In this document: positions 1 through 64,000 of the stretch, piece by piece
How the letters are laid out: each line of letters starts with the position of its first letter
Position numbering within the stretch: the stretch's first letter is position 1
Assembly (NCBI GenBank): GCA_963713825.1
Contig: CAVQNG010000003.1
Coordinates: forward strand, 864,001-928,000
Direction: 5' to 3'
Source of the DNA: an uncultured Acidobacteriota bacterium
GTDB lineage: Bacteria > Acidobacteriota > Thermoanaerobaculia > Multivoradales > JAHEKO01
Length of the DNA stretch: 64,000 bases
Position numbers and translations under genes: made by a program
The notes under the pieces: model-generated
Seen by the model: the letters and a program-made list of their open reading frames with translations, nothing else
Told to the model about the DNA's origin: nothing
Database searches by the model: none

Positions 1-542
1 TAGCTGTGCACCGTATTGAAGAGGCCCTGTCGCAGGTCGAACGTGTCATCGAGAACCTTGACCATGGGAGCGAGGCAGTTGGTGGTGCAGGAGGCGCCGC
101 TGAGCAGATGGTGATGCTGCGGCTCGTAAGCTGCCTGGTTGATCCCCATGCACAGCGTCAGGTCCATGCCGTCGGCATTGGCGGAGACCACGACCTTCTT
201 CACCGGTCCTCGCCGGTGCGCCGCGGCCGAATCTCGGTCCAGACAAGCTCCGGTGGCATCGACGACGACTCTGGGTGCCAGATCGAGCCATGGGATACGG
301 TCCGGAGCGGATTCGTTGAAAACCGGGATGGACCGGCCATTGACCACAAGGGAGTCGGCGGTCGCTTCGATCGTGCCGTCGAAAGGCCCGTGAATGGTGT
401 CTCTTGCCAGCAGATTGGCGAGTTGGTGGGCCGGGGCCAGGTCGTTGACCGCTACGAGCTCGAGCTCGGGCCTGCGGACCGCAACACGCAGCAGCGCGCG
501 GCCGATGCGGCCTACTCCGTTGAGAGCGAAAGGGATGGACAT
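1..542 (-). CDS. gap: Type I glyceraldehyde-3-phosphate dehydrogenase family protein (3' part runs off the window)
   Basis: Absent from the ORF track. Manual minus-strand translation from ATG at 542 gives MSIPFALNGVGRIGR...VAVND...SGASCTTNCLAPMVKVLDDTF...NTVHS, with the NAD-binding GxGxxG and the catalytic ASCTTNCL motif. Confidence 0.92.
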   Translation of the reverse strand, partial: MSIPFALNGVGRIGRALLRVAVRRPELELVAVNDLAPAHQLANLLARDTIHGPFDGTIEATADSLVVNGRSIPVFNESAPDRIPWLDLAPRVVVDATGACLDRDSAAAHRRGPVKKVVVSANADGMDLTLCMGINQAAYEPQHHHLLSGASCTTNCLAPMVKVLDDTFDLRQGLFNTVHS

Positions 543-640
543 GATGGTATGCGGGCCGTTCGGCGAGAGTGGAATTCTATCAGCATCCCTCGCCGTCGAT
601 GGCAGCGGGAGCCGCCGATGCTAGGCTAGTCCCGGTACGG

Positions 641-1708
641 ATGAGCCTGACGAAACCAATCGCTCTGGGGATCGAGACCTCCTGCGACGACACGGCCTGC
701 GCTGTGGTGGATGGGGACGGCTGCGTTCTGTCTTCTGCGGTCTCGAGTCAACTCGAAGCGCATCGCCCGTTTGGCGGCGTGGTTCCCGAGATCGCCTCGC
801 GGCAACATCTCCGGAACTGGCCAGCGGTCAGCGCCGCCGCGCTGCAGGAAGCCGGTGTCGCGTTGAGTGACATGGACATCATCGCCGCCACCAAGGGTCC
901 GGGTCTCATTGGATCGCTTCTAGTGGGGCTCTCGTTGGGCAAGGCCATAGCCTACGCCCAGGGTAGCCGCTTTCATGCCGTCCACCACCTGGAAGGCCAC
1001 CTCTTCTCGCCGTTTCTGCGGGCCGCGGGCGAGAGGGCGGAGCGACCACCGGATGAGTTCATCGGCCTGGTGGTCTCGGGTGGTCACACCTCACTTTTCC
1101 GGGTGAAGGGTGAAGAGACGACGACGCTGGCCGAAACCCGGGACGATGCGATGGGAGAGGTGTTCGACAAGGTGGGCAAGCGGCTCGGACTCCCCTACCC
1201 ACAGGGGCCGCTGGTGGATGAGTTGGCACAGAGCGGTGATGACGCGGCCGTCCCGCTCGCCGTTGCGCGGTGCTCGGATGGGAGCCTCGATTTCTCCTAT
1301 TCGGGGCTCAAGAGCCAGACACTGGTCGAGATCCAGAAACTCGAGGCGGCCGGCATCGAGACGGGCCTGGGAGAGGCAACGGCCAGCGCCGTCCCGGGTC
1401 CAATCCTGGACGTGCTTGCCGGCTTTCGAAAGGCCGCCGTGGGACAGTTGGTAGAGCGTCTGGAAAGACTCCGAAAGCAGCAGTCAATCCGACAGCTCGC
1501 GGTGTCCGGAGGCGTCGCCGCAAACCGGTTGCTGAGACCCACGCTCGAGGCCTGGGCACGAGAGCGCGAAGTCGACTTGCGCCTGGTCTCACTCCAGTAC
1601 TCCGGGGACAATGCCGCCATGATCGCGCATGCGGCTCTGTTGCGGGACAAGCGGGGTTTGGCCGACGATCCGAGGGACGCCGATGCTGCCAGCCGTATTC
1701 CACTTTAG
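641..1708 (+). CDS. tsaD: tRNA N6-threonylcarbamoyladenosine synthesis protein TsaD
   Basis: LGIETSCDDT, GGVVPEIASRQH, HHLEGH, VSGGHT, TRDDAMGE, FSYSGLK, GGVAAN and DNAAMIA motifs. Start moved to the ATG at 641. Confidence 0.96.
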   Translation: MSLTKPIALGIETSCDDTACAVVDGDGCVLSSAVSSQLEAHRPFGGVVPEIASRQHLRNWPAVSAAALQEAGVALSDMDIIAATKGPGLIGSLLVGLSLGKAIAYAQGSRFHAVHHLEGHLFSPFLRAAGERAERPPDEFIGLVVSGGHTSLFRVKGEETTTLAETRDDAMGEVFDKVGKRLGLPYPQGPLVDELAQSGDDAAVPLAVARCSDGSLDFSYSGLKSQTLVEIQKLEAAGIETGLGEATASAVPGPILDVLAGFRKAAVGQLVERLERLRKQQSIRQLAVSGGVAANRLLRPTLEAWAREREVDLRLVSLQYSGDNAAMIAHAALLRDKRGLADDPRDADAASRIPL

Positions 1709-1727
1709 AAGCTGAGGAGGAACCCCG

Positions 1728-1883
1728 ATGCGTGCGACGGATCGCTGGCTGCTGGCCCTGTTGCTGGTGGTGATCGACTTGGTTATCTTCGCAGTTCCCC
1801 TGACCGGCCTTTTTGCCGCTTACATCCTCTTGGTCCGCCCGCCCTGGTTTCGAGCCTGGGTCGAGGATCTCTATCGCAGTTGA
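1728..1883 (+). CDS. Small 51-aa membrane protein
   Basis: Below the ORF-track cutoff. GAGGAGG at 1714-1720 precedes ATG. Product MRATDRWLLALLLVVIDLVIFAVPLTGLFAAYILLVRPPWFRAWVEDLYRS has a hydrophobic hairpin. Confidence 0.7.
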   Translation: MRATDRWLLALLLVVIDLVIFAVPLTGLFAAYILLVRPPWFRAWVEDLYRS

Positions 1884-1903
1884 GTCTATAGGTTGCCCAG
1901 GGA

Positions 1904-1956
1904 GTAGTTTTCCTGCGACTTACGCTTGACTTTCGCCTTTTTGAATGGAAAACTAC
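1904..1956 (+). promoter_or_regulatory. Putative sigma70 promoter bracketed by a 10-bp inverted repeat
   Basis: GTAGTTTTCC (1904-1913) and GGAAAACTAC (1947-1956) are exact reverse complements. TTGACT at 1926-1931 is followed 17 bp later by AAAACT. Confidence 0.45.
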
Positions 1957-2089
1957 CTACTGTTGGCGCGTATCTTGCTCTTACTCTTGGCTGGGAAAGA
2001 AATGAGCGACGAACCCTGTAACAGAACGATTCACCCGGAGACTACGTATAGATGTGTAGGAGGGAGTTGCCAGGAGGCGTGAGGCCATC

Positions 2090-2359
2090 ATGAAACAGAC
2101 GCAGCGGCACCGCAGAAGCAGATCCCGCAAGCGAGCGGCCAGGCTCGGTCGTTCGACGGCCCCCGACGTCCGGCCCTGGCATCGGCCGACGTTCGGTGAG
2201 TTCCTCGACCAGTTGGAGCACGAGTTCGGTGGCAGGCTGGATACCAGCGTGTTGCTCCTGGCGGGTCTGGGTCGCAGTGAGCGGCTGGCGCCCTCTGATA
2301 TCGAAGCCCTCTGCTCGCAGATTGGACTACCCGCCGAGGATTTTGGCGTCGGACCCTAG
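2090..2359 (+). CDS. Hypothetical 89-aa protein with a basic N-terminus
   Basis: AGGAGG upstream; fills the intergenic gap; the C-terminal half looks helical and protein-like. Confidence 0.55.
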   Translation: MKQTQRHRRSRSRKRAARLGRSTAPDVRPWHRPTFGEFLDQLEHEFGGRLDTSVLLLAGLGRSERLAPSDIEALCSQIGLPAEDFGVGP

Positions 2360-2377
2360 CTCACAGTCGCCGTGCAG

Positions 2378-3220
2378 TCATTCGAGGTGCAGGCTGAAGA
2401 AGGCCAGGGTTTTGGCCCAGGCATCCTCGGCAGCCGTCTCGTTGTAGTGAGTTCCCGAAGGATTCGCGAAGGCGTGGTCGGCGTCCTCGTAGATGTGGAT
2501 GGTGGCCTCTTTGTCGAGGGCCCCCAGTGCCGCTTGGAACTCCTTGACTGTCGCCACCGGAATTCCGTCGTCAAGAGCACCAAAGATCCCCAGAACCGGG
2601 CTCGAAAGAGCCTCCAGCTCTGCCGTATCAGTCGTCAGCCGCCCGTAGTAGATCACCGCTGCATCGACTTGGTCGGGGAAGGCGAGGGCGGTTCGCAGGG
2701 ACCAGCCACCACCGAAGCACCACCCAATGACCCCAATCCGCTCGACACCAGCGCTTCGCAGGTGCTCGATGGCCTGGTGTAGGTTGTCGAGGATCTGTTC
2801 CGTGCGCTCACCGCTACCGCGAGCCAGTCGACTCGCTTCGGTCCGGTCCGCGGCCACTTCGCCCTCGTAGAGATCCACGGCCAACGCCAGATAGCCGGCC
2901 CCCGCCAGGCGTCGGGCCATCGCTTTGACGTTGTCATTGAGTCCCCACCACTCGTGAATGACCACCAGTCCCGCTTCTGGGTGCACACCTTTCGGATGGG
3001 CTACATAGCCGACGATGTCCTTGCCGTCGATCCCGGCATAGGTCCCCTCCTGGGCGACGATCTCGATCTCGGGGTCCACTTGTGAGGCGGGACTGGCGAT
3101 CGGCTCATCGGTGGCGTGCTCCTTTTCCATCTTGGAGACGTACTCCTCGTTGCTCTGCTGTGCTACGCAGAGAGAAGAGACGGCGGCGAGGATCAGCACC
3201 CAGAGAGTGAATCTGTACAT
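2378..3220 (-). CDS. Dienelactone hydrolase family protein with signal peptide
   Basis: VIHEWWGLN, GWCFGG nucleophile and DADHAFAN motifs. Start MYRFTLW at 3220 with AGGAG RBS. Confidence 0.92.
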   Translation of the reverse strand: MYRFTLWVLILAAVSSLCVAQQSNEEYVSKMEKEHATDEPIASPASQVDPEIEIVAQEGTYAGIDGKDIVGYVAHPKGVHPEAGLVVIHEWWGLNDNVKAMARRLAGAGYLALAVDLYEGEVAADRTEASRLARGSGERTEQILDNLHQAIEHLRSAGVERIGVIGWCFGGGWSLRTALAFPDQVDAAVIYYGRLTTDTAELEALSSPVLGIFGALDDGIPVATVKEFQAALGALDKEATIHIYEDADHAFANPSGTHYNETAAEDAWAKTLAFFSLHLE

Positions 3221-3280
3221 CGGAGACTCCTTACAAGAGTGGGTTGAGGAATCGACAGTATCACTCTGGCAGTAGAGGAC

Positions 3281-3306
3281 GTGAGGGAGAGCCTTGCGCC
3301 CTCCCG
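3281..3306 (+). repeat. Degenerate GTAG-type REP hairpin
   Basis: GTGAGGGAGAGCCTTGCGCCCTCCCG resembles the copy at 11958-11983. Confidence 0.6.
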
Positions 3307-3369
3307 TTCCGTCTTCTTGCCACGGCGGTTCGTCGACAGGCCCTGGAAAGAGATCGCTGGACGGTGCAG

Positions 3370-4053
3370 CTAGTCGAGCGCCACGCCGACGTCGCCGATC
3401 CTGAGGTGGGCTGTGATGTGAGCATCGCCATCGCCCGCATCCCACTGGGCCCTTGCCCCCAGGAGCTTGTGGCGAACGGTCGGGACGTCCACATCCTCGC
3501 CGCGAATCCCGGCGTCGCCGATGCCAACGCTCAGGTTCACAGAGGAGACCTGCTTCTCGGGTACGTGGATCTTCAGATCGCCGATCCGCATTCCGACGTC
3601 CAGGTCGGCCTCGCCCGAAACGTCGATGTTCAGATCGCCGATCCCCATGCGAACCTCGAGTGGTGCCCAGCGCGGCACGACGATTCGTCCCTCGACCTCG
3701 AGTTTGCGCATCCTGCGGAGCGATAGACCCGCGAGTCGAATGGAGACCTGCTCGCCCGTCGTTTCCGCTACGAGCTGGAGATCGTTGCGATAGGACTCGC
3801 ATCGCTCGGCCGAGAGACGTCGGCAGCGCACCCTCAACTCGGTACTCACCTGGCCGACATCGGCAGCGGAAATCTCCAACTCTCCGACGCTGAAGTTCAC
3901 GAGCACAGCCTGACCGAAGTCCACCGGAACCAGCAAGGGTGCCTCGCCCGTGACGGTGATGACGTCGCGAAAGGTCGGCGAGGTGGAATCACTGGCGTCA
4001 AGGGCTGCAGGAAGAACAAGGCACAGAAGTGCCGCAAGAACGGGTCGGCGCAT
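3370..4053 (-). CDS. Secreted adhesin-like/DUF4097-like beta-solenoid protein
   Basis: Signal peptide and repeated (M/V/L)(G/R)IGD(L/A/V)xI units typical of DUF4097/LiaG-like proteins. Confidence 0.65.
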   Translation of the reverse strand: MRRPVLAALLCLVLPAALDASDSTSPTFRDVITVTGEAPLLVPVDFGQAVLVNFSVGELEISAADVGQVSTELRVRCRRLSAERCESYRNDLQLVAETTGEQVSIRLAGLSLRRMRKLEVEGRIVVPRWAPLEVRMGIGDLNIDVSGEADLDVGMRIGDLKIHVPEKQVSSVNLSVGIGDAGIRGEDVDVPTVRHKLLGARAQWDAGDGDAHITAHLRIGDVGVALD

Positions 4054-4077
4054 GGGTGGATTCCTTTCACCCATGCC

Positions 4078-4105
4078 CTACGGGAGGAACGGCTCTTTTG
4101 TTACA
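4078..4105 (-). promoter_or_regulatory. ECF-sigma-type promoter TGTAAC-N17-CGTAG
   Basis: Same -35 and spacing as the promoter in front of the ECF gene (30741-30768); lies about 25 bp upstream of the 4053 start. Confidence 0.6.
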
Positions 4106-4320
4106 GGCCGTTGCTATTCAGAACCTGAACCCGAATCGGTCAGGGCGCTTCGACAGATCTCCGCGAAGGCCTCGAAACCGAAGCGTTCGCTGAGCTCGAG
4201 GGCCTCGCGCCGGAGGTCCCCCGCAGCCGTTGCGTCTCCTTCGGCTGCGCTCATCTCCGCCAACAGGAGCAGGCACGGGGTAACTCCCCAGGCCGTCTCC
4301 AGAGATCTCCAGAACAGCTA

Positions 4321-5202
4321 CTACGTCTCGAGCCCTGCCGCTTGAGTCGCGGTGGCTTCCCAGGCCAACATGGCTTGCTTGCGGGGCAGGCCCCAGCGGT
4401 AGCCGCCGAGCCCAGCCGCCGATTGAATCACCCGGTGGCACGGGATCAGATAGGAGATGGGGTTCCAGCCCACGGCTTGTCCAACCGCACGGGAAGCTCC
4501 AGGTCGGTCGAGATGTTTGGCGAGCGCACCGTAGGAGGTCAGGTATCCCGGTGGAATCTGGAGCAGGGCCTGCCAGACCTGGAGCTGGAAGTTGGTTCCC
4601 TTGATGAGCAGGGTGAACGGTCCACGGGGGCCAACCCCGGGCTCGGGAAAGAGCTTCTCCAGATATGGGGCTGTGCCGCTGGGATCTTCCTCGAGATCCG
4701 CTCCGGGCCAGCGCCGTATCAACTCCTCCTCGATCTCTGCCGGCGATCGCGCGGTGAGGAACTCGAGGGCGCAGAGGCCTCGGTCGGTCACGCCGAGGAC
4801 ACACTCGCCGAAGGGGCTGGGATGGACTCCCCAGCGCACCTGGAGGTCAGCACCACCCTGTTTGTACTCGCCCGGTGTTATCGCCTCCACGGTGACCATG
4901 AGGTCGTGCAGACGACTGCCGCCGGAGAGACCCGCATCCCAGGCCGCCTCCATGACGCTGGTCGACTCCCGAAGGCGATCCTTGGCGTACTCCACGGTCA
5001 GATACTGGAGAAAGCGCTTCGGCGTGGTGCCGACCCAACGGCCGAAGAGCCGGTGGAAGTGGTGAGGGCTCAAGCCTGTGGCCGCAGCGACATCGTCCAG
5101 ATTCGGCTGCAGCTGGAAGTTCTCCTCGAGATAGCGAATGGCGACCTCGATGCGTTCATAGTCCCGAGAAGCCGACGACAGGTGGCGATCGATCTCTTGC
5201 AT
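4321..5202 (-). CDS. AraC-HTH / methylated-DNA-protein-cysteine methyltransferase (Ada/Ogt-like, lacking the Zn domain)
   Basis: LSPHHFHRLFGRWVGTTPKRF HTH, GTNFQLQVWQAL, active-site IPCHRV and GGYRWG. Confidence 0.93.
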   Translation of the reverse strand: MQEIDRHLSSASRDYERIEVAIRYLEENFQLQPNLDDVAAATGLSPHHFHRLFGRWVGTTPKRFLQYLTVEYAKDRLRESTSVMEAAWDAGLSGGSRLHDLMVTVEAITPGEYKQGGADLQVRWGVHPSPFGECVLGVTDRGLCALEFLTARSPAEIEEELIRRWPGADLEEDPSGTAPYLEKLFPEPGVGPRGPFTLLIKGTNFQLQVWQALLQIPPGYLTSYGALAKHLDRPGASRAVGQAVGWNPISYLIPCHRVIQSAAGLGGYRWGLPRKQAMLAWEATATQAAGLET

Positions 5203-5249
5203 GGTCGAAAACTACCCGCCGCGGAGCCCACCGGCAACCCGAATCTTGC
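5203..5249 (-). promoter_or_regulatory. Leaderless promoter with a putative Ada-type operator
   Basis: Minus-strand TAGTTT lies 6 nt before the ATG. GCAAGATTCGGGT (5237-5249) sits at the -35 position, where AraC/Ada activators bind. Confidence 0.45.
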
Positions 5250-5278
5250 TGTCGGGGGCGAGGCAGAGAACGGCAGAT

Positions 5279-6046
5279 TCAGGGCGACAGGATCTCCAAC
5301 GAGACAAGGGTGTCCGTACCGAGATAGCGATCCTCGGCATTCGTATACCAGGCTCGGGCCTTGGGGAGGCGTAGGCCGCCGACCTCGACCTCGCCCTCGA
5401 GGGTGATGTATTCACCATCGCTCTTGGCCTCGTCGTGGAAGAAGCGGTAACCGGCCAAGGCATGCGACTCGGTGTCCAGGTAGAAATACCAGATGTCCGA
5501 GCCCACTGCCTCTTCGTAGGTGACTCGCACAGCCTGGACGGAGCGGTCCTGGTAGGTGGTCTCCAACACGTCGGGATCCAAAATCGTTCCCGCATCGTAG
5601 AGTTTCATCGGCAAACCCCAGAGATACGCGTAGTAATTTCGCAGCCACTCCAGGCGGTCGCAGGTCAGTCGGTACTTCTCCTGCTCCTCTCCACTGAATT
5701 GGGTGGAGCCGTTGAGGCGCATCTCGCAGCCCTCAGGGTCGAGCTCGCCGTCGATCTGGGCGCCCTCGCGCTGCGTCGCGATCTCGAAGCGATCACCAGC
5801 GTTATCGATGAGAAGGGTTGTCTGGCGAGATGGTCCGTCGGGCCGGGTCTCCTCCAAGTGAAGGCGAAAGACACCGTTTTGCCAGAGACCCTGTGGATCG
5901 TGAAAGTCGATCGCTTGTTGGACCAGCCTGGAGGAGAGAGCCGAGTCGGCCAGGGTTGGCCCAGCAGCGAGGGTCGAGATCAAGACTCCTGCACAAAGGG
6001 CCAATGCACAAAGGGTGAGCGACGGAACGAGGAGAGATCGTTTCAT
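5279..6046 (-). CDS. Secreted protein, DUF6503-like
   Basis: Signal peptide; YHDP-like 'FHDPQGLW', NYYAYLWGLPMKL, VGSDIWYFY and PKARAWY motifs. Confidence 0.7.
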   Translation of the reverse strand: MKRSLLVPSLTLCALALCAGVLISTLAAGPTLADSALSSRLVQQAIDFHDPQGLWQNGVFRLHLEETRPDGPSRQTTLLIDNAGDRFEIATQREGAQIDGELDPEGCEMRLNGSTQFSGEEQEKYRLTCDRLEWLRNYYAYLWGLPMKLYDAGTILDPDVLETTYQDRSVQAVRVTYEEAVGSDIWYFYLDTESHALAGYRFFHDEAKSDGEYITLEGEVEVGGLRLPKARAWYTNAEDRYLGTDTLVSLEILSP

Positions 6047-6056
6047 TGTCAGGTCC

Positions 6057-7001
6057 TCAGTTGAGCGGTCCGGGTGGGAGGTCGCCGGGTAGCGGCGAGC
6101 CAACCTCGTCTTCGAGACGCCTATCCTGCTCCTCCCACTGCTCGATCTGTGCTTCGTCGAGGGCGCGGCGTCGCCGGAAGGCCACCAGCGCGAGCAGGGA
6201 GATCACCACCCAGAGCGCCATCGAGCTGGAGAGAATCGGTACCCAGCGATACCAGAGAGAGTGATACTCCCAGAAATAGCTCTCGGCTTGCTCCAGGCTG
6301 GCACCGACAGCTCTTTGGAAGGCCTCCGGGAAGGGCAGACCGAGAGAGACTCCGGACAGGATCGCTGCAGCCGAGTCTGGACCACGCTTGCGTACGAGAT
6401 CGTGGACGAAGGCGCCGGAGATGGCGTAGGCACGAGTGGCGGCACCCCGGTCGCTGTTGAAGCGACCCTCCAACTCGGCCAACGGCATCTCCTTCTCCCA
6501 GAGCATCGCCCAGGTGAGACGGGACCGATCCTCGAGCTGCCACGGGCGGCCGATGAACAAGGCCAGCCCTTCATCCAGCCACCGGGGAACAGCTCGCCCG
6601 CCAGCGGCGCGGGCCGTCAGAATGTGGCTGACCTCGTGCAGCACCAGGTCTTCGAAATTGGAGTCCGGATAGGCCGGGCTGCGTTCGGGAAAGAGAACGG
6701 CCACGCCAAGATTGGAGTAGGCGAAGCCGGCAATCCACGCCGGCGTGTTCTGGGCTACGGTCGAATCCTCTCCGGCCAGGGTCAAACGGATGGGTGGCCC
6801 CGGTCTGCGAAGACCGAGAACGCGCATGACATGTGCGAGTCGTTGCGGGTCCAGGTCCCGGATGCGGGCCGCATGGGCCGGGAAGTCGTTGGGGGACTCG
6901 ACGACGAGCTCAGGGATAGCCGTCTCCTGGGCCGCGACTGCTGATCGAGAGCAGCCGACGAGCAGAGCGAGAATGGTCAGCAGAAGACGAAGTCGATGCA
7001 T
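6057..7001 (-). CDS. Peptidase MA-like zinc metallopeptidase, membrane anchored
   Basis: HEVSH (HExxH) followed by PRWLDEGLA; N-terminal signal/lipobox and C-terminal transmembrane helix. Confidence 0.82.
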   Translation of the reverse strand: MHRLRLLLTILALLVGCSRSAVAAQETAIPELVVESPNDFPAHAARIRDLDPQRLAHVMRVLGLRRPGPPIRLTLAGEDSTVAQNTPAWIAGFAYSNLGVAVLFPERSPAYPDSNFEDLVLHEVSHILTARAAGGRAVPRWLDEGLALFIGRPWQLEDRSRLTWAMLWEKEMPLAELEGRFNSDRGAATRAYAISGAFVHDLVRKRGPDSAAAILSGVSLGLPFPEAFQRAVGASLEQAESYFWEYHSLWYRWVPILSSSMALWVVISLLALVAFRRRRALDEAQIEQWEEQDRRLEDEVGSPLPGDLPPGPLN

Positions 7002-7042
7002 CTTGCCCAGACATCATAGTCCGGCAGGGATTTCAAACGCAG

Positions 7043-7076
7043 GTCACCCATCTCCCCCGTGAGGGAGATGGGTGAC
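7043..7076 (-). terminator. 14-bp perfect hairpin, probable terminator of the 7115-7768 gene
   Basis: GTCACCCATCTCCC-ccgtga-GGGAGATGGGTGAC, about 40 bp downstream of the stop; the U-tract is weak. Confidence 0.55.
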
Positions 7077-7114
7077 AACACGTTGGGTTTCGAGTCAGAG
7101 GAGCCGACGATTCG

Positions 7115-7768
7115 TCAGGCCGGGGGCTGGATGGAATCGATCAGCGCGCGGAAGGCCTCGGCGTTCTCGTCGACCGTCGCCGCGGGGCCGGTGAACTTGA
7201 AGAACCAGTTCGAGTCCGGTCCCTCGACCACCGCGCCCAGGAGCTTGTAGTCCGGCATGGTCTGGGCCGGTGCACCGGTCATCATCCCGCCACTGCTGTA
7301 GGTGCCGCCGACCTTGATCAGCAGCGTGTCGAGACCATTGGCGACGACCTCTTCGGTCTCCATGGCTTCGATCGAGGCACTGCCATCGGGCTGTGTGAAC
7401 TGACCGGCCCAGCGCTCGGCGTTGGCCATGGGGCCACCACCCTGACCAACACCGAAGTAGTAGACGACGCACTCGCCGTCGCCACCGGCTCCGGGGACCC
7501 GGTACTGCGACTGACGCATGGCGTTGGCCGGCGGCTCCTGGGTCCAACCTTCGGGCGCGGTCCATGCCAAGACGTTGCCTTCGGTGACCACGGGCGTCGG
7601 CATCATGGACGTCGGGTCGGGCTGCTGGACCGGCGGATGGCCAGCGGGCATCTCTTCAGCCGTCGGTGCCGGCTGCTGTTCTGCGGTTTCCTGCTGATTG
7701 CCACAGGCGACAGCACCCACCACAACGAAGGCGGCGAGGAGCAGCGCGAGATTTCGTAGAGTCGTCAT
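7115..7768 (-). CDS. Lipoprotein of unknown function with a PAGHPP motif
   Basis: Lipobox AVAC, AGGAG RBS, and motifs WTAPEGW, GGPMANAERWAGQF and WFFKFTGP. Confidence 0.78.
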   Translation of the reverse strand: MTTLRNLALLLAAFVVVGAVACGNQQETAEQQPAPTAEEMPAGHPPVQQPDPTSMMPTPVVTEGNVLAWTAPEGWTQEPPANAMRQSQYRVPGAGGDGECVVYYFGVGQGGGPMANAERWAGQFTQPDGSASIEAMETEEVVANGLDTLLIKVGGTYSSGGMMTGAPAQTMPDYKLLGAVVEGPDSNWFFKFTGPAATVDENAEAFRALIDSIQPPA

Positions 7769-8019
7769 TCTTGAATCTCCTTAGCTTTGTTCTTGGCGTT
7801 GAGAGTGCTGGCCAACGGTCGATCGTAGTCAGCCGAATCTGCCCGAGTGCGGCAGGTCGGCGAAGTCTAGCCGATGTTGAGGATTTTAGTATCTTTCCGC
7901 GTCGCGGCATACCAATGCCGCAGATTGACGTCGATGCAGGGCTATGGCACCCTGACCAGAGAAAACCGGGTTGCTACCGGGAGAGAGGGAAGCTCGTCGG
8001 TAGCGGAGAGGGTCTCGTC

Positions 8020-8790
8020 ATGCGGCACGTTGTCTTCAATAGCAAGGGAGGGGTCGGCAAGTCCTCCATCGTCTGTAATCTGGCTGCAGTGAGCGCGGCC
8101 GAAGGGAAGCGGACCCTGGTGGTAGACCTCGATCCGCAAGCCAATTCCACACACTATCTGCTCGGCTCTCGCGGCCCAGAGGCCAAGCCGAATCTGACTG
8201 ACTTCTTCGAAGAGTCCCTGGGTCTTCGGCTTCTGACCTCCGAGGCCGCCACCTGGGTCCACCCGACACCCTTCGACCAGCTGTCGATCATCCCTTCCGA
8301 TATCGGCTTGGCCGAGCTGCAGCCGAAGCTCGAATCGCGATTCAAGATCTACAAGCTGCGCAAGCTGCTGGATCGACTCGACGAGTTCGACGTCGTTTTC
8401 CTGGATACCCCGCCGGCTCTCAACTTCTTCACCACGTCTGCTCTCATCAGTGCCGATGGCTGTCTTATCCCGTTCGACTGCGACGAGTTCTCCCGCCGAG
8501 CCCTGATGCATCTCCTCGAGGCGGTCGAGGAGATCCGTGAGGACCACAATCCGCAGCTCGAAGTGCGAGGCATCATCGTCAACCTCTTCCAGATGCGGGC
8601 CCGCTTGCCTCAGCAGTTGGTGGATCAGCTGTTGGACGAGAATCTGCCGGTTCTGGAGCCCTACATCACGGCCTCGGTAAAGATGCGGGAATCGCACGAA
8701 GCTCATCGTCCGCTGATCGATCTGGCCCCGAGCCACAAACTGAGCCAACAGTTCCGCGAGCTCTATCGGGCCCTGGCCCCCGAGGGTTGA
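8020..8790 (+). CDS. ParA/Soj family ATPase (orphan)
   Basis: NSKGGVGKSS deviant Walker A, DLDPQAN and LDTPPAL; no parB nearby. Confidence 0.9.
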   Translation: MRHVVFNSKGGVGKSSIVCNLAAVSAAEGKRTLVVDLDPQANSTHYLLGSRGPEAKPNLTDFFEESLGLRLLTSEAATWVHPTPFDQLSIIPSDIGLAELQPKLESRFKIYKLRKLLDRLDEFDVVFLDTPPALNFFTTSALISADGCLIPFDCDEFSRRALMHLLEAVEEIREDHNPQLEVRGIIVNLFQMRARLPQQLVDQLLDENLPVLEPYITASVKMRESHEAHRPLIDLAPSHKLSQQFRELYRALAPEG

Positions 8791-8930
8791 GGCGGCCGTC
8801 GTTCCTCCTGCCGGTCCTTGAGGGCTTGGGGGTTGAGGAGCCCGTCGTCCCTCCGGCCTACCTTTGAGGCAGTGGGGCCCCCCTCCCATTCCTCTAGTGC
8901 CCCTACTGCCCTAAGCCCCTATTGCCTTCA
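8784..8930 (+). repeat. Composite intergenic repeat: doublet of a 46-bp palindromic unit plus 8-nt periodic repeats
   Basis: Units starting GGGTTGAGG at 8784 and 8830; homologous to 11852-11940 and 63548-63632. Confidence 0.7.
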
Positions 8931-9023
8931 ACGGACCCCTTTCACCAATGTAAATCGGCCAAGGATGCACCTCTGCTGTGGTTTGGCTATGCTTGAAGGG
9001 CCGAAACCTCAGGAGGACGGGCC

Positions 9024-10241
9024 ATGGGACAGGCTGTGGAGTCCGCGGTCGTGGAGCGCATGGTCGCGATTCGCCGCGACCTGCATCAGAATCCCGAGCT
9101 CAGCTGGCAGGAGCACAGGACTGCCGAGCGCATCAGCTCTACGCTGCACGAGCTGGGAATCCCCCATCGGCGTCTCATGGGCACGGGGGTCGTCGCTGAT
9201 CTGCCAGGTACCGACGCACTACCTGCCGTGGCCCTGCGGGCCGACATCGATGCCCTGCCCATCCAGGAGGAGACCGGGCTGCCTTTCGCCTCGACCAACG
9301 ACGGCGTCATGCATGCCTGTGGCCATGATGGACATACGAGCATACTCCTGGGAGCGGCCGAGCTCCTGACACGAGACGGAGATCTGCCCGCACCGGTGAG
9401 GTTGATCTTCCAGCCGGCCGAGGAGGAGGGGGCTGGCGCCAACGCCCTCATCGAGGCCAGCGTGCTCGAGAATGTGGCGGTCATCTTTGGCGGCCACCTC
9501 GATCGTCACTTCAGGACCGGAACCTTGGTTGTGGCCGAGGGCCCAGCGAGCGCTTCGACGGATTACTTCACGATCCGAGTCACGGGGCGAGGCGGCCATG
9601 CCGCCCGTCCTCACGAGACGATCGATGCGGTGGTTGTCGGCTCGCTGATCGTTACCGCGATCCAAACGATCGTCTCCCGGGAGATCGACCCCTCTGATCC
9701 GTCGATTGTCACCATCGGTCGGTTCGAGGCGGGCAAGGCTCCCAACGTCATTGCCGGACAGGCGGAGCTCGAAGGGACGATCCGAGCTCAGAGCCAGCAA
9801 GTTCGCGAGCACCTCAAGAGGTCTATCCGCCGGGTGGCCGAGTCCATCGGGGTGCTACACCAGGCAGGTATGGAAGTTGAGCTAATAGATGGTTCACCGG
9901 CGGTCATCAACACTCCGGCGGCAACGCTTCTGGCCGATCAGGCTGCGGCTGCGGTGGTCAGCGAGAAGCGCGTTCGCAGGAGCTGGCGAGTCACTATGGG
10001 AGGCGAGGATTTCGCCAATTACCTGCAGAGGATTCCCGGTTGCTACATTCGCTTCGGCGCCCGGCCAGCCGTTGATCAGGGATTCCCCGCCCACTCTAGT
10101 CGGTTCGACTTCGATGAGGCTGCCCTGCCGATTGCAGCTGGTTGGATGGCGGAGGTGGCGCGCCGAGCGGGAGCAGCTCTCGCGACGGGAGAGTTCGACC
10201 ACCCGGACAGGTTCGAAGTGGTCAGCCTGGATGAGGGGTAA
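9024..10241 (+). CDS. M20D family amidohydrolase
   Basis: RRDLHQNPELS, ALRADIDALP, MHACGHDGH, FQPAEE, GGEDF and PAHSSRF motifs. Confidence 0.94.
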   Translation: MGQAVESAVVERMVAIRRDLHQNPELSWQEHRTAERISSTLHELGIPHRRLMGTGVVADLPGTDALPAVALRADIDALPIQEETGLPFASTNDGVMHACGHDGHTSILLGAAELLTRDGDLPAPVRLIFQPAEEEGAGANALIEASVLENVAVIFGGHLDRHFRTGTLVVAEGPASASTDYFTIRVTGRGGHAARPHETIDAVVVGSLIVTAIQTIVSREIDPSDPSIVTIGRFEAGKAPNVIAGQAELEGTIRAQSQQVREHLKRSIRRVAESIGVLHQAGMEVELIDGSPAVINTPAATLLADQAAAAVVSEKRVRRSWRVTMGGEDFANYLQRIPGCYIRFGARPAVDQGFPAHSSRFDFDEAALPIAAGWMAEVARRAGAALATGEFDHPDRFEVVSLDEG

Positions 10242-11827
10242 TGCGAGTTCGCGAAGCCACCGATAACGACACACCGCGGATCCGAGAGATCTTCGAGGCG
10301 ACCTATGGCGAGGACTACGCCTACTCGGAGTTCTACGAAGAGCCGTATCTCAGGAAGCTCATCTACTCCGACGACACGGTGATGCTGGTCGCAGAGGAAC
10401 CGAAGAGCGGACAGGTCGTGGGAACCGCATCGGTCGTTCTCGAGAGTGGCGCCTACACCGATCTGGTCGGTGAGTTCGGGCGGCTCGCGGTGCACCCGGA
10501 CTTCTGGGGCCAGCAGATCAGCAGCTTGTTGTTGGAAGAACGCTTGAAGCAGGTCGGAGATCGTCTCCACGTCGGCTTCATGGAAGCCCGGGTGAGCCAT
10601 CCCTACTCGCTCGAGAACGGTCTTCGTCACGGATTCGCAGCAGTGGGCTTTCTGCCGTTGAAGTTGCGTTTTGGTGACGAGCGCGAGAACACGGCCTTGT
10701 TGGTCAAGTACTTCGGCGAGGCGCTCGAGCTGCGGCGCAACCACCCCCGCATCATCCCCGAGGCCTACCGGCTGGCCGGTCTCGCCCTGGACGAAGTGGG
10801 CTTGGAGAGGGACTTCATTGTCGACGAGAAAGCCGCCCCGTATCCCTACGGCGGCGACTACGAGCTCCAGGAGTTGACCTCCACGGGCTATTCCTCCTTG
10901 CTGCGCATCGAGCGGGGGCGACTCCGTAATCGGGAGGTCTTCGGGCCGCTTCGTCTGCACTACGGCTTCTTTCGCCTGCGCGCAGAACACTCCAACTACC
11001 TGATCGCGCGCAATGGCGAGCACATCGCAGGGGGCATTGGCTTCACCCTCGATGACGAAGAGAACATCGCCCGGATCTTCGAGCTCATCTGTCTCGAGGA
11101 TCACACCGTGCGCCTCCTTCTCAAAGAGCTGGAGCGCAAGTGTCGGGAGGAATACGGCATCAGCTATATGGAGATCGACGTCAATGCCCACTCACCCCGC
11201 ATGCAACGTACGCTGCTAGAGATGGGCTATGTACCAGCGGCCTACGTGCCGGCCCTCGCCTTTCACCGGGTCGAGCGGCTCGACGTCCTGAAGATGGCCC
11301 GACTTCTGACGCCTCTGGAACACCTGTCCATGGATCTGGTTCCACCGGTTCAAGGGTTGGCGGAGTTGATCTTGCGAGGTTTCGAGCGCCAGCAGATCCT
11401 GCCCAGAATCGGGGCTCTGAACGAGAAGACCCGTCTCTTTGAGGGCCTGAGTGAAGAGCAGGTCCGGCGCCTGGGTGCAGCGTGTGGGCAGGCCAAGTTT
11501 GCCGAGGGGGAGACGATCTTCTCGGCCGGTGACGAGTGCAGCGAGACCTATCTGCTTCTCGAGGGCGAGGTTCAGGTCCTGATGGCGGATGGCGAGCGAG
11601 CCGTCGGCACGGTCGGTCCCGGTGAGTGTCTGGGAGAGGTCTCCCTTCTCATGGGCACCAAGCACTCGGCGGAGGCGTTGGCAACTTGCCCGGTTCGCAC
11701 AGCGGTGCTGCCAAGTGAAGATCTGCAGAAGTTGGTGCGCCAGCGGCCCGACATCGGCGTGGTGCTGTTCCGCAACCTCGCCCGAGGCCTGGGCGAGAAG
11801 CTCCGCCGCGCGGATCTGGGGCAATGA
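10241..11827 (+). CDS. Tandem GNAT acetyltransferase with a C-terminal cyclic-nucleotide-binding domain
   Basis: N-terminal GNAT (GEFGRLAVHPDFWGQQIS), a second GNAT-like region, and a cNMP domain (FAEGETIFSAGD...YLLLEGEV...GPGECLGEVSLL). The start overlaps the upstream stop (TAATG). Confidence 0.85.
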   Translation: MRVREATDNDTPRIREIFEATYGEDYAYSEFYEEPYLRKLIYSDDTVMLVAEEPKSGQVVGTASVVLESGAYTDLVGEFGRLAVHPDFWGQQISSLLLEERLKQVGDRLHVGFMEARVSHPYSLENGLRHGFAAVGFLPLKLRFGDERENTALLVKYFGEALELRRNHPRIIPEAYRLAGLALDEVGLERDFIVDEKAAPYPYGGDYELQELTSTGYSSLLRIERGRLRNREVFGPLRLHYGFFRLRAEHSNYLIARNGEHIAGGIGFTLDDEENIARIFELICLEDHTVRLLLKELERKCREEYGISYMEIDVNAHSPRMQRTLLEMGYVPAAYVPALAFHRVERLDVLKMARLLTPLEHLSMDLVPPVQGLAELILRGFERQQILPRIGALNEKTRLFEGLSEEQVRRLGAACGQAKFAEGETIFSAGDECSETYLLLEGEVQVLMADGERAVGTVGPGECLGEVSLLMGTKHSAEALATCPVRTAVLPSEDLQKLVRQRPDIGVVLFRNLARGLGEKLRRADLGQ

Positions 11828-11983
11828 GGCAGTGGGGCAGTGAGGCAATGAGGGTTGAAGCGGCCGGCGCCTCTGCCGGCCGATCTTTGAGGGCTTGAGG
11901 GTCGAGGTGTCCGTCGCTTGCGCCGGCCGATCCTTGGGAAATGAGGCAACGAGGGGTGTAGGGGAGGGCCTTGCGCCCTCCCG
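11820..11983 (+). repeat. BIME-like mosaic: 4x 8-mer RGGCARTG, a 47-bp unit doublet and a GTAG REP
   Basis: GGGCAATG AGGCAGTG GGGCAGTG AGGCAATG; units at 11852 and 11899; GTAGGGGAGGGCCTTGCGCCCTCCCG at 11958-11983. Confidence 0.8.
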
Positions 11984-11993
11984 CCGTCGTTCA

Positions 11994-12021
11994 GGAAACC
12001 CCTTCTTGGGGATCACCGTAT
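11994..12021 (+). promoter_or_regulatory. ECF-type promoter GGAAAC-N17-CGTAT
   Basis: Lies 30 bp upstream of the ECF sigma gene at 12051; ECF genes are commonly autoregulated. Confidence 0.5.
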
Positions 12022-12050
12022 GATCAAATGCAGCTAGGCAACCCCCTCTC

Positions 12051-12638
12051 ATGCCTGATCCAGCCCTCCTCGACCACCCTGACCTGGCCGAGCGGATCCG
12101 CGCCCGCGATCCGGAGGCCCTGGAAGTGGTGGTCGAGACCTACCTACCTCAGATTCTGCGCGCAGCGCGAGGGGCAGGTCTCAATCCGCAGGCGGCCGAG
12201 GATGCGGCCCAGAACACCTTTACCACCTTCGTCGAGTCCGCGGAGAGGTTCGAGGGCAGGTCCCATGTCCGGACATGGGTCTTCGGGATCCTCTACCGCA
12301 AGATCTCCGAGACGCGTCGCAAACTGGGGAAAGACCGCCAGATGGACGACATCGACGAAGTCTTCGAGAGTCGCTTCGACGAGAACGGCACGTGGAGTCA
12401 GCCGCCGCGGGCTGCAGACGCCGCACTTGAGGCCAAGCAGACCCGCCAGGAGATTGCCGACTGTCTGGAGGCGGCCCCTTCGACGCAGCGCATGGCCTTT
12501 GTGCTGCGGGAGGTTGAAGGACTCTCGAGTGAGGAGATCTGTAAGATTCTGGAGGTCAGCAGCACCAACCTGGGTGTGATGCTGTTCCGTCTGCGCAACC
12601 GCGTCCGGGAGTGCCTCGAAGCGAAGTGGGCCGCATAG
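12051..12638 (+). CDS. ECF RNA polymerase sigma factor
   Basis: AEDAAQNTF, FEGRSHVRTWVFGIL and FVLREVEGLSSEEIC...LFRLR (regions 2 and 4). Confidence 0.93.
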   Translation: MPDPALLDHPDLAERIRARDPEALEVVVETYLPQILRAARGAGLNPQAAEDAAQNTFTTFVESAERFEGRSHVRTWVFGILYRKISETRRKLGKDRQMDDIDEVFESRFDENGTWSQPPRAADAALEAKQTRQEIADCLEAAPSTQRMAFVLREVEGLSSEEICKILEVSSTNLGVMLFRLRNRVRECLEAKWAA

Positions 12639-12642
12639 CGCC

Positions 12643-12924
12643 ATGTTGAACTGCAAGGAGACTGCCCACGCTGTCGCGACCGAAGATGTTGTCCCGGTCG
12701 GCTGGCGGCAGCGCCTGGCGGTCAGGCTCCACCTGATGATGTGTCGACATTGTCGACGCTACGCCCAGCAGATGCAGACCATGGGCAACGCGGCCAGGGA
12801 AGTGTTCCAGCACCCCCCCAAAGATCCCTCCAGCCCCGAGAACCCCGAAAACCTGGCCAAGCTCCAATCCGACATCCTCGATCGCCTCACGCAGGCCCCC
12901 CAGCAACCCGATTCCGACAACTAG
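12643..12924 (+). CDS. Soluble zf-HC2 anti-sigma factor
   Basis: MLNCKE...RLHLMMCRHC (HxxxCxxC) directly after the ECF gene. Confidence 0.88.
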   Translation: MLNCKETAHAVATEDVVPVGWRQRLAVRLHLMMCRHCRRYAQQMQTMGNAAREVFQHPPKDPSSPENPENLAKLQSDILDRLTQAPQQPDSDN

Positions 12925-13087
12925 TCAACCCTGACCTCTGCCTTCCTCGGGCAAGGATCAGCCTCGCACCCTTCGAAGGTAACGTGGCAGAAGGAATCGT
13001 GACCGCAGCCAGTCCGGTCAACGATCACAGGAAGATATAGTCAAGATAGGCGGAGGTCCTGCCCTATCTAGCCTCGCGGAGCAGTGA

Positions 13088-14065
13088 ATGAGAGACCAAG
13101 AAATCCTGTACTTATCGCACGCCGATGTTGTCGAGACTGACGTTGGCATGAAAGAGATCCTCGAGGCCCTGGAGACGGCCTTTCGGGAGCACGGCGAGGG
13201 TCGGGCCGAGATGCCGCCCAAGCCGGGGATTCATCCAGGGGGTGGGGACAACTTCATCCACGCCATGCCGGCCTACATCCCGGCTCTGGAGTCGGCGGGG
13301 GTCAAATGGGTCAGCGGCTTCCCTGGAAACCAGGATCTCGGCCTGCCCTATATCAACGGACTGCTGGTCCTCAATGATCCCGCGACGGGGGTGCCGCTGG
13401 CGGTCATGGACTGTGTCTGGATCACGGGGGCGAGGACCGGCGCTGCCACCGCGCTGTCTGCAAAGTACCTGGCTCGGGCGGAGTCCTCGGTGGTCGGGGT
13501 GCTCGGATGTGGCGTGCAGGCCAGAACGAATCTGCAAGGACTGCAAGCCGTTTTTGCTCTAGGGACGGTCAAGGCTTATGACATTCACGCCGAGCTTGCC
13601 GAGACGTATGCTCTGGAAATGGCGACGCGGTTTGGGATCGAAGGGGTTGCTGTCACGACACCCGAAGAGGCTGTGACGGGATGCGACATCGTCGTGACCG
13701 CAGGCCCGATTCTCAAGACTCCACATGCCACAATCCGGGCCGGCTGGCTCGACGAAGGGGCCTTCGCCTCTCTGGTGGACTTCGATTCGTATTGGCACGC
13801 TGATGCCATCGGCGAAGTCGACAAGTTTTGCACCGACGACACACCGCAACTGCGCTTCTACCAGGGCGAGGGCTACTTTCAGCAGATCCCTTCCGTGCAT
13901 GCCGACCTGGGAGAGCTCGTCACCGGTCGGAAGCCAGGCCGAGAGGGACCAGAGGAGCGCACCATGGCCGCGAACCTCGGAATGGCGCTCGACGACATGG
14001 CGGTGGCACCGTTGATCTACAAGAAAGCGATGCAGGAGGGGATTGGCGTTCGGCTGCCCCTCTGA
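13088..14065 (+). CDS. Ornithine cyclodeaminase / mu-crystallin family protein
   Basis: MPPKP, HAMPAY, GVKWVSGFPGN, ITGARTGA, GCGVQA and GMALDDMA motifs. Confidence 0.92.
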   Translation: MRDQEILYLSHADVVETDVGMKEILEALETAFREHGEGRAEMPPKPGIHPGGGDNFIHAMPAYIPALESAGVKWVSGFPGNQDLGLPYINGLLVLNDPATGVPLAVMDCVWITGARTGAATALSAKYLARAESSVVGVLGCGVQARTNLQGLQAVFALGTVKAYDIHAELAETYALEMATRFGIEGVAVTTPEEAVTGCDIVVTAGPILKTPHATIRAGWLDEGAFASLVDFDSYWHADAIGEVDKFCTDDTPQLRFYQGEGYFQQIPSVHADLGELVTGRKPGREGPEERTMAANLGMALDDMAVAPLIYKKAMQEGIGVRLPL

Positions 14066-14094
14066 GCGGTCGCGGCCAGAGTAGGCGCCAATCG

Positions 14095-15270
14095 ATGACC
14101 AGAGCCCGAGTCTGTGACGTTGTTGTGGTAGGTGGAGGGGTGATGGGAAGCTCCATCGCCTATCACCTGGTGAAAGGCGACCCCGGTCTCGACGTCGTGG
14201 TCGTGGAGCGCGACCCCTCCTACACCCAGGCCTCTTCCACGCTCTCCGTGGGCAACGCCCGAGTCCAATTCAGTCTGCGAGAGAACATCCAGATCTCGCT
14301 TCACGCACTGGAGGTCTTCAAGCGCTTCGACGAAGAGATGAGCGTCGAGGGGGGGCGGCCGGACATTCGATTCCGACCCGAAGGCAATCTCTTCCTACAC
14401 GAAGAGGAATCGACTGAAGCGGCCAAGAGCGCGATGGCCCTGCAGGGATCTCTTGGCGGCGATGTGGAATGGTGGAGCCCCGAAAGAGTGGGGACACAAT
14501 ACCCATTTCTCGACTCCGAAGGACTATGCGGAGGGACTTTCGGTCCACGGGACGGCCACCTCGATGGCTATGCCCTTCTCATGGGATACAAGGCCAAAGC
14601 CGTATCTCTCGGGGCAACGTTCATTGCCGGCAATGCCACGGGGATCGTGACTGAAGGTGGCAAAGCACGAGGCATTCTGTTGGAGTCCGGCGAGCATCTA
14701 CTCGCACCGGTGGTGGTCAACTGTGCCGGTGCCTGGGCGGCGGACCTGGCTCGGACCGCTGGAGTCGACCTTCCTGTTGTCCCCGTAAAGCGGCAAGCCT
14801 TTGTGGTCGAGACTCCGGAGAGGTTCGACAAGCCCCTACCCCTGACGGTCTTTCCCTCTGGGCTCTACTTCCGAAGTGAAGCTTCGGATCTGCTGCTGGT
14901 GGGCAAGTCCCTCGATGACGACCCCGAGGGCTACAGTTTCAGCTGGCAGGAGAGTCGATTCACCGACCTGCTCTGGCCCGAGCTGGCTCGGCGGGCTCCG
15001 GCCTTCGATCGGCTCCGCCTGACGCGAGGCTGGGCCGGGCTCTACGCCGTGAACCGTCTCGATGGCAACGCCATCCTGGGGGAATGGCCGGCTCTCGAGG
15101 GCCTGTTCCATGCCAACGGATTCTCCGGCCATGGACTTCAGCAGGCTCCAGCGGTGGGCCGCTATCTGGCAGAGCTCATTCTGGGGACCGAGCCCACGCT
15201 CGACCTCTCCGCACTCGGAGCCGATCGAATTGTCAAAGGAAGGCCGCTCGCCGAAGGCGGCCTGGTGTAA
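14095..15270 (+). CDS. FAD-dependent oxidoreductase, DAO/sarcosine oxidase family
   Basis: VVGGGVMGSSIAY, NCAGAW, WAGLY and NGFSGHGLQQAPAVGR motifs. Confidence 0.9.
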   Translation: MTRARVCDVVVVGGGVMGSSIAYHLVKGDPGLDVVVVERDPSYTQASSTLSVGNARVQFSLRENIQISLHALEVFKRFDEEMSVEGGRPDIRFRPEGNLFLHEEESTEAAKSAMALQGSLGGDVEWWSPERVGTQYPFLDSEGLCGGTFGPRDGHLDGYALLMGYKAKAVSLGATFIAGNATGIVTEGGKARGILLESGEHLLAPVVVNCAGAWAADLARTAGVDLPVVPVKRQAFVVETPERFDKPLPLTVFPSGLYFRSEASDLLLVGKSLDDDPEGYSFSWQESRFTDLLWPELARRAPAFDRLRLTRGWAGLYAVNRLDGNAILGEWPALEGLFHANGFSGHGLQQAPAVGRYLAELILGTEPTLDLSALGADRIVKGRPLAEGGLV

Positions 15271-15289
15271 AGGCTACTTCAGCAAGTCG

Positions 15290-16450
15290 TCAGCTCGGAG
15301 GAAGTGTCGTCTCGCGCAGGCGCTCTACCGCCTCGGTAACCACCCGCACAGCGGTATCCACTTCCCGTTCGGTTGTTGGGCGCCCGACGGAGAAGCGAAC
15401 TGTCCCCAGGGCATAGTCCAGGGGAACCTGCATGGCCGTCAGGACGGTGGATACCTCGACCCCCTCAGAGTGGCAGGCAGCGCCGGCCGAGGCCGCGACA
15501 CGATCTCCGATCTCGGTCAACAGGGCGGTGACATCGACACCTCTGAAGGAGACGCTCAGGGTATTGGGTAGACAGGCTTCGGGTTCGCCATTGCGGCGCA
15601 GGTCGGTCAATCGAGAGCTGAGTCCCTGCCAAAGACGGTCCCGCAAGGCTCGACTGTGAGCGCCACCTGCCTCGAGACTCTCGCCCGCGATCTCACAGGC
15701 CTTTCCCAGACCGACGATTCCCAAGACGTTTTCGGTCCCGGCGCGGCGTCCCGACTCGTGATTTGCCCCATGGATCAGACGGTCCAGGTGGCGTCCGGAG
15801 CGAATGTAGAGTGCTCCTACACCTTTCGGCGCATAGAGCTTGTGCCCTGCCAGGCTCAAAAAGTCGACTCCCAGCTCGTCGGGCCGTACCGGGATCTTGC
15901 CCACGGACTGAGCGGCATCGGTGTGGAGCAGAATGCCTTGCTCGCGGGCGACTGCGGCGATCTCGGCCAGCGGTTGGATGGTGCCCACCTCGTTGTTGGC
16001 GTGCATGATGCTGATGAGGATTGTCTCGGAGGTAATGGCTTGCGCAACCGTTTCGGGACTCACTCTGCCCTCGCCATCAACGGGCAGAATCGTCACGCAG
16101 AAGTTGTCTTTCTCCAAGGCGTAGCAGGGTTCCAGCACCGCGGGATGCTCCACCGAGGAAGTGATGATGTGACGCCCCTGAGAAGCTAGGCGGCGCGCCA
16201 GGCCCTGGATGACCATGTTGTTCGACTCGGTGCCGCCACCGGTGAAGACGACCTCCTCCGGGGTGGCTCCCAGCAACTCGGCCACCTGGAGGCGAGCCGA
16301 GATCACCGCCTCACTGGCCGTGATTCCATAGGCGTGCGAGCTCGAAGGATTGCCGAAGTGCCGGTGCAGATAGGGCAGCATCGCCTCGGCCACCTCGGGG
16401 TCGATGGGGGTCGTGGCGTTGTAGTCGAGGTAGATCGGATCCGAGGCCAT
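15290..16450 (-). CDS. Cysteine desulfurase (IscS/NifS family)
   Basis: YLDYNATTP, GNPSS, HANNEVG, HTDAAQ, AGHKLYAPKG and SAGAACH motifs. Confidence 0.94.
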   Translation of the reverse strand: MASDPIYLDYNATTPIDPEVAEAMLPYLHRHFGNPSSSHAYGITASEAVISARLQVAELLGATPEEVVFTGGGTESNNMVIQGLARRLASQGRHIITSSVEHPAVLEPCYALEKDNFCVTILPVDGEGRVSPETVAQAITSETILISIMHANNEVGTIQPLAEIAAVAREQGILLHTDAAQSVGKIPVRPDELGVDFLSLAGHKLYAPKGVGALYIRSGRHLDRLIHGANHESGRRAGTENVLGIVGLGKACEIAGESLEAGGAHSRALRDRLWQGLSSRLTDLRRNGEPEACLPNTLSVSFRGVDVTALLTEIGDRVAASAGAACHSEGVEVSTVLTAMQVPLDYALGTVRFSVGRPTTEREVDTAVRVVTEAVERLRETTLPPS

Positions 16451-16550
16451 GACGAGAGTTTAACTCCCCCATGTCGACAGGTCCGTTGACCTTTTGGCTC
16501 GGCTGGGGCATCCTTGCCGCTTCTCAGAGAATCCTCAGGAGACTTCAACC

Positions 16551-17726
16551 ATGGCAAGTGGCAAGCACATAGGCATTCTGACGGGTGGCGGCGATGTGCC
16601 CGGATTGAATTCGGTTATCAAGTCCGCGGTGTACCGGGCCCGTGAAATGGACCGTCCAGTGATCGGCATTCGAAGGGGTTGGGAGGGCCTGACCCACTCG
16701 AACTTGAGCCAGGGCGACGATCCGACCTATATCCGCCGCTTGACCCGGGAGAACACCCGCACCATCGATCGGAGCGGCGGCACGATCCTCCACACCTCAC
16801 GGACCAATCCGCAGAGGGTCCATGTCTCGAAGGCCCCGACGCATCTATCTCAAGCGGAGGTGGCGGCCGTGCCAACCCAGGCCCACCTGCTGGATATGAC
16901 CTCGGTGGTGCTGCGCAATCTGGAGCGACTGGACATCGGTACGCTGGTCGTGATCGGTGGCGACGACACCATCAGCTTCGCCTCCCGTCTCCACGAGGAG
17001 GGAGTTCCGGTCATCGCCATCCCGAAGACCATGGACAACGATGTGCCGGGCTCGGAGTACTGCATCGGCTTCTCCACCGCCATTACCCGGGCCAAAGATC
17101 TGATCACCCGACAGCGAACCACCCTGGGATCGCATGAACGGATCGGCATCTTCCGCATCTTCGGTCGGGATTCCGGGTTCTCGGCTCTCTACACCGGCTA
17201 CGTCACTTCCACGCGATGTCTGATTCCCGAGTACCCTTTCGACCTCGATCACCTTTGTGAGGTCCTGGTCGGGGACAAGCAGGACAATCCGAGCAACTAC
17301 TCCCTGGTCGTGGCCTCCGAGGGGGCTGTCTGGAAAGGGCAGGACCTGGCCGAGTATGGCGAGGCCGACGCCTATGGCCACCGGAAGAAGGTCGATATCG
17401 GTCACGCTCTAGCGGAGGAGGTTAAGCGACGCACCGGGCACGAGACCATGACCAGCGATCTGACCTACGACCTGCGCAGCGGTGACCCCGACTCCATCGA
17501 CCACATGGTGGCCATCACCTTCGCCAATATCGCGCTCGATGCCATCGCCGATGGGGTCAGCGGTCGCATGGTCGCCATTCGGGACGGCAACTATGCACTG
17601 GCGGAGTTGCCCGACCCGGCCCTTGGCGCTCGTCGTGTCGATGTAGACGAGCTCTACAACTCGGAGCGCTACCGGCCCAACTACGCCGCCAAGCTCGGTG
17701 CGCCATTACTCCTGAGCACTGTCTGA
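16551..17726 (+). CDS. 6-phosphofructokinase family, probably PPi-dependent
   Basis: LTGGGDVPGLN, GGTILHTSR, IGGDDT (Asp variant) and PKTMDND motifs. Confidence 0.9.
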   Translation: MASGKHIGILTGGGDVPGLNSVIKSAVYRAREMDRPVIGIRRGWEGLTHSNLSQGDDPTYIRRLTRENTRTIDRSGGTILHTSRTNPQRVHVSKAPTHLSQAEVAAVPTQAHLLDMTSVVLRNLERLDIGTLVVIGGDDTISFASRLHEEGVPVIAIPKTMDNDVPGSEYCIGFSTAITRAKDLITRQRTTLGSHERIGIFRIFGRDSGFSALYTGYVTSTRCLIPEYPFDLDHLCEVLVGDKQDNPSNYSLVVASEGAVWKGQDLAEYGEADAYGHRKKVDIGHALAEEVKRRTGHETMTSDLTYDLRSGDPDSIDHMVAITFANIALDAIADGVSGRMVAIRDGNYALAELPDPALGARRVDVDELYNSERYRPNYAAKLGAPLLLSTV

Positions 17727-17771
17727 CGGCTGGAGGTTTCGGCCTCGCAAGGGTTTTCTAGAGAGCTACCG

Positions 17772-17797
17772 CGGGAGGGGACAAGCCCCTCCCCTAC
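17772..17797 (-). repeat. GTAG-type REP hairpin
   Basis: Minus strand reads GTAGGGGAGGGGCTTGTCCCCTCCCG. Confidence 0.8.
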
Positions 17798-17827
17798 AGA
17801 GTGCTGTGTGAGCTAGAGTCGGGGTCC

Positions 17828-18739
17828 GTGACCCGGTCTCACAGCATCGCGGTTTTGCAGGCGCTGTTCGTCACTTTTCTGTGGTCGAGCTCCTGGGTGC
17901 TGATCAAGTTCGGTCTCGAAGAGATTCCGGCCCTGACGTTCGCTGGCCTGCGCTACAGCCTGGCGTTTCTCATACTGGCGCCCTTCGTTCTCGGCTCCCG
18001 GGAGCTGCGCAGCTCATTGATCGGCCTTTCCACCGCTGGATGGCTGCGCCTGATTGCGTTGGGGTTGCTGTTCTACACCCTGACCCAGGGAGCGCAGTTC
18101 GTCGGCCTCGTCTATCTGCCAGCGGTGACAGTGAGCCTCTTTCTGAGCTTCACGCCCGCGCTAGTAGCGTTGGTGGGGATTCCCCTTCTGTCGGAGAACC
18201 CGGCTCCAATGCAATGGGGCGGCATGCTGCTCTATTTGATCGGTGCGCTGGTGTATCTGCTGCCCGTGGAGATACCCCTGGCCGCCGCTGGCCTCGCCGC
18301 GGCCGTCATTGGGCTGCTGGCCAACGCGGGCTCTTCGATCCTGGGGCGGTCAGTCAATCGAGAGGAGCATCTTCATCCATTGGTGGTGACGGTCGTGAGC
18401 ATGGGTATTGGAGCACTCGTTCTGCTGGCAGTCGGTCTGACGAGCCAGGGCCTACCGAGCCTGTCGTGGAAAAGCTGGGGCCTGATCGTGTGGCTGGCTG
18501 TGGTCAATACCGCGCTTGCTTTCACTTTGTGGAATCACACCCTCCGGAGGCTCACCGCTGTGGAGTCGAGCCTCATCAACAACACGATGCTCATTCAGAT
18601 TGCACTGCTGGCCTGGGTCTTCCTCGACGAGCCTCTGAGCCCCAAAGGTGGAGCCGGAATCACCCTGGCAGCGGTCGGGGTGCTCGCGGTGCAACTGGCG
18701 AGCCCGAAGACCCCGACCGAGCGACCGCAGGAGTCGTAG
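17828..18739 (+). CDS. DMT/EamA family transporter
   Basis: About 10 transmembrane helices in two EamA repeats; LWSSSWVLIK. Confidence 0.9.
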   Translation: MTRSHSIAVLQALFVTFLWSSSWVLIKFGLEEIPALTFAGLRYSLAFLILAPFVLGSRELRSSLIGLSTAGWLRLIALGLLFYTLTQGAQFVGLVYLPAVTVSLFLSFTPALVALVGIPLLSENPAPMQWGGMLLYLIGALVYLLPVEIPLAAAGLAAAVIGLLANAGSSILGRSVNREEHLHPLVVTVVSMGIGALVLLAVGLTSQGLPSLSWKSWGLIVWLAVVNTALAFTLWNHTLRRLTAVESSLINNTMLIQIALLAWVFLDEPLSPKGGAGITLAAVGVLAVQLASPKTPTERPQES

Positions 18740-18746
18740 TCAAGCG

Positions 18747-19829
18747 ATGAACAGACTCCCCAATCGACCCATGACCCAACTGGTACCGGTCTTGGTGGCG
18801 GCGATGCTGTCGGCCTGCCAGGGGGCGCCCACAAGCGAAGAGACCGCACTCCAGGTCTTTATGAGCGAGCCGATCGGGGTCATGGGCACGCGGACCAGTC
18901 TGGCGGTGGTTCTTCCCGGTGAAGAGGCGAATCGCGGTCGGGACATCCTGAGTGCGGCCGAGGCCGAGCTGCGCCGCATCGAGGCCCTCATGAGCACTTG
19001 GATCGACGGGTCGGAGATCTCCCGCTTCAACGCTGCGGCAGCCAATGAATCGGTCGCTCTTTCTGCCGACTCTCAGGAAGTACTGCGACTCGCACGGCAG
19101 CTCTTCGACGACACCGAAGGTGCCTTCGATGTGACCTGTCGCCCATTGATCGAGCGCTGGCGTCGTGCCGGAGACGAGGGGCAGCTACCGCCAGAGGAGG
19201 AGCTCGCGGAGCGCCGGCAAGCTTCGGACTGGTCGTCGATCGAGCTCTCGAAACAGGGGGCTCGTAAGAGTCGCAACACTGCTTGTGTCGACCTGTCGGG
19301 TATTGCCAAGGGCTACGCCATCGATCAGGCCCTGTCGATCCTGCGGGAAAGTGGAGCTGCAGGCGGTTTGATCGAGGTCGGAGGGGACCTGCGGGTCTTC
19401 GGGAGCGGTCCGGAGGGAGAGGACTGGGCCATCGGAATCCGCAGCCCGTTCGAGGATCGGGCCTGGGGCGAGATCGCGCTAACCGACAGCGCAGTGTGCA
19501 CCAGTGGAGACTATGCTCGCTACGTGGAGGTCGATGGCCAGCGATACAGTGAGGTCATCGACCCCCGAACCGGGCGTCCGGCGGGGCGCGCTTCCTCGGT
19601 GACAGTTGTTGCTGGGGATGCGGCGACTGCCGACGCCTGGGCCACGGCACTGACTGTTCTCGGGTCCGAGGGGGTGGAGCTCCTACCGACCGGTGAGCGG
19701 ATCGAGGCCCTGATCGTGAGCCTCGACGAGGCCGGGTCGTACCGGGTTCGAGCGAGCCGCGGCTTTGCGGATCTTCTGGTGAGCTCTGAGTTCGAGCTGG
19801 CCGAGAACCTGGAAGAATCGCTGCCCTGA
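18747..19829 (+). CDS. apbE: FAD:protein FMN transferase ApbE (lipoprotein)
   Basis: VMGT, SEISRFN, GAFDVT, DLSGIAKGYAID, CTSGDY and ADAWATAL motifs; lipobox LSAC. Confidence 0.93.
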   Translation: MNRLPNRPMTQLVPVLVAAMLSACQGAPTSEETALQVFMSEPIGVMGTRTSLAVVLPGEEANRGRDILSAAEAELRRIEALMSTWIDGSEISRFNAAAANESVALSADSQEVLRLARQLFDDTEGAFDVTCRPLIERWRRAGDEGQLPPEEELAERRQASDWSSIELSKQGARKSRNTACVDLSGIAKGYAIDQALSILRESGAAGGLIEVGGDLRVFGSGPEGEDWAIGIRSPFEDRAWGEIALTDSAVCTSGDYARYVEVDGQRYSEVIDPRTGRPAGRASSVTVVAGDAATADAWATALTVLGSEGVELLPTGERIEALIVSLDEAGSYRVRASRGFADLLVSSEFELAENLEESLP

Positions 19830-19830
19830 A

Positions 19831-20739
19831 TCAGCCTCGCCACTCGGCCTGATCCACGGTCGTCTCGAAGTCCGGCTCGACGCGCCCCGGAAGCTCTTCG
19901 TCGATGGTGGCCGCCAGGTCTTCAGCGGACGGCTTCCCGACGTAGAGCAGGGACTCCATCGGGCACTTTTCCAGGCTCTTCTCGAAGTCGCCTTCTTCGA
20001 CAGCTGCCCCGTGGTAGTCGAGTGTGGGTAGGTTGGCGTCCATGGTTAAGAGATCGCTGAGCTTGGCGCAGGCACCGCAGCCGATGCAGCCAACCGTGCA
20101 GACCTTCCTGACGTCGTTGCCGAAGTCCTCGTTGGAGCAGGAGACGACGAGCACCCGTTCTGCCTTGAAGGGGATGCGGCTGATGATTCCCCGGGGACAG
20201 GTCTCCACGCAGGCACCGCAGCCGGTGCATTTCTCGTAATCGATCTGGACCAGTCCCCAGATCATCTTCATGGCGTCGAAGGTGCAGGCCTCGACGCAGT
20301 CTCCGAGGCCGAGGCAGCCGTAGACGCAACCCTGGTAACCGGCGACCAGATTCGCCGCGGTACAGGTGCGCTCGCCCTGATAGTCGTTCACGCCGAGTCG
20401 CTGCGGCAGGGTGGCCCCGCAGTGAACCACTGCTCGATAGGGCCAGGTCTCCTCCACCTCGACACCCATGATCTCGGCTACCGCTTCGGCGCAGCTCTCC
20501 CCGCCGGGAGCACAGAGAGCGACGGAGGCCCCTTCGTTGACCACGGCCTCTGCATAGTCGGTGCAGCCGATATATCCACAACCGGCACAGTTGGCACCCG
20601 GCAGGACAGCGTCGATGTGCTCGACTCGGGGATCGACTTCGACGTGGAAAGCCTGGTTCGCCCACCCGAGCACCAGGCTCATGAAGACTGCCAGTAGCAG
20701 CAGCGTCGAGGCGGCGAGTAGGACGACGAGCAGGGTCAT
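19831..20739 (-). CDS. rnfB: Rnf complex subunit B
   Basis: N-terminal TM helix, [14 protein letters not shown] and several ferredoxin CxxCxxCxxxC motifs. Confidence 0.92.
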
Positions 20740-21428
20740 GGGTTGAGGAGCTTCTCCACGTTGGCGCCTATCCCTGAGAAGCCCATGAAGGCCAGGGCGA
20801 GAATTCCGGCGACGATCATGGTGATGGCGGCGCCGCGCAGGGACTCGGGCACCTCGCACAGCTCGAGCTCTTCACGAATGCCGGCCATCAGGACGATGGC
20901 GATGGTGAACCCAACGCCGCCGAAGACAGCCAGTGTCAGGGACTCTGCCAGGCCCCAGTCACGGGCTACGACGTGCTTCATGATCTCAAGGCAGGCGAAG
21001 AGGATGGCGCAATTGGTGGTGATCAACGGCAGGAAGACGCCGAACGACTTGTAAAGGGGCGGGAAGAACTTGCGCACGTACATCTCGACCAGTTGCACGC
21101 TGGAAGCGATGACGAAGATGTAGACGATGTAGCTCAGGACACTGAGGTCGATTTGGCCAGCCTCGGCCGCCGGGTTGAGACTCGACCAGACCCAGTTGGG
21201 CAGCGGTGCGCCCGGCCGCAGGACGAACTCCGTCATGGTCCAGCTCAGGAGGGCAGCTACCGAGATGACGAAGGTCACGGCACAGCCCATGCCGAAAGCG
21301 GTGTCGAGGCGTCGTGAGACGCCGAGGAAGGGACAGAGCCCGACGAAGTAGGTCAACACGAAGTTGTTGACCAATGCCGCGCCGATGGCGATCAATAGTA
21401 GGTCGGCGAAGAGCTCCATCTCAGGCAC
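20736..21428 (-). CDS. rnfA: Rnf complex subunit A
   Basis: NNFVL...GLCPFLGVS and [11 protein letters not shown]. Confidence 0.93.
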
Positions 21429-22062
21429 TCCCCGCTTCGGACTCGCTCACCCGCGCCTTGCGGCGCTGGCCGAGCCAGGTTGCCAGACCCAGCAACGACC
21501 CGAGAGCCAGGAAGGCCCCCGGTGGCAGGATCATGAGGATCAGGGTGGGGAACGACTCGGGTACCAGCTGAATACCGAACCAGGAGCCGTTGCCGAGAAT
21601 TTCACGCACTGTTGCGACACTGGCAAGAGCGAGCAGAAACCCGAGTGAGACCCCGATGGCGTCGGCCAGCGCCGCTTTCGGGCCCTGCTTGGAGGAGCAG
21701 ACCTCACACCGGCTGATGATCATGCAATTGACGATGATCAGTGGCACGTAAGGTCCCAACAGCTTGCTCATCGGGTAGGCGAAAGCCGCCAGCGTTCGAT
21801 CGGCGATGGTGACGAAGGTGGCGATCGTCAGGGTGAAGACGAGGATTCTCAGGTGCGGTTTGAGAAGGTGGCGAATGAGGCTGGTGATCAGGTTGGCGCA
21901 GATCAGCACGAAGGCGGTGGCACCCACCATGGTCATGGCCGGTTTCATGGCGGCCGTGACGGCCAGGGTGGGGCACAGTCCCAAGAGCTGGCGGTAGACC
22001 GGATTCTCCGGCAGGATGCCGTTCAGGAAGCGCTCGAGCGGTGTTGGTTCATGGACGGGCAT
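21421..22062 (-). CDS. rnfE: Rnf complex subunit E
   Basis: ENPV...[17 protein letters not shown] and LPPGAF. Confidence 0.93.
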
Positions 22063-22732
22063 CGAAGCCCTCCGCGGGTTCTGCGATCTCGGTCTTGACC
22101 AGCGCCACCGTGTCGTTGACGATGTTGCAGACGCTCCGTGAGCTGACCGTCGCCCCGGTCAGCGCCTGAATTGCATACGGGCTCTGCGCGGCTTCCTCGG
22201 CGTTGCGGCCGACGGTCAGGGGGCTGTCGGTGGCAATGCCGGCGAAGTGCTGACGGAAGTCACTGCGCACGATGCCGTCGCCCAGCGCCGGGGTCTCCTT
22301 CTGGTTCAGGACGTAGATCCCAGTAATCTGCGTGGTGTCGCCGGTCAAGCCCACCAGCAGCTCGATGACATCGGCGTAGCCGTGATCCTGGCCCCGTGCC
22401 ACCCAGCCCAGCAATCGCCCCTCCGGGTCCCCTTCTGAGACCCGATACAGCGCGGCAGCCTCGGATGGCTGCTCGACAACGGTCAGGGATGTCGATTCGC
22501 TCGAGGCCGACTCGATGCTCACCTGATCACCGTCAATGGTGATGGAGGCGCCTGTCACGGCTTCTCCACCGAGGAGAAGGCCGGGGATCTCGCGCATGAT
22601 CTCGGCGCGGATGTTCTCTTCGATGCGGGGAGACAACTCGAGATGGATGGCGGCCAGCAGTGCGCCGAAGACACCGGCCAACAACAGGATGAGCCAGGCC
22701 TGTCCCAGATAGCTGTTGCGCAACCGACTCAC
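22049..22732 (-). CDS. rnfG: Rnf complex subunit G (FMN-binding)
   Basis: N-terminal TM helix, ETPALG and the flavinylation motif LTGATVSS; start approximate (GTG). Confidence 0.88.
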   Translation of the reverse strand: MSRLRNSYLGQAWLILLLAGVFGALLAAIHLELSPRIEENIRAEIMREIPGLLLGGEAVTGASITIDGDQVSIESASSESTSLTVVEQPSEAAALYRVSEGDPEGRLLGWVARGQDHGYADVIELLVGLTGDTTQITGIYVLNQKETPALGDGIVRSDFRQHFAGIATDSPLTVGRNAEEAAQSPYAIQALTGATVSSRSVCNIVNDTVALVKTEIAEPAEGFDARP

Positions 22733-22764
22733 GATTCTTGTGCTCCGTTCCAGGGCCTCTCCGA

Positions 22765-23778
22765 TCAGGCGTCGACGGGTAGTCCACCGAGAGGCTCGGG
22801 AATCGTCACGCGGTTGATCAGGGGAACGACCGCGTTCATCAGCAAGACAGCGAAGACCACTCCCTCCGGGTAGTTCGAAAACAGTCGGATGACAACGACC
22901 AGAGCACCGAGTCCGGCCCCGAAGATCACCTGGCCGCGGCCTGTCAGCGGGCTGGTCACCGGGTCGGTGGCGATGAAGAAGGCCGAGAAGACGAGGGCAC
23001 CGCTCGTCAGATGCTGCAGCACAGTCAGCGGGGTCGCGGGCATCAGGAGATTGGCCAGGCCTGCCACGACAGCAGCCGAGGCGAGCATGCTGATCGGAAT
23101 CAGCCACACCGCCGAGCGTCGGAGGCAGAGATAAAGCCCTCCCACGAGACAGGCCAGAACACTGGTCTCACCCAGCGAGCCGTTGGCGTTGCCGACGAAG
23201 AGAGCCCAGAGACCAGGTAGCGAACCCGAGAGCTCCTTGGCTGCCGTCAACGGTGTGGCCTGGGTGAGGATCTCGAGCCCTGTCCCAGACCGCACGTAGG
23301 CGGTGGCGCCCAGGGACGCGGCGAAGCTGATCATCACGAAGGCTCGCCCCACCATCGCCGGGTTGAAGATGTTCTGACCCAGGCCTCCGAAGGCCGCCTT
23401 GCCAAAACCGATGGCGACCACCGAAGCGACAGCACCGACATACCAGGGGGCGCTCCAAGGAAGGGAGAGGCCGAGAATTACTCCGGTAACGATGGCCGAG
23501 GCATCCTGGAGAGAGGGCCTCGAGCCTCTCCAGAGGCTGGTGATCGCTTCCACGGCTAGGCAGCTCACCACGCAGATGCCGACCTGGAAGACGGCGTACC
23601 AGCGAAACAGGTAGAGCGCCATGGCGAAGACGGGAATGAGCGCGATCAGGACGTCGACCATCAGGCGCCGCGTGCTCAACCCGGTGCTCGACAGGTGAGG
23701 CCCTGGAGCCACTTGCAGGCCTGGCTCCACGGGTGCGTCCTGCGGCGGAGAGGCAGCTTTGTTGGTGGCTTCTACCAT
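22765..23778 (-). CDS. rnfD: Rnf complex subunit D
   Basis: FGGLGQNIFNPAMVGR, TQATPL, GSLGETS, ATDPVTSP and YPEGV motifs. Confidence 0.93.
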   Translation of the reverse strand: MVEATNKAASPPQDAPVEPGLQVAPGPHLSSTGLSTRRLMVDVLIALIPVFAMALYLFRWYAVFQVGICVVSCLAVEAITSLWRGSRPSLQDASAIVTGVILGLSLPWSAPWYVGAVASVVAIGFGKAAFGGLGQNIFNPAMVGRAFVMISFAASLGATAYVRSGTGLEILTQATPLTAAKELSGSLPGLWALFVGNANGSLGETSVLACLVGGLYLCLRRSAVWLIPISMLASAAVVAGLANLLMPATPLTVLQHLTSGALVFSAFFIATDPVTSPLTGRGQVIFGAGLGALVVVIRLFSNYPEGVVFAVLLMNAVVPLINRVTIPEPLGGLPVDA

Positions 23779-23794
23779 GGCTTCATTCCGCTCT

Positions 23795-25162
23795 CTACAC
23801 TCGAGCTGCAACCAGGTGGGCCTTGCCCATTCGGATGAGCTGCACCAAGGGGATTTGAGCCGGGCACTGGTACGCGCAGCAGCCGCATTCCATGCAGGTG
23901 TTGATGTGGTAGCGCTCGGCCAGAGTCCAGGCGCCTTTTCGGGCTGCCAAAGCGATTCTCGTTGGCACGAGATTCAAGGGGCAGGCATCGACGCAGAGAC
24001 CGCAGCGCACACAGGCGGTTTCCTCGAATGTCTGAAGGTCGTCCCGCGTCAAAACCGTGATGCCGCTGGTGCCCTTGGTGACGGGGGTGTCGAGGTCACC
24101 CAGGGTGAACCCCATCATCGGGCCACCCGCGAGAACCCGCGCCGCCTGCGAGGTGATCCCACCAGCGAGCTCGATCAACTCGCCATAGGAGATGCCGATT
24201 GGTGCAAGGAGGTTCTTTGGCTGCACCACGCCTCGCCCCGTAACCGTGACGACGCGATGCGTCATGGGTTTGCCCCGCAGGACAGCTCGTGCAATGGCAG
24301 CTGCCGTCGCCACGTTGACGACAACCACTCCGACGTCCAAGGGCAGACCGGCGGCCGGGACGTTGCTGCCGACGAGGACGGGAACGAGTTGCCGTTCAGA
24401 GCCTTGCGGGTACTTCGTTCTGACGAGTCGGATCTCGATGCCGGTGCTCTCTGCAGCCTTCGAGAGAGCTTCGGCGGCTTGCCTTTTGTCGTCCTCGATG
24501 CCGATGATGATCCGCCGTGCGCCGACCGCAGAGGCAGCCAACAAGGCACCGGTGATGACCGGCCGAGGGGCCTCCAGCATCAAGCGATAGTCCGCTGTCA
24601 GGTACGGCTCGCACTCACAACCGTTGACGACCAGCGTTTCGATGGGCCTGTCGGGGTTGGCAGCCAGCTTGATGTGGGTTGGAAAGGCGGCGCCCCCCAT
24701 CCCTACAAGCCCGGCGTCTCTGACGGCCTGGAGAATGAGATCGGGCCTCGGCAGGTCGAGCCTGAGGGTCGGCCACTCTCCGCCATAGGTGTCGTCGAAG
24801 AGGGCCTGTCCCTCGAGTTGCTCATCGCCGGCCTTGATCGGGACCGTTGGCACGCGACGGCCGTTGGGCAACGTGGCGGCGGATTCCTTGGCCACCTTGC
24901 CGGAAATGCTGGCATGGACAAAGGCGGAGACCGGAGCCTCGGACTTGCCGATCAGGTCACCGGCGACCACTTCGTCCCTGGATTTGACGACCGCTTCGCA
25001 GAGAGCCCCGACATGTTGCAACAGAGGGATGCGGACCTGTTTGGGCGTCGGGACGACCTCGATCGGCTGGTCGCGGGCCAGTTGCTTCGCGGCGGCTGGG
25101 TGAATGCCACCGGAGAAGCTTCTTCGCCCCGGCTTGACCGGTTTGGGTTGGGCGACGCTCAT
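23795..25162 (-). CDS. rnfC: Rnf complex subunit C
   Basis: GLVGMGGAAFPT, NGCECEPYLTAD, KYPQGSE, GGPMMG and two 4Fe-4S motifs. Confidence 0.95.
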   Translation of the reverse strand: MSVAQPKPVKPGRRSFSGGIHPAAAKQLARDQPIEVVPTPKQVRIPLLQHVGALCEAVVKSRDEVVAGDLIGKSEAPVSAFVHASISGKVAKESAATLPNGRRVPTVPIKAGDEQLEGQALFDDTYGGEWPTLRLDLPRPDLILQAVRDAGLVGMGGAAFPTHIKLAANPDRPIETLVVNGCECEPYLTADYRLMLEAPRPVITGALLAASAVGARRIIIGIEDDKRQAAEALSKAAESTGIEIRLVRTKYPQGSERQLVPVLVGSNVPAAGLPLDVGVVVVNVATAAAIARAVLRGKPMTHRVVTVTGRGVVQPKNLLAPIGISYGELIELAGGITSQAARVLAGGPMMGFTLGDLDTPVTKGTSGITVLTRDDLQTFEETACVRCGLCVDACPLNLVPTRIALAARKGAWTLAERYHINTCMECGCCAYQCPAQIPLVQLIRMGKAHLVAARV

Positions 25163-25536
25163 GGAGTCTCCGACTGGCGTCGTTGCACGATTCCCGAGAC
25201 CAAGGCAGCGACGAGTGTCGCCACGAGCAGACCGCTGCCAGCTCCGACCAACTGTCGAAACGGGCCCTCACCAGCCAGAATTGCACCGAAGAGAGCGGCC
25301 GCCAGAGGAAGCAGGAAGTAGCCGATGGATGCAGCCACGAGACCGACACCTTGCAGGGGCCGCTTCGAGTCGAGAGCAGCTTTCGTGTCACCGGTTGGGG
25401 GATCGCAACCCGTGCAGGCACTCGGACACTGAGGGGAGGGACGGTAGGCGCCCGCCTGCTCATCGCGCCCGCCTGGGGTGCCATGTGGGGAGTTGTGGGC
25501 AGAGGCGCCCTCGAGCGGGCCGGCATTGCTAGCCAT
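25159..25536 (-). CDS. RseC/MucC-like membrane protein (short)
   Basis: CPSACTGC, then YFLLPL and two TM helices; overlaps the rnfC start. RseC is a known Rnf/Rsx neighbour. Confidence 0.6.
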   Translation of the reverse strand: MASNAGPLEGASAHNSPHGTPGGRDEQAGAYRPSPQCPSACTGCDPPTGDTKAALDSKRPLQGVGLVAASIGYFLLPLAAALFGAILAGEGPFRQLVGAGSGLLVATLVAALVSGIVQRRQSETP

Positions 25537-25639
25537 CGCCTCTCAGTATCTGGCCAGCCGCTGCTGTCTGCAACGGTTGAAAGGGCGGAGCGGACTCAGC
25601 TAAATGTTGTAGTCCGTAGCAGCCCCGAATGGCGGTGCG

Positions 25640-26314
25640 TCAGGACTCGGCGCGGCCGATTTCCTCCAGAGTCACGAGACCGACACGAAGGGCGTAAAGG
25701 GCAGCCTGAGTCCGGTTGCCGAGACTGAGCTTGGCGAGGATGTGGCTGACGTGAGTGCGGACCGTAGCCTCGCTGATGAACAGCTTGCCTCCAATCTGCT
25801 CATTGGTGAGGCCGCGCGCCACCAACTTGAGGACCTGGAGCTCGCGGTCGCTCAACGGCTCGGCTGGTGGTGTTGGGTCGAGGTCGGCAGAAAACTCCTG
25901 GAGCAGCCGCCTGGCGACAGCAGGAGTCAGTGCCGACTGACCCTCGGCAGCCTTGTGAATGGCCTGCACCAGGTCGGCCGGGCTGGTGTCTTTCAGTAGA
26001 TAGCCGAGGGCACCGGCGCGAACCGCTGGGAAGAGCTTGTCATCGCTACCGAAGCTGGTAAGAACGAGAACGTGAGAAGACAGGCCCCGTTCGCGGATCT
26101 CCCGAATGGCCTCGACTCCATCCATCTCGGGCATGACCAGATCCATGAGGATGACGTCGGGTTTGAGGCTTTCCGCCAGGGCCAGGCCTTCGCGCCCGTT
26201 CTCTGCTTGACCCAGGACCTTGATGTCGGGCTCTGTCTCCAGCAGGGTGATGATGCCGCGCCGAACGATTTCGTGATCGTCCACGACCACTACGGTAATC
26301 GGTTGGTTGCTCAT
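25640..26314 (-). CDS. NarL/LuxR family response regulator
   Basis: VDDHEIVRRG, ILMDLVMP and LSDRELQVL...TVRTHVSHIL. Confidence 0.95.
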   Translation of the reverse strand: MSNQPITVVVVDDHEIVRRGIITLLETEPDIKVLGQAENGREGLALAESLKPDVILMDLVMPEMDGVEAIREIRERGLSSHVLVLTSFGSDDKLFPAVRAGALGYLLKDTSPADLVQAIHKAAEGQSALTPAVARRLLQEFSADLDPTPPAEPLSDRELQVLKLVARGLTNEQIGGKLFISEATVRTHVSHILAKLSLGNRTQAALYALRVGLVTLEEIGRAES

Positions 26315-28323
26315 GAGGCTGCTCCAGGGGAACCACCCGACTCGGGCGGTAGGTTCTTCAAAGGCACCTCGACGCGAATCAGGGTGCCGCTTCCAGGGTG
26401 GCTGTCGATGAACAGCAACCCGCCAATCGCTGCGGCTCGTTCCTCGAGTCCCAGCAAACCCAGCCCACCGCGCTGTCTGGCGACGGCGGTGTCGAATCCG
26501 AGACCGTTGTCGGAGATCTCCAGAAAGGCCGAGCTCTCCGACTGACGCAGTTCCACCGAGATACGGGTGGCCTCCGAATGTTTGAGAATGTTGTTGAGCG
26601 ACTCCTTGGCGATGCCATACAGCGCTTTTTCGATCGTGCCGGGCAGCGAGACCGGACCCGCGGTCAGGAACTCGGCCTTGACACCGGCGCGGCCCTCGAC
26701 GGCTGCCAGCCGGGCTTGCAGCGCCCCGGCCAGGCCCTTTTTCTGCAGCGCGGGCGGCCGCAACTCGAAGACCAGAAGACGCATCTCTCGCAGTGCTTCG
26801 AGCGCGGCTTTCTGCAGGTCGTGCATCAGGCTCTTCGCCTTGTCGGCCTGATCGGCGTCGAGGAGTCGCGCTGCCGCTTCGCTGTACATCGTGACTCCGT
26901 AGAGTGACTGGGTCACGGAATCGTGAAGCTCGTGCGCTAACCGCTGGCGATCCTCCAGAACCGCGATGCGCTCGTGCTGCTCATGGAACCGAGCATGCAC
27001 AATGGCAGCACTGGCGCTCTCTGTAAAGTTCCTGAGGACGCGCAGGTCGCCTTCTTCACAATCTTCCGCCCGGCTAGTCAGCAACAGCGTGCCGACGCTC
27101 TCTCCTTTGACCACCAGCGGTATCGAGAGTTCCGACGTGTTGGGCTCGGTGATGGCCTGCACCAGCCTCTCGGCAGAGATCGTCCCTGCCTTGCCCGAGA
27201 AGGCTCGGCGTGGGTTATCCGAGCCGTCGTTGAGAAATGCGACGGCACCCTCGGCGCCGACGATGCGTTGGGCCTCCCGAGCGGTAATCGCCAGGACGTC
27301 GTCGACGCTCTGCATCTCGAGAAGGGCCGCTGTCGAGCCCTGAAGCCGATCGGCTTCCCGCAGTCGGTGCTGGGCGTCTTCGTACTTCAGGGCGTTGCCG
27401 ATGGCAGGCGCGACCGCCTGCGAGATTCCGGAGACCAGTCGAAGCTCGTCGGGGTCGAATGCGCACTCGCGGTCGAAAGAGACTCCCACGGCGAGCGCCA
27501 GCACTTCACCGGCAAGGGTAATGGGGATCGAGACCACGGTCCTGATTCCTGCGATGTCGGGCCGCTCCGCAAAGGCGTTTGGGGCCTCGTCGCCGCAAAA
27601 GGCGGCCAGGGTTCCGGAGGCCAGCGCTTTCGAGACCAGAGGGTCGACCTCTTCTTTGAGTGGTCTGCCGAGGACGCGAGCCAGTTGGGGCTGCCCAGGG
27701 CTGTCGATCGAAGAGCGGGGCTCGAAGACCCCTTCCCGCTGGTTGAAGAGGAAGATCACGCAATGCGACAGACGCAGCGCTCGCGCGATTCCTCGTGCGA
27801 TCGAGGGCAGGATGACTTCGAGAGCGAGAGAGCCTCCACTGGCTTCGGCCGCATCCAGCATGAGGGCCAACCGATCCTTCTCGTGGCGCACGGAATGGCG
27901 CATACCCTTGGCGAAGAGGTCGGCGAAGCGACCTGCGGCCAAACGGAGGATCCGGTCGAGCTGCAGGATGGCCACGCTTGCAGCCTCAGGGTCGTCTCGG
28001 AAGTTGTCGAGAATAGACGGTAGCGTCGCTTCTTTGAGAGACAGAATCGCTTCCACGACTTCGTAGATCGCGAAGCCCATCGCACCGCGCTCCCGGCTGA
28101 GAGTCTCGGCACGAGTCAGGAGGGGCTCTGCGGAGCCCTGCTCCAGGCTCAGAACCACGTCTGCGAGGCTGGCCGAGACCCATGAACGCAGCTCCCCCGC
28201 CGATCTTTCCTGGTAGTGGCTGCCGGCCTGGCTTCGCAGATCCTCCACCGCTCGGTCGAGGATCGCGTCCCGCTCCGCTCGCAGGAGCTGAGCCAGGGCG
28301 GGGGAGGCAATCGTCTTGGTCAT
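26311..28323 (-). CDS. Cytoplasmic sensor histidine kinase (RsbRD-N-like, two GAF domains, HisKA_3, HATPase)
   Basis: RLAHELHDSVTQSL H-box, ESLNNILKHS, DNGLGFD and GLGLLG motifs; no TM helices. Confidence 0.9.
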   Translation of the reverse strand: MTKTIASPALAQLLRAERDAILDRAVEDLRSQAGSHYQERSAGELRSWVSASLADVVLSLEQGSAEPLLTRAETLSRERGAMGFAIYEVVEAILSLKEATLPSILDNFRDDPEAASVAILQLDRILRLAAGRFADLFAKGMRHSVRHEKDRLALMLDAAEASGGSLALEVILPSIARGIARALRLSHCVIFLFNQREGVFEPRSSIDSPGQPQLARVLGRPLKEEVDPLVSKALASGTLAAFCGDEAPNAFAERPDIAGIRTVVSIPITLAGEVLALAVGVSFDRECAFDPDELRLVSGISQAVAPAIGNALKYEDAQHRLREADRLQGSTAALLEMQSVDDVLAITAREAQRIVGAEGAVAFLNDGSDNPRRAFSGKAGTISAERLVQAITEPNTSELSIPLVVKGESVGTLLLTSRAEDCEEGDLRVLRNFTESASAAIVHARFHEQHERIAVLEDRQRLAHELHDSVTQSLYGVTMYSEAAARLLDADQADKAKSLMHDLQKAALEALREMRLLVFELRPPALQKKGLAGALQARLAAVEGRAGVKAEFLTAGPVSLPGTIEKALYGIAKESLNNILKHSEATRISVELRQSESSAFLEISDNGLGFDTAVARQRGGLGLLGLEERAAAIGGLLFIDSHPGSGTLIRVEVPLKNLPPESGGSPGAAS

Positions 28324-28479
28324 GGAGTTCGCGGCCGATCGACGTGAGGGGATGTCCGGGTCGAGCACGTTGACTTCGTCAGCGCTCCCGGCTCGTGGCT
28401 GAGAATAGCAGGCAACGGCCCTCGCATCCCGCGCCAGATAGAAGGATGGCGCACCGGAGCCGATTTCAGGAAACTCGAT

Positions 28480-29070
28480 CTAGGGACCCAGGCCTTGCAC
28501 GAAGCTACCGGGGTCATCGGCGATGGCCGCGGCGAGAAACTCGTCGAGGCGACCATCGACGGAGACGACTTCCAGCTCGTAGGCATCGAGTGAGACGACG
28601 CACAGGCTGCGGATCGAGCCGCTATCGTCTTCGCGGGAGATCACCCAGGTCCGCTCATCGAGGTCCCTCTCCTTGACGACCACAGTCCAACCGACCTGCT
28701 CCAGCCGGTGCTGCAGAACAGAGAGGCTTCTGGGTGCCGGGTTGTCGGGAGGCGAGACCACCCGATACGTTGCGACGTCGACGCGCTTGAGACTCGCGAT
28801 GAGCTGGCGCTCGGTGCTGCCCTTGGGACTCGTGAAGCGGAGAACCTGTTTGACGGCGCCCATCGAGATTCGACCCAGGTGGATGTGGCTCTCGCGCTCG
28901 AACTGGGCGCCGGGAAGTTGTTGCTCGAGCTCCAGGCGTACCTGCTCTGCGGTCGGGCTCTGCTTGCAGCCGACCATCAGCAGCGCAACCATCGTGGCCA
29001 CGGAGAGGACGAGAAGTTGGAGTCGTTCGCGGCTGCGAACCGTCAGAAGTGGAGTCGCCGCAACGCTCAT
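28480..29070 (-). CDS. DUF4252-like lipoprotein
   Basis: Lipobox LMVGC; GWTVVVKERD...LCVV...VVSVDGRL pattern. Confidence 0.7.
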   Translation of the reverse strand: MSVAATPLLTVRSRERLQLLVLSVATMVALLMVGCKQSPTAEQVRLELEQQLPGAQFERESHIHLGRISMGAVKQVLRFTSPKGSTERQLIASLKRVDVATYRVVSPPDNPAPRSLSVLQHRLEQVGWTVVVKERDLDERTWVISREDDSGSIRSLCVVSLDAYELEVVSVDGRLDEFLAAAIADDPGSFVQGLGP

Positions 29071-29600
29071 TCGACAGTGACCTCGGGAAGATCCAGGCCC
29101 GACATGAGACTCCCCAGTTGGTCCGGGTCGATGCGTCCCACCAGGTTGAGGACGATGACTTCCCCGTCCTCGATCGCCAGCACCGTCAGACCCTGCAGGT
29201 CCCCTTCGTCTTCACGGCCGTAGATGTGGACCTCCTCGCCCTCGTCCCGGGTCAGGATCATCCTGTACCAACCCATGTTCTCGAGCATCGTGACCCCGGT
29301 GTCGAGCCCCTTCCGAATGGCATCGGCCTGCAGGCGGTCCGTCGGTGCAATCTGAACGCGGATGGCTTCGAGATTCTTCATCACCTGGGCGAACTCGGGG
29401 TCGTCGTCCGCCGCCACCTTGCCGATCAGTCGCAGCATGGCGCCGCGCAGGTTGATCTCCACGCTCAGGTCGTCCGGGGACAGGAACTGCAGCTCGTCGA
29501 TCGGAAAGTAGCCGGGATGCTCTTCGATGGGCTGAGCGTGGAGCGTCGAGGCCAGCAAGGCCATCGAAAGCAGGAGGATGGAACGTCTGAGCCGATGCAT
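29067..29600 (-). CDS. DUF4252-like secreted protein
   Basis: Signal peptide; VEINL, GWYRMI...EEVHIY and VLNLVGRIDP motifs. Confidence 0.75.
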   Translation of the reverse strand: MHRLRRSILLLSMALLASTLHAQPIEEHPGYFPIDELQFLSPDDLSVEINLRGAMLRLIGKVAADDDPEFAQVMKNLEAIRVQIAPTDRLQADAIRKGLDTGVTMLENMGWYRMILTRDEGEEVHIYGREDEGDLQGLTVLAIEDGEVIVLNLVGRIDPDQLGSLMSGLDLPEVTVE

Positions 29601-30208
29601 CACGAACTCCTTGTCCTGTCGTTGAGAGACCGATAGTCGGAGACGGGGCCGCTCTTCGGAGCCGCGGTTTCGGGGGCGTTCAAGGAGCGGCTGAGACCAC
29701 GGGCCGCGGGCTCGACCACGCGTTTCTGGACCACGTCCTCGCGAAGATCCCTGGCAGCTCGATGGGTGAGCTTGTCCAGGTAGGCGATTGCTAGCCGGGC
29801 CTCTTCGGTAGCGATCTCCACTTCGGCTGAGTGCTCTGGAGGAGCGGGCTCCTGACTCGGCATGAGGACCATGACCGCGAACAGGGCCGCAGCCGCGGTG
29901 GCGCCGACCGCGATCCAAGTGGGACCTGGTGCTCGAAAGAGGTCGAGCCATGACCGACGACGGGACTCGTTGCGTCGCATGGTTACCAGGACGGAGTCGA
30001 GAACGTGCTGCGGTGTGTCCAACTCCGGCAACCCGCGCAGCTCCTGCCTGATCTCGGTGGCCAGGCGAACCTGTCTGGCGCAAGCGGGGCAGATTTCGAG
30101 ATGCTCTTGAAGAGCCGTCGCCTCGGTCCGCTCGAGCTCTTTATCGACGAACGCCTCGATGCGAAGCTGGAGGTTCTGGCATTGAGTCTTGTCATCCGGT
30201 CGGGACAT
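29600..30208 (-). CDS. Membrane-anchored zf-HC2 anti-sigma factor
   Basis: HLEICPAC followed by a single TM helix; downstream of the ECF gene. Confidence 0.88.
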   Translation of the reverse strand: MSRPDDKTQCQNLQLRIEAFVDKELERTEATALQEHLEICPACARQVRLATEIRQELRGLPELDTPQHVLDSVLVTMRRNESRRRSWLDLFRAPGPTWIAVGATAAAALFAVMVLMPSQEPAPPEHSAEVEIATEEARLAIAYLDKLTHRAARDLREDVVQKRVVEPAARGLSRSLNAPETAAPKSGPVSDYRSLNDRTRSS

Positions 30209-30716
30209 GGTCGTACACCCTTCCTAGCTGCTTGCGGAGCCGTTGCCGTCCCCGGTGGAGATAGACCCTCACTGTGTTGAGGGGCATCTCGAGAATGTCG
30301 GCGATCTCTTGATACTTGAGCCCCTGGATCTCGCGCAGAATGAGGACACTGCGCATCGGTTCGTCGAGTTTGCGAAGTGCGGCCAGAAGGTGCTTTCGGA
30401 AATCACTGGCTTCCGCCTTCGCTCCCGGATCGGGGCGATCACTCGTCGCCTGGTTGGTGGCATGGCCTTCGGGATCCGGAACCATGTAGCGGGACGTGGA
30501 GCGTCTCTTGCGCAGGAGGTCGTAGCACGCATTCCGCGTCACTCTGGTGAGCCAAGGCTCCAGCCGCTCAGCGTCGAGCTTGTGCCAGTTCTGCCAGAGT
30601 CGAAGAAGAACTTCCTGCACGACATCCTCCGCTTCAGACGGGTTGCCCAGAAAGTAGTGGGCGAAGGAGAAGACCCTCCTCTGGTGTCTCGCCACCGCCG
30701 CCTCGAAACCCGTCAC
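30192..30716 (-). CDS. ECF RNA polymerase sigma factor (SigW-like)
   Basis: AEDVVQEV, WLTRVTRNACYD and LREIQGLKYQEIA...TVRVYLHRGR. Confidence 0.94.
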   Translation of the reverse strand: MTGFEAAVARHQRRVFSFAHYFLGNPSEAEDVVQEVLLRLWQNWHKLDAERLEPWLTRVTRNACYDLLRKRRSTSRYMVPDPEGHATNQATSDRPDPGAKAEASDFRKHLLAALRKLDEPMRSVLILREIQGLKYQEIADILEMPLNTVRVYLHRGRQRLRKQLGRVYDHVPTG

Positions 30717-30740
30717 CGTGAATTCGCACTCCTCTTGACC

Positions 30741-30768
30741 AGACGTAGGAGGCCCCGGGAAAGTTACA
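30741..30768 (-). promoter_or_regulatory. Autoregulatory ECF promoter TGTAAC-N17-CGTCT
   Basis: Directly upstream of the GAGGAG RBS and the ECF start codon. Confidence 0.7.
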
Positions 30769-30974
30769 CCCCGCCCGAGTTTCTCACCCTCGCGTGACGA
30801 AAGGTCCGTCCGGGTGGTCCGCAGGCGGACGGCGTCGGCTACTCAGACTGCAACGGGCAGGCCGCCACCTTGTCTCGTCATCGCGCCGGATCTCTTTGCC
30901 CTTCGATGGTCCTTGCGCTGCGCTCGACTCGGCACCCCCTGTCGAACCACCCGAACGAACCTCTGGCACCGGTG

Positions 30975-31012
30975 AGGGCAATAGGGGCGTAAGGGCCCAG
31001 GGGCTTAGGGGG
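30975..31012 (+). repeat. Degenerate 8-nt periodic repeat
   Basis: GGGCAATA GGGGCGTA AGGGCCCA GGGGCTTA GGGG; related to 8893-8930 (minus strand), 11820-11851 and 57436-57465 (minus strand). Confidence 0.55.
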
Positions 31013-31190
31013 AACAGCTCAACAGGGACTCTCCAGTGATGAAGAGGGTCCGGCGTGGGGACCTCCATGGGGGTTCTTGCAGCGGAAGGGAGGATAGCCC
31101 CCTGGGGGCCCCACGTCGGACCCCCGCACGATAGGTACCACAGCCCAGGACCCGGGTCCAAAGCCCCAGGACACTCTCGCGGGCATCCCC

Positions 31191-32252
31191 CTAGTCGTCG
31201 GGCTTTGGCTGAGGGGCGATATTGCGGGCTCGGAAGTCGTCGCGGGCCTTGCGGGCCATCACGTAGATCTCCTGGGGCATGAACGCCTCGGAGAAGTGGG
31301 CCGCGAAGGACTCGGCCTCTTCGGTCCAACCCTGCTTGATCGCTGGATCACTGAAGACATTGACCGTCAGGCCACGCTTCTGCATCTCGGCGATGGCGGC
31401 GGCGTCCTGGGCGGGGATCTCCACCTCGAAGCTCTTCGCTGCCTGCTGCGATACCGCCAGAATCTTCTGTTGGTCCGCGGGTGAGATCTTGCTCCAGCCA
31501 CGTTCAGTGATGACCGTGGCGCCGACCAGGGGGGCGATACCCAGGTCCAACATGTAGGGAGTCTGGCGATACCACTGCAGCGACAGCGCCGCCAGCGGCG
31601 TCGAGGGTACTGCCTCGATCATGCCGGTCTGCATGGCCGGCAGAGCATCGGTCAGGGCTAGCGGCACGGGTCGGTACCCGTTGTCCTTCCACCACGACAC
31701 GAGCCGATCGCTTCCCGCCCAGACGAAAAGCTTCAACCGCTTCAGATCCGCGACCGTGTTGACGGGCTCGGTGGCAAAGAGCTGGACCCATCCACCATGA
31801 CCCCAGTGCAGGAGGATGAAGCCCTTCGCCTCGAGCCGTTCCCGCAGGACCGGTTCGAGGCTGTCGAGAACGTAGAAGTACTCATCATAGGACTCATAGA
31901 ACAGCGGGATCGAGAAGACATTGAAGGCCTCGTCGATCTCGGCCAGCCCTGTCACCGTGATGGTGGCCGCCTGCAGCTGGCCGATGCGCATCTTGCGCAC
32001 GATGTCGGGATCGTCACCCGCGACACCACCCGGGTAGATCCTGGCGACGACGCGACCGTCGGTGACTGTCTTCCATTGTTCGGTCAGGTCCCGGAGCAAC
32101 ACACCCCAGACCGAGCGCTCGGGAACCAGGGTCGCCAGCTTGACGGTGGTAGGTCGCTGGGCGAAGACCGGCACGGCGAGACTCAGCAGAAGGCCGACCA
32201 GGGCAAAGCCGGGCAAGATGCGAAGGGCTATCGATCGTCGGGTAGTGCGCAT
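31191..32252 (-). CDS. TRAP transporter solute-binding protein DctP (TatP-like)
   Basis: KLATLVPERSVW, IYPGGVAGDDPDIVRKMRIGQL and DLKRLKL motifs; signal peptide. Confidence 0.88.
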   Translation of the reverse strand: MRTTRRSIALRILPGFALVGLLLSLAVPVFAQRPTTVKLATLVPERSVWGVLLRDLTEQWKTVTDGRVVARIYPGGVAGDDPDIVRKMRIGQLQAATITVTGLAEIDEAFNVFSIPLFYESYDEYFYVLDSLEPVLRERLEAKGFILLHWGHGGWVQLFATEPVNTVADLKRLKLFVWAGSDRLVSWWKDNGYRPVPLALTDALPAMQTGMIEAVPSTPLAALSLQWYRQTPYMLDLGIAPLVGATVITERGWSKISPADQQKILAVSQQAAKSFEVEIPAQDAAAIAEMQKRGLTVNVFSDPAIKQGWTEEAESFAAHFSEAFMPQEIYVMARKARDDFRARNIAPQPKPDD

Positions 32253-32371
32253 GACGAGCTCCTGGCTTCGATCGGGTCGTGTCAGGGGTCCGAGTGGCTC
32301 GATCATACTGCCTGGCGGCTTCGATCCCGAATGGGGGTTCTCACTTTCCACCGAGGGCACCTTGTCCGACG

Positions 32372-33154
32372 TCAGAGATCCTTCTCGTCGACGACCGGCT
32401 GGAAGCTGTTCTGGACCGCCGAGTGAAGGTCCTTGGCCAGGGTCTTCCGATCACCACCCTGGAACTGTCGATCACCGAAGGCGACCGTGGCGTCGATGCG
32501 GCGCAGCTTGAAGAACTCGAAAGCATGGGGGACGAACGAGGCCCCGCCCCACCAGCACACGGACAGGTGAGCGGGTTGCTCTCGCTCTGGAGTCCGGTAG
32601 CTCAGAGACGCGTATGAGACGGGCAGGTTGGATCGCGCTGCGGGCTCGAGGAGAGCGGGTCGGAAGGGCATCACAGAAGCACCGGAAGAGCTGGTCCCTT
32701 CGGCGAAGAGAATGACGCCCCGCCCGTGGCCGAGCTGTCGCTCGATCTCTCGCATCACGCCGGGGATCTGCCGCCGTATCTCGCGATCGATGAAGATGGT
32801 CTCCACCGATCGACAGAGAAAGCCGATGGCCGGCCAATCGGAGATCTCGGCCTTGGCCACGAAGACGCCTCCCACGAGACTGCCGAGGACAGCTATATCC
32901 ACATAGCCGAGGTGATTCGAGACCAGCAGGAAAGGGGCTTTGGGGGGGGCGCCTACAACATTGAGCCGTACTCCCAAAATGATCAACAGGCCTCGGGACC
33001 AGGTCTTGAGGATGAAGCTCTTCCACCGTGCTGCCAGGTGGGGAGACGCAAAAGTGAACAGGAAACCAAGGTGAAGGGTCACTTCGACGCCGAAGGTCCA
33101 GAGGCTGACCAACCCGATCTTGAGCGACGCCCGTAGCCACTTCATAAAGCTCAC
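32372..33154 (-). CDS. Lysophospholipid acyltransferase (PlsC/OlsA family)
   Basis: SNHLGYVD (NHxxxxD), FVAKAE, FIDR and FAEGT motifs. Confidence 0.92.
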   Translation of the reverse strand: MSFMKWLRASLKIGLVSLWTFGVEVTLHLGFLFTFASPHLAARWKSFILKTWSRGLLIILGVRLNVVGAPPKAPFLLVSNHLGYVDIAVLGSLVGGVFVAKAEISDWPAIGFLCRSVETIFIDREIRRQIPGVMREIERQLGHGRGVILFAEGTSSSGASVMPFRPALLEPAARSNLPVSYASLSYRTPEREQPAHLSVCWWGGASFVPHAFEFFKLRRIDATVAFGDRQFQGGDRKTLAKDLHSAVQNSFQPVVDEKDL

Positions 33155-33303
33155 ACCGAACCTCTCGCTGGGCCCTCGGAAGAGGCTCCGACCTCTCCCA
33201 AGAGCTTCTGCTATCGACGGCGACAGTTTACTCTGGCAACTTGGTCTTCGAGGGTTAAGTCTGATTCAATGGGGCAACATTCGGCCGACAGGAGGCAGCA
33301 CCG

Positions 33304-34938
33304 ATGAAGAAGGTCCGAGTCGCAAATTGGAACGAGCTCGAGGATCGCAAGCCGACCCATGCGCTGGTTGCCGGGGTCGATCTCGTCGTCACGCGCCTCG
33401 ATGCCGAGGTCTCGGTGCTCTATGGGCGTTGCCTGCATCGGGGGGCGCTGATGGCCGATGGCTTCGTTCGGGGAGAGGACCTGGTCTGTGGGGTCCACTT
33501 CTGGGATTATCAGACTCACTCCGGCATCAGCTCCTACAACCCCAAGGAGTGTCTGCAGAAGTTCGCAGCTTGGGTCGAAGAAGGCGGGGTCTGGGTAGAC
33601 GCTGACGAGATCGCAGCCTGGGAGCAGCGTAACCCACAGAACTTCGACCGCAACAGCTACCAGGGTGCCTACCAGGACCCCCACGGAACACCGGTAGAGC
33701 CCCATGTCCGCCTTATCCGGCAGCTAGCCGATGACGGGTTAGAGCAGCTGGGCCACCATGGACCGATGGCAGCGATGGGAGTTCCCTTGACGGAGCTGCC
33801 GAGCTGGGATGACCTCCAGTTCGTCACCGCACAGCTCGCTCGACTGCCGCAGCTCGACGAGGTTCCCATTGGCACCGAGTTGGTGATCGGCCCCAAGGCG
33901 GCAAAACCCCTGACGCTAGAGATTCCGATCTTCGTGTCGGACATGAGCTTCGGCGCCCTCTCTTTCGAGGCCAAAGTCGCCTTGGCGAAGGGGGCCGAGC
34001 TGGCTGGCACCGGCATCTGCTCGGGAGAGGGTGGCATGTTGCCCGAAGAGCAGGAAGCCAATAGCCGGTACCTTTACGAGCTGGCCTCGGCCCGTTTCGG
34101 ATTCTCGATGGACAAGCTCTCTGCCGTGCAGGCCTTCCATTTCAAGGGTGGGCAGGGGGCGAAGACCGGCACAGGCGGGCATCTGCCGGGCTCCAAAGTG
34201 CAGGGCAAGATCGCCAAGGTGCGAGGTCTCGAGGAAGGCGAGGCGGCCATCTCTCCGGCCCGCTTTCCAGGCTGGGAGAGTCTCGACGACTTCCGCGACT
34301 TCGCCATGCAGGTTCGCGAGGCTACCGGGGGTATTCCCGTCGGCTTCAAGCTCTCGGCGCAGCACATCGAGGAGGATCTGGATGCGGCATTCCAGATCGG
34401 GGTCGACTACGTCATCCTCGATGGCCGGGGCGGAGGCACCGGAGCGGCGCCCCTGATCTTCAGGGACAACATCTCGGTGCCGACACTGCCCGCCCTGGCG
34501 CGGGCCCGTCGGCATCTGGACCAGCGCGGCAAGAGTGGCGAGGTCACACTGATCATCACCGGAGGCCTGAGAACCCCGGCTGATCTCGCCAAGGCTCTTG
34601 CCCTGGGGGCAGACGGGGTCGCGGTCTCCAATGCAGCGCTTCAGGCCATCGGATGCCTGGGGATGCGCGCCTGTCACACCAACAACTGCCCCGTAGGTAT
34701 TGCGACCCAGAAGGAGCATTTGCGGGCCCGATTGCCCGTGGAGGAAGCGGCGCAACGACTGGGGAGATTCTTCTCCGCCTCCGTGGAGTTGATGGAGCTC
34801 CTGGCGCGCGCCTGCGGTCATACTCATCTGAACCAGTTTCGGATCGACGACCTGACGACCTGGAAACGAGAAATCGCCCTTCTTACCGGTGTCGATTTCG
34901 GTGGCGTCGTGCAGTTGTCCGAAGACGACGGGGTATAG
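33304..34938 (+). CDS. Rieske domain fused to a glutamate synthase FMN-binding domain
   Basis: Rieske CLH...CGVH; SDMSFGALS, SGEGG, QGAKTGTGGHLP, DGRGGGTGAAP and the 3Fe-4S motif CLGMRACHTNNCP. Confidence 0.92.
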   Translation: MKKVRVANWNELEDRKPTHALVAGVDLVVTRLDAEVSVLYGRCLHRGALMADGFVRGEDLVCGVHFWDYQTHSGISSYNPKECLQKFAAWVEEGGVWVDADEIAAWEQRNPQNFDRNSYQGAYQDPHGTPVEPHVRLIRQLADDGLEQLGHHGPMAAMGVPLTELPSWDDLQFVTAQLARLPQLDEVPIGTELVIGPKAAKPLTLEIPIFVSDMSFGALSFEAKVALAKGAELAGTGICSGEGGMLPEEQEANSRYLYELASARFGFSMDKLSAVQAFHFKGGQGAKTGTGGHLPGSKVQGKIAKVRGLEEGEAAISPARFPGWESLDDFRDFAMQVREATGGIPVGFKLSAQHIEEDLDAAFQIGVDYVILDGRGGGTGAAPLIFRDNISVPTLPALARARRHLDQRGKSGEVTLIITGGLRTPADLAKALALGADGVAVSNAALQAIGCLGMRACHTNNCPVGIATQKEHLRARLPVEEAAQRLGRFFSASVELMELLARACGHTHLNQFRIDDLTTWKREIALLTGVDFGGVVQLSEDDGV

Positions 34939-35005
34939 CCTGCGATGATTGCACTGCTCCGAACGGGTTGGACAGGTCTTGTGAGTGAGAAAGGAAGCTA
35001 CGCCC

Positions 35006-36994
35006 ATGGCTGAGGACGATACGAAGCCTACCGAAAACACGGGTCGCGTCTGGGAGAAGGCTCTGGACACCGAAGAGCTTGCAGAAGGTCGGGTTCAGGC
35101 GGTGACCTGCCGCCATCAGACGGTATGCATGACCCACTTCAAGGGCCAGTTTGCCGCCCTGGACAACGCCTGCCCGCATCAGGGAGGGCCGCTGGGCGAA
35201 GGTTCGATCGAGGAGGGTCTCCTGCGGTGCCCCTGGCATGGTTGGGATTTCGATCCTCTGACCGGCAAGGCTCCCGGCTTCGATGACGGCGTGGCGACAT
35301 TTCCCGTCGAAGTTCGCGAAGACGGCATCTACGTCGGATTCGACGAGGCCGAGACGCACGCGACGACCGTCTCGGATGTCATGGTGGAGACCATGGTCAA
35401 CTGGGGAATCCGTCATGTGTGGGGCATGGTCGGGCACTCGAATCTGGGGCTGGCGGACGCCGTGCGGCGGCAGACGAAGACGGGCCGCCTCGCCTACTAC
35501 GGAATCCGCCACGAAGGTGCGGCATCGTTCGCGGCATCGGCCTACGGCAAGCTCACGGGTCGCCCAGCAGCCTGCCTGTCGATCGCCGGACCCGGCGCGA
35601 CGAACCTGCTGACAGGGCTGTGGGACGCCCACGTCGATCGATCTCCCGTGCTGGCGCTAACGGGCCAGGTGGACACGCAGGTTCTGGGTCCGGGGGCTTT
35701 TCAAGAAGTGGACCTTTCGGCTGCATTCGGAAAAGTGGCGCAATGGAGCCAGCTGGTCCTGCAGACCAGCAAGCATGTCGAGCTCGTCAACTTGGGCCTG
35801 AAGAGCTCCATCCTGAATCGCGGTGTGTCCCACCTCATCTTCCCAGACGAAGTGCAGACCCTCGACGCACCCGAAGGCGTCGCGGCAGGTGGGCCGGAAG
35901 GTCGCATTCCGAAGCGTGAGATCATGCCGCCGGCTGAGTCCATTGAGAGCGCGTTGGCGCTCCTGGGTAGCTCGAAACGGCCAACGATCATCGTCGGACA
36001 CGGAGCCAGTTCTCATATGGAGCCTGTCCTCACGCTGGCGGAGAAGCTCTCCTGTCCGGTCATCACCACTTTCAAGGCCAAGGGGCTGATCTCCGACCAC
36101 CACCCTCTGGGCTGCGGCGTCCTGGGGCGCAGTGGCACCCCCATCGCCAGCTACTTCATGAACGAAGCGGACTGTCTCCTGGTTTTCGGTGCCAGCTTTA
36201 GCAACCACACCGGCATTACCCCAAAGAAGCCCACCATCCAGGTGGACTTCGACCCCATGGCGCTGGGCAAGTTCCACCAGGTCGAGGTACCGGTCTGGGG
36301 CGAGATCGGGGTCACCGCCGAGATCCTGGCCAGTTCCCTGCCGGACATCGTTCATGCCGAGAGTCAGCGCGAGTCGATCGCCGAACGTTGGGCGATCTGG
36401 CGCCAGGAGAAATCGAAGCGCATGGGCGAGGGCCGAGGCGAGGGAATCTCCTCGGCGGCTATCTTTGCCGCCCTGACGAGACAAGTAGCGGAGAACGCCA
36501 TCATCGCCGTGGACGTGGGCAACAACACCTACTCCTTCGGGCGTTACTTCGAATGCCAGGATCAGGCTGTTCTCATGTCCGGGTATCTGGGCTCGATCGG
36601 GTTTGCCTTTCCCGCTGCCATGGGTGCGTGGGCGGCAACCCAGGAAGAGGATCCCCGGTTTCAGGGCCGCCCGGTCGTCTCGGTCTCGGGTGATGGCGGC
36701 TTCGGCCAGTACATGGGCGAGCTCACCACAGCGGTCAAGTACGGCATGAACATCACCCATGTACTGCTCAACAACAGCGAGCTCGGCAAGATCTCGAAGG
36801 AACAGCGTGCCGGCAGCTGGGACGTGTGGCAGACGGATCTCCACAATCCGAACTTTGCCAGCTACGCTGAGCTCTGTGGCGCACTGGGTATTCGAGTCGA
36901 GGACGGCACCGAGCTCGACGAGGCCCTCGGTCGAGCTTTGGCCCACGAGGGGCCGGCCCTGGTGGAGATCATGAGCGATCCCGAGCTCATTTGA
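35006..36994 (+). CDS. Rieske domain fused to a ThDP-dependent pyruvate oxidase/acetolactate synthase-like enzyme
   Basis: Rieske CPHQ...CPWH; RHEGAASF, GPGATN and the ThDP motif GDGG-x24-NN. Confidence 0.92.
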   Translation: MAEDDTKPTENTGRVWEKALDTEELAEGRVQAVTCRHQTVCMTHFKGQFAALDNACPHQGGPLGEGSIEEGLLRCPWHGWDFDPLTGKAPGFDDGVATFPVEVREDGIYVGFDEAETHATTVSDVMVETMVNWGIRHVWGMVGHSNLGLADAVRRQTKTGRLAYYGIRHEGAASFAASAYGKLTGRPAACLSIAGPGATNLLTGLWDAHVDRSPVLALTGQVDTQVLGPGAFQEVDLSAAFGKVAQWSQLVLQTSKHVELVNLGLKSSILNRGVSHLIFPDEVQTLDAPEGVAAGGPEGRIPKREIMPPAESIESALALLGSSKRPTIIVGHGASSHMEPVLTLAEKLSCPVITTFKAKGLISDHHPLGCGVLGRSGTPIASYFMNEADCLLVFGASFSNHTGITPKKPTIQVDFDPMALGKFHQVEVPVWGEIGVTAEILASSLPDIVHAESQRESIAERWAIWRQEKSKRMGEGRGEGISSAAIFAALTRQVAENAIIAVDVGNNTYSFGRYFECQDQAVLMSGYLGSIGFAFPAAMGAWAATQEEDPRFQGRPVVSVSGDGGFGQYMGELTTAVKYGMNITHVLLNNSELGKISKEQRAGSWDVWQTDLHNPNFASYAELCGALGIRVEDGTELDEALGRALAHEGPALVEIMSDPELI

Positions 36995-37018
36995 CGTGAA
37001 TGCCGCTAGGCTCTGTCA

Positions 37019-37894
37019 GTGACAAGCGAAGGCAGGTCGACGGTGTGTCTGGCGGTATTGGTCGGTCTGTGGTTGGTCGGCGCGCTGGCCAGTGCGCAGG
37101 CAGCACCACCGGCGGTCGAGGTCGATTCCTTCCAGGGCACTGACTCTGCTTGGACTCTGGAGCACGATGTCGAAGCCCAGCGAGTGCTCGCTCGTCTGGA
37201 CGACGGCACAGAAGTGGTCCTGGAGATCGACTACGGCGGCCCGGAAGACGACAGGCATCTCGTAGGCATCACACCAATTCTTGCCGGGAAGCGTTTCGAA
37301 GGGGCCTTCTGGGGCTCGACGGCACCGTTGCTTTATCCGCAGCTCGACCCAGAAGAGCACCAGATCGAACGCCTGGACATCCGTGCGGAAGGTGCCGCTC
37401 TATGGGTGAGGTTCGTTGGGGGCAGTTACCAGATCCTCGACCCGGCGGGCCCTGCGGAACCCCTGTTCATGGAGGCGATCTTTCGCCGCCAGGACGATCG
37501 CCTCGTGGTGAACCTCTACGGCCTCTACTATCTACTACCGTCTCTGGCAAGCACCCGTATCGAGCTCGTGGTTGCTGGTGAGCGGTTGACCCGCACAGTC
37601 GAACCCGGTGAGCAGGAAGGAACCAGCCTGGTCTTCGATGGCTCCCAAGTCATCGCCACGGTCAGCGGTGCCGAGAGCCGGCACCTCGAGTACTTCGATC
37701 ACGTCACTCGGGTGGAGATCGACGACTCCCGTTTCGGGCGGATGATTCTCGAGACCTATGTAGAGAGGCTGCAACTGCAAGTGAGTCGACAGCCCGGCGT
37801 CGCCATGGAGCTGTTCGAGCTGGATTTCGATCACACGTTCAAGGATCGAGGACAGCGACGGGTCATGAGCCGTCTTTCGATCGAGCTGCGCTGA
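37019..37894 (+). CDS. Hypothetical secreted protein
   Basis: Signal peptide ending ASA; beta-rich 291 aa; TAGGCT-N6-GTG start. Confidence 0.65.
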   Translation: MTSEGRSTVCLAVLVGLWLVGALASAQAAPPAVEVDSFQGTDSAWTLEHDVEAQRVLARLDDGTEVVLEIDYGGPEDDRHLVGITPILAGKRFEGAFWGSTAPLLYPQLDPEEHQIERLDIRAEGAALWVRFVGGSYQILDPAGPAEPLFMEAIFRRQDDRLVVNLYGLYYLLPSLASTRIELVVAGERLTRTVEPGEQEGTSLVFDGSQVIATVSGAESRHLEYFDHVTRVEIDDSRFGRMILETYVERLQLQVSRQPGVAMELFELDFDHTFKDRGQRRVMSRLSIELR

Positions 37895-37947
37895 TCTCCG
37901 GGTGCTCTGCTATCTTGGTAGTCGACAAGAACCACAGGAGGGGCATC

Positions 37948-40601
37948 GTGATTGGTGAGACCCTGGGTCACTACCGAATCGTCCAGCTGTTGGGCAAGGG
38001 TGGCATGGGTGAGGTCTACCTGGCCGAGGACACCAAGCTCGATCGCCAGGTGGCACTCAAGATCCTGCCGGCCGAGCTGGCCGGAGACAGCGAGCGGCGA
38101 GCCCGCTTCGAGCGGGAGGCCAAGGCTGTCGCTTCCCTGAACCACCCCAACATCGTCACCATTCACTCCGTCGAGGAGGACAAAGGCTTCCACTTTCTCA
38201 CCATGGAGATGGTGCACGGCAAGTCCCTCTCGGAGCTGATTCCCGAGGGTGGGCTGACGCTGACGCGATTCTTCGATTTCGCGACTCCCCTGGCTGACGC
38301 CGTCAGCACGGCGCACCAGAACGGTGTGACCCACCGGGATCTGAAGCCCGACAACATCATGATGGGCGACGATGGCCGCCTTCGAGTGCTGGATTTCGGC
38401 CTCGCCAAATTGGCCGAGACCGCCAGTGGCGAAGAGGGCCCCGCCGAAGCGCCGACCCAGTCGGTGACGCAGGAGGGCAAGGTCCTGGGGACCGTGGCTT
38501 ACATGTCGCCGGAGCAGGCCGAGGGCAAGGGCGTCGACCATCGCAGCGACATCTTCTCCCTGGGCATCATCCTCTACGAGATGGCCACGGGCCAGCGTCC
38601 CTTCAAGGGCGACACGAGCCTCTCGGTCCTGTCCTCCATCCTGCGGGACACGCCGGGTTCGGTGACCGAACTCAACACTCGACTCCCCCGCCAGCTGGGT
38701 CGCATCGTTCGCCGCTGCCTCCAAAAGGAGCCGGAGCGGCGCTATCAGTCGGCTGTCGACCTGCGCAACGAGCTCGAAGAGCTCCAGGAAGAAGTAGCGA
38801 CCGGAGAGGTGACGCCCGTGGGCCAGGCAGGTCTGCACGCTGCCGCAGACAGTGGCTGGAAGAAGCTTCTCGTGGTTGGTGCGTTGGTTGTGGGCGCCGT
38901 GGGTCTGGGCTTAGGCCTGTGGAGCCTCGTCGGCCGAAAGAAACCCGCGGCGGACCCCGACACAGCGAGCTTCGAGTCGATGCAGATCCGGCCTTTGACA
39001 AGCACTGGCAACGCATTGATCAGTGCCATTTCACCGGACGGCAAGTACGTAGCCTACGTGGACGACGATGGCAGGAACAGGACGCTCAGAGTCAAGCAGG
39101 TCGCTACGGGCAGCGATGTCGAGATTGTCAGCCCAGGAATCATCTGGTTCGCCGATGTCCGTTTCTCACACGATGGCGATTACGTCTTCTACGTCGTGCA
39201 GCCCGAGTTCGATGCCCCTGGTGAGCTCTATCAGGTGCCGACCCTGGGTGGCACGCCACGCAAGCTGTTCGGGGATATCGCTACGGGGGTCAGCTTCTCG
39301 CCTGAAGGTTCCAAGGTCGCCTACTTCAAGGGTGAAGGAGGTCAGTTCGGAAACGAGGTCTGGGTGTCCAACGTGGACGGCAGCGATGTGAAGCAGCTAG
39401 CGTTGGTGGAGCCACCCAAGTTTTTCCTCGGCACTCCGGCCTGGTCACCGAATGACGATCTGCTGGTCATGGTCATGGCCGATGTGAGCGAGTTCAAAGG
39501 ACAACTCGTCGGAATCCCTAAGGGTGGTGGTGACCTGAAGCCGCTCGTGGATCGGAAGTGGGATGGTCTGGGCGAGGTGGCATGGCTGCCGGACGGATCG
39601 GGCGTCGTGTTCACAGTCTTCGAGAGAGGTTTCAGTGGGTTTCAACTGTTCGATATGGACTATCCATCGGGCGAGCTGCACCGGATTACCAACGACGTCA
39701 ATTCCTACATCGGCGTGAGCCTGACCGCCGACGGGCAGCGACTGGCGACCATCCAAGGAGATCGCCGGGCGGAGGTCTGGATTCAGGCTGTGGATCGAGA
39801 AGACTCGTTACGCAAGGTCGATACAACGACGGGCGCCAGCAATGGCGCCGACGGCGTGGCCTGGACAATGGACAACAGGATCGTCTATTCCGCCGACGAG
39901 GGTGCAGAACGGCATCTCTGGTTGATGAACGCTGACGGTAGCGAGGCGAGGCGACTCACGGTGTCTGGGACTCGGCACGCAGAACCCGCAATTCAGCCCG
40001 ATGGCCAGAGCATCGTGTTCGAGTCGTGGGGGGGAGATCAATTCGGCATCTGGTCGATCCGATTGGACGGTACAGGACTCGAAAAGCTGACACCGGATGG
40101 CGCTTTTGGCACTCGAGCGGCTGATCTCTCCCGATGGCGAGTGGCTGCTCTACGAGACCATCTACGAGGGGGACTTCCAGATGGTTCGGCAATCACTGGC
40201 GACTGGAGAGACGCGAGGTCGTACTCACAGGGGATTGCCACTCACCCTCTTGGTCGCCGGATGGATCGCGAATGGTTCTGCATTTCCGAGCCGGAGGGGA
40301 ACGCCTTTGGAAAACCGGGATTCTCACCCCTGACGGCAGCGAGCTTTTGGGGACCTACGACTTCCATTCCGAGCTCGATTCGCCATGGAGTGCCGATGGG
40401 CAGAGCCTCTTCCATGCCGAGACCAAGGATGGCGTCACCAACATCTATCTGATGCCCCTCGACGGGGGTGAGCCGCAGCAACTGACCGACTTCAGCGAGG
40501 GGGAGATCTTCGACTTTGACGTCTCGCCAGACGGCTCGACCCTCCTCATCGCTCAGGGCCGCCGCGTCCGCGACATCGTCCTGATCGACGACTTCCGCTA
40601 G
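37948..40601 (+). CDS. Ser/Thr protein kinase with TM helix and TolB-like/PD40 beta-propeller (two frameshifts near 40115 and 40212)
   Basis: GKGGMGEV, HRDLKPDN, DFGLAK and YMSPEQ motifs. SPDG repeats continue across three frames to the stop at 40601. Confidence 0.9.
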
Positions 40602-40610
40602 CCGGTATCC

Positions 40611-42626
40611 TCAGGGCACGCTGCTCGACCAAGCAGTGAGATTGCCGGACTCGAATCCGTCCGTGAAGATCCTGGCGTCCACGACCGTCACGGTCACAGT
40701 TCCCAGGTTCGAATCGGTCCAACCATCCCAGGCGGCGAAGGTGAAGGTGTCGACGCCGCTGAAGCCGTCGAACGGAAAGTAGGTAGCTGTCGTACCGTCA
40801 AGGGCCACCGTGCCGTTGGCTGGCTGCGAGACGATGCGCAAGGTCAGCAGGTCGCCATCCTGGTCGCTGGCCGCCAAGGCAATATCCACTGGAATTCCAT
40901 TGTCGGCGTCTGTAGAGGCGTTCTGAACGACGGCCGGATGATTGGGACTCGCATCCTCGCTGTCGGGACCATCGTGGCAAGCGTAGCAACCGATCCGAAA
41001 TCCGCGCCAGAAGTGCTTGTCGCCGAAATCGTCGGTGTCGGCGACCCAGTCGGCCTGGGAGTAGGAGAGCACGGTCCCCTTGTAGTCGGTGCCGTGGCAG
41101 CCCTGGCAGGGTGTGTCGTCATGGTCGGCGGCGTCTTTGTGACCCTGGATCCAACTCTGGCCGATTGGGTGCAGGCCATGTGGACCCCCGCTGACGGTGT
41201 TCGGAGTCGTGAGGTGGCAAGCGGTGCACTCCGCCAGTGTGCCCTCATGACCCTGGAGGTCCTGGTTCTGGATGTTGTCGTTGGGATGCGAGGCCGGGAA
41301 GATGGCGTGCGTCGAGCCGTGACAGGCGAGGCAGGACAGCTCCCCGTGGCCGAAGGAGAAACGATAGAGCGAGAAGCCGGCCGACGGAACGTCGGGATCC
41401 GTGGCAAAGGTCTGATTCACCGCCTGCCGAACGTCGTCGTTGGGTTCAAAGACCGAGTCGTAGCGGATCTGACCGTTGTTGTCGATGGCGGTGCCTGTGT
41501 GACAGCTCTGGCAGTTGGGCTGCTCGAGCCAGCCGACCCGGTTCTCGTCTCCGACATCACTCATCTTGCCGTGGCAACCCTGACACTGCATGGCTAGCGA
41601 GCCATCGGCGGCGACTGCCTTGCCCATTGCACCCCGGAGGCACCGGGTATCACTCCCCGGATGACAGCGGTAGCAGGCGGTCCGATTGTCGCTCGAATCC
41701 AGCGACATGCTGTTGGTCGGGTCGTTGACGTAGGCGTGAAGGCCGTGCACGGCGGTGGTCAGCGGCGGGATACCCGCGAGGCCCGTGCCGGGCAGCGCGT
41801 TCGAGCTATGGCAGCCGGCACAAAGCACCGAGATGCCGTCAGTGGCGACCGTAGGGTAGAGGCCTCCGGCGTTGTATCCCATGGTGGCGAGAGCGGCGGT
41901 GTACTTCGCGGACCCACCGTTGTAGTCGTCGTGGAGAAGCAGAATGTTGAGCCGGTAGTCGCGCTCCGGATCGGCATCCCAGATCCACCCACCAAAGGGC
42001 TCGGCATCGTCCGGGGAACCCGAGGCGTGGCAGGCCGAGCAATCCATCTCGTCGGAGACCGGCAGCACGATCGCCGTTTCGGCCAGAAGTGCCCCGCCGT
42101 TGTCTCGCGCCACGAGGCGCATCATTGGGTAGTAGTTCTTCTTTGCGGCATCGTCGTGAGGGGTGATCGGAATCCCGTCGCCGACGAACCAGTCGTGCGT
42201 TGCCTCCCAGTGCATGGGCTGCGGCGTGTTGGCGGCACCCGGCATGGTGTTGCCAGTCAGGCCTTCGTCGACGGGCAGGGCGACACCGAAGAGATCTTGG
42301 GCGTGATCCCAGAAGTTGGTCTTGCCGGCCGAAGTGATGTTGATCGAGCCTTGTGGGTCGGCGATGCCTTCATAGGTAACCGAGACGCCGGCCGGATTGG
42401 TGACCAGGTCTCCGTTCTCGTCGATGAGGTGGGCCTGAATGGTGTTGAAAGGCGGCAGAATGGAGAACACCTCGTAGTCGGCATCCATGCAGTGCATTCC
42501 CAGATCGTTCCAGCCTACGAGAGTCCAGTCGCCGCCGCCGGCCTCGACCGAATCGACGACCCTGCCGACGAGACTCGCGATGAACAACAGAGCGGACAAT
42601 CCGAGAGTGATATTTCGAAGTTTCAT
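40611..42626 (-). CDS. Secreted 9-heme cytochrome c with an Ig-like domain and IFxDGFESG tail
   Basis: Signal peptide, WNDLGMHC, nine CxxCH motifs, cadherin/Big_9-like DQDGD...PANG...DTFTF, and C-terminal IFTDGFESGNLTAWS. Confidence 0.92.
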   Translation of the reverse strand: MKLRNITLGLSALLFIASLVGRVVDSVEAGGGDWTLVGWNDLGMHCMDADYEVFSILPPFNTIQAHLIDENGDLVTNPAGVSVTYEGIADPQGSINITSAGKTNFWDHAQDLFGVALPVDEGLTGNTMPGAANTPQPMHWEATHDWFVGDGIPITPHDDAAKKNYYPMMRLVARDNGGALLAETAIVLPVSDEMDCSACHASGSPDDAEPFGGWIWDADPERDYRLNILLLHDDYNGGSAKYTAALATMGYNAGGLYPTVATDGISVLCAGCHSSNALPGTGLAGIPPLTTAVHGLHAYVNDPTNSMSLDSSDNRTACYRCHPGSDTRCLRGAMGKAVAADGSLAMQCQGCHGKMSDVGDENRVGWLEQPNCQSCHTGTAIDNNGQIRYDSVFEPNDDVRQAVNQTFATDPDVPSAGFSLYRFSFGHGELSCLACHGSTHAIFPASHPNDNIQNQDLQGHEGTLAECTACHLTTPNTVSGGPHGLHPIGQSWIQGHKDAADHDDTPCQGCHGTDYKGTVLSYSQADWVADTDDFGDKHFWRGFRIGCYACHDGPDSEDASPNHPAVVQNASTDADNGIPVDIALAASDQDGDLLTLRIVSQPANGTVALDGTTATYFPFDGFSGVDTFTFAAWDGWTDSNLGTVTVTVVDARIFTDGFESGNLTAWSSSVP

Positions 42627-42718
42627 GGCATCTCCCTTCCATGTGCCGACCCGAGTGCCGCGGCGATGAGCTGCCGGGTTGCGTTGTGCCGAGAGGCTGT
42701 GGCCTTGATACTGGGGGG

Positions 42719-42788
42719 AGTATGTTAGCTGCCAACGGACCTGACTGTGAAGAAAGTCACACCGTCCCATCCCCGCAACCGTTGGCAG
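42719..42788 (-). promoter_or_regulatory. CRP/FNR-family class II promoter for the cytochrome gene
   Basis: Perfect TGTGA-AGAAAG-TCACA at 42746-42761, centred 29.5 bp upstream of the first base of minus-strand CATACT (42724-42719). A 10-bp inverted repeat flanks it at 42729-42738 and 42779-42788. Confidence 0.7.
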
Positions 42789-42849
42789 AGAATGATCGAA
42801 ACTTTCCTCTTTCGGGAGCGGTAGTGTCGAAAAGAGGGAGGACACGGGT

Positions 42850-43347
42850 ATGTGGAGACATTCTCTTGTGAAGGGCTGCGCTGTTCTGGCGATTTTCGGG
42901 CTGGTGGTCGCACCGGCGCTGGCCAAGGAGAAGAAGGACACCATCACCATCGACATCGAGGACTCCGAGGGCAGCAAGACGTCGATCTCTCTGACGACCG
43001 ACCTCGTCTCCGGGGCGCTCGAGGGCATGGTCGACGAAGACCTCGAGTGCAAGGGAGACATCGAATCCGACACACGGGAAATGCTCGAGTACTTGAGCAA
43101 GAAGGGTAGGGGCTCGCGCTATACCCTCGAGAAAGAGGACGGCGAGGTCATCAAGGCTCATCGGCGCAAGGACCAACTGGATCTCGAGATCCTCGGCGAC
43201 GACGAGGACCCGACGCACGTCTCCATGCCCTGGCTCCTCGCCGAGTGCATGCTCGGCAACAAAGTGGCCGCCAAGGAGCTCGAGAAAGCCGACGGCCTCA
43301 AGTTCAGCGTCAAGAAAGACGGCGGAGTCGAGCTCCGCGTCGAGTGA
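42850..43347 (+). CDS. Hypothetical secreted protein
   Basis: GGAGG RBS, signal peptide (ALA) and strong codon bias; preceded by CGAAAC-N17-GGTAG. Confidence 0.8.
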   Translation: MWRHSLVKGCAVLAIFGLVVAPALAKEKKDTITIDIEDSEGSKTSISLTTDLVSGALEGMVDEDLECKGDIESDTREMLEYLSKKGRGSRYTLEKEDGEVIKAHRRKDQLDLEILGDDEDPTHVSMPWLLAECMLGNKVAAKELEKADGLKFSVKKDGGVELRVE

Positions 43348-43372
43348 AGCGGCAAGTGGTCGCAGTCGCTAG

Positions 43373-44845
43373 TTAGCCGGCAAGAACCTCGTCGACCGCT
43401 GCGCGGATGTCCTCCAGTGCCTGACGCATCCGGTCCAGATGTGTCCGAAAGCTCAGCACACAGATCCGGATGACAAAGCGGCCCTCCAGGTGGGTGGCGG
43501 TGAGGAAGACCCGCTGTCGGTCGTTGATGCGCCGCAGCAGCTCTTGATCGAGCTCGTCGATGGCCGCTGCATCGAGATCCGGAGGCACGAGTCGGAAGGC
43601 GAGGATCGACAGCTGTGGTTCGGCGACGATCTCCATGTGCTCGATCGAGCGCAGCTCTTCGCATGCCCACGCTGCCAGATCCAGCTTCTCGTCCAGGGCC
43701 TCGCGAAAGACCGAGAAACCGTGCATTTTCAAAGGCAGCCAGACCCGAAGACCGCGGAAGTCCCGCGACAGCTCGGGTGAGAGCTCGCAGAAGTCCACCA
43801 GATCGGGAGCCTGCTGCATCTCGGGCATGTAGTCGGCCTCGAGGTGGTGGGCTGTCCGGAGAGTTTCCTTATCTCGGACCAGCAGACAGCCTGTACCGTA
43901 GGGCAGGAACAGACCCTTGTGGGGGTCGAGAGTGATGGAGTCGGCCGACTCGAGGCCGCGCATGATCTGCTGGCCCCGTTCGGTCAGTGCGAAGAATCCA
44001 CCGTAGGCGCCATCGACGTGCAACCAGAGCCCGCGCTCCCGAGCGACATCCGCCAAAGCCTCGAAATCATCCACGGCCCCCGTGTTCACCGTGCCGGCGC
44101 TACCCACCACGAGGAAGGGCTCCATCCCGGCTTGGCGATCAGCATCGATCTGGGATTTCAAGGCTTCGATGTGGATTCGCTGCGAGCCATCCGAGGGCAC
44201 TTCGCGGATGTTGCCGACGGGGAAGCCGGCCAGCATGGCGGCCTTGGTAACGGAGTGATGAACCTGATCGGAGCAGTAGAGAGTGCCCCGCAGGAAGTCG
44301 TCCTCGAGTCGATTTCGCCTCGCAGTCACAATGGCGGTGAAGTTGGCCAGTGATCCACCGGAAGTCAGCACGCCCAGCGAACCTTCGGGGTAGCCCACCA
44401 TTTGGCAGAACCAGCGCAGGACGTTGGCTTCCAGCTCCACGAGGCCTGGGGCGGCGACCCAGACGCCGACATAGCGATTGATGGCGTTGGCGATCAGGTC
44501 CGCGACGGCGGCATGGAGGAGGCCTCCTCCCGGGATATAGGCCAGATACCCGGGGCTGGGCGTGTTATAGGTCTTGTCCAGACCCTGGTCGAAAACCGTC
44601 GCCAAGAGCTCGGTGAAGGGTGTGGCCCCTTCGGGCAACGTCTCCTCGCGCAGCGACCGCGCCAGTTTCTCGCCACCGGATGTGTAGGACATCGGTTGTT
44701 CGGGGAGCGTCTCGAGATGGGCGACGACCCTCTCCATGGCACCCTCCACCATGCGACGCAAGTCGTTGACACTGAGCTCGAGAGGCCAATCGGTCTCCAA
44801 TTCTTCGCCGTTGTGCCCGGGATCCAGGATGTAGGTCTCGCTCAT
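43373..44845 (-). CDS. Group II PLP-dependent (aromatic L-amino acid) decarboxylase
   Basis: YLAYIPGGG, TSGGSLAN, HHSVTKA, AGTVNTGAVD, WLHVDGAYGG and DPHK motifs. Confidence 0.93.
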   Translation of the reverse strand: MSETYILDPGHNGEELETDWPLELSVNDLRRMVEGAMERVVAHLETLPEQPMSYTSGGEKLARSLREETLPEGATPFTELLATVFDQGLDKTYNTPSPGYLAYIPGGGLLHAAVADLIANAINRYVGVWVAAPGLVELEANVLRWFCQMVGYPEGSLGVLTSGGSLANFTAIVTARRNRLEDDFLRGTLYCSDQVHHSVTKAAMLAGFPVGNIREVPSDGSQRIHIEALKSQIDADRQAGMEPFLVVGSAGTVNTGAVDDFEALADVARERGLWLHVDGAYGGFFALTERGQQIMRGLESADSITLDPHKGLFLPYGTGCLLVRDKETLRTAHHLEADYMPEMQQAPDLVDFCELSPELSRDFRGLRVWLPLKMHGFSVFREALDEKLDLAAWACEELRSIEHMEIVAEPQLSILAFRLVPPDLDAAAIDELDQELLRRINDRQRVFLTATHLEGRFVIRICVLSFRTHLDRMRQALEDIRAAVDEVLAG

Positions 44846-44956
44846 GGGTCCTCCTGCCTGCTGGGTGAAAGCCTAACCGCAATGCGCTGTGAAGGCGACT
44901 CGGATTTTGTCGATAGACTTGACCGGTATCCGATCGTGGAAGGAGGGTCCCTGGCC

Positions 44957-46147
44957 GTGAAACGTCGCACCTTGGTCATCAGCCTGTTGATAGTGCTCGG
45001 TGTCGTGACCGCCGCCTGGGCTGTCGGTGTGCCGAGCCCGACGGGTGGTGAAACAGGACAGCCCGAGCATCTCGCCAAGATGGTGCTCTACGCCTGCCTG
45101 GCGCTGATCTTTTCCTTCCTGTGCTCGGTCGCTGAAGCGGTGCTGCTGAGCGTCTCGCCGTCGTACATCGTTCACCTGGAGCAACAGGGCAAGAAGTCGG
45201 CGGCGCGCCTGAAGAAGGTCAAGACGGACATCGACCGCTCACTCGCGGCCATACTCACCCTCAACACCATTGCCCATACTGTCGGTGCCGGCGGTGCCGG
45301 TGCCGAGGCGGCGGCCTACTTTGGGGATCGCTATGTAGGGATCGCCATGGCGGTGCTAACGCTGTTGATCCTCTTCCTCTCGGAGATTGTGCCCAAGACG
45401 TTGGGAGCGGTGTTCTGGCGCCAGCTGGCAGGCCCCACAGCCTGGTTCATCCAGGTCTTGATTTGGGCGCTCTACCCATTCATCTGGGTCTCCGAGCGGC
45501 TGACCAGGTTGATCACCGGCGGCAAGGAGGTCCACGTCTTCAGTCGCGAGGAGTTCGCGGCGATGGCCGAGATCGGAGCGCAGAGTGGGCACCTGGACGA
45601 CTCGGAATCGCGCATTCTGAAGAACCTCTTTCGTTTTCCGGAGCTACGTGTCGAAGACATCATGACGCCGAGGACGGTGGTCTTCGCCATGCAGCAGGAT
45701 CTGACGGTTTCCGAAGCGCTCGAGAAGCACCCCGAGATTCCCTTCTCGCGGATCCCCGTCTTTGGTGAGACGCGCGATGAGATTACCGGTTTCGTGCTCA
45801 AGACGGATCTGCTGATCGCGCAGCTCGAGGGTCACGGTGATCAACCGCTGCGAGAGCTCAAGCGCGAATTGGGATTTGTCATAAACACCAGCTCGGTGGA
45901 AACAGTAGCGGACGAGTTGCTCGGCAAGCGGGCCCATCTGCTTGCGGTCTTTGGCGAGCATGGTGGCCTGGCCGGCGTCGTCAGTCTGGAAGATGTCGTC
46001 GAGACCCTGATCGGCATCGAGATCGTCGACGAGGCCGACAAGATCGACGACATGCGCCTGTTGGCCCGGGAGAAGTGGGAGGAGCGCATGCAGCGCCTCG
46101 GTCTCGATCCGCTGATCTTCAAGGACCCGGACGAGCCGAAACCCTGA
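44957..46147 (+). CDS. CNNM (DUF21)-CBS hemolysin family membrane protein
   Basis: FSFLCSVAEAVLLS, LTLNTIAHT, SEIVPK, IMTPR, FSRIPV and LEDVVETLIG motifs. Confidence 0.92.
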   Translation: MKRRTLVISLLIVLGVVTAAWAVGVPSPTGGETGQPEHLAKMVLYACLALIFSFLCSVAEAVLLSVSPSYIVHLEQQGKKSAARLKKVKTDIDRSLAAILTLNTIAHTVGAGGAGAEAAAYFGDRYVGIAMAVLTLLILFLSEIVPKTLGAVFWRQLAGPTAWFIQVLIWALYPFIWVSERLTRLITGGKEVHVFSREEFAAMAEIGAQSGHLDDSESRILKNLFRFPELRVEDIMTPRTVVFAMQQDLTVSEALEKHPEIPFSRIPVFGETRDEITGFVLKTDLLIAQLEGHGDQPLRELKRELGFVINTSSVETVADELLGKRAHLLAVFGEHGGLAGVVSLEDVVETLIGIEIVDEADKIDDMRLLAREKWEERMQRLGLDPLIFKDPDEPKP

Positions 46148-46182
46148 AAAGAAAGGGGCCGCCCGCAATGCGGAACGGCCCC
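46147..46182 (-). terminator. Rho-independent terminator (possibly bidirectional)
   Basis: GGGGCCG...CGGCCCC hairpin with an AAAAGAAA tract, between convergent genes. Confidence 0.7.
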
Positions 46183-46213
46183 GATGCAATCTGTCGACTG
46201 TCTGGTTCGACGA

Positions 46214-47620
46214 TCAGTCGTCCGACTTTTCCGAGGGAGCGCTTTTCATACTCTCGGGCACCAACTCTTCTGGGATGAAGATCGGCTTGTCGGTGGGCCA
46301 GTGCTCCATCAGGACCGGCTTGTACCCCTCGGGGTAGTAGAGGTCGGGATCGATCTCCGCATCGCGAATGAACTGAGACTGGAGGTCTTCGCGCTGGAAA
46401 GGTGGCGTCGGTACGATCAGGCCGCTGTATTTCTCGATCGAGGCATCGGCGTTGGGCGCCTTGACGTTCGGATAGTCCGGAACCACACCGTCCCGCACCC
46501 AAATGCTCTCCTCGGTGACGTTGACCACCACCATGTCGGGGGCGCCGAAGTGGAAGGGACCCTTCCAGTGCTCGCGCACCTCGGCGATTGTCTCCGCGTT
46601 GATATACGGGTCGAAGGGCATGTGGGTGGTCATCGCCATTCGAGGCTTGACCTGGTTGAAGATGTACCCCACGGCGTAAGAGGGCGAGTGGTGTGTGTCG
46701 ATGGTGTACCGGCCCACGAAAGGCGGCACGCCCTGCACGCCGGAGCTGATCGCGACCACCTCGGGCTGCGTTTCAGAGATCATCACGTCCACGCCCTTGC
46801 AGTACTCGATGTCCAGCGTGTTGGGCCGGGTGTCGCCGGTGAAGCAAAAGCTCAAGTCGTTCCAGTCCAGCCGGTAACCGGATGCCCCGTCTTTGGCGTG
46901 CGAAGCCGGCCAGTGGATCACCTTGACGCCGTTCTTCTCATAGGCGGTGCCTCCGGCATCCGCGAAGTCGAACTCGTTGACGTCGATCTCCCAGCCGACA
47001 GGAAAGACACTGAACGCCTCCCGGTGCCAATGCATCATCTGCTTCATGCCTTCGACCATGTATTTGACGCCGTCCTTTTCGGTGCGGCCCGAAGGTCCAG
47101 TGATCCGGAGGGGTTCATGCCAGCGTCCGGCCCAGGCTCCGAAGGCGTACACCCAAGGCAGGGAGCCGAAGTGATCGACATGTAGATGGCTCAGGAAGAT
47201 GTCATTGAGCTTGTTGACGGAAATTCCTGAGGCCAGGTAGTTCGAGACGGCGCCTTCGCCCATGTCGAAGATGAAGGTGTCTCCGTTGCCGAGCTCGACG
47301 TAGATGGAGGTGTTCATCTGACCGGGACGCAGCATGGGAGCGGTCCCCATGAAGGTGATGCGCATCTCGTCGGGCTGGACTTCTTCGGTGCCGGGGAACC
47401 AATTGGCGGCACTCTTGAGCCAGGGCTGGGGATCGATCCCTTCGAACAGTAGGCCCTCCTTCCACCGGCCCATCGGCACGCCGCCGGTGGCTCTGACCTC
47501 CTGCATGGTGGCCTCGTCTGCAAAATCGGCTGCGGCCCACTGTGCCCCAACGGAGTTGGGAAGTAGGGCGAGAAGAAAGAGCGCCAAGGGGAAGATGAGA
47601 TGTCTGGGTGGTTGCAGCAT
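46214..47620 (-). CDS. Secreted MBL-fold metallo-hydrolase (RNase Z/AtsA arylsulfatase-like, GntH-like)
   Basis: Signal peptide; ITFMGT, VELGNGD, SHLHVDH (HxHxDH), FTGDT and THHSP motifs. Confidence 0.88.
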   Translation of the reverse strand: MLQPPRHLIFPLALFLLALLPNSVGAQWAAADFADEATMQEVRATGGVPMGRWKEGLLFEGIDPQPWLKSAANWFPGTEEVQPDEMRITFMGTAPMLRPGQMNTSIYVELGNGDTFIFDMGEGAVSNYLASGISVNKLNDIFLSHLHVDHFGSLPWVYAFGAWAGRWHEPLRITGPSGRTEKDGVKYMVEGMKQMMHWHREAFSVFPVGWEIDVNEFDFADAGGTAYEKNGVKVIHWPASHAKDGASGYRLDWNDLSFCFTGDTRPNTLDIEYCKGVDVMISETQPEVVAISSGVQGVPPFVGRYTIDTHHSPSYAVGYIFNQVKPRMAMTTHMPFDPYINAETIAEVREHWKGPFHFGAPDMVVVNVTEESIWVRDGVVPDYPNVKAPNADASIEKYSGLIVPTPPFQREDLQSQFIRDAEIDPDLYYPEGYKPVLMEHWPTDKPIFIPEELVPESMKSAPSEKSDD

Positions 47621-47768
47621 GAGAGCTCTCCTTTGAGTTAGATCTGGAAGCCAGCTAGACTTCGGCACCTCTTCCCTGCCGGTAGGCAGGCCACGACGCG
47701 CCGAGGAGTCTTGCCAGGAAGGCTGCGCAGTCTTTCCACGAGACTTGACAGAGCATCAAAAATCGGTC

Positions 47769-48746
47769 ATGCAGGAGCGAGCGGAGCTCACACCCGAACA
47801 GCCCTCGTGATCCGTAGCATCACACGTAGAGAGTTCCGAGTCTTAAGAGCCTGGAACCTCGAGTTTACTCCTCGACTGTGGTCGCTTCGACGCCGATGTT
47901 CTGCAGTTCGGCAGCGACGAGGCGCAGTTGGCCCGTGCTCGTTTCAATCGGCATCTCCACCAGGAGGGCGATCCGCCGCCGGGTTTGCGAACAGTCGTCA
48001 TACCCGCAGACGAATCCCTGGACTCTTGTGGCGAGGTCCGCGGATTAGCCGGTCGAACCCTGATGGTGTTTCCCGAATCAAGCCAAGCTCGAGAGCTTCT
48101 TTCACCCGGCTTCGACATCTATACCCTGTCGCTACACAACAACCTGGTCGAAGTTGTGGCGGAGTCGCTGGAGATCCCTTCGCTCGACGGATTGATGCGC
48201 GGTGCCGAAACCGTGGAGCTGCCGCGTCCTACGATGCGGGAGCTGCGCCACGGCGCCCGCGAGGTCTGCATGCGGGTCCGAACCGAGCCCCGGTGGCTGT
48301 CGCGATCGGGGTTGCAGGCGCGGCTCAGGCTCGATCTTCCGCGGCAGGTTCTCTTGTCCATCGCGGCGCATCTTGACCTGGAGGAAAAGGCGCCGGCTCA
48401 TCAGAAGGGCCGGGCCCTCCGCAGAGCTCTCGATTACCTGGCTCGACGGCCGGCAGAGGTCGCCTCGGTGGCGGAGCTCTGTCGGCACGCCGGCGTCAGC
48501 GAGCGGACGCTGCGCCGGGCCTTTCTCGAAGAGTTCGGAGTGCCGCCGAAGACCTATCTGATGACCATTCGGATGCGAGCGGTTCGGGCCGAGCTTCAGG
48601 CGAACCGGCCTGAGGAGGTGAAGATCGGCGACATCGCCAACCATTGGGGCTTCTGGCACATGGGCCAGTTCGCCGCTGACTACCGGCGCCACTTCGGGGA
48701 GCTGCCGTCGCAGACCCTCCGTAGGAGCGACCGATCAAGGTATTGA
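47769..48746 (+). pseudogene. EutR-like AraC regulator, frameshifted near 47870 (possibly a sequencing error)
   Basis: C-terminal GVSERTLRRAF...WGFWHMGQFAADYRRHFGELPS. The N-terminal WNLEFT and LDCGRF segments lie in different frames. Paralog of 55351-56322. Confidence 0.78.
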
Positions 48747-48785
48747 GCGGAGCTCTCTACGGAACGGAGGTTGAGGGCTCTGTCG

Positions 48786-49184
48786 TCAGGAGATCGGCAG
48801 GATCTCTTTAGAGATCTGGGGGACCTTCCTGAAGTGAGAGTCGGTACTGACGACGATCAGTCCATGCTGCATGGCCGAGGCCGCTATCCAAAGGTCATTG
48901 GTGGGAATCGGGGTTCCTTCGCGACGCAGATGATCGACGATGTCTGAGTAGCGCCGCGCAGTACCCTCGTCGATCGGTAGCGACTCGACTCTGGGCGAAT
49001 CGAGAAAGCGATCGAGCAGGTCGTTGTTCTTGCGCGTGTGTTTGCCCAGGCGAAAGCCGCTGAGAAGCTCGCCAAGAACGATGGGAGTGACGGCGATTTG
49101 CTTGGCTCTCTGGACGAGGTCGAGAACTCCCTCGTGTCCGCGCATGAAGGCGGAGTAGGCGGAGGTGTCGAGGAGGATCTTCAA
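48786..49184 (-). CDS. vapC: VapC PIN-domain toxin
   Basis: LLDTSAY, IVLGEL, IPTNDLWIAA and STDSHF motifs. Confidence 0.92.
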   Translation of the reverse strand: MKILLDTSAYSAFMRGHEGVLDLVQRAKQIAVTPIVLGELLSGFRLGKHTRKNNDLLDRFLDSPRVESLPIDEGTARRYSDIVDHLRREGTPIPTNDLWIAASAMQHGLIVVSTDSHFRKVPQISKEILPIS

Positions 49185-49190
49185 GGTGGC

Positions 49191-49451
49191 CTACTCCCAG
49201 ACGTCTTCGTCGATCGGGCGGTGTTCCTGGAGATACCCGTCGAACTCTCGGGCCTGCTTCCGCGTCCAACTCCCCGCTAGATCGTCGAGATCGTGGAATC
49301 GTCCCGGCGGACGACCGTTATCGGAGATACCCGTCGCCTTCTTCAGCAGACGAAGAACTGTCTTGTTGAGGCTTGCGCCCGTCGCAGCTGCCTCGCGCTC
49401 GAGAATCTCAGCAAGCTCACTGGGAATCTGTCGTAACGTGATGGCCTTCAT
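49191..49451 (-). CDS. Ribbon-helix-helix antitoxin (FitA-like)
   Basis: MKAITLRQIP...SLNKTVL...DLDDLAGSW, directly upstream of vapC. Confidence 0.85.
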   Translation of the reverse strand: MKAITLRQIPSELAEILEREAAATGASLNKTVLRLLKKATGISDNGRPPGRFHDLDDLAGSWTRKQAREFDGYLQEHRPIDEDVWE

Positions 49452-49470
49452 TTGGATCCTCTATCTCCGA

Positions 49471-49498
49471 TGCATCATAGTTGCATCAATATGATGCA
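49471..49498 (-). promoter_or_regulatory. Operator of TA module 1
   Basis: TGCATCATA...TATGATGCA inverted repeat with a third TGCATCA inside, overlapping a minus-strand TATGAT. Confidence 0.7.
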
Positions 49499-49705
49499 AG
49501 TATAGATTCACATTGTCGACTCTGCAAGTCGAGACAGCAACCCTTAGTCGCGCTGTAGGAGGGAGTCGTTACGGTAATTCCGACGACTTCTCGTGTCCTG
49601 GTGGTCAGTGCTCCAGACTTGTGAGTGAACTCGCCATATGGGATTGCGAGATGCCAGGCAGATATTCCGTCTGTGAACGAGAGGTGATGGCGATTCGCGG
49701 GAGAG

Positions 49706-49734
49706 TTGACATATTTATGTCACATATCTATCCT
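49706..49734 (+). promoter_or_regulatory. Sigma70 promoter with an operator palindrome (TA module 2)
   Basis: TTGACA-N17-TATCCT; palindrome TGACATA-TT-TATGTCA at 49707-49722; ATG lies 7 nt after the -10. Confidence 0.8.
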
Positions 49735-49741
49735 GGAGAGC

Positions 49742-49993
49742 ATGAGGACGACGGTGCGACTGGACGATGATCTATTGCGCGAAGCGAAGCGCCATGCTGC
49801 GGAAAAGGGCATGACCCTGACCGCACTCTTGGATCAGGCGCTGCGAGAGATCCTCTCCAGGGAGGAACGAACCCCTGCAGTCGATCGGTTGGAGCTACCG
49901 ACGTTCAGGGGCCGAGGGCTGCAACCGGGTGTGAATCTCGATGACGCAGTCTCTCTCCGCGACATCATGGACCGGCACGATGATCCTGTTTGA
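49742..49993 (+). CDS. vapB: VapB antitoxin (RHH)
   Basis: MRTTVRLDDDLLREAK...LPTF...PGVNLDD; overlaps vapC. Confidence 0.87.
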   Translation: MRTTVRLDDDLLREAKRHAAEKGMTLTALLDQALREILSREERTPAVDRLELPTFRGRGLQPGVNLDDAVSLRDIMDRHDDPV

Positions 49994-50405
49994 CGTCAAC
50001 GTCCTGGTACACGCCTTTCGGGAGGATACGCCGCGCCACCTCGAAATCCGCCGTTGGCTGGAGGAGCGGGTCTACTCGGAGGGGGCCTTCGGCTTATCGG
50101 ACCTGGTCCTGAGTGGGTTTCTGAGAGTCGTTACCCATCCGCGGGTCTTCGACCCGCCGACGCCACTCGAGGATGCTCTTGCTTTCGTTGAGAGCCTCCG
50201 GGGTCAGCCGAACTGTGTCCTTTTTGCGCCGGGCCGCCGTCACTGGAGGATTTTCACCCGCCTCTGCCGGGAAGCCGAGGCCAGGGGCAACCTGATTCCG
50301 GATGCCTACCTGGCCGCCCTGGCCATCGAATCCGGCAGTGAATGGATCACCGCCGACACCGATTTCCGCCGCTTCCCGGGCCTGAAGTGGAGCGCCCCCT
50401 CTTGA
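49980..50405 (+). CDS. vapC: VapC PIN-domain toxin (mycobacterial-type)
   Basis: MILFDVNVLV, GFLRVVTHP, GNLIPDAYLAALAIE and DTDFRRFPGL motifs. Confidence 0.92.
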   Translation: MILFDVNVLVHAFREDTPRHLEIRRWLEERVYSEGAFGLSDLVLSGFLRVVTHPRVFDPPTPLEDALAFVESLRGQPNCVLFAPGRRHWRIFTRLCREAEARGNLIPDAYLAALAIESGSEWITADTDFRRFPGLKWSAPS

Positions 50406-51222
50406 CTACCACTTGAACATGAAGCCGAAGACCGGGCCGGAGAAGGTCAGATCTGTCTCGATGTCGACCCCTTCTACCCTCTCCTTGATCTCCATACTCA
50501 TGTACCGATAGCCGAGGAGAAGTCCGTACCTGCCTGATTGACCGATCTGGTACTTGAAGAAGGCTTGCCCGTTCAGAGTGAGCTCGGTACCGCCCGTGGC
50601 GACATCACCGCGGATCGAGTAGTTCCACTTGTTGCCGATTTGGCCGATATAGCGCAGTCCGAGAAATCCGTCGGTGAGATTTGGCGAACTCTCCTGCCTT
50701 TTGCCCGGGAGCGATCGGGATCGGCGGAGTCAAATGGATCACCTCATCCATGCCGATCCAGCGGAGTCCGAAAAGCAGATCCAGGCCGGTCTCCTCACCC
50801 GAGAGGCGATAGAAGCCCCCGCCTTCGAGGATCAACTGTTCGATATCGAGGTCGACCACCGTCCCTGGTGGCGGTGACCCGGGGTCTTGATGCTCCGGTA
50901 CCGTCTCGCTGGTCGAGAGGTCGACGTAGAAGAAGTCGAAAAGAAGGCCCGCCCTGCCGCGCCGGCCCTCTGCATGGAACGCGAACGCAAAGTCCAGATT
51001 GGAGAAGAGGTCGGTGAAAGCCACATCATTGTCGGAGATCACCACGCCGTCTTCCTTCACCGTGGCGCCTATGCTGGTGGTCCAGAGGTAGGGGGTCACT
51101 GACCATTCCCAGGAGTTTGCCGCCTGCGCCTCCCCGGCTGGCAGCCAGAGACAGATACCCAAAGCGGCAACGATCGTAAATTTGGTCCACAGATTCATGT
51201 TCCACATCGAAAAATCTCCCAT
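50406..51222 (-). pseudogene. Outer-membrane beta-barrel-like protein, frameshifted near 50700-50540
   Basis: Signal peptide and WSVTPYLW. The C-terminus LGYRYM...DLTFSGPVFGFMFKW (terminal aromatic residue) lies in another frame. Confidence 0.7.
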
Positions 51223-51242
51223 GTCGATTGCAATCCGATTCT

Positions 51243-53666
51243 CTAGTTGTCGCTCTCAGGAATACTGATGGTGACGTTCGTTACGTACCCGGTGAACTCC
51301 GAATCTTCGACATCTTTGAAGACCTTGTCGGCTACTTGGGTTGCCTCGTCCCTGCCAACATCAGCAGTTTCATCTGCCGAGTAAACCCCCGGCTGCAGTT
51401 TTTTCGACCCTGCCCTCGGCGACTTTTTCACCGTCCACATACAGCGTTGCCAGACCACCTTTGCCGGTGCCGCCGCCATCGTAATCAAACTGCAACTTGA
51501 TCTCGGCGTTCGGCTGGTTGATGGCCTTGGGCGATGCGATCGTATAGCGCTCCAGACCAAACCAGTTGTAGGTATAGGCCGGCTTGCCACCGTCCATATA
51601 CAGCGCCCAACCGCCAAACTTGCCGCCCTGGGTAAGGATGACACCTCTGTCATTACCTTTCAGCTGCAACATTCGCGACGATGGTCTTGGAACTGTTCTT
51701 TTCGTTGATAAAGGTGTTTTCCAAAATGCCGGTCATGCCATCGGCGAGCGTGAGGCTCTTTCGGTCACCCATCAGATCGGGCCGTCCGGCGATAGCCGCA
51801 TTAAAGCGCTCGTACAGGCGGTCATCCAACGGATACACGTTGTTGGCAATGGCTTCTTTCTCAAACAGATTCCTGCATCTCTTTCAGCTTGTCGGGATTC
51901 TGAGCTGGCCAGATCATTGGTCAGACTGAAGTCTTCGGCCAGTGTTATAAAGATCCCACACATCATCCTGCAAAGTGTTTTCTACGTTTCGTCGCGCCAC
52001 GGTGCACGGTGGACAACCCGAGCCAACCAGCCGTCGTGGTAGATAGCGCGGTTGCCAAACATCTCGAAATACTGCGTGGTATGGCGATCCTTGGTGCGTT
52101 GGCATCCTCTAGCCGCATACAACATGCTCACGCCGGACAACGGTATCTGCGGTACACCGTTCACCGATTTTCGGTTGCGGCAAACCGGTGGCTTCCAGCA
52201 CGGTAGCCGCCACATCATTGACATGATGGAACTGGCTGCGGATTTCCCCTTTGGCCTTGATACCTTTGGGCCAGTGCATCACCATGCCGTTGCGGGTACC
52301 GCCAAAATCAGCGGCCATCTGCTTGGTCCAGGTAAACGGAGCATCCGTAGCCACCGCCCAGGCTGCCGAGAAATGCGGGAATGAATTCGGACCACCCCAG
52401 TCGTCGGCCCTCTCCAGCATGCTTTCTGTGGTTTCGGCATCAAATATGCCGTTCAGATGGATCAACTCATTGTAGGTGCCAGTCAAACCACCTTCGCCAC
52501 TGGAGCCGTTGTCGCCCATGATGTAGATGAACAGGGTGTTATCGAGCACACCAATTTCATCAATGGCGTCCACCAGTCTGCCGACCTCATGGTCGGTATG
52601 TTCCGTGAAACCTGCAAAGGCCTCCATCTGCAGCGCAAAGAGCTCACGTTCCTGATCGCTCAAAGACTTCCCATTCTTTGATGTCTTCGGGCATCGGGCG
52701 CAAGTTTGGCGTTCTGCGGGGATGATCCCCATTGCTTTCTGGCGTTCAAAAGTCTCCTGCCGATACGCCAGCCAGCCCTCATCGAACTTGCCGTCATACT
52801 TCTCGATAAATTCTTTCGGCGCATGGTGCGGGGCATGAGTAGCACCGGTCGCATAGTAGATCATGAACGGTTTTTCCGGTGTCATGGCCTGTTGGAACTT
52901 GACCCAGTCGATCGCTTCATTGGTCATATCGGTGGTGAAGTGATAATCAGGGTCATCCTTCTTGGCCACTTTGGTTACGCCATCAAAAATAACCGGATCC
53001 CATTGGTTGGTTTCACCACCGATAAACCCATAAAACTTGTCAAAGCCTGAATTGGTCGGCCAGCGGAAATAAGGCCCGGAGACCGAAACTTCCCAGGTGG
53101 GTGTTTCATGCCATTTACCAAATGCGGCCGTACTGTAGCCATTCAGGCGCAGCGTCTCGGCAACGTACTTGGCATCGTCCGGCCGCTCGCCCTGGTTGCC
53201 GTGAAAGCCCGTGGCGACTTCCATCACCGAACCCACATTGACTTCATGATGGTTTCTGCCGGACAGCAGGGAGGCTCGTGTCGGGGAACACAAAGCTGTG
53301 GTGTGAAACTGATTGAAGCGTAGGCCTTCATTTGCCAAGCGCTCAAAGGTGGGCGTTTCAATGCCGCCACCGAACGGGCTGGTCGCGCCAAAGCCGATAT
53401 CGTCGATCAGCACGATGACAACGTTGGGCGCTCCCTCGGGCGGCTTGATCTCGAACATCGGCGGCTTGGTCGCATTGCGTAGCATCCATTTCAGTAATTG
53501 GCTTGTGCTTTGGGGGCTGAATGGGCAGCACGGTGCGATCCAGCGTGCCCGGGGTACTCGCGACTTCCGGTGCCGCTGCTTTTGACTGCAGCGAACCGTC
53601 CGAGCAGCCAACCAGCATCAGCAGCAAACTCAAATTGGCAAATACGAAGATGTGTCTATTGTTCAT
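51243..53666 (-). pseudogene. Formylglycine-dependent arylsulfatase lipoprotein with a C-terminal LamG-like domain; roughly ten frameshifts
   Basis: Lipobox LVGC; PNVVIVLIDDIGFG, ALCSPTRASLLSGR (CxPxR), FGKWH, GDNG and TQYFEMFGNRAIYHDGW. Collinear fragments span at least seven ORFs. Confidence 0.9.
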
Positions 53667-53701
53667 AGTGTGCCTCCTGGGCAGCAAATGATGAGTCGAG
53701 G

Positions 53702-53757
53702 TGGACCCCCTCCTTCGGACAGTTTTCAGTGACAGCCAAGGTGGGATCGGGGGTCCA
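53702..53757. mobile_element. Possible IS-end remnant or mini-element (TG...CA, 9-bp terminal inverted repeat)
   Basis: TGGACCCCC...GGGGGTCCA enclosing GGACAGTTTT, reminiscent of IS3-family ends; located at the compositional shift before the sulfatase. Confidence 0.35.
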
Positions 53758-53900
53758 TCTCCGATGGAGATTCTTAGTCGTCGGCAGGCCGCAATGGGAA
53801 CTGAAAGTCCGAGCCGATGAGCGAGTCTATACCAGGGACGAGGGGATTCGACTCGGGCCCAAGCGTAGTGGCTAACTTCTGAGAAGAGTATACAGGCTCG

Positions 53901-55154
53901 CTACTCCTTGAATACCGGTTCGTAGTCGGTGCCGTACATCTCGTTGATCTCGTCGTAGATCGGTCCCACGACCTCCGGAAAGCCCAGCGCGCCGGAGATG
54001 GTGAAGTCCGAGAAAGGAATCGCACTTGGACGTGTCCGGAGCGTATTCTTGTTCTTGAGCGGCGGGCTGGGCCAGATCTCCTCGTCGATGACCGACATCC
54101 GGACCCGGATATCGTCCTTGGTCACATTCCAGACCATGTAATCCACGGCCAGGGCGAGCGGCCCGTCATAGGTCTTGCGCACCCTGTTCCGGACCTCGGG
54201 CTCAATGTCGAAGTCATTGTAGAAGTGGTAGCCGACAGCCAGACGAGGCTTAACCAGCGACATCACCTTGCCGAACTGCTCTGGCGAGGTGTGCCCCTGC
54301 GTGCCGACGGTCAACGCTTCCAGCGGAGCGAAACCCTGCTTGGTGACCAGAAGCGTCGGTGGCAGGAAGCACTCATGGATAGCGATGTCCGCACCCTTAG
54401 CGTATTCGTTGTACCACTTGTTGGGAGGTGTCGCTGCCGTAGACAAACTTCATGTCCGTTCCACTCCAGGATGAAGCTCACCGCGCCATCCAGGCCGTGA
54501 ATCGCTGGAATACTGCGGATCGACCACGCCGTTCTCGTCGTAAATGACCTCGTTGATACCGTCGAAGGGGAATTCATGGACTTCCAGTTTACCGCCACGA
54601 AAGTCGATGACGCCGCGAGCGAGTGCCAATATCCCAGGTATACATCTCCTGCATCCGATCCATGGCGTACTGTGGTACCGTACTCTGGTTTGCCACCGCT
54701 CGGTCCCCAGATGCGCAGCGGGGTAAGGCGGTTCATAGTCGTACCACCGAGCCAGAAAGTGGGCAGATCGCCCATAGTGGTCCACATGCAGGTGGCCGAT
54801 GAAGACCTTGTCCAGAAAGTCGTAGGGGATCTTCATTGCGCCGCGATCCGCTCGTGAGCAACCAGCTACCGATGTCGAAGAGGAATTTATCACCATTGCC
54901 CAGTTCGACCAGGAAGCAGGCGGCCGCCTGCTTGGGTCGGGCGCTGGGCATGCCGGTGCCACAGGGCCATGATTCGCATCTCGTCTGGTGCCAAGTCCTC
55001 GGTACCCGGAAAATAGACATCCCGATCCGAAAGCGCCTTCACGGGATCTGAGGTTTCTTTCGCGGGAGTTGCCGCGACCAGTGAGATAAGTCCCACGGTA
55101 AAAAAGGGCCACTCCAATGGCGAAGCCAGACAGAAGTGTGAATCGTCTCTTCAT
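53901..55154 (-). pseudogene. Second GntH-like MBL-fold hydrolase with multiple frameshifts
   Basis: YFPGTEDLAPDEMR, CGTGMP, VELGNGDKFLFDIG, GHLHVDH, IHECF and GHTSPEQFG are spread over several frames. Paralog of 46214-47620. Confidence 0.85.
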
Positions 55155-55350
55155 GTTCGGTCTCCTCAGTGGAAGTTGGCAACCCTCAGTCCACACTACC
55201 GCGCTGGTTTCTCTGGCATAGAGGCGTCTCTAGCGCGAAGAGAGTGGCAACTGAGAGTTCGACCTGCCGGTCAGCAGCGGTTTACATTGCCGGTATTGTC
55301 GTAGAATATGTGCAGCCAGCGACATCAAGAATCGGCACGAGTGCCCGAGG

Positions 55351-56322
55351 ATGGCAGATCTCATCGAGCAACAGCCCCCGCCATTTCACCTGAAGGCGAA
55401 ATTTCACGACTTCGATGAGATCGCTGAAACGGTCGAGGGCTGGGACCTCGACTGGCAGCAACTCGACCGGGGTCGGCTCGAGGCCACCGTGCAGCAAAGC
55501 GGCTCTTCGTCTTGGCTTCTCACCCGGGTCAGCTTCAGTCGCCAGTTCCACCAGCGAGGGGGAACTCCACCCGGTTTCCTCACCTTTGGAATTCCAGGGC
55601 GGGCCGTCGAAGAGATCAACTGGTGTGGTCAGAGTGCCGACGGCAGCAACTTGATGGCTTTCCGTCCGGGCGGCGAGTACGAGTCGATGTCTCGGCCCGG
55701 CTTTCGAGCCAACACCTTCTCGTTCTCGGAAGACCTGTTGGATGATGTCGCCCGCTCTCTCGACCTGCCTCGAGTCCAGAGGCTGCTAAGCGGTTCCCAC
55801 CAGGTGTTCGTCTGTGATCCGGTGCTCTTGGCGAGGATGAGAGAAAAGCTACAGGCGATTCTTCACACCGCGGCTGGTGACCCCTCCTCTCTATCGAAAC
55901 CCGAGTATCAACGCGAGATCGAGATCGAGTTGCCGAAACTACTCCTACAGACTGTCACGAGGGGAGAGGAGAGTCAGCGTAGGCGGTCGTCTGCAGTGCG
56001 AAGCAGGGCAACCCGACAAGCCCTGGCCTTGATTGCCGAGGTGTCGGAGGAGCCTCTGACCGTGCAGGAGATCTGCAACGCAGTTGGTGTCAGTGAACGA
56101 ACGCTTCGCTATTCGTTTCGCGAGCAGCTCGACGTCAGTCCCAAGCAGTATCTGCAATCGGTACGTCTGAACGGTGTGCGCCGCGATCTGTTGCGCTCGG
56201 AGGAGAGCGTTCAGATCACGGACGTCGCCAACCGATGGGGCTTCTGGCATATGGGACAGTTTGCCGCCGACTATCGCCGCCAGTTCGGTGAGCTGCCGTC
56301 AGAAATCGTCACTTCCCGCTAA
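55351..56322 (+). CDS. EutR-like AraC family regulator
   Basis: WDLDWQQLDRG N-terminal domain; GVSERTLRYSF...WGFWHMGQFAADYRRQFGELPS. Confidence 0.92.
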   Translation: MADLIEQQPPPFHLKAKFHDFDEIAETVEGWDLDWQQLDRGRLEATVQQSGSSSWLLTRVSFSRQFHQRGGTPPGFLTFGIPGRAVEEINWCGQSADGSNLMAFRPGGEYESMSRPGFRANTFSFSEDLLDDVARSLDLPRVQRLLSGSHQVFVCDPVLLARMREKLQAILHTAAGDPSSLSKPEYQREIEIELPKLLLQTVTRGEESQRRRSSAVRSRATRQALALIAEVSEEPLTVQEICNAVGVSERTLRYSFREQLDVSPKQYLQSVRLNGVRRDLLRSEESVQITDVANRWGFWHMGQFAADYRRQFGELPSEIVTSR

Positions 56323-56583
56323 CCTCCCCCTGATCGACAGTTCGCCGGGTCGCGTCAGAATCGGCTGGCACCTCGAAAATGAAGCAGGTGGAGCGACCAG
56401 CTCCTCATTGCCTCGTTACGGCAATTCGAGTGGAGCAGAAGATCCATTTGACAACGAAAACGACGGCGACAATGCGATGCTTGAGCGATTCCACGAATCG
56501 GCTGGCACGCCTGAGTTGGGAAGTCGCTCGAGCAAGAAGGTGCCGGTAGAACACGTCCTATGTTGTGGAGGGAGAGCTTAAGC

Positions 56584-56605
56584 AGCACTAAAGTGCTATA
56601 GTGCT
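56584..56605 (+). promoter_or_regulatory. Operator and leaderless promoter of TA module 3
   Basis: AGCACT-AA-AGTGCT palindrome plus a repeated AGTGCT; TATAGT lies 6 nt before the ATG at 56609. Confidence 0.65.
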
Positions 56606-56608
56606 TCT

Positions 56609-56890
56609 ATGGCACCCGCGTTCAAGCAGGTCCGAGTCAACATCTACCTGGATGATCCCGACATGAAACGCGAGATCAAGATCGCTGCTGCCAATCGCGG
56701 AGTCACACAGAGCGCGTATTGTGTTCAAGCGATTCGGCAGCGGTTGGAGAGAGAGCGCATCGTTGAAACGGCGTCGGACGCGAAACATCGACGGCGAGAG
56801 GTTGCGGAGGCCCTCGACCAACTGCAGGCCGAGATCGGGCCCGTGGGGATTCCCGTTCGAGAATTGATCGACGAAGGCAGGCGAGGGTGA
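56609..56890 (+). CDS. Putative RHH antitoxin
   Basis: RVNIYL...IKIAAA...; ends ELIDEGRR and overlaps vapC by GTGA. Confidence 0.8.
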   Translation: MAPAFKQVRVNIYLDDPDMKREIKIAAANRGVTQSAYCVQAIRQRLERERIVETASDAKHRRREVAEALDQLQAEIGPVGIPVRELIDEGRRG

Positions 56891-57342
56891 ACGAATCGAG
56901 CCGAGAGTCCAGATATCTGGTAGTGGACGCCAGTGTCTCTCTGAAATGGGTCCTGGACGATGAAGACGGCGTGGCTCCGTCGATTGAGCTGAGGAATGAG
57001 GCGGTTAGGGGCCAGGTGCAGATGGTGGCCCCTTCCCTTTGGATGTACGAAGTGACGAATGCACTTGTCGTTGCCTATTTGAAGGGCCGAGTCGATCTTC
57101 AGCAAAGCGGTCGGGCGCTGGCACTCCTAAAGAATCAAGGAGTTCGTCTGGCGGATCCTGAACCGATGGACTGCCTCGAGATCGCTACGAGCTTCGAGAT
57201 CAGCGGCTACGACGCGGCCTATCTTGCGCTCGCCGAAACACTGGAGACGGAGCTCTGGACGGGTGATCGACGCCTCTACGAGAAAGTCCGTGGCCGATCG
57301 GAGCGCGTTCGCTGGATCGGGGACTACAGCACAGTCGAGTGA
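56887..57342 (+). CDS. vapC: VapC PIN-domain toxin
   Basis: VVDASVSLKW, YEVTNAL, YDAAYLALA and LWTGDRRL motifs. Confidence 0.92.
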   Translation: MNESSRESRYLVVDASVSLKWVLDDEDGVAPSIELRNEAVRGQVQMVAPSLWMYEVTNALVVAYLKGRVDLQQSGRALALLKNQGVRLADPEPMDCLEIATSFEISGYDAAYLALAETLETELWTGDRRLYEKVRGRSERVRWIGDYSTVE

Positions 57343-57362
57343 GACGGCCTACAGAAACAATG

Positions 57363-57465
57363 CGGGCGGGGACAAGCCCCGCCCCTACCGTCGCACCGGA
57401 ATAGCAAACGGCCGGCGATATCGCCGGCCGTCTCGTCCCCTAGGCCCTTAAGCCCCCACGCCCTA
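57363..57465 (-). repeat. GTAG REP, CGGCCGGCG hairpin and 8-nt repeats
   Basis: Minus-strand GTAGGGGCGGGGCTTGTCCCCGCCCG (57363-57388); ACGGCCGGCGATATCGCCGGCCGT palindrome. Confidence 0.8.
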
Positions 57466-59809
57466 GTTCCGTAGCGGCTTGCCCGTCTTCAGCATGTGGG
57501 CCATGCGGGCCTGTGACATCTCCTCCCCCGCCAGGCTGACGAAGACCTCTCGCTCCAGATCCAGCAGGTACTGCTCGTCGATCGGCTCTTTGCCGCCGCC
57601 GCGACTGCCGCCCGTCAGCACGTGGGCCAGCCCGTTGGCGATATGCGCGTCGTGCTTCGAAATCTTGCCAGCCAGCTTGTAGCCGGTAATGGCGCTCTTG
57701 ATGGCCAACTTGCCGCCGGTGCCGGGGAGCTTCAGCTCGGGGGGCTCCGGTGGCAGGTAGTCGTCGGTCGCCAGCGTCAGCACCACCTCTTTGGCCAGTC
57801 CGATCTGGTGATCACGAGACAGCACGATGAGGTTGTCCTCGCGAAGATAGCCGAGCTCTTTGGCCTCCTCGGCCGAGCCCGAGATCCTGGCGAAACCAAT
57901 GGTCTCGAAGGCCTTCTGAACGGGTGCCATGGGCCCCAGCTTGGCAGCCGGCATCTTCTCTAGAAAGTGTTCGAGAACCCGCAAGTTACCTCCGGCTCCA
58001 GGAATGAGCCCAACTCCCACCTCGACCGCGCCGCAGTAGAGCTCTGCAAGAGCGACGATCTGGCGGCAGGGAGCGATCATCTCGAAACCACCACCCAGGG
58101 TCAGGCTGAAGGGTGCGGCCACGACAGGGAAAGGCGCGTACTTGATGAACTGCCCGAGATCCTGGAAGGCCTTGGAGACCTGGTCGAGCACGTCGAACTG
58201 CTTGCTCCTGGCCAGCTCGAGAATCAGGGCCAGATTGGCGCCGGCACAGAAGTGGGTCCCCTGATGGGAGAGCACGAGACCCTTCATCCCTTCGCTCTGG
58301 GCTACTTGCAGGGACTGCTGCAGGATGTCCAGGATGCCGCCGTCGATGGGGTTGAGCTCCGGCTGCAGGGCGGAGTGGAACTCCACGCAACCCACACCGT
58401 CACCGAGATCGATCAGGGAGGCGCTCCAGTTGCGCAACAGCTCTCGCCCACGGGCTCTCTCGTCGGCCAGCACGATGACCCCGGGCTCCAAGGCCTGGGG
58501 TTGCAGGGCCTTGGAGTCGAGATCGAAGAACTGTGGTTCGCCAGCTTCGTCGCGCTCGTAGAAGGAAGTGGCGCCACTCGCGAGAAGGTCCTTCACGAAG
58601 GCGGGAATGGGCTTGCCTTCGTGCTTCATCCGGCCGAGCGGATTTCTCGACACCGATGGCGTCCCAGGTCTCGAACGGACCCATCTCCCAACCGAATCCC
58701 CAACGCATGGCGCGGTCGATCTCGACGATGTCGTCGGCGATCTCACCCACCCGGTTGGCGGCGTAGGCCAGCACACCGATGGTCAGCTCCCAGGCGAACT
58801 CGCCGGCCGCGTCGGGGTTGTAGACCAGGGCGTGGAGCTTCTTGCCCAGATCGGTGAACCGCCGGGCCACCCCGATGCCGTCCATGCGGGGCTTGGTCTT
58901 CGGGTTGTACTCGAACGTATTGAAGTCGAGGGCGAAGATGTCCTTGCCCTCTTTCTTGTAAAAGCCCTGGCCGCTCTTCTGACCGAGCCAACCTTCGTCC
59001 AGCATCTTTGCCACCAAGGGAGGAATCGAGAAGCTGCCCCGCGATTCGTCGTCGGGACATTGGTCGTAGGCTGTCTTGGCGACGAAGGCCAGCGTGTCGA
59101 GGCCGACCAGGTCGGCGGTGCGATAGGTGGCCGACTTGGGACGCCCCATCACCGGTCCGGTGATGGCGTCGACCTGCTCCACCGACAATCGCATCTCCTC
59201 GGTGAGCTTGAGCGCCAGCATCATGCCGTAGATACCGATGCGGTTGGCGATGAAGTTGGGCGTGTCCTTGGCCTCGACCACGCCCTTGCCCAGCTTCTCG
59301 CTCAGAAAGGTCTTCATCCCGGCGTAGATCTCGGGATCGGTATCGACTCCCGGCACGAGCTCCACGAGGCGCATGTAGCGCGGCGGGTTGAAGAAGTGCG
59401 TGATGAGGAAGCGCTTCTTCAAGCTCTCATCCATGGTCTCCACCAGACTTGCCAGCGGCAGGCCGGAGGTGTTCGAGCTCAGGATGGCTTCGGGATTGAG
59501 ATGAGCCTGGAGCTTGCCATAAAGATCGAGCTTCCAATCGAGCCGCTCGGCGATGGCTTCGATGACCCAGTCACACTCGGCCACCAGCGGCAGGTGCTCC
59601 TCGTAGTTGCAGGGCTTGATCTTCTTGGCGAAGCGCTTGTGATAGAAGGCCGCCGGCTTGGCTTTGAGCGCTCCGGCGATACCTTTCTCGCTCAGCTCCT
59701 GATTCAGATCGAACAGCAGCACATCGAAACCGGCACTGGCAAAAAAGGCGGCCAGCTGGCTTCCCATGACTCCTGCTCCGCAGACGCCAATGGTGCGAAT
59801 CTCCGACAT
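57463..59809 (-). CDS. fadN: 3-hydroxyacyl-CoA dehydrogenase/enoyl-CoA hydratase (FadN-like), frameshift near 58635
   Basis: GAGVMG, SSNTSG, HFFNPPRYM and DTPNFIANR; then, in a second frame, FCAGANL, LGGGFE, VEVGVGLIPGAGG and TGKPLRN. Confidence 0.9.
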
Positions 59810-59811
59810 CC

Positions 59812-60949
<1,138 letters not shown>

Positions 60950-60957
60950 CTCCTGAT

Positions 60958-62778
60958 CTAAAAGCGGTAGCTACCGTGGTCGTATAGGTCGTCGGTCAGG
61001 GTATGAATCTCCTCAACCGGATCGAAGGGCAGGTGGAGGAGCGCGAGCTCACGATCGATGGCCTCGAGCGCCCTCCGACTGGTCGGGTTACCGAAGAGTG
61101 TGGGTCGCAGCCGGTAGACGAGGCGCCAGACGTTTTCGGTATAGGAGGCCACGATCAATCTTCTAAGTGCCCGGAAGGTGCTGTCGGCAAGCACCTCGTC
61201 GCCCTGTTGCAGCATTCGATTGATCGCCGCGGACGCTGCGAAGTACTGGATCGCGAGATCGGCCAGGTCCTCACCGACGATCTGGGCATTGCGCAGATCC
61301 TGGCCGTACAGAGAGATGGCCTCGAAGAGACATATCGTGGTCAGGCGCCGACCCGCGTCTAGGGCCTCGAGCCCCCAGCCGAGTCCGCCGGAGCTCGGAG
61401 ACTGGGCCTTCTCCCAATCCCGGGCGGCATCTCGAAGCGGCAACTCCTCCATCAAGGCCTTGCGCAGGTAGTAGCCGTAGATCACCATGCGGTTGATCTC
61501 GTTGGTGCCCTCGAAAATGCGGTCGATCCGGGCGTCCCGATAGGCGCCCGCCATCGGATAGTCCTCAGAGTAGCCGTAGCCGCCGTAGATCTGCACTCCC
61601 TCGTCGGCGTGATAGGCCATCGTCTCCGAGCCGAGGATCTTGCTGATCGAGGCTTCGATGGCGTACTCCTCGAGCACCTTCATGATCTCTGCGGGATCGG
61701 CCTTCTTGTCGCCCAGCGTCGCGATGCGTTGATCGATCAAGCCCACGGTGCGGTAGATGGCCGCGTCGAGCATGTAGGTGCGCACCACCATCGATGCCAG
61801 CTTCTTGCGGATGGCCTCGAAGTAGGCGATGGGTTGGCCGAACTGGATCCGCTCGAGCGCGTACTGGGTCGCGTTCCCGATGACCAGCTTGCAGCCACCC
61901 AGGTCGGCGGCGCCCAGCTTGTAGCGGCCGATATTGAGTGCGTTGAGGGCGATCGGCATGCCGCCGCCCGGTTCGCCGAGGAGGTTCTCCTTCGGCACCA
62001 CGACACCGTCCAGGTTGAGCATGACGGTCGAGGAGCCCTTGATGCCGAGCTTGTGCTCCTCGGCCCCGGTGCTCAGGTTCTCGGCACCCCGTTCGACGAG
62101 AAAGGCCGTGACACCCGCACCTTCGAGATTGGCGAAGACGATGAAGAGATGGGCCCAGGCACCGTTGGTGATCCACATCTTGGTGCCGTTGAGGACAAAC
62201 GACTTGCCATCTTCGGTCAGCTTCGCTGTGGTTTTCAGAGCTGCCGCATCGGAGCCGCTGTCCGGCTCGGTCAGGGCGTAGGCTCCGAGGTATTCGACGG
62301 TGCCGAGCTTGGGCAGGTACTTCTTCTTCTGCTCCTCGGTGCCGAAGTAGGCGATCGGGATGGTGCCGATTCCGACGTGGCAGGAGAAGGTGACCACCCA
62401 GGAAGCCGAACCCCCGGTGGTCAGGGCCTCGACGACTAGTGCCGAGGTGGCTTTGTCGAGCTCCAACCCACCGTACTCTTCCGGGATGTCGATCGAGGTG
62501 AGCCCGAGCTCCCCGACCTCGCGCATGAGCTCCATGGTGAGCTCTTCGTTCGGCGCCTCGAGATCGTCCTTGACCTCGTCGATCCTCTGAGAGGCGAACT
62601 CGAGCACCATGCGCTCGATCTCCTGCTGCTCGTCTGAGAAGGCCTCTCGTGTGAAGATCGGCTGCACGACCGGGTCGAGCAGAAACGCCCCGCCTCTGGG
62701 TGGTCCCGCGGGCGCGGCCTCACCAGAAGCCTGGCTCATCTCCGGCTCGGCTTGAGTCCTGGGTTTCGACGTCGTCAT
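60958..62778 (-). CDS. fadE: Acyl-CoA dehydrogenase (FadE-like, long form)
   Basis: YALTEPDSGSDA, LNGTKMWITN, KLGIKGSST, QIYGGYGY and RIFEGTNEINR motifs. Confidence 0.93.
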   Translation of the reverse strand: MTTSKPRTQAEPEMSQASGEAAPAGPPRGGAFLLDPVVQPIFTREAFSDEQQEIERMVLEFASQRIDEVKDDLEAPNEELTMELMREVGELGLTSIDIPEEYGGLELDKATSALVVEALTTGGSASWVVTFSCHVGIGTIPIAYFGTEEQKKKYLPKLGTVEYLGAYALTEPDSGSDAAALKTTAKLTEDGKSFVLNGTKMWITNGAWAHLFIVFANLEGAGVTAFLVERGAENLSTGAEEHKLGIKGSSTVMLNLDGVVVPKENLLGEPGGGMPIALNALNIGRYKLGAADLGGCKLVIGNATQYALERIQFGQPIAYFEAIRKKLASMVVRTYMLDAAIYRTVGLIDQRIATLGDKKADPAEIMKVLEEYAIEASISKILGSETMAYHADEGVQIYGGYGYSEDYPMAGAYRDARIDRIFEGTNEINRMVIYGYYLRKALMEELPLRDAARDWEKAQSPSSGGLGWGLEALDAGRRLTTICLFEAISLYGQDLRNAQIVGEDLADLAIQYFAASAAINRMLQQGDEVLADSTFRALRRLIVASYTENVWRLVYRLRPTLFGNPTSRRALEAIDRELALLHLPFDPVEEIHTLTDDLYDHGSYRF

Positions 62779-63046
62779 GAGATCCCCTTTCCTCGAGAGC
62801 CCTGCGCTGCGATGCGGCAAGGCTCCGTGGGTGGTGCAATCGAAGTCCTGAAGCTACAAAGACACCCCAATTTGCGGTTCAACCGCCGCTTCGATCGTCA
62901 TCAGCGTGAGTGGCGACCGCGGTCGCGTTCTTACTACTTGAGCCGCGGTGCGTCAATCAGTATAGCAGTTTTTGCTGCACTGCGGCAGAGATCCTTCGAG
63001 GCTCGGGTTGTGGGACAATGGTGGCTAGCGGAAGGAGGTAGACCTC

Positions 63047-63523
63047 GTGAGACTGATAACCGCAGGAGACCTGATGAACCCAGAGGTTCTCACGGTGCGA
63101 GAGGACATGAGCGTGCGCGCCTTGGCGAGCTTCCTGGTGGACAACGAGATTACCGGAGCGCCGGTGGAGGATCTCTCCGGCAAGCTGGTCGGTGTCGTCT
63201 CTCTGGTGGATATCGCTTCGGTAGCTTCGGACTCCGGAGGCGTGGCGTCGGATCAGTCGAACCCGGACTTTTTCGTGCGGGGCTGGGAGGACAAGATCGA
63301 TCTGGAGGAGATGATCGACTTTCGCGTCGACAACGAGAATCTGAAGGTCGAGGAGATCATGACCCCCACGATCTACTCGGTGTCCGAAGACACCACCGTC
63401 TCGGATATCGCCACGATGATGCTGAAGGGTCACCTCCACAGGCTGTTGGTGACCCGCGACGAGAAACCTGTCGGCATCGTCTCCACCTCCGATTTGCTCG
63501 GGCTGCTTATCGAAGGCAAGTAG
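63047..63523 (+). CDS. CBS domain pair protein
   Basis: DLMN...ITGAPV...LVGVVS and EIMT...HRLLV...VGIVSTSD; GGAGG RBS. Confidence 0.88.
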   Translation: MRLITAGDLMNPEVLTVREDMSVRALASFLVDNEITGAPVEDLSGKLVGVVSLVDIASVASDSGGVASDQSNPDFFVRGWEDKIDLEEMIDFRVDNENLKVEEIMTPTIYSVSEDTTVSDIATMMLKGHLHRLLVTRDEKPVGIVSTSDLLGLLIEGK

Positions 63524-63547
63524 GCACCGCCCACCCACCCGCCCTGG

Positions 63548-63685
63548 GGGTTGAGGCGGCCGTCGTACCTCCGGCCGGCCTTTGAGGGCTTGGGGCTTGA
63601 AGTGGCCGGCGCCCCTGCCGGCCGTTCGTTGAAACAGTGAGAAGATAGCTTCGAGAAATGTAGGGGAGGGGCTTGCGCCCGCCCG
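63548..63685 (+). repeat. 46-bp unit doublet plus a GTAG REP
   Basis: Units at 63548 and 63594; GTAGGGGAGGGGCTTGCGCCCGCCCG at 63660-63685. Confidence 0.8.
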
Positions 63686-63704
63686 TGTGCGAGAGAAGGA
63701 TCCA

Positions 63705-64000
63705 ATGTCCACAATGGACCGCATCCCAGAGACAGACTTCGAGAAGCGGCTGCAGTTCGAAAGCCTGCTCGCCGACCTGACGGCGCGGTTCGTCAGCCTG
63801 CCACCGGCGAAAGTCCATGAGGAGATCGCCGTTGCGCTGCGTAAGCTCTGCGACTTCCTGGAAATCGATCGCTCGACGATCTGGGAGTTCGATGCCGAAG
63901 ATGAGGCTGCGGCCCAACTCAGGTATGCCTATCAGGTGAGTGAAGGGCCGCCCCTTCCAGAGGTAGCGAACGCGACCGACCTCTTCCCGTGGTTCAACAA
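63705..64000 (+). CDS. GAF-domain signalling protein, 5' part only (FhlA-like regulator or sensor kinase)
   Basis: Absent from the ORF track. AAGGA RBS, then MSTMDRIPETDFEKRLQFESLLADLTARFVSLPPAKVHEEIAVALRKLCDFLEIDRSTIWEF; open to the window end. Confidence 0.75.
   Translation, partial: MSTMDRIPETDFEKRLQFESLLADLTARFVSLPPAKVHEEIAVALRKLCDFLEIDRSTIWEFDAEDEAAAQLRYAYQVSEGPPLPEVANATDLFPWFN

Follow-up and report, generated by a model that had tools for sequence, protein, structure and literature searches.

In a 64,000-nucleotide stretch of DNA from an uncultured Acidobacteriota bacterium, the whole of which is referred to here as the window, a gene for a Rieske-fused enzyme with a glutamate synthase (GltS)-like FMN/[3Fe-4S] core is followed on the same strand by a gene for a Rieske-fused, PoxB-like ThDP enzyme (Table 1). 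The longest reading frame of the second gene begins at a GTG, but its real start is probably ATG 35006, predicting a product of about 662 aa, since AAAGGAAG stands 8 nt 5' of this codon and the nearest homologs have 663 aa. With this start, the intergenic gap to the GltS-like gene would be 67 nt, and no terminator-like site was found between the two genes.

Table 1. Features of the Rieske-GltS-like/Rieske-ThDP locus (positions within the window)
Feature	Position	Strand	Details
OlsA-like (lyso-ornithine-lipid type) acyltransferase, divergent	32372..33154	-	PF01553
Upstream intergenic region	33155..33303	+	Conserved blocks in three close relatives
Conserved block AGTTTACTC, 5' of GltS-like gene	33225-33233		Kept in three close relatives
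Conserved block AGTCTGATTCAATGGG, 5' of GltS-like gene	33258-33273		Kept in three close relatives
AGGAGG, 8 nt 5' of Rieske-GltS-like ATG	33290-33295		
Rieske-fused GltS-like FMN/[3Fe-4S] enzyme gene	33304..34938	+	ORF, 544 aa
Rieske [2Fe-2S] domain of Rieske-GltS-like protein	33313..33543	+	Residues 4-80; PF00355, E 1e-10
Glutamate-synthase FMN ("synthase") domain	33892..34812	+	Residues 197-503; PF01645, E 5e-91, 306 bits
[3Fe-4S]-type motif inside GltS-like FMN domain	34654-34689		C451-x5-C457-x4-C462
AAAGGAAG, 8 nt before ATG 35006	34990-34997		
Rieske-fused PoxB-like ThDP enzyme gene	35006..36994	+	Probable start; longest ORF from GTG 34985, 669 aa
Rieske [2Fe-2S] domain of ThDP protein	35051..35275	+	Residues 23-97 (669-aa frame); PF00355, E 3e-15
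ThDP core	35366..36970	+	Pfam: TPP_enzyme_N 128-245, M 320-445, C 510-662
ORF immediately downstream of ThDP gene	37019..37894	+	291 aa; no family match

An ECF-type promoter for the pair was considered and rejected, as it failed the conservation test in this lineage. The divergent acyltransferase scores 136 bits against the NCBIfam OlsA models, below their 300-bit cutoff; 9 of 80 loci have relatives of it or other PlsC-type acyltransferases next to the pair, and this recurring neighbor is at most a candidate member of the pair's module. The 291-aa ORF on the downstream side is kept only in the closest metagenome-assembled genome (MAG), is unrelated to DUF5996, and probably lies outside the module.

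Architecture of the two proteins

The core of the first protein is that of GltS, which gave the top Foldseek matches, the next fold class being flavocytochrome b2, likewise an FMN TIM barrel with an N-terminal electron-transfer domain, albeit with different cofactors and chemistry. Its [3Fe-4S]-type motif matches the cluster cysteines of Azospirillum GltS cysteine for cysteine, and in alignments all three are matched to the GltS structures 7MFM, 2VDC, and 1EA0. With GltS (1EA0, 2VDC, 7MFM, 1LLW, and 1OFD) the protein shares the FMN domain, the exact C-x5-C-x4-C alignment, and two residues of the QGAK...R segment, Lys (K287) and Arg (R307), whereas it differs in lacking the amidotransferase, central, and GXGXG domains and in possessing both a Rieske domain at the front and a conserved linker of 90 residues. 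Pfam searches of the protein returned no GATase_2 (none at an E value of ≤0.01), Glu_syn_central, or GXGXG match, in agreement with the initial annotation, which had described the FMN/[3Fe-4S] core alone. The score against the GltB model NF008730 (143.1 bits) is below the equivalog cutoff of 1047. An invariant His293 of this family aligns with a Gln of three GltS structures, and the GltS "PGEGG" motif reads "TGTGG"; given these two differences, 2-oxoglutarate may not be the substrate of the enzyme.

The same GltS-like core with an N-terminal [2Fe-2S] module occurs in the type 5 CDGSH proteins, which consist of tandem CDGSH domains and a glutamate-synthase FMN domain (Lin et al. 2011, PMC3174974). 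The front end there is CDGSH (3Cys-1His), whereas it is Rieske (2Cys-2His) in the window protein. In its accessible portion, that paper catalogs the architecture and makes no mention of a ThDP partner (PMC3174974).

The nearest solved relatives of the ThDP core, by both sequence and fold, are Escherichia coli PoxB (3EY9/3EYA), the best PDB sequence match (E 1e-74), and Corynebacterium glutamicum PQO (9EV3 to 9EV6). The three-domain ThDP fold is common to all (Foldseek TMt of 0.90 and 0.83 to 0.89, respectively), as are the catalytic Glu (E177) and the GDG...NN motif, here G569-D570-G572...N597, a GDG-x26-NN pattern that we take to be the ThDP/Mg motif. The window protein is only 24 to 29% identical to these enzymes, and its N-terminal Rieske domain is unmatched in them, the PDB alignments beginning at about residue 128. 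Against NCBIfam, the core scores 378, 312, 305, and 292 bits with pyruvate oxidase/dehydrogenase models and 273 bits with AHAS, the FAD-dependent models thus outranking AHAS; the matches to NF006377 (pyruvate oxidase; 378.4 bits) and NF006591 (PoxB/PQO; 311.8 bits) are below the equivalog cutoffs of 742 and 792. The protein terminates with DPELI, seven residues past the TPP_C match, which upholds the earlier description of a pyruvate-oxidase-like enzyme ending directly past the ThDP domain. The alignment with 3EY9 stops at position 527 of the 572 of PoxB (query residue 664 of 669), and the NF006591 match stops at position 530 of 574. Since the protein ends five residues beyond the PoxB alignment, it has no membrane anchor, the 45-residue C-terminal membrane-binding/activation segment of PoxB being absent, and carries the Rieske domain as its sole additional module. 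The ThDP enzyme probably binds FAD as well.

Both Rieske domains score well above the Pfam gathering threshold of 20.3 bits, with 41.7 bits for the GltS-like protein (ligands C43-L-H45...C62-G-V-H65) and 56.2 bits for the ThDP protein (C63-P-H65...C82-P-W-H85). They are of the dioxygenase-ferredoxin/NirD type, that of the GltS-like protein being a ferredoxin-type (HcaC/AndAb/NirD-like) domain, and neither has the extra cysteine pair that marks high-potential Rieske proteins. Rieske ferredoxins and NirD (HcaC, AndAb, and the MocE family) provide the best models for both, with CxH...CxxH kept, but the window domains are fused to enzymes rather than free carriers and score far under the equivalog cutoffs. 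No oxygenase or reductase component was found in the operon of the pair.

Conservation and linkage of the pair

Both families are 65 to 80% identical between many bacterial phyla, placing the pair among the most conserved proteins of its carrier genomes. At least 589 matches were obtained in a collection with one genome per species, and carriers include sponge symbionts, sulfur-oxidizing symbionts, nitrite oxidizers, marine cyanobacteria, and sediment Acidobacteriota. The Rieske and [3Fe-4S] ligands of the GltS-like protein are identical in all 53 aligned homologs, and the Rieske ligands, E177, and ThDP motif of the ThDP protein in all 89, each set drawn from many phyla. Because all of these residues are invariant, the two architectures with their intact motifs are, as judged from alignments, far beyond chance, and the earlier identification of two neighboring, co-oriented genes with intact Rieske motifs is borne out, as it is by the Pfam matches. 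The divergence of the two proteins is correlated (r = 0.65 over 29 pairs, a value reached in 0 of 2,000 permutations), and their rates are equal (p-distances of 0.31 and 0.30).

A GltS-like partner lies within 1.8 kb of the ThDP gene in 40 of 80 ThDP loci. These 40 comprise 13 with the GltS-like gene directly upstream, 13 in the same order with one gene between, 7 with the ThDP gene directly upstream, 5 in that order with one gene between, and 2 divergent arrangements, so that tight adjacency is kept through all three gene orders. In 20 of the 30 remaining genomes searched, the partner is located elsewhere in the genome. Among 401 Acidobacteriota genomes, 29 carry the Rieske-GltS-like gene, 27 carry the Rieske-ThDP gene, and 21 carry both, versus about 2 expected by chance, an approximately 10-fold excess over independence; the two genes are adjacent in 12 of these 21 and unlinked in 9. 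The adjacency in half of the loci, together with this co-occurrence, indicates that the two enzymes are functionally linked, and the possibility, raised at the outset, that the two architectures are rarely neighbors fails. The couple is nevertheless not obligatory, since the ThDP gene is absent from 8 of the 29 GltS-like carriers and a Rieske-type GltS-like partner from 6 of the 27 ThDP carriers, 2 of which have the CDGSH-type form. A role for the GltS-like protein as a substitute for canonical GOGAT was rejected: carriage shows no relation to canonical GOGAT, PF04898 being present in 13 of the 29 GltS-like carriers versus 160 of the 401 genomes overall. PF04898 was not found across the window's own genome (96% complete).

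In sibling forms, the Rieske domain is replaced or extended by CDGSH/Fer4_19 modules. The form with tandem CDGSH domains and a GltS FMN domain has a core 65 to 70% identical to that of the Rieske-GltS-like protein, and a Fer4_19 + 2xCDGSH + Rieske + ThDP form was found in one genome (G002), alongside a CDGSH-fronted GltS-like form. To judge from these architectures, the N-terminal domains act as exchangeable electron-transfer modules.

Further genes join the pair in other lineages. Of 80 loci, 34 have a DUF5996-like gene as part of the module, and 6, from six lineages, contain a Ferric_reduct (heme b)-Rieske membrane protein accompanied by a partner ORF; the membrane part of this protein resembles MsrQ, whose cofactors and chemistry differ from those of the pair. 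Proteins of the MsrQ/NOX type move electrons from the cytoplasm outward. An FMN_red protein adjoins the ThDP gene in two cyanobacteria, in whose genomes no GltS-like partner was found. Aminotransferase and PALP genes stand next to the ThDP gene in Poribacteria, among other groups, and peptidases are common neighbors of the pair. Neighbors in other lineages also include catalase, di-heme peroxidase, a nitrobindin-like THAP4 protein, pirin/GST/glyoxalase/MarR, YceI, carbonic anhydrase, and Na+/H+ exchangers, the stress-type genes being individually rare (1 to 7 of 80 loci each). The initial annotation had proposed a self-contained redox couple; both architectures proved to be real, functionally linked, and modular at their N termini, but "self-contained" does not hold, given these additional genes and the carriers of only one partner.

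Discussion

Our preferred reading, to which we assign a probability of roughly 45%, is that the pair makes up the core of a conserved, soluble module for electron transfer, with the ThDP enzyme as donor and the GltS-like enzyme as acceptor. The ThDP enzyme would oxidatively decarboxylate a 2-oxoacid, most likely pyruvate, and its electrons would exit singly via the Rieske domain at its N terminus, a low-potential domain of the ferredoxin type. The Rieske domain of the GltS-like enzyme would occupy the place of the ferredoxin or GltD input in canonical GltS, with electrons passing from there to the [3Fe-4S] cluster and on to FMN. This coupling would allow a 2-oxoacid to drive imine reduction at the FMN site with no need for NAD(P)H or for free ferredoxin, in the simplest case the formation of glutamate from 2-oxoglutarate and NH3. 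It is established that the [3Fe-4S]/FMN site is the electron receiver in every characterized GltS (see the review PMC8097209).

Lacking an amidotransferase domain, the GltS-like enzyme would need free NH3, a dependence that counts against this donor-to-acceptor scheme. Canonical GltS makes poor use of free NH3. Furthermore, the window's own genome encodes GDH-type enzymes and GS, so that there is no gap in glutamate synthesis calling for the GltS-like enzyme. The acceptor of the ThDP enzyme appears to vary with lineage and would be the GltS-like enzyme, the flavodoxin-like FMN_red protein, or the membrane cytochrome-b-Rieske unit, and the DUF5996-like protein would be a frequent accessory to the module. 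The membrane neighbor is equally compatible with both enzymes acting as donors.

In the latter scenario, which corresponds to the second option of the initial annotation and which we consider unlikely, both enzymes are dehydrogenases feeding one shared acceptor. The GltS-like enzyme would run backwards, converting an amino acid such as glutamate to a 2-oxoacid and NH3 with electrons passing from FMN to [3Fe-4S] and the Rieske domain, the ThDP enzyme would oxidatively decarboxylate a 2-oxoacid, which may be the one released by the GltS-like enzyme, and both Rieske domains would deliver to a common sink such as the cytochrome-b-Rieske membrane unit or a different carrier. The presence of that unit in the module in six lineages speaks for this scenario, as do the aminotransferase, PALP, and peptidase neighbors and the fold class of flavocytochrome b2, an FMN dehydrogenase whose electron-output domain is N-terminal; the occurrence of each enzyme alone in a minority of genomes would also be easily explained by independent donors. 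However, physiological GltS chemistry is reductive, low-potential Rieske domains of the ferredoxin type would be fitter for delivering electrons than for collecting them from glutamate, and the peptidases may be there simply because the genomes of these phyla are rich in such genes. In addition, neither a Ferric_reduct-Rieske homolog in the window's own genome nor a conserved acceptor gene adjoining the pair at this locus was found, which would leave the pair without a sink here. The adjacency could instead reflect mere co-expression, with the two enzymes exchanging no electrons, each Rieske domain working with another, unlinked redox partner, and both genes belonging to one response to, e.g., oxidative, nitrosative, or pH stress. 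The stress-type neighbors, such as catalase, di-heme peroxidase, and the THAP4-like protein, are consistent with such co-regulation, as are the mere 25% identity between the two Rieske domains of the pair and the double carriers in which the genes are unlinked. We nonetheless regard it as quite improbable, considering that tight adjacency is retained through three gene orders, that co-occurrence far exceeds expectation, that G002 holds modified forms of both enzymes together, that every one of the stress neighbors is rare, and that the ECF promoter was not conserved.

Extending the donor-to-acceptor reading, we suggest, as a doubtful idea, that the pair, its CDGSH/Fer4_19 variants, FMN_red, and the cytochrome-b-Rieske unit constitute a "plug-and-socket" electron network, widespread yet undescribed, in aerobic and microaerobic bacteria. 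In this network, an oxygen-tolerant ThDP/FAD enzyme would replace the pyruvate:ferredoxin oxidoreductase and ferredoxin of anaerobes and would chiefly serve a third type of glutamate synthase, one that is pyruvate driven, ammonia dependent, and independent of NAD(P)H and free ferredoxin.

The enzyme cores are textbook material, whereas their wiring has apparently gone unstudied; in agreement with the initial annotation, the literature searched held no characterized pathway or study of this enzyme pair. That a pair so conserved has no known function exposes a genuine gap in the picture of central redox metabolism, for carbon as well as nitrogen. The role of the pair is directly testable with two soluble proteins, whether one enzyme donates to the other or both are donors. 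If the two-donor scheme were true, the pair would constitute a new point at which electrons from amino acids enter membrane electron transport; if the ThDP enzyme instead feeds the GltS-like enzyme, the pair would connect 2-oxoacids with amino-group reduction by a new route and provide an oxygen-tolerant replacement for ferredoxin-linked chemistry.

The Rieske-fused gene pair

Our analysis bore out in every detail the initial annotation's description of two adjacent, co-oriented Rieske-fused genes, one with the FMN core of glutamate synthase (GltS) and the other encoding a ThDP oxidase ending in DPELI, as judged from ORFs, Pfam domains, and motifs. In the GltS-like protein, the Rieske domain (residues 4 to 80; ligands C43-L-H45 and C62-G-V-H65) is followed by PF01645, the glutamate-synthase FMN domain (residues 197 to 503; E = 5e-91), and Pfam found no amidotransferase, central, or GXGXG domain. 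Each cysteine of its C451-x5-C457-x4-C462 motif aligned with a [3Fe-4S] cysteine of solved glutamate synthases. The ThDP enzyme consists of a Rieske domain (residues 23 to 97) and TPP_enzyme_N, M, and C, its C terminus (...DPELI) lying immediately past the ThDP domain. Because AAAGGAAG stands ahead of the ATG at 35006 and close homologs are 663 amino acids long, this codon appears likelier than the GTG to be the start of the ThDP gene; the intergenic gap would then be 67 nt, and no terminator-like site was found within it. RNA libraries did not demonstrate that the pair is transcribed or cotranscribed: the two contigs matching at ≥99%, from one metatranscriptome run, span 36784 to 37100 only, which takes in 210 bases at the end of the ThDP gene and 106 bases beyond it, and three other RNA runs yielded short 90 to 95% pieces from relatives.

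Coordinates of the gene pair, of other features of the window, and of related loci
Feature	Position	Strand	Remarks
Second ECF-type sigma factor	12051-12638	+	first gene of 12051-14065; small ORF follows
Ornithine cyclodeaminase/mu-crystallin family gene	13088-14065	+	after the small ORF
ApbE flavin transferase	18648-19829	+	alongside Rnf-type cluster (18648-25162)
RnfB-like Fe-S protein	19831-20859	-	Rnf-type cluster
Rnf-Nqr membrane subunit	21421-22062	-	Rnf-type cluster
FMN_bind subunit	22049-23107	-	Rnf-type cluster
RnfC-like subunit	23795-25162	-	Rnf-type cluster
ECF sigma factor	30192-30716	-	then DUF4252 protein and 196-aa ORF (stretch 28480-30765)
GltS-like gene	33304-34938	+	ORF, 544 aa; co-oriented with ThDP gene
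ThDP gene	34985-36994	+	ORF, 669 aa from GTG
orf291	37019-37894		downstream of the pair
Ser/Thr protein kinase with PD40/beta-propeller repeats	37915-40452	+	845 aa; directly after orf291
Multiheme protein	40611-43100	-	829 aa
PIN-domain gene	48786-49184	-	in 48786-56322
PIN-domain gene	49941-50405	+	in 48786-56322
Thiolase/3-hydroxyacyl-CoA dehydrogenase fusion and acyl-CoA dehydrogenase	58400-62820	-	849 aa and 620 aa, adjoining
G002 ThDP form	L087:1457-4111 (G002:C1)	-	884 aa
G002 tandem-CDGSH + GltS FMN-domain enzyme	L086:1549-3072	-	507 aa
Gene string of a gammaproteobacterial MAG	L075:11947-19672	+	pair at its head

Nearest known enzymes

The closest sequence match of the ThDP core is Escherichia coli PoxB (E = 1e-74; query residues 128 to 664 against chain residues 4 to 527 of 572), and the closest folds retrieved by Foldseek with the AlphaFold model (pLDDT 89.4, pTM 0.86) are those of PoxB and C. 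glutamicum PQO (TMt 0.90); the Rieske domain of the ThDP enzyme is covered by no solved relative. Whereas PoxB carries a C-terminal membrane-binding segment, the ThDP enzyme ends where that segment would start. Its top four NCBIfam models were pyruvate oxidases/dehydrogenases (378 to 292 bits), with acetolactate synthase at 273 bits, all of these scores being far under the equivalog cutoffs. For the GltS-like protein (model pLDDT 77.4), PDB sequence matches and fold matches were limited to the GltS FMN domain, and it scored 143 bits against the GltB cutoff of 1047. It differs from GltS in having an invariant His293 where the aligned enzymes have Gln and TGTGG in place of PGEGG; we found no literature naming the roles of the GltS Lys, Arg, and Gln residues. 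Both Rieske domains resemble NirD and the free-standing Rieske ferredoxins of oxygenase systems, and since they share only 25% identity with each other, they do not stem from a recent duplication.

Distribution and linkage of the two genes

Each protein has thousands of database relatives; among the matches listed, 120 of 120 for each keep the same architecture at 73 to 96% identity (one ThDP match is shortened, without the TPP_C domain), the named sources being Acidobacteriota, Gemmatimonadota, Planctomycetota, Gammaproteobacteria, and Acidimicrobiia. When one genome per species was scanned, the ThDP protein had at least 589 relatives, the best 80 of which (65 to 87% identity) belong to Acidobacteriota, Gemmatimonadota, Nitrospirales, Nitrospinaceae, Poribacteria, Myxococcota, Rhodothermales, Trueperaceae, Planctomycetota, Spirochaetales, Gaiellaceae, sulfur-oxidizing Gammaproteobacteria, and marine Leptolyngbya-type cyanobacteria. 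Mean column identity was 70% across 53 GltS-like sequences and 75% across 89 ThDP sequences, with all cluster ligands, the [3Fe-4S] cysteines, E177, and the GDG...N ThDP motif invariant. Metagenomes with DNA close to this stretch came from sediment and salt marsh (12 studies).

The initial annotation had named rarity as neighbors as evidence against a functional couple, and this is not what we found. A GltS-like gene lay at most 1.8 kb from the ThDP gene in 40 of the 80 loci, preceding it directly (13 loci) or across one gene (13 loci), following it directly (7 loci) or across one gene (5 loci), or diverging from it (2 loci); the locus held no GltS-like gene in 23 cases with at least 5 kb on each side and in 17 with a short flank. 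When the whole genomes behind 30 of the 40 loci without a neighboring partner were searched, all of them MAGs and possibly incomplete, a near-full-length Rieske-GltS-like gene was found elsewhere in 18, fragments in 2, a variant without the Rieske part in 1, and none in the remaining 9.

Among 401 Acidobacteriota genomes sampled evenly, the Rieske-GltS-like protein occurred in 29 (27 near full length, 2 cut), counting only matches that start within the first five residues and thus excluding two that begin only at residue 46 or 83, and the Rieske-ThDP protein occurred in 27, excluding genomes G106 (N-terminally cut), G159 (core only, 59%), and G227 (35%). Both genes were present in 21 genomes versus about 2 expected under independence, a contrast inflated by relatedness, and were adjacent in 12 of these 21. 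Six genomes had the ThDP gene without a Rieske-GltS-like gene, four of them from one genus and two with a CDGSH-type GltS-like form, and eight had the GltS-like gene alone. Pairwise divergences of the two proteins, whose mean p-distances are equal (0.31 and 0.30), correlate (r = 0.65, 29 pairs; reached in 0 of 2000 permutations); the correlation fits the two being inherited together, although shared descent alone could yield the same. From the locus and genome counts, the link between the two genes is real but not obligatory.

We also considered a natural fusion of both enzymes, but the one public protein with both cores that a search for longer homologs found, P0243 (1195 aa), is a frameshift artifact: between residues ~400 and 550, an Arg/Pro-rich stretch read out of frame stands in for the final third of the GltS-like part. 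A complex prediction that combined the complete GltS-like protein with only the Rieske domain of the ThDP enzyme (residues 20 to 125) scored 0.00, which speaks neither for nor against binding.

Additional genes and front-end variants

Contrary to the possibility raised in the initial annotation, the couple is not self-contained, since further genes join the module. A DUF5996-like gene (~290 aa), between or beside the pair, was detected by HMM in 34 of the 80 loci, always on the ThDP strand and no more than ~3.5 kb away, with a resemblance to DUF5996 that ranges from weak to strong. The protein has invariant WPHHFD and PYFYV.PWP motifs; a profile search of PDB sequences found no relative under E = 0.27, an Atlas search returned DUF5996 clusters only, and we found no mention of DUF5996 in the literature. 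No such gene lies beside the pair in the window, the copy in the source genome being on the same contig, ~740 kb away. As a candidate for the missing gene, orf291 was rejected: it gave no match to an HMM of 20 DUF5996-like neighbors and no BLASTP similarity. Within Acidobacteriota, where strong DUF5996 matches occur in 10 of 36 carriers versus 2 of 19 noncarriers and are adjacent in only 2, the gene is facultative.

In 6 of the 80 loci, representing six lineages, we found a gene that joins a third Rieske domain to a Ferric_reduct membrane domain (heme-b, MsrQ-like) and is followed by a conserved ORF of ~278 aa; no homolog of this fusion was found in the source genome. Two cyanobacteria, in whose genomes we found no GltS-like gene, have an FMN_red (flavodoxin-like) gene after the ThDP gene. 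Rarer neighbors include NhaP-type Na+/H+ exchangers (7/80 loci), PlsC/OlsA-like acyltransferases (9/80 loci, plus the divergent gene at 32372-33154 in the window), carbonic anhydrase (3/80 loci), and aminotransferase, PALP, peptidase, and stress-type genes. At L075, the pair heads a long same-strand string that continues with three small ORFs, Ferric_reduct-Rieske, a 278-aa ORF, an OlsB-like N-acyltransferase, an OlsA-like O-acyltransferase, DinB_2, and an alpha/beta-hydrolase-VTT protein, an arrangement that hints at a link of the pair to aminolipid synthesis.

The front ends are themselves exchanged among close paralogs, as in a tandem CDGSH + GltS FMN-domain form whose core is 67 to 70% identical to the GltS-like protein. 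This form was listed under the name "type 5 CISD" in 2011, with no function assigned (PMC3174974, PMC5859297). The Acidobacteriota genome G002 has this form together with a Fer4_19 + 2xCDGSH + Rieske + ThDP protein, ~835 kb apart; the two make up a version of the window's pair with a longer Fe-S "wire."

Glutamate synthesis and regulation

Replacement of canonical GOGAT by the GltS-like enzyme was rejected as a pattern, canonical GltB being present in 13 of 29 carriers versus 160 of 401 genomes overall (a tally that takes in the unpublished genome G049). The source genome, in which canonical GltB is absent (PF04898 was not found, nor was a second strong match to PF01645), has GDH-type enzymes and glutamine synthetase.

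Only two matches to AACTT-N13-TANGTCTG were found in the genome, one ahead of the ECF sigma gene (30740-30765, minus strand) and one ahead of the pair (33238-33263); a reversed-pattern control also gave two. A promoter-like site, GTAAC-N17-CGTCT, was likewise noted at 30740-30765. Control of the pair by the ECF sigma factor was rejected for this lineage: neither of the two closest relatives conserves the -35 AAC, and in the same-genus relative G119, as judged by ORF length, none of the ORFs in the corresponding stretch matches an ECF sigma factor in size.

Other features of the window

Besides the Rnf-type cluster, the window encodes a protein combining an MtrC/MtrF-like multiheme cytochrome with bacterial Ig/cadherin-like domains, which makes it a candidate cytochrome for extracellular electron transfer in this genome of a sediment Acidobacteriota bacterium. 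The region 48786-56322, with its PIN-domain genes, several family-less ORFs, and an AraC regulator, may be an acquired island; between positions 50 and 56 kb, G+C drops from ~0.62 to 0.56-0.58. The fused beta-oxidation protein at 58400-62820 is unusual.

Discussion

We consider a redox couple of the ThDP and GltS-like enzymes the best available reading, at a probability of roughly 45%. In this scenario, the ThDP enzyme would be the electron donor and the GltS-like enzyme the acceptor, a direction favored because the chemistry of the former releases strongly reducing electrons, because its Rieske domain is retained next to the core in every variant, because three different potential acceptors are found beside its gene, and because, to our knowledge, the [3Fe-4S]/FMN site is the electron entry in all known GltS. 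Front-end swaps, invariant ligands, and the loss of the PoxB membrane segment together indicate that the N-terminal domains are electron-transfer plugs. The simplest client reaction would be the reductive amination of 2-oxoglutarate with ammonia, against which count the missing amidotransferase domain, the substitutions of His293 for Gln and TGTGG for PGEGG, carriage independent of canonical GOGAT, and the GDH-type enzymes and glutamine synthetase of the source genome.

The main rival to such coupling is that both enzymes are dehydrogenases that deliver to a common electron sink, which would suit the Ferric_reduct-Rieske membrane unit and the genomes carrying one gene alone but would leave the pair in the window without an acceptor. 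The two might instead be coregulated and not coupled; scattered stress-type neighbors fit this third explanation, but it accounts poorly for the conservation of three gene orders and for co-occurrence at about ten times the expected frequency.

Full-text searches of the literature uncovered no work on the pair or on either of its Rieske fusions. In conclusion, the pair is real and widespread, its conservation is very strong, and it appears not to have been studied; both enzyme cores are of known kinds, and it is their arrangement that is new.
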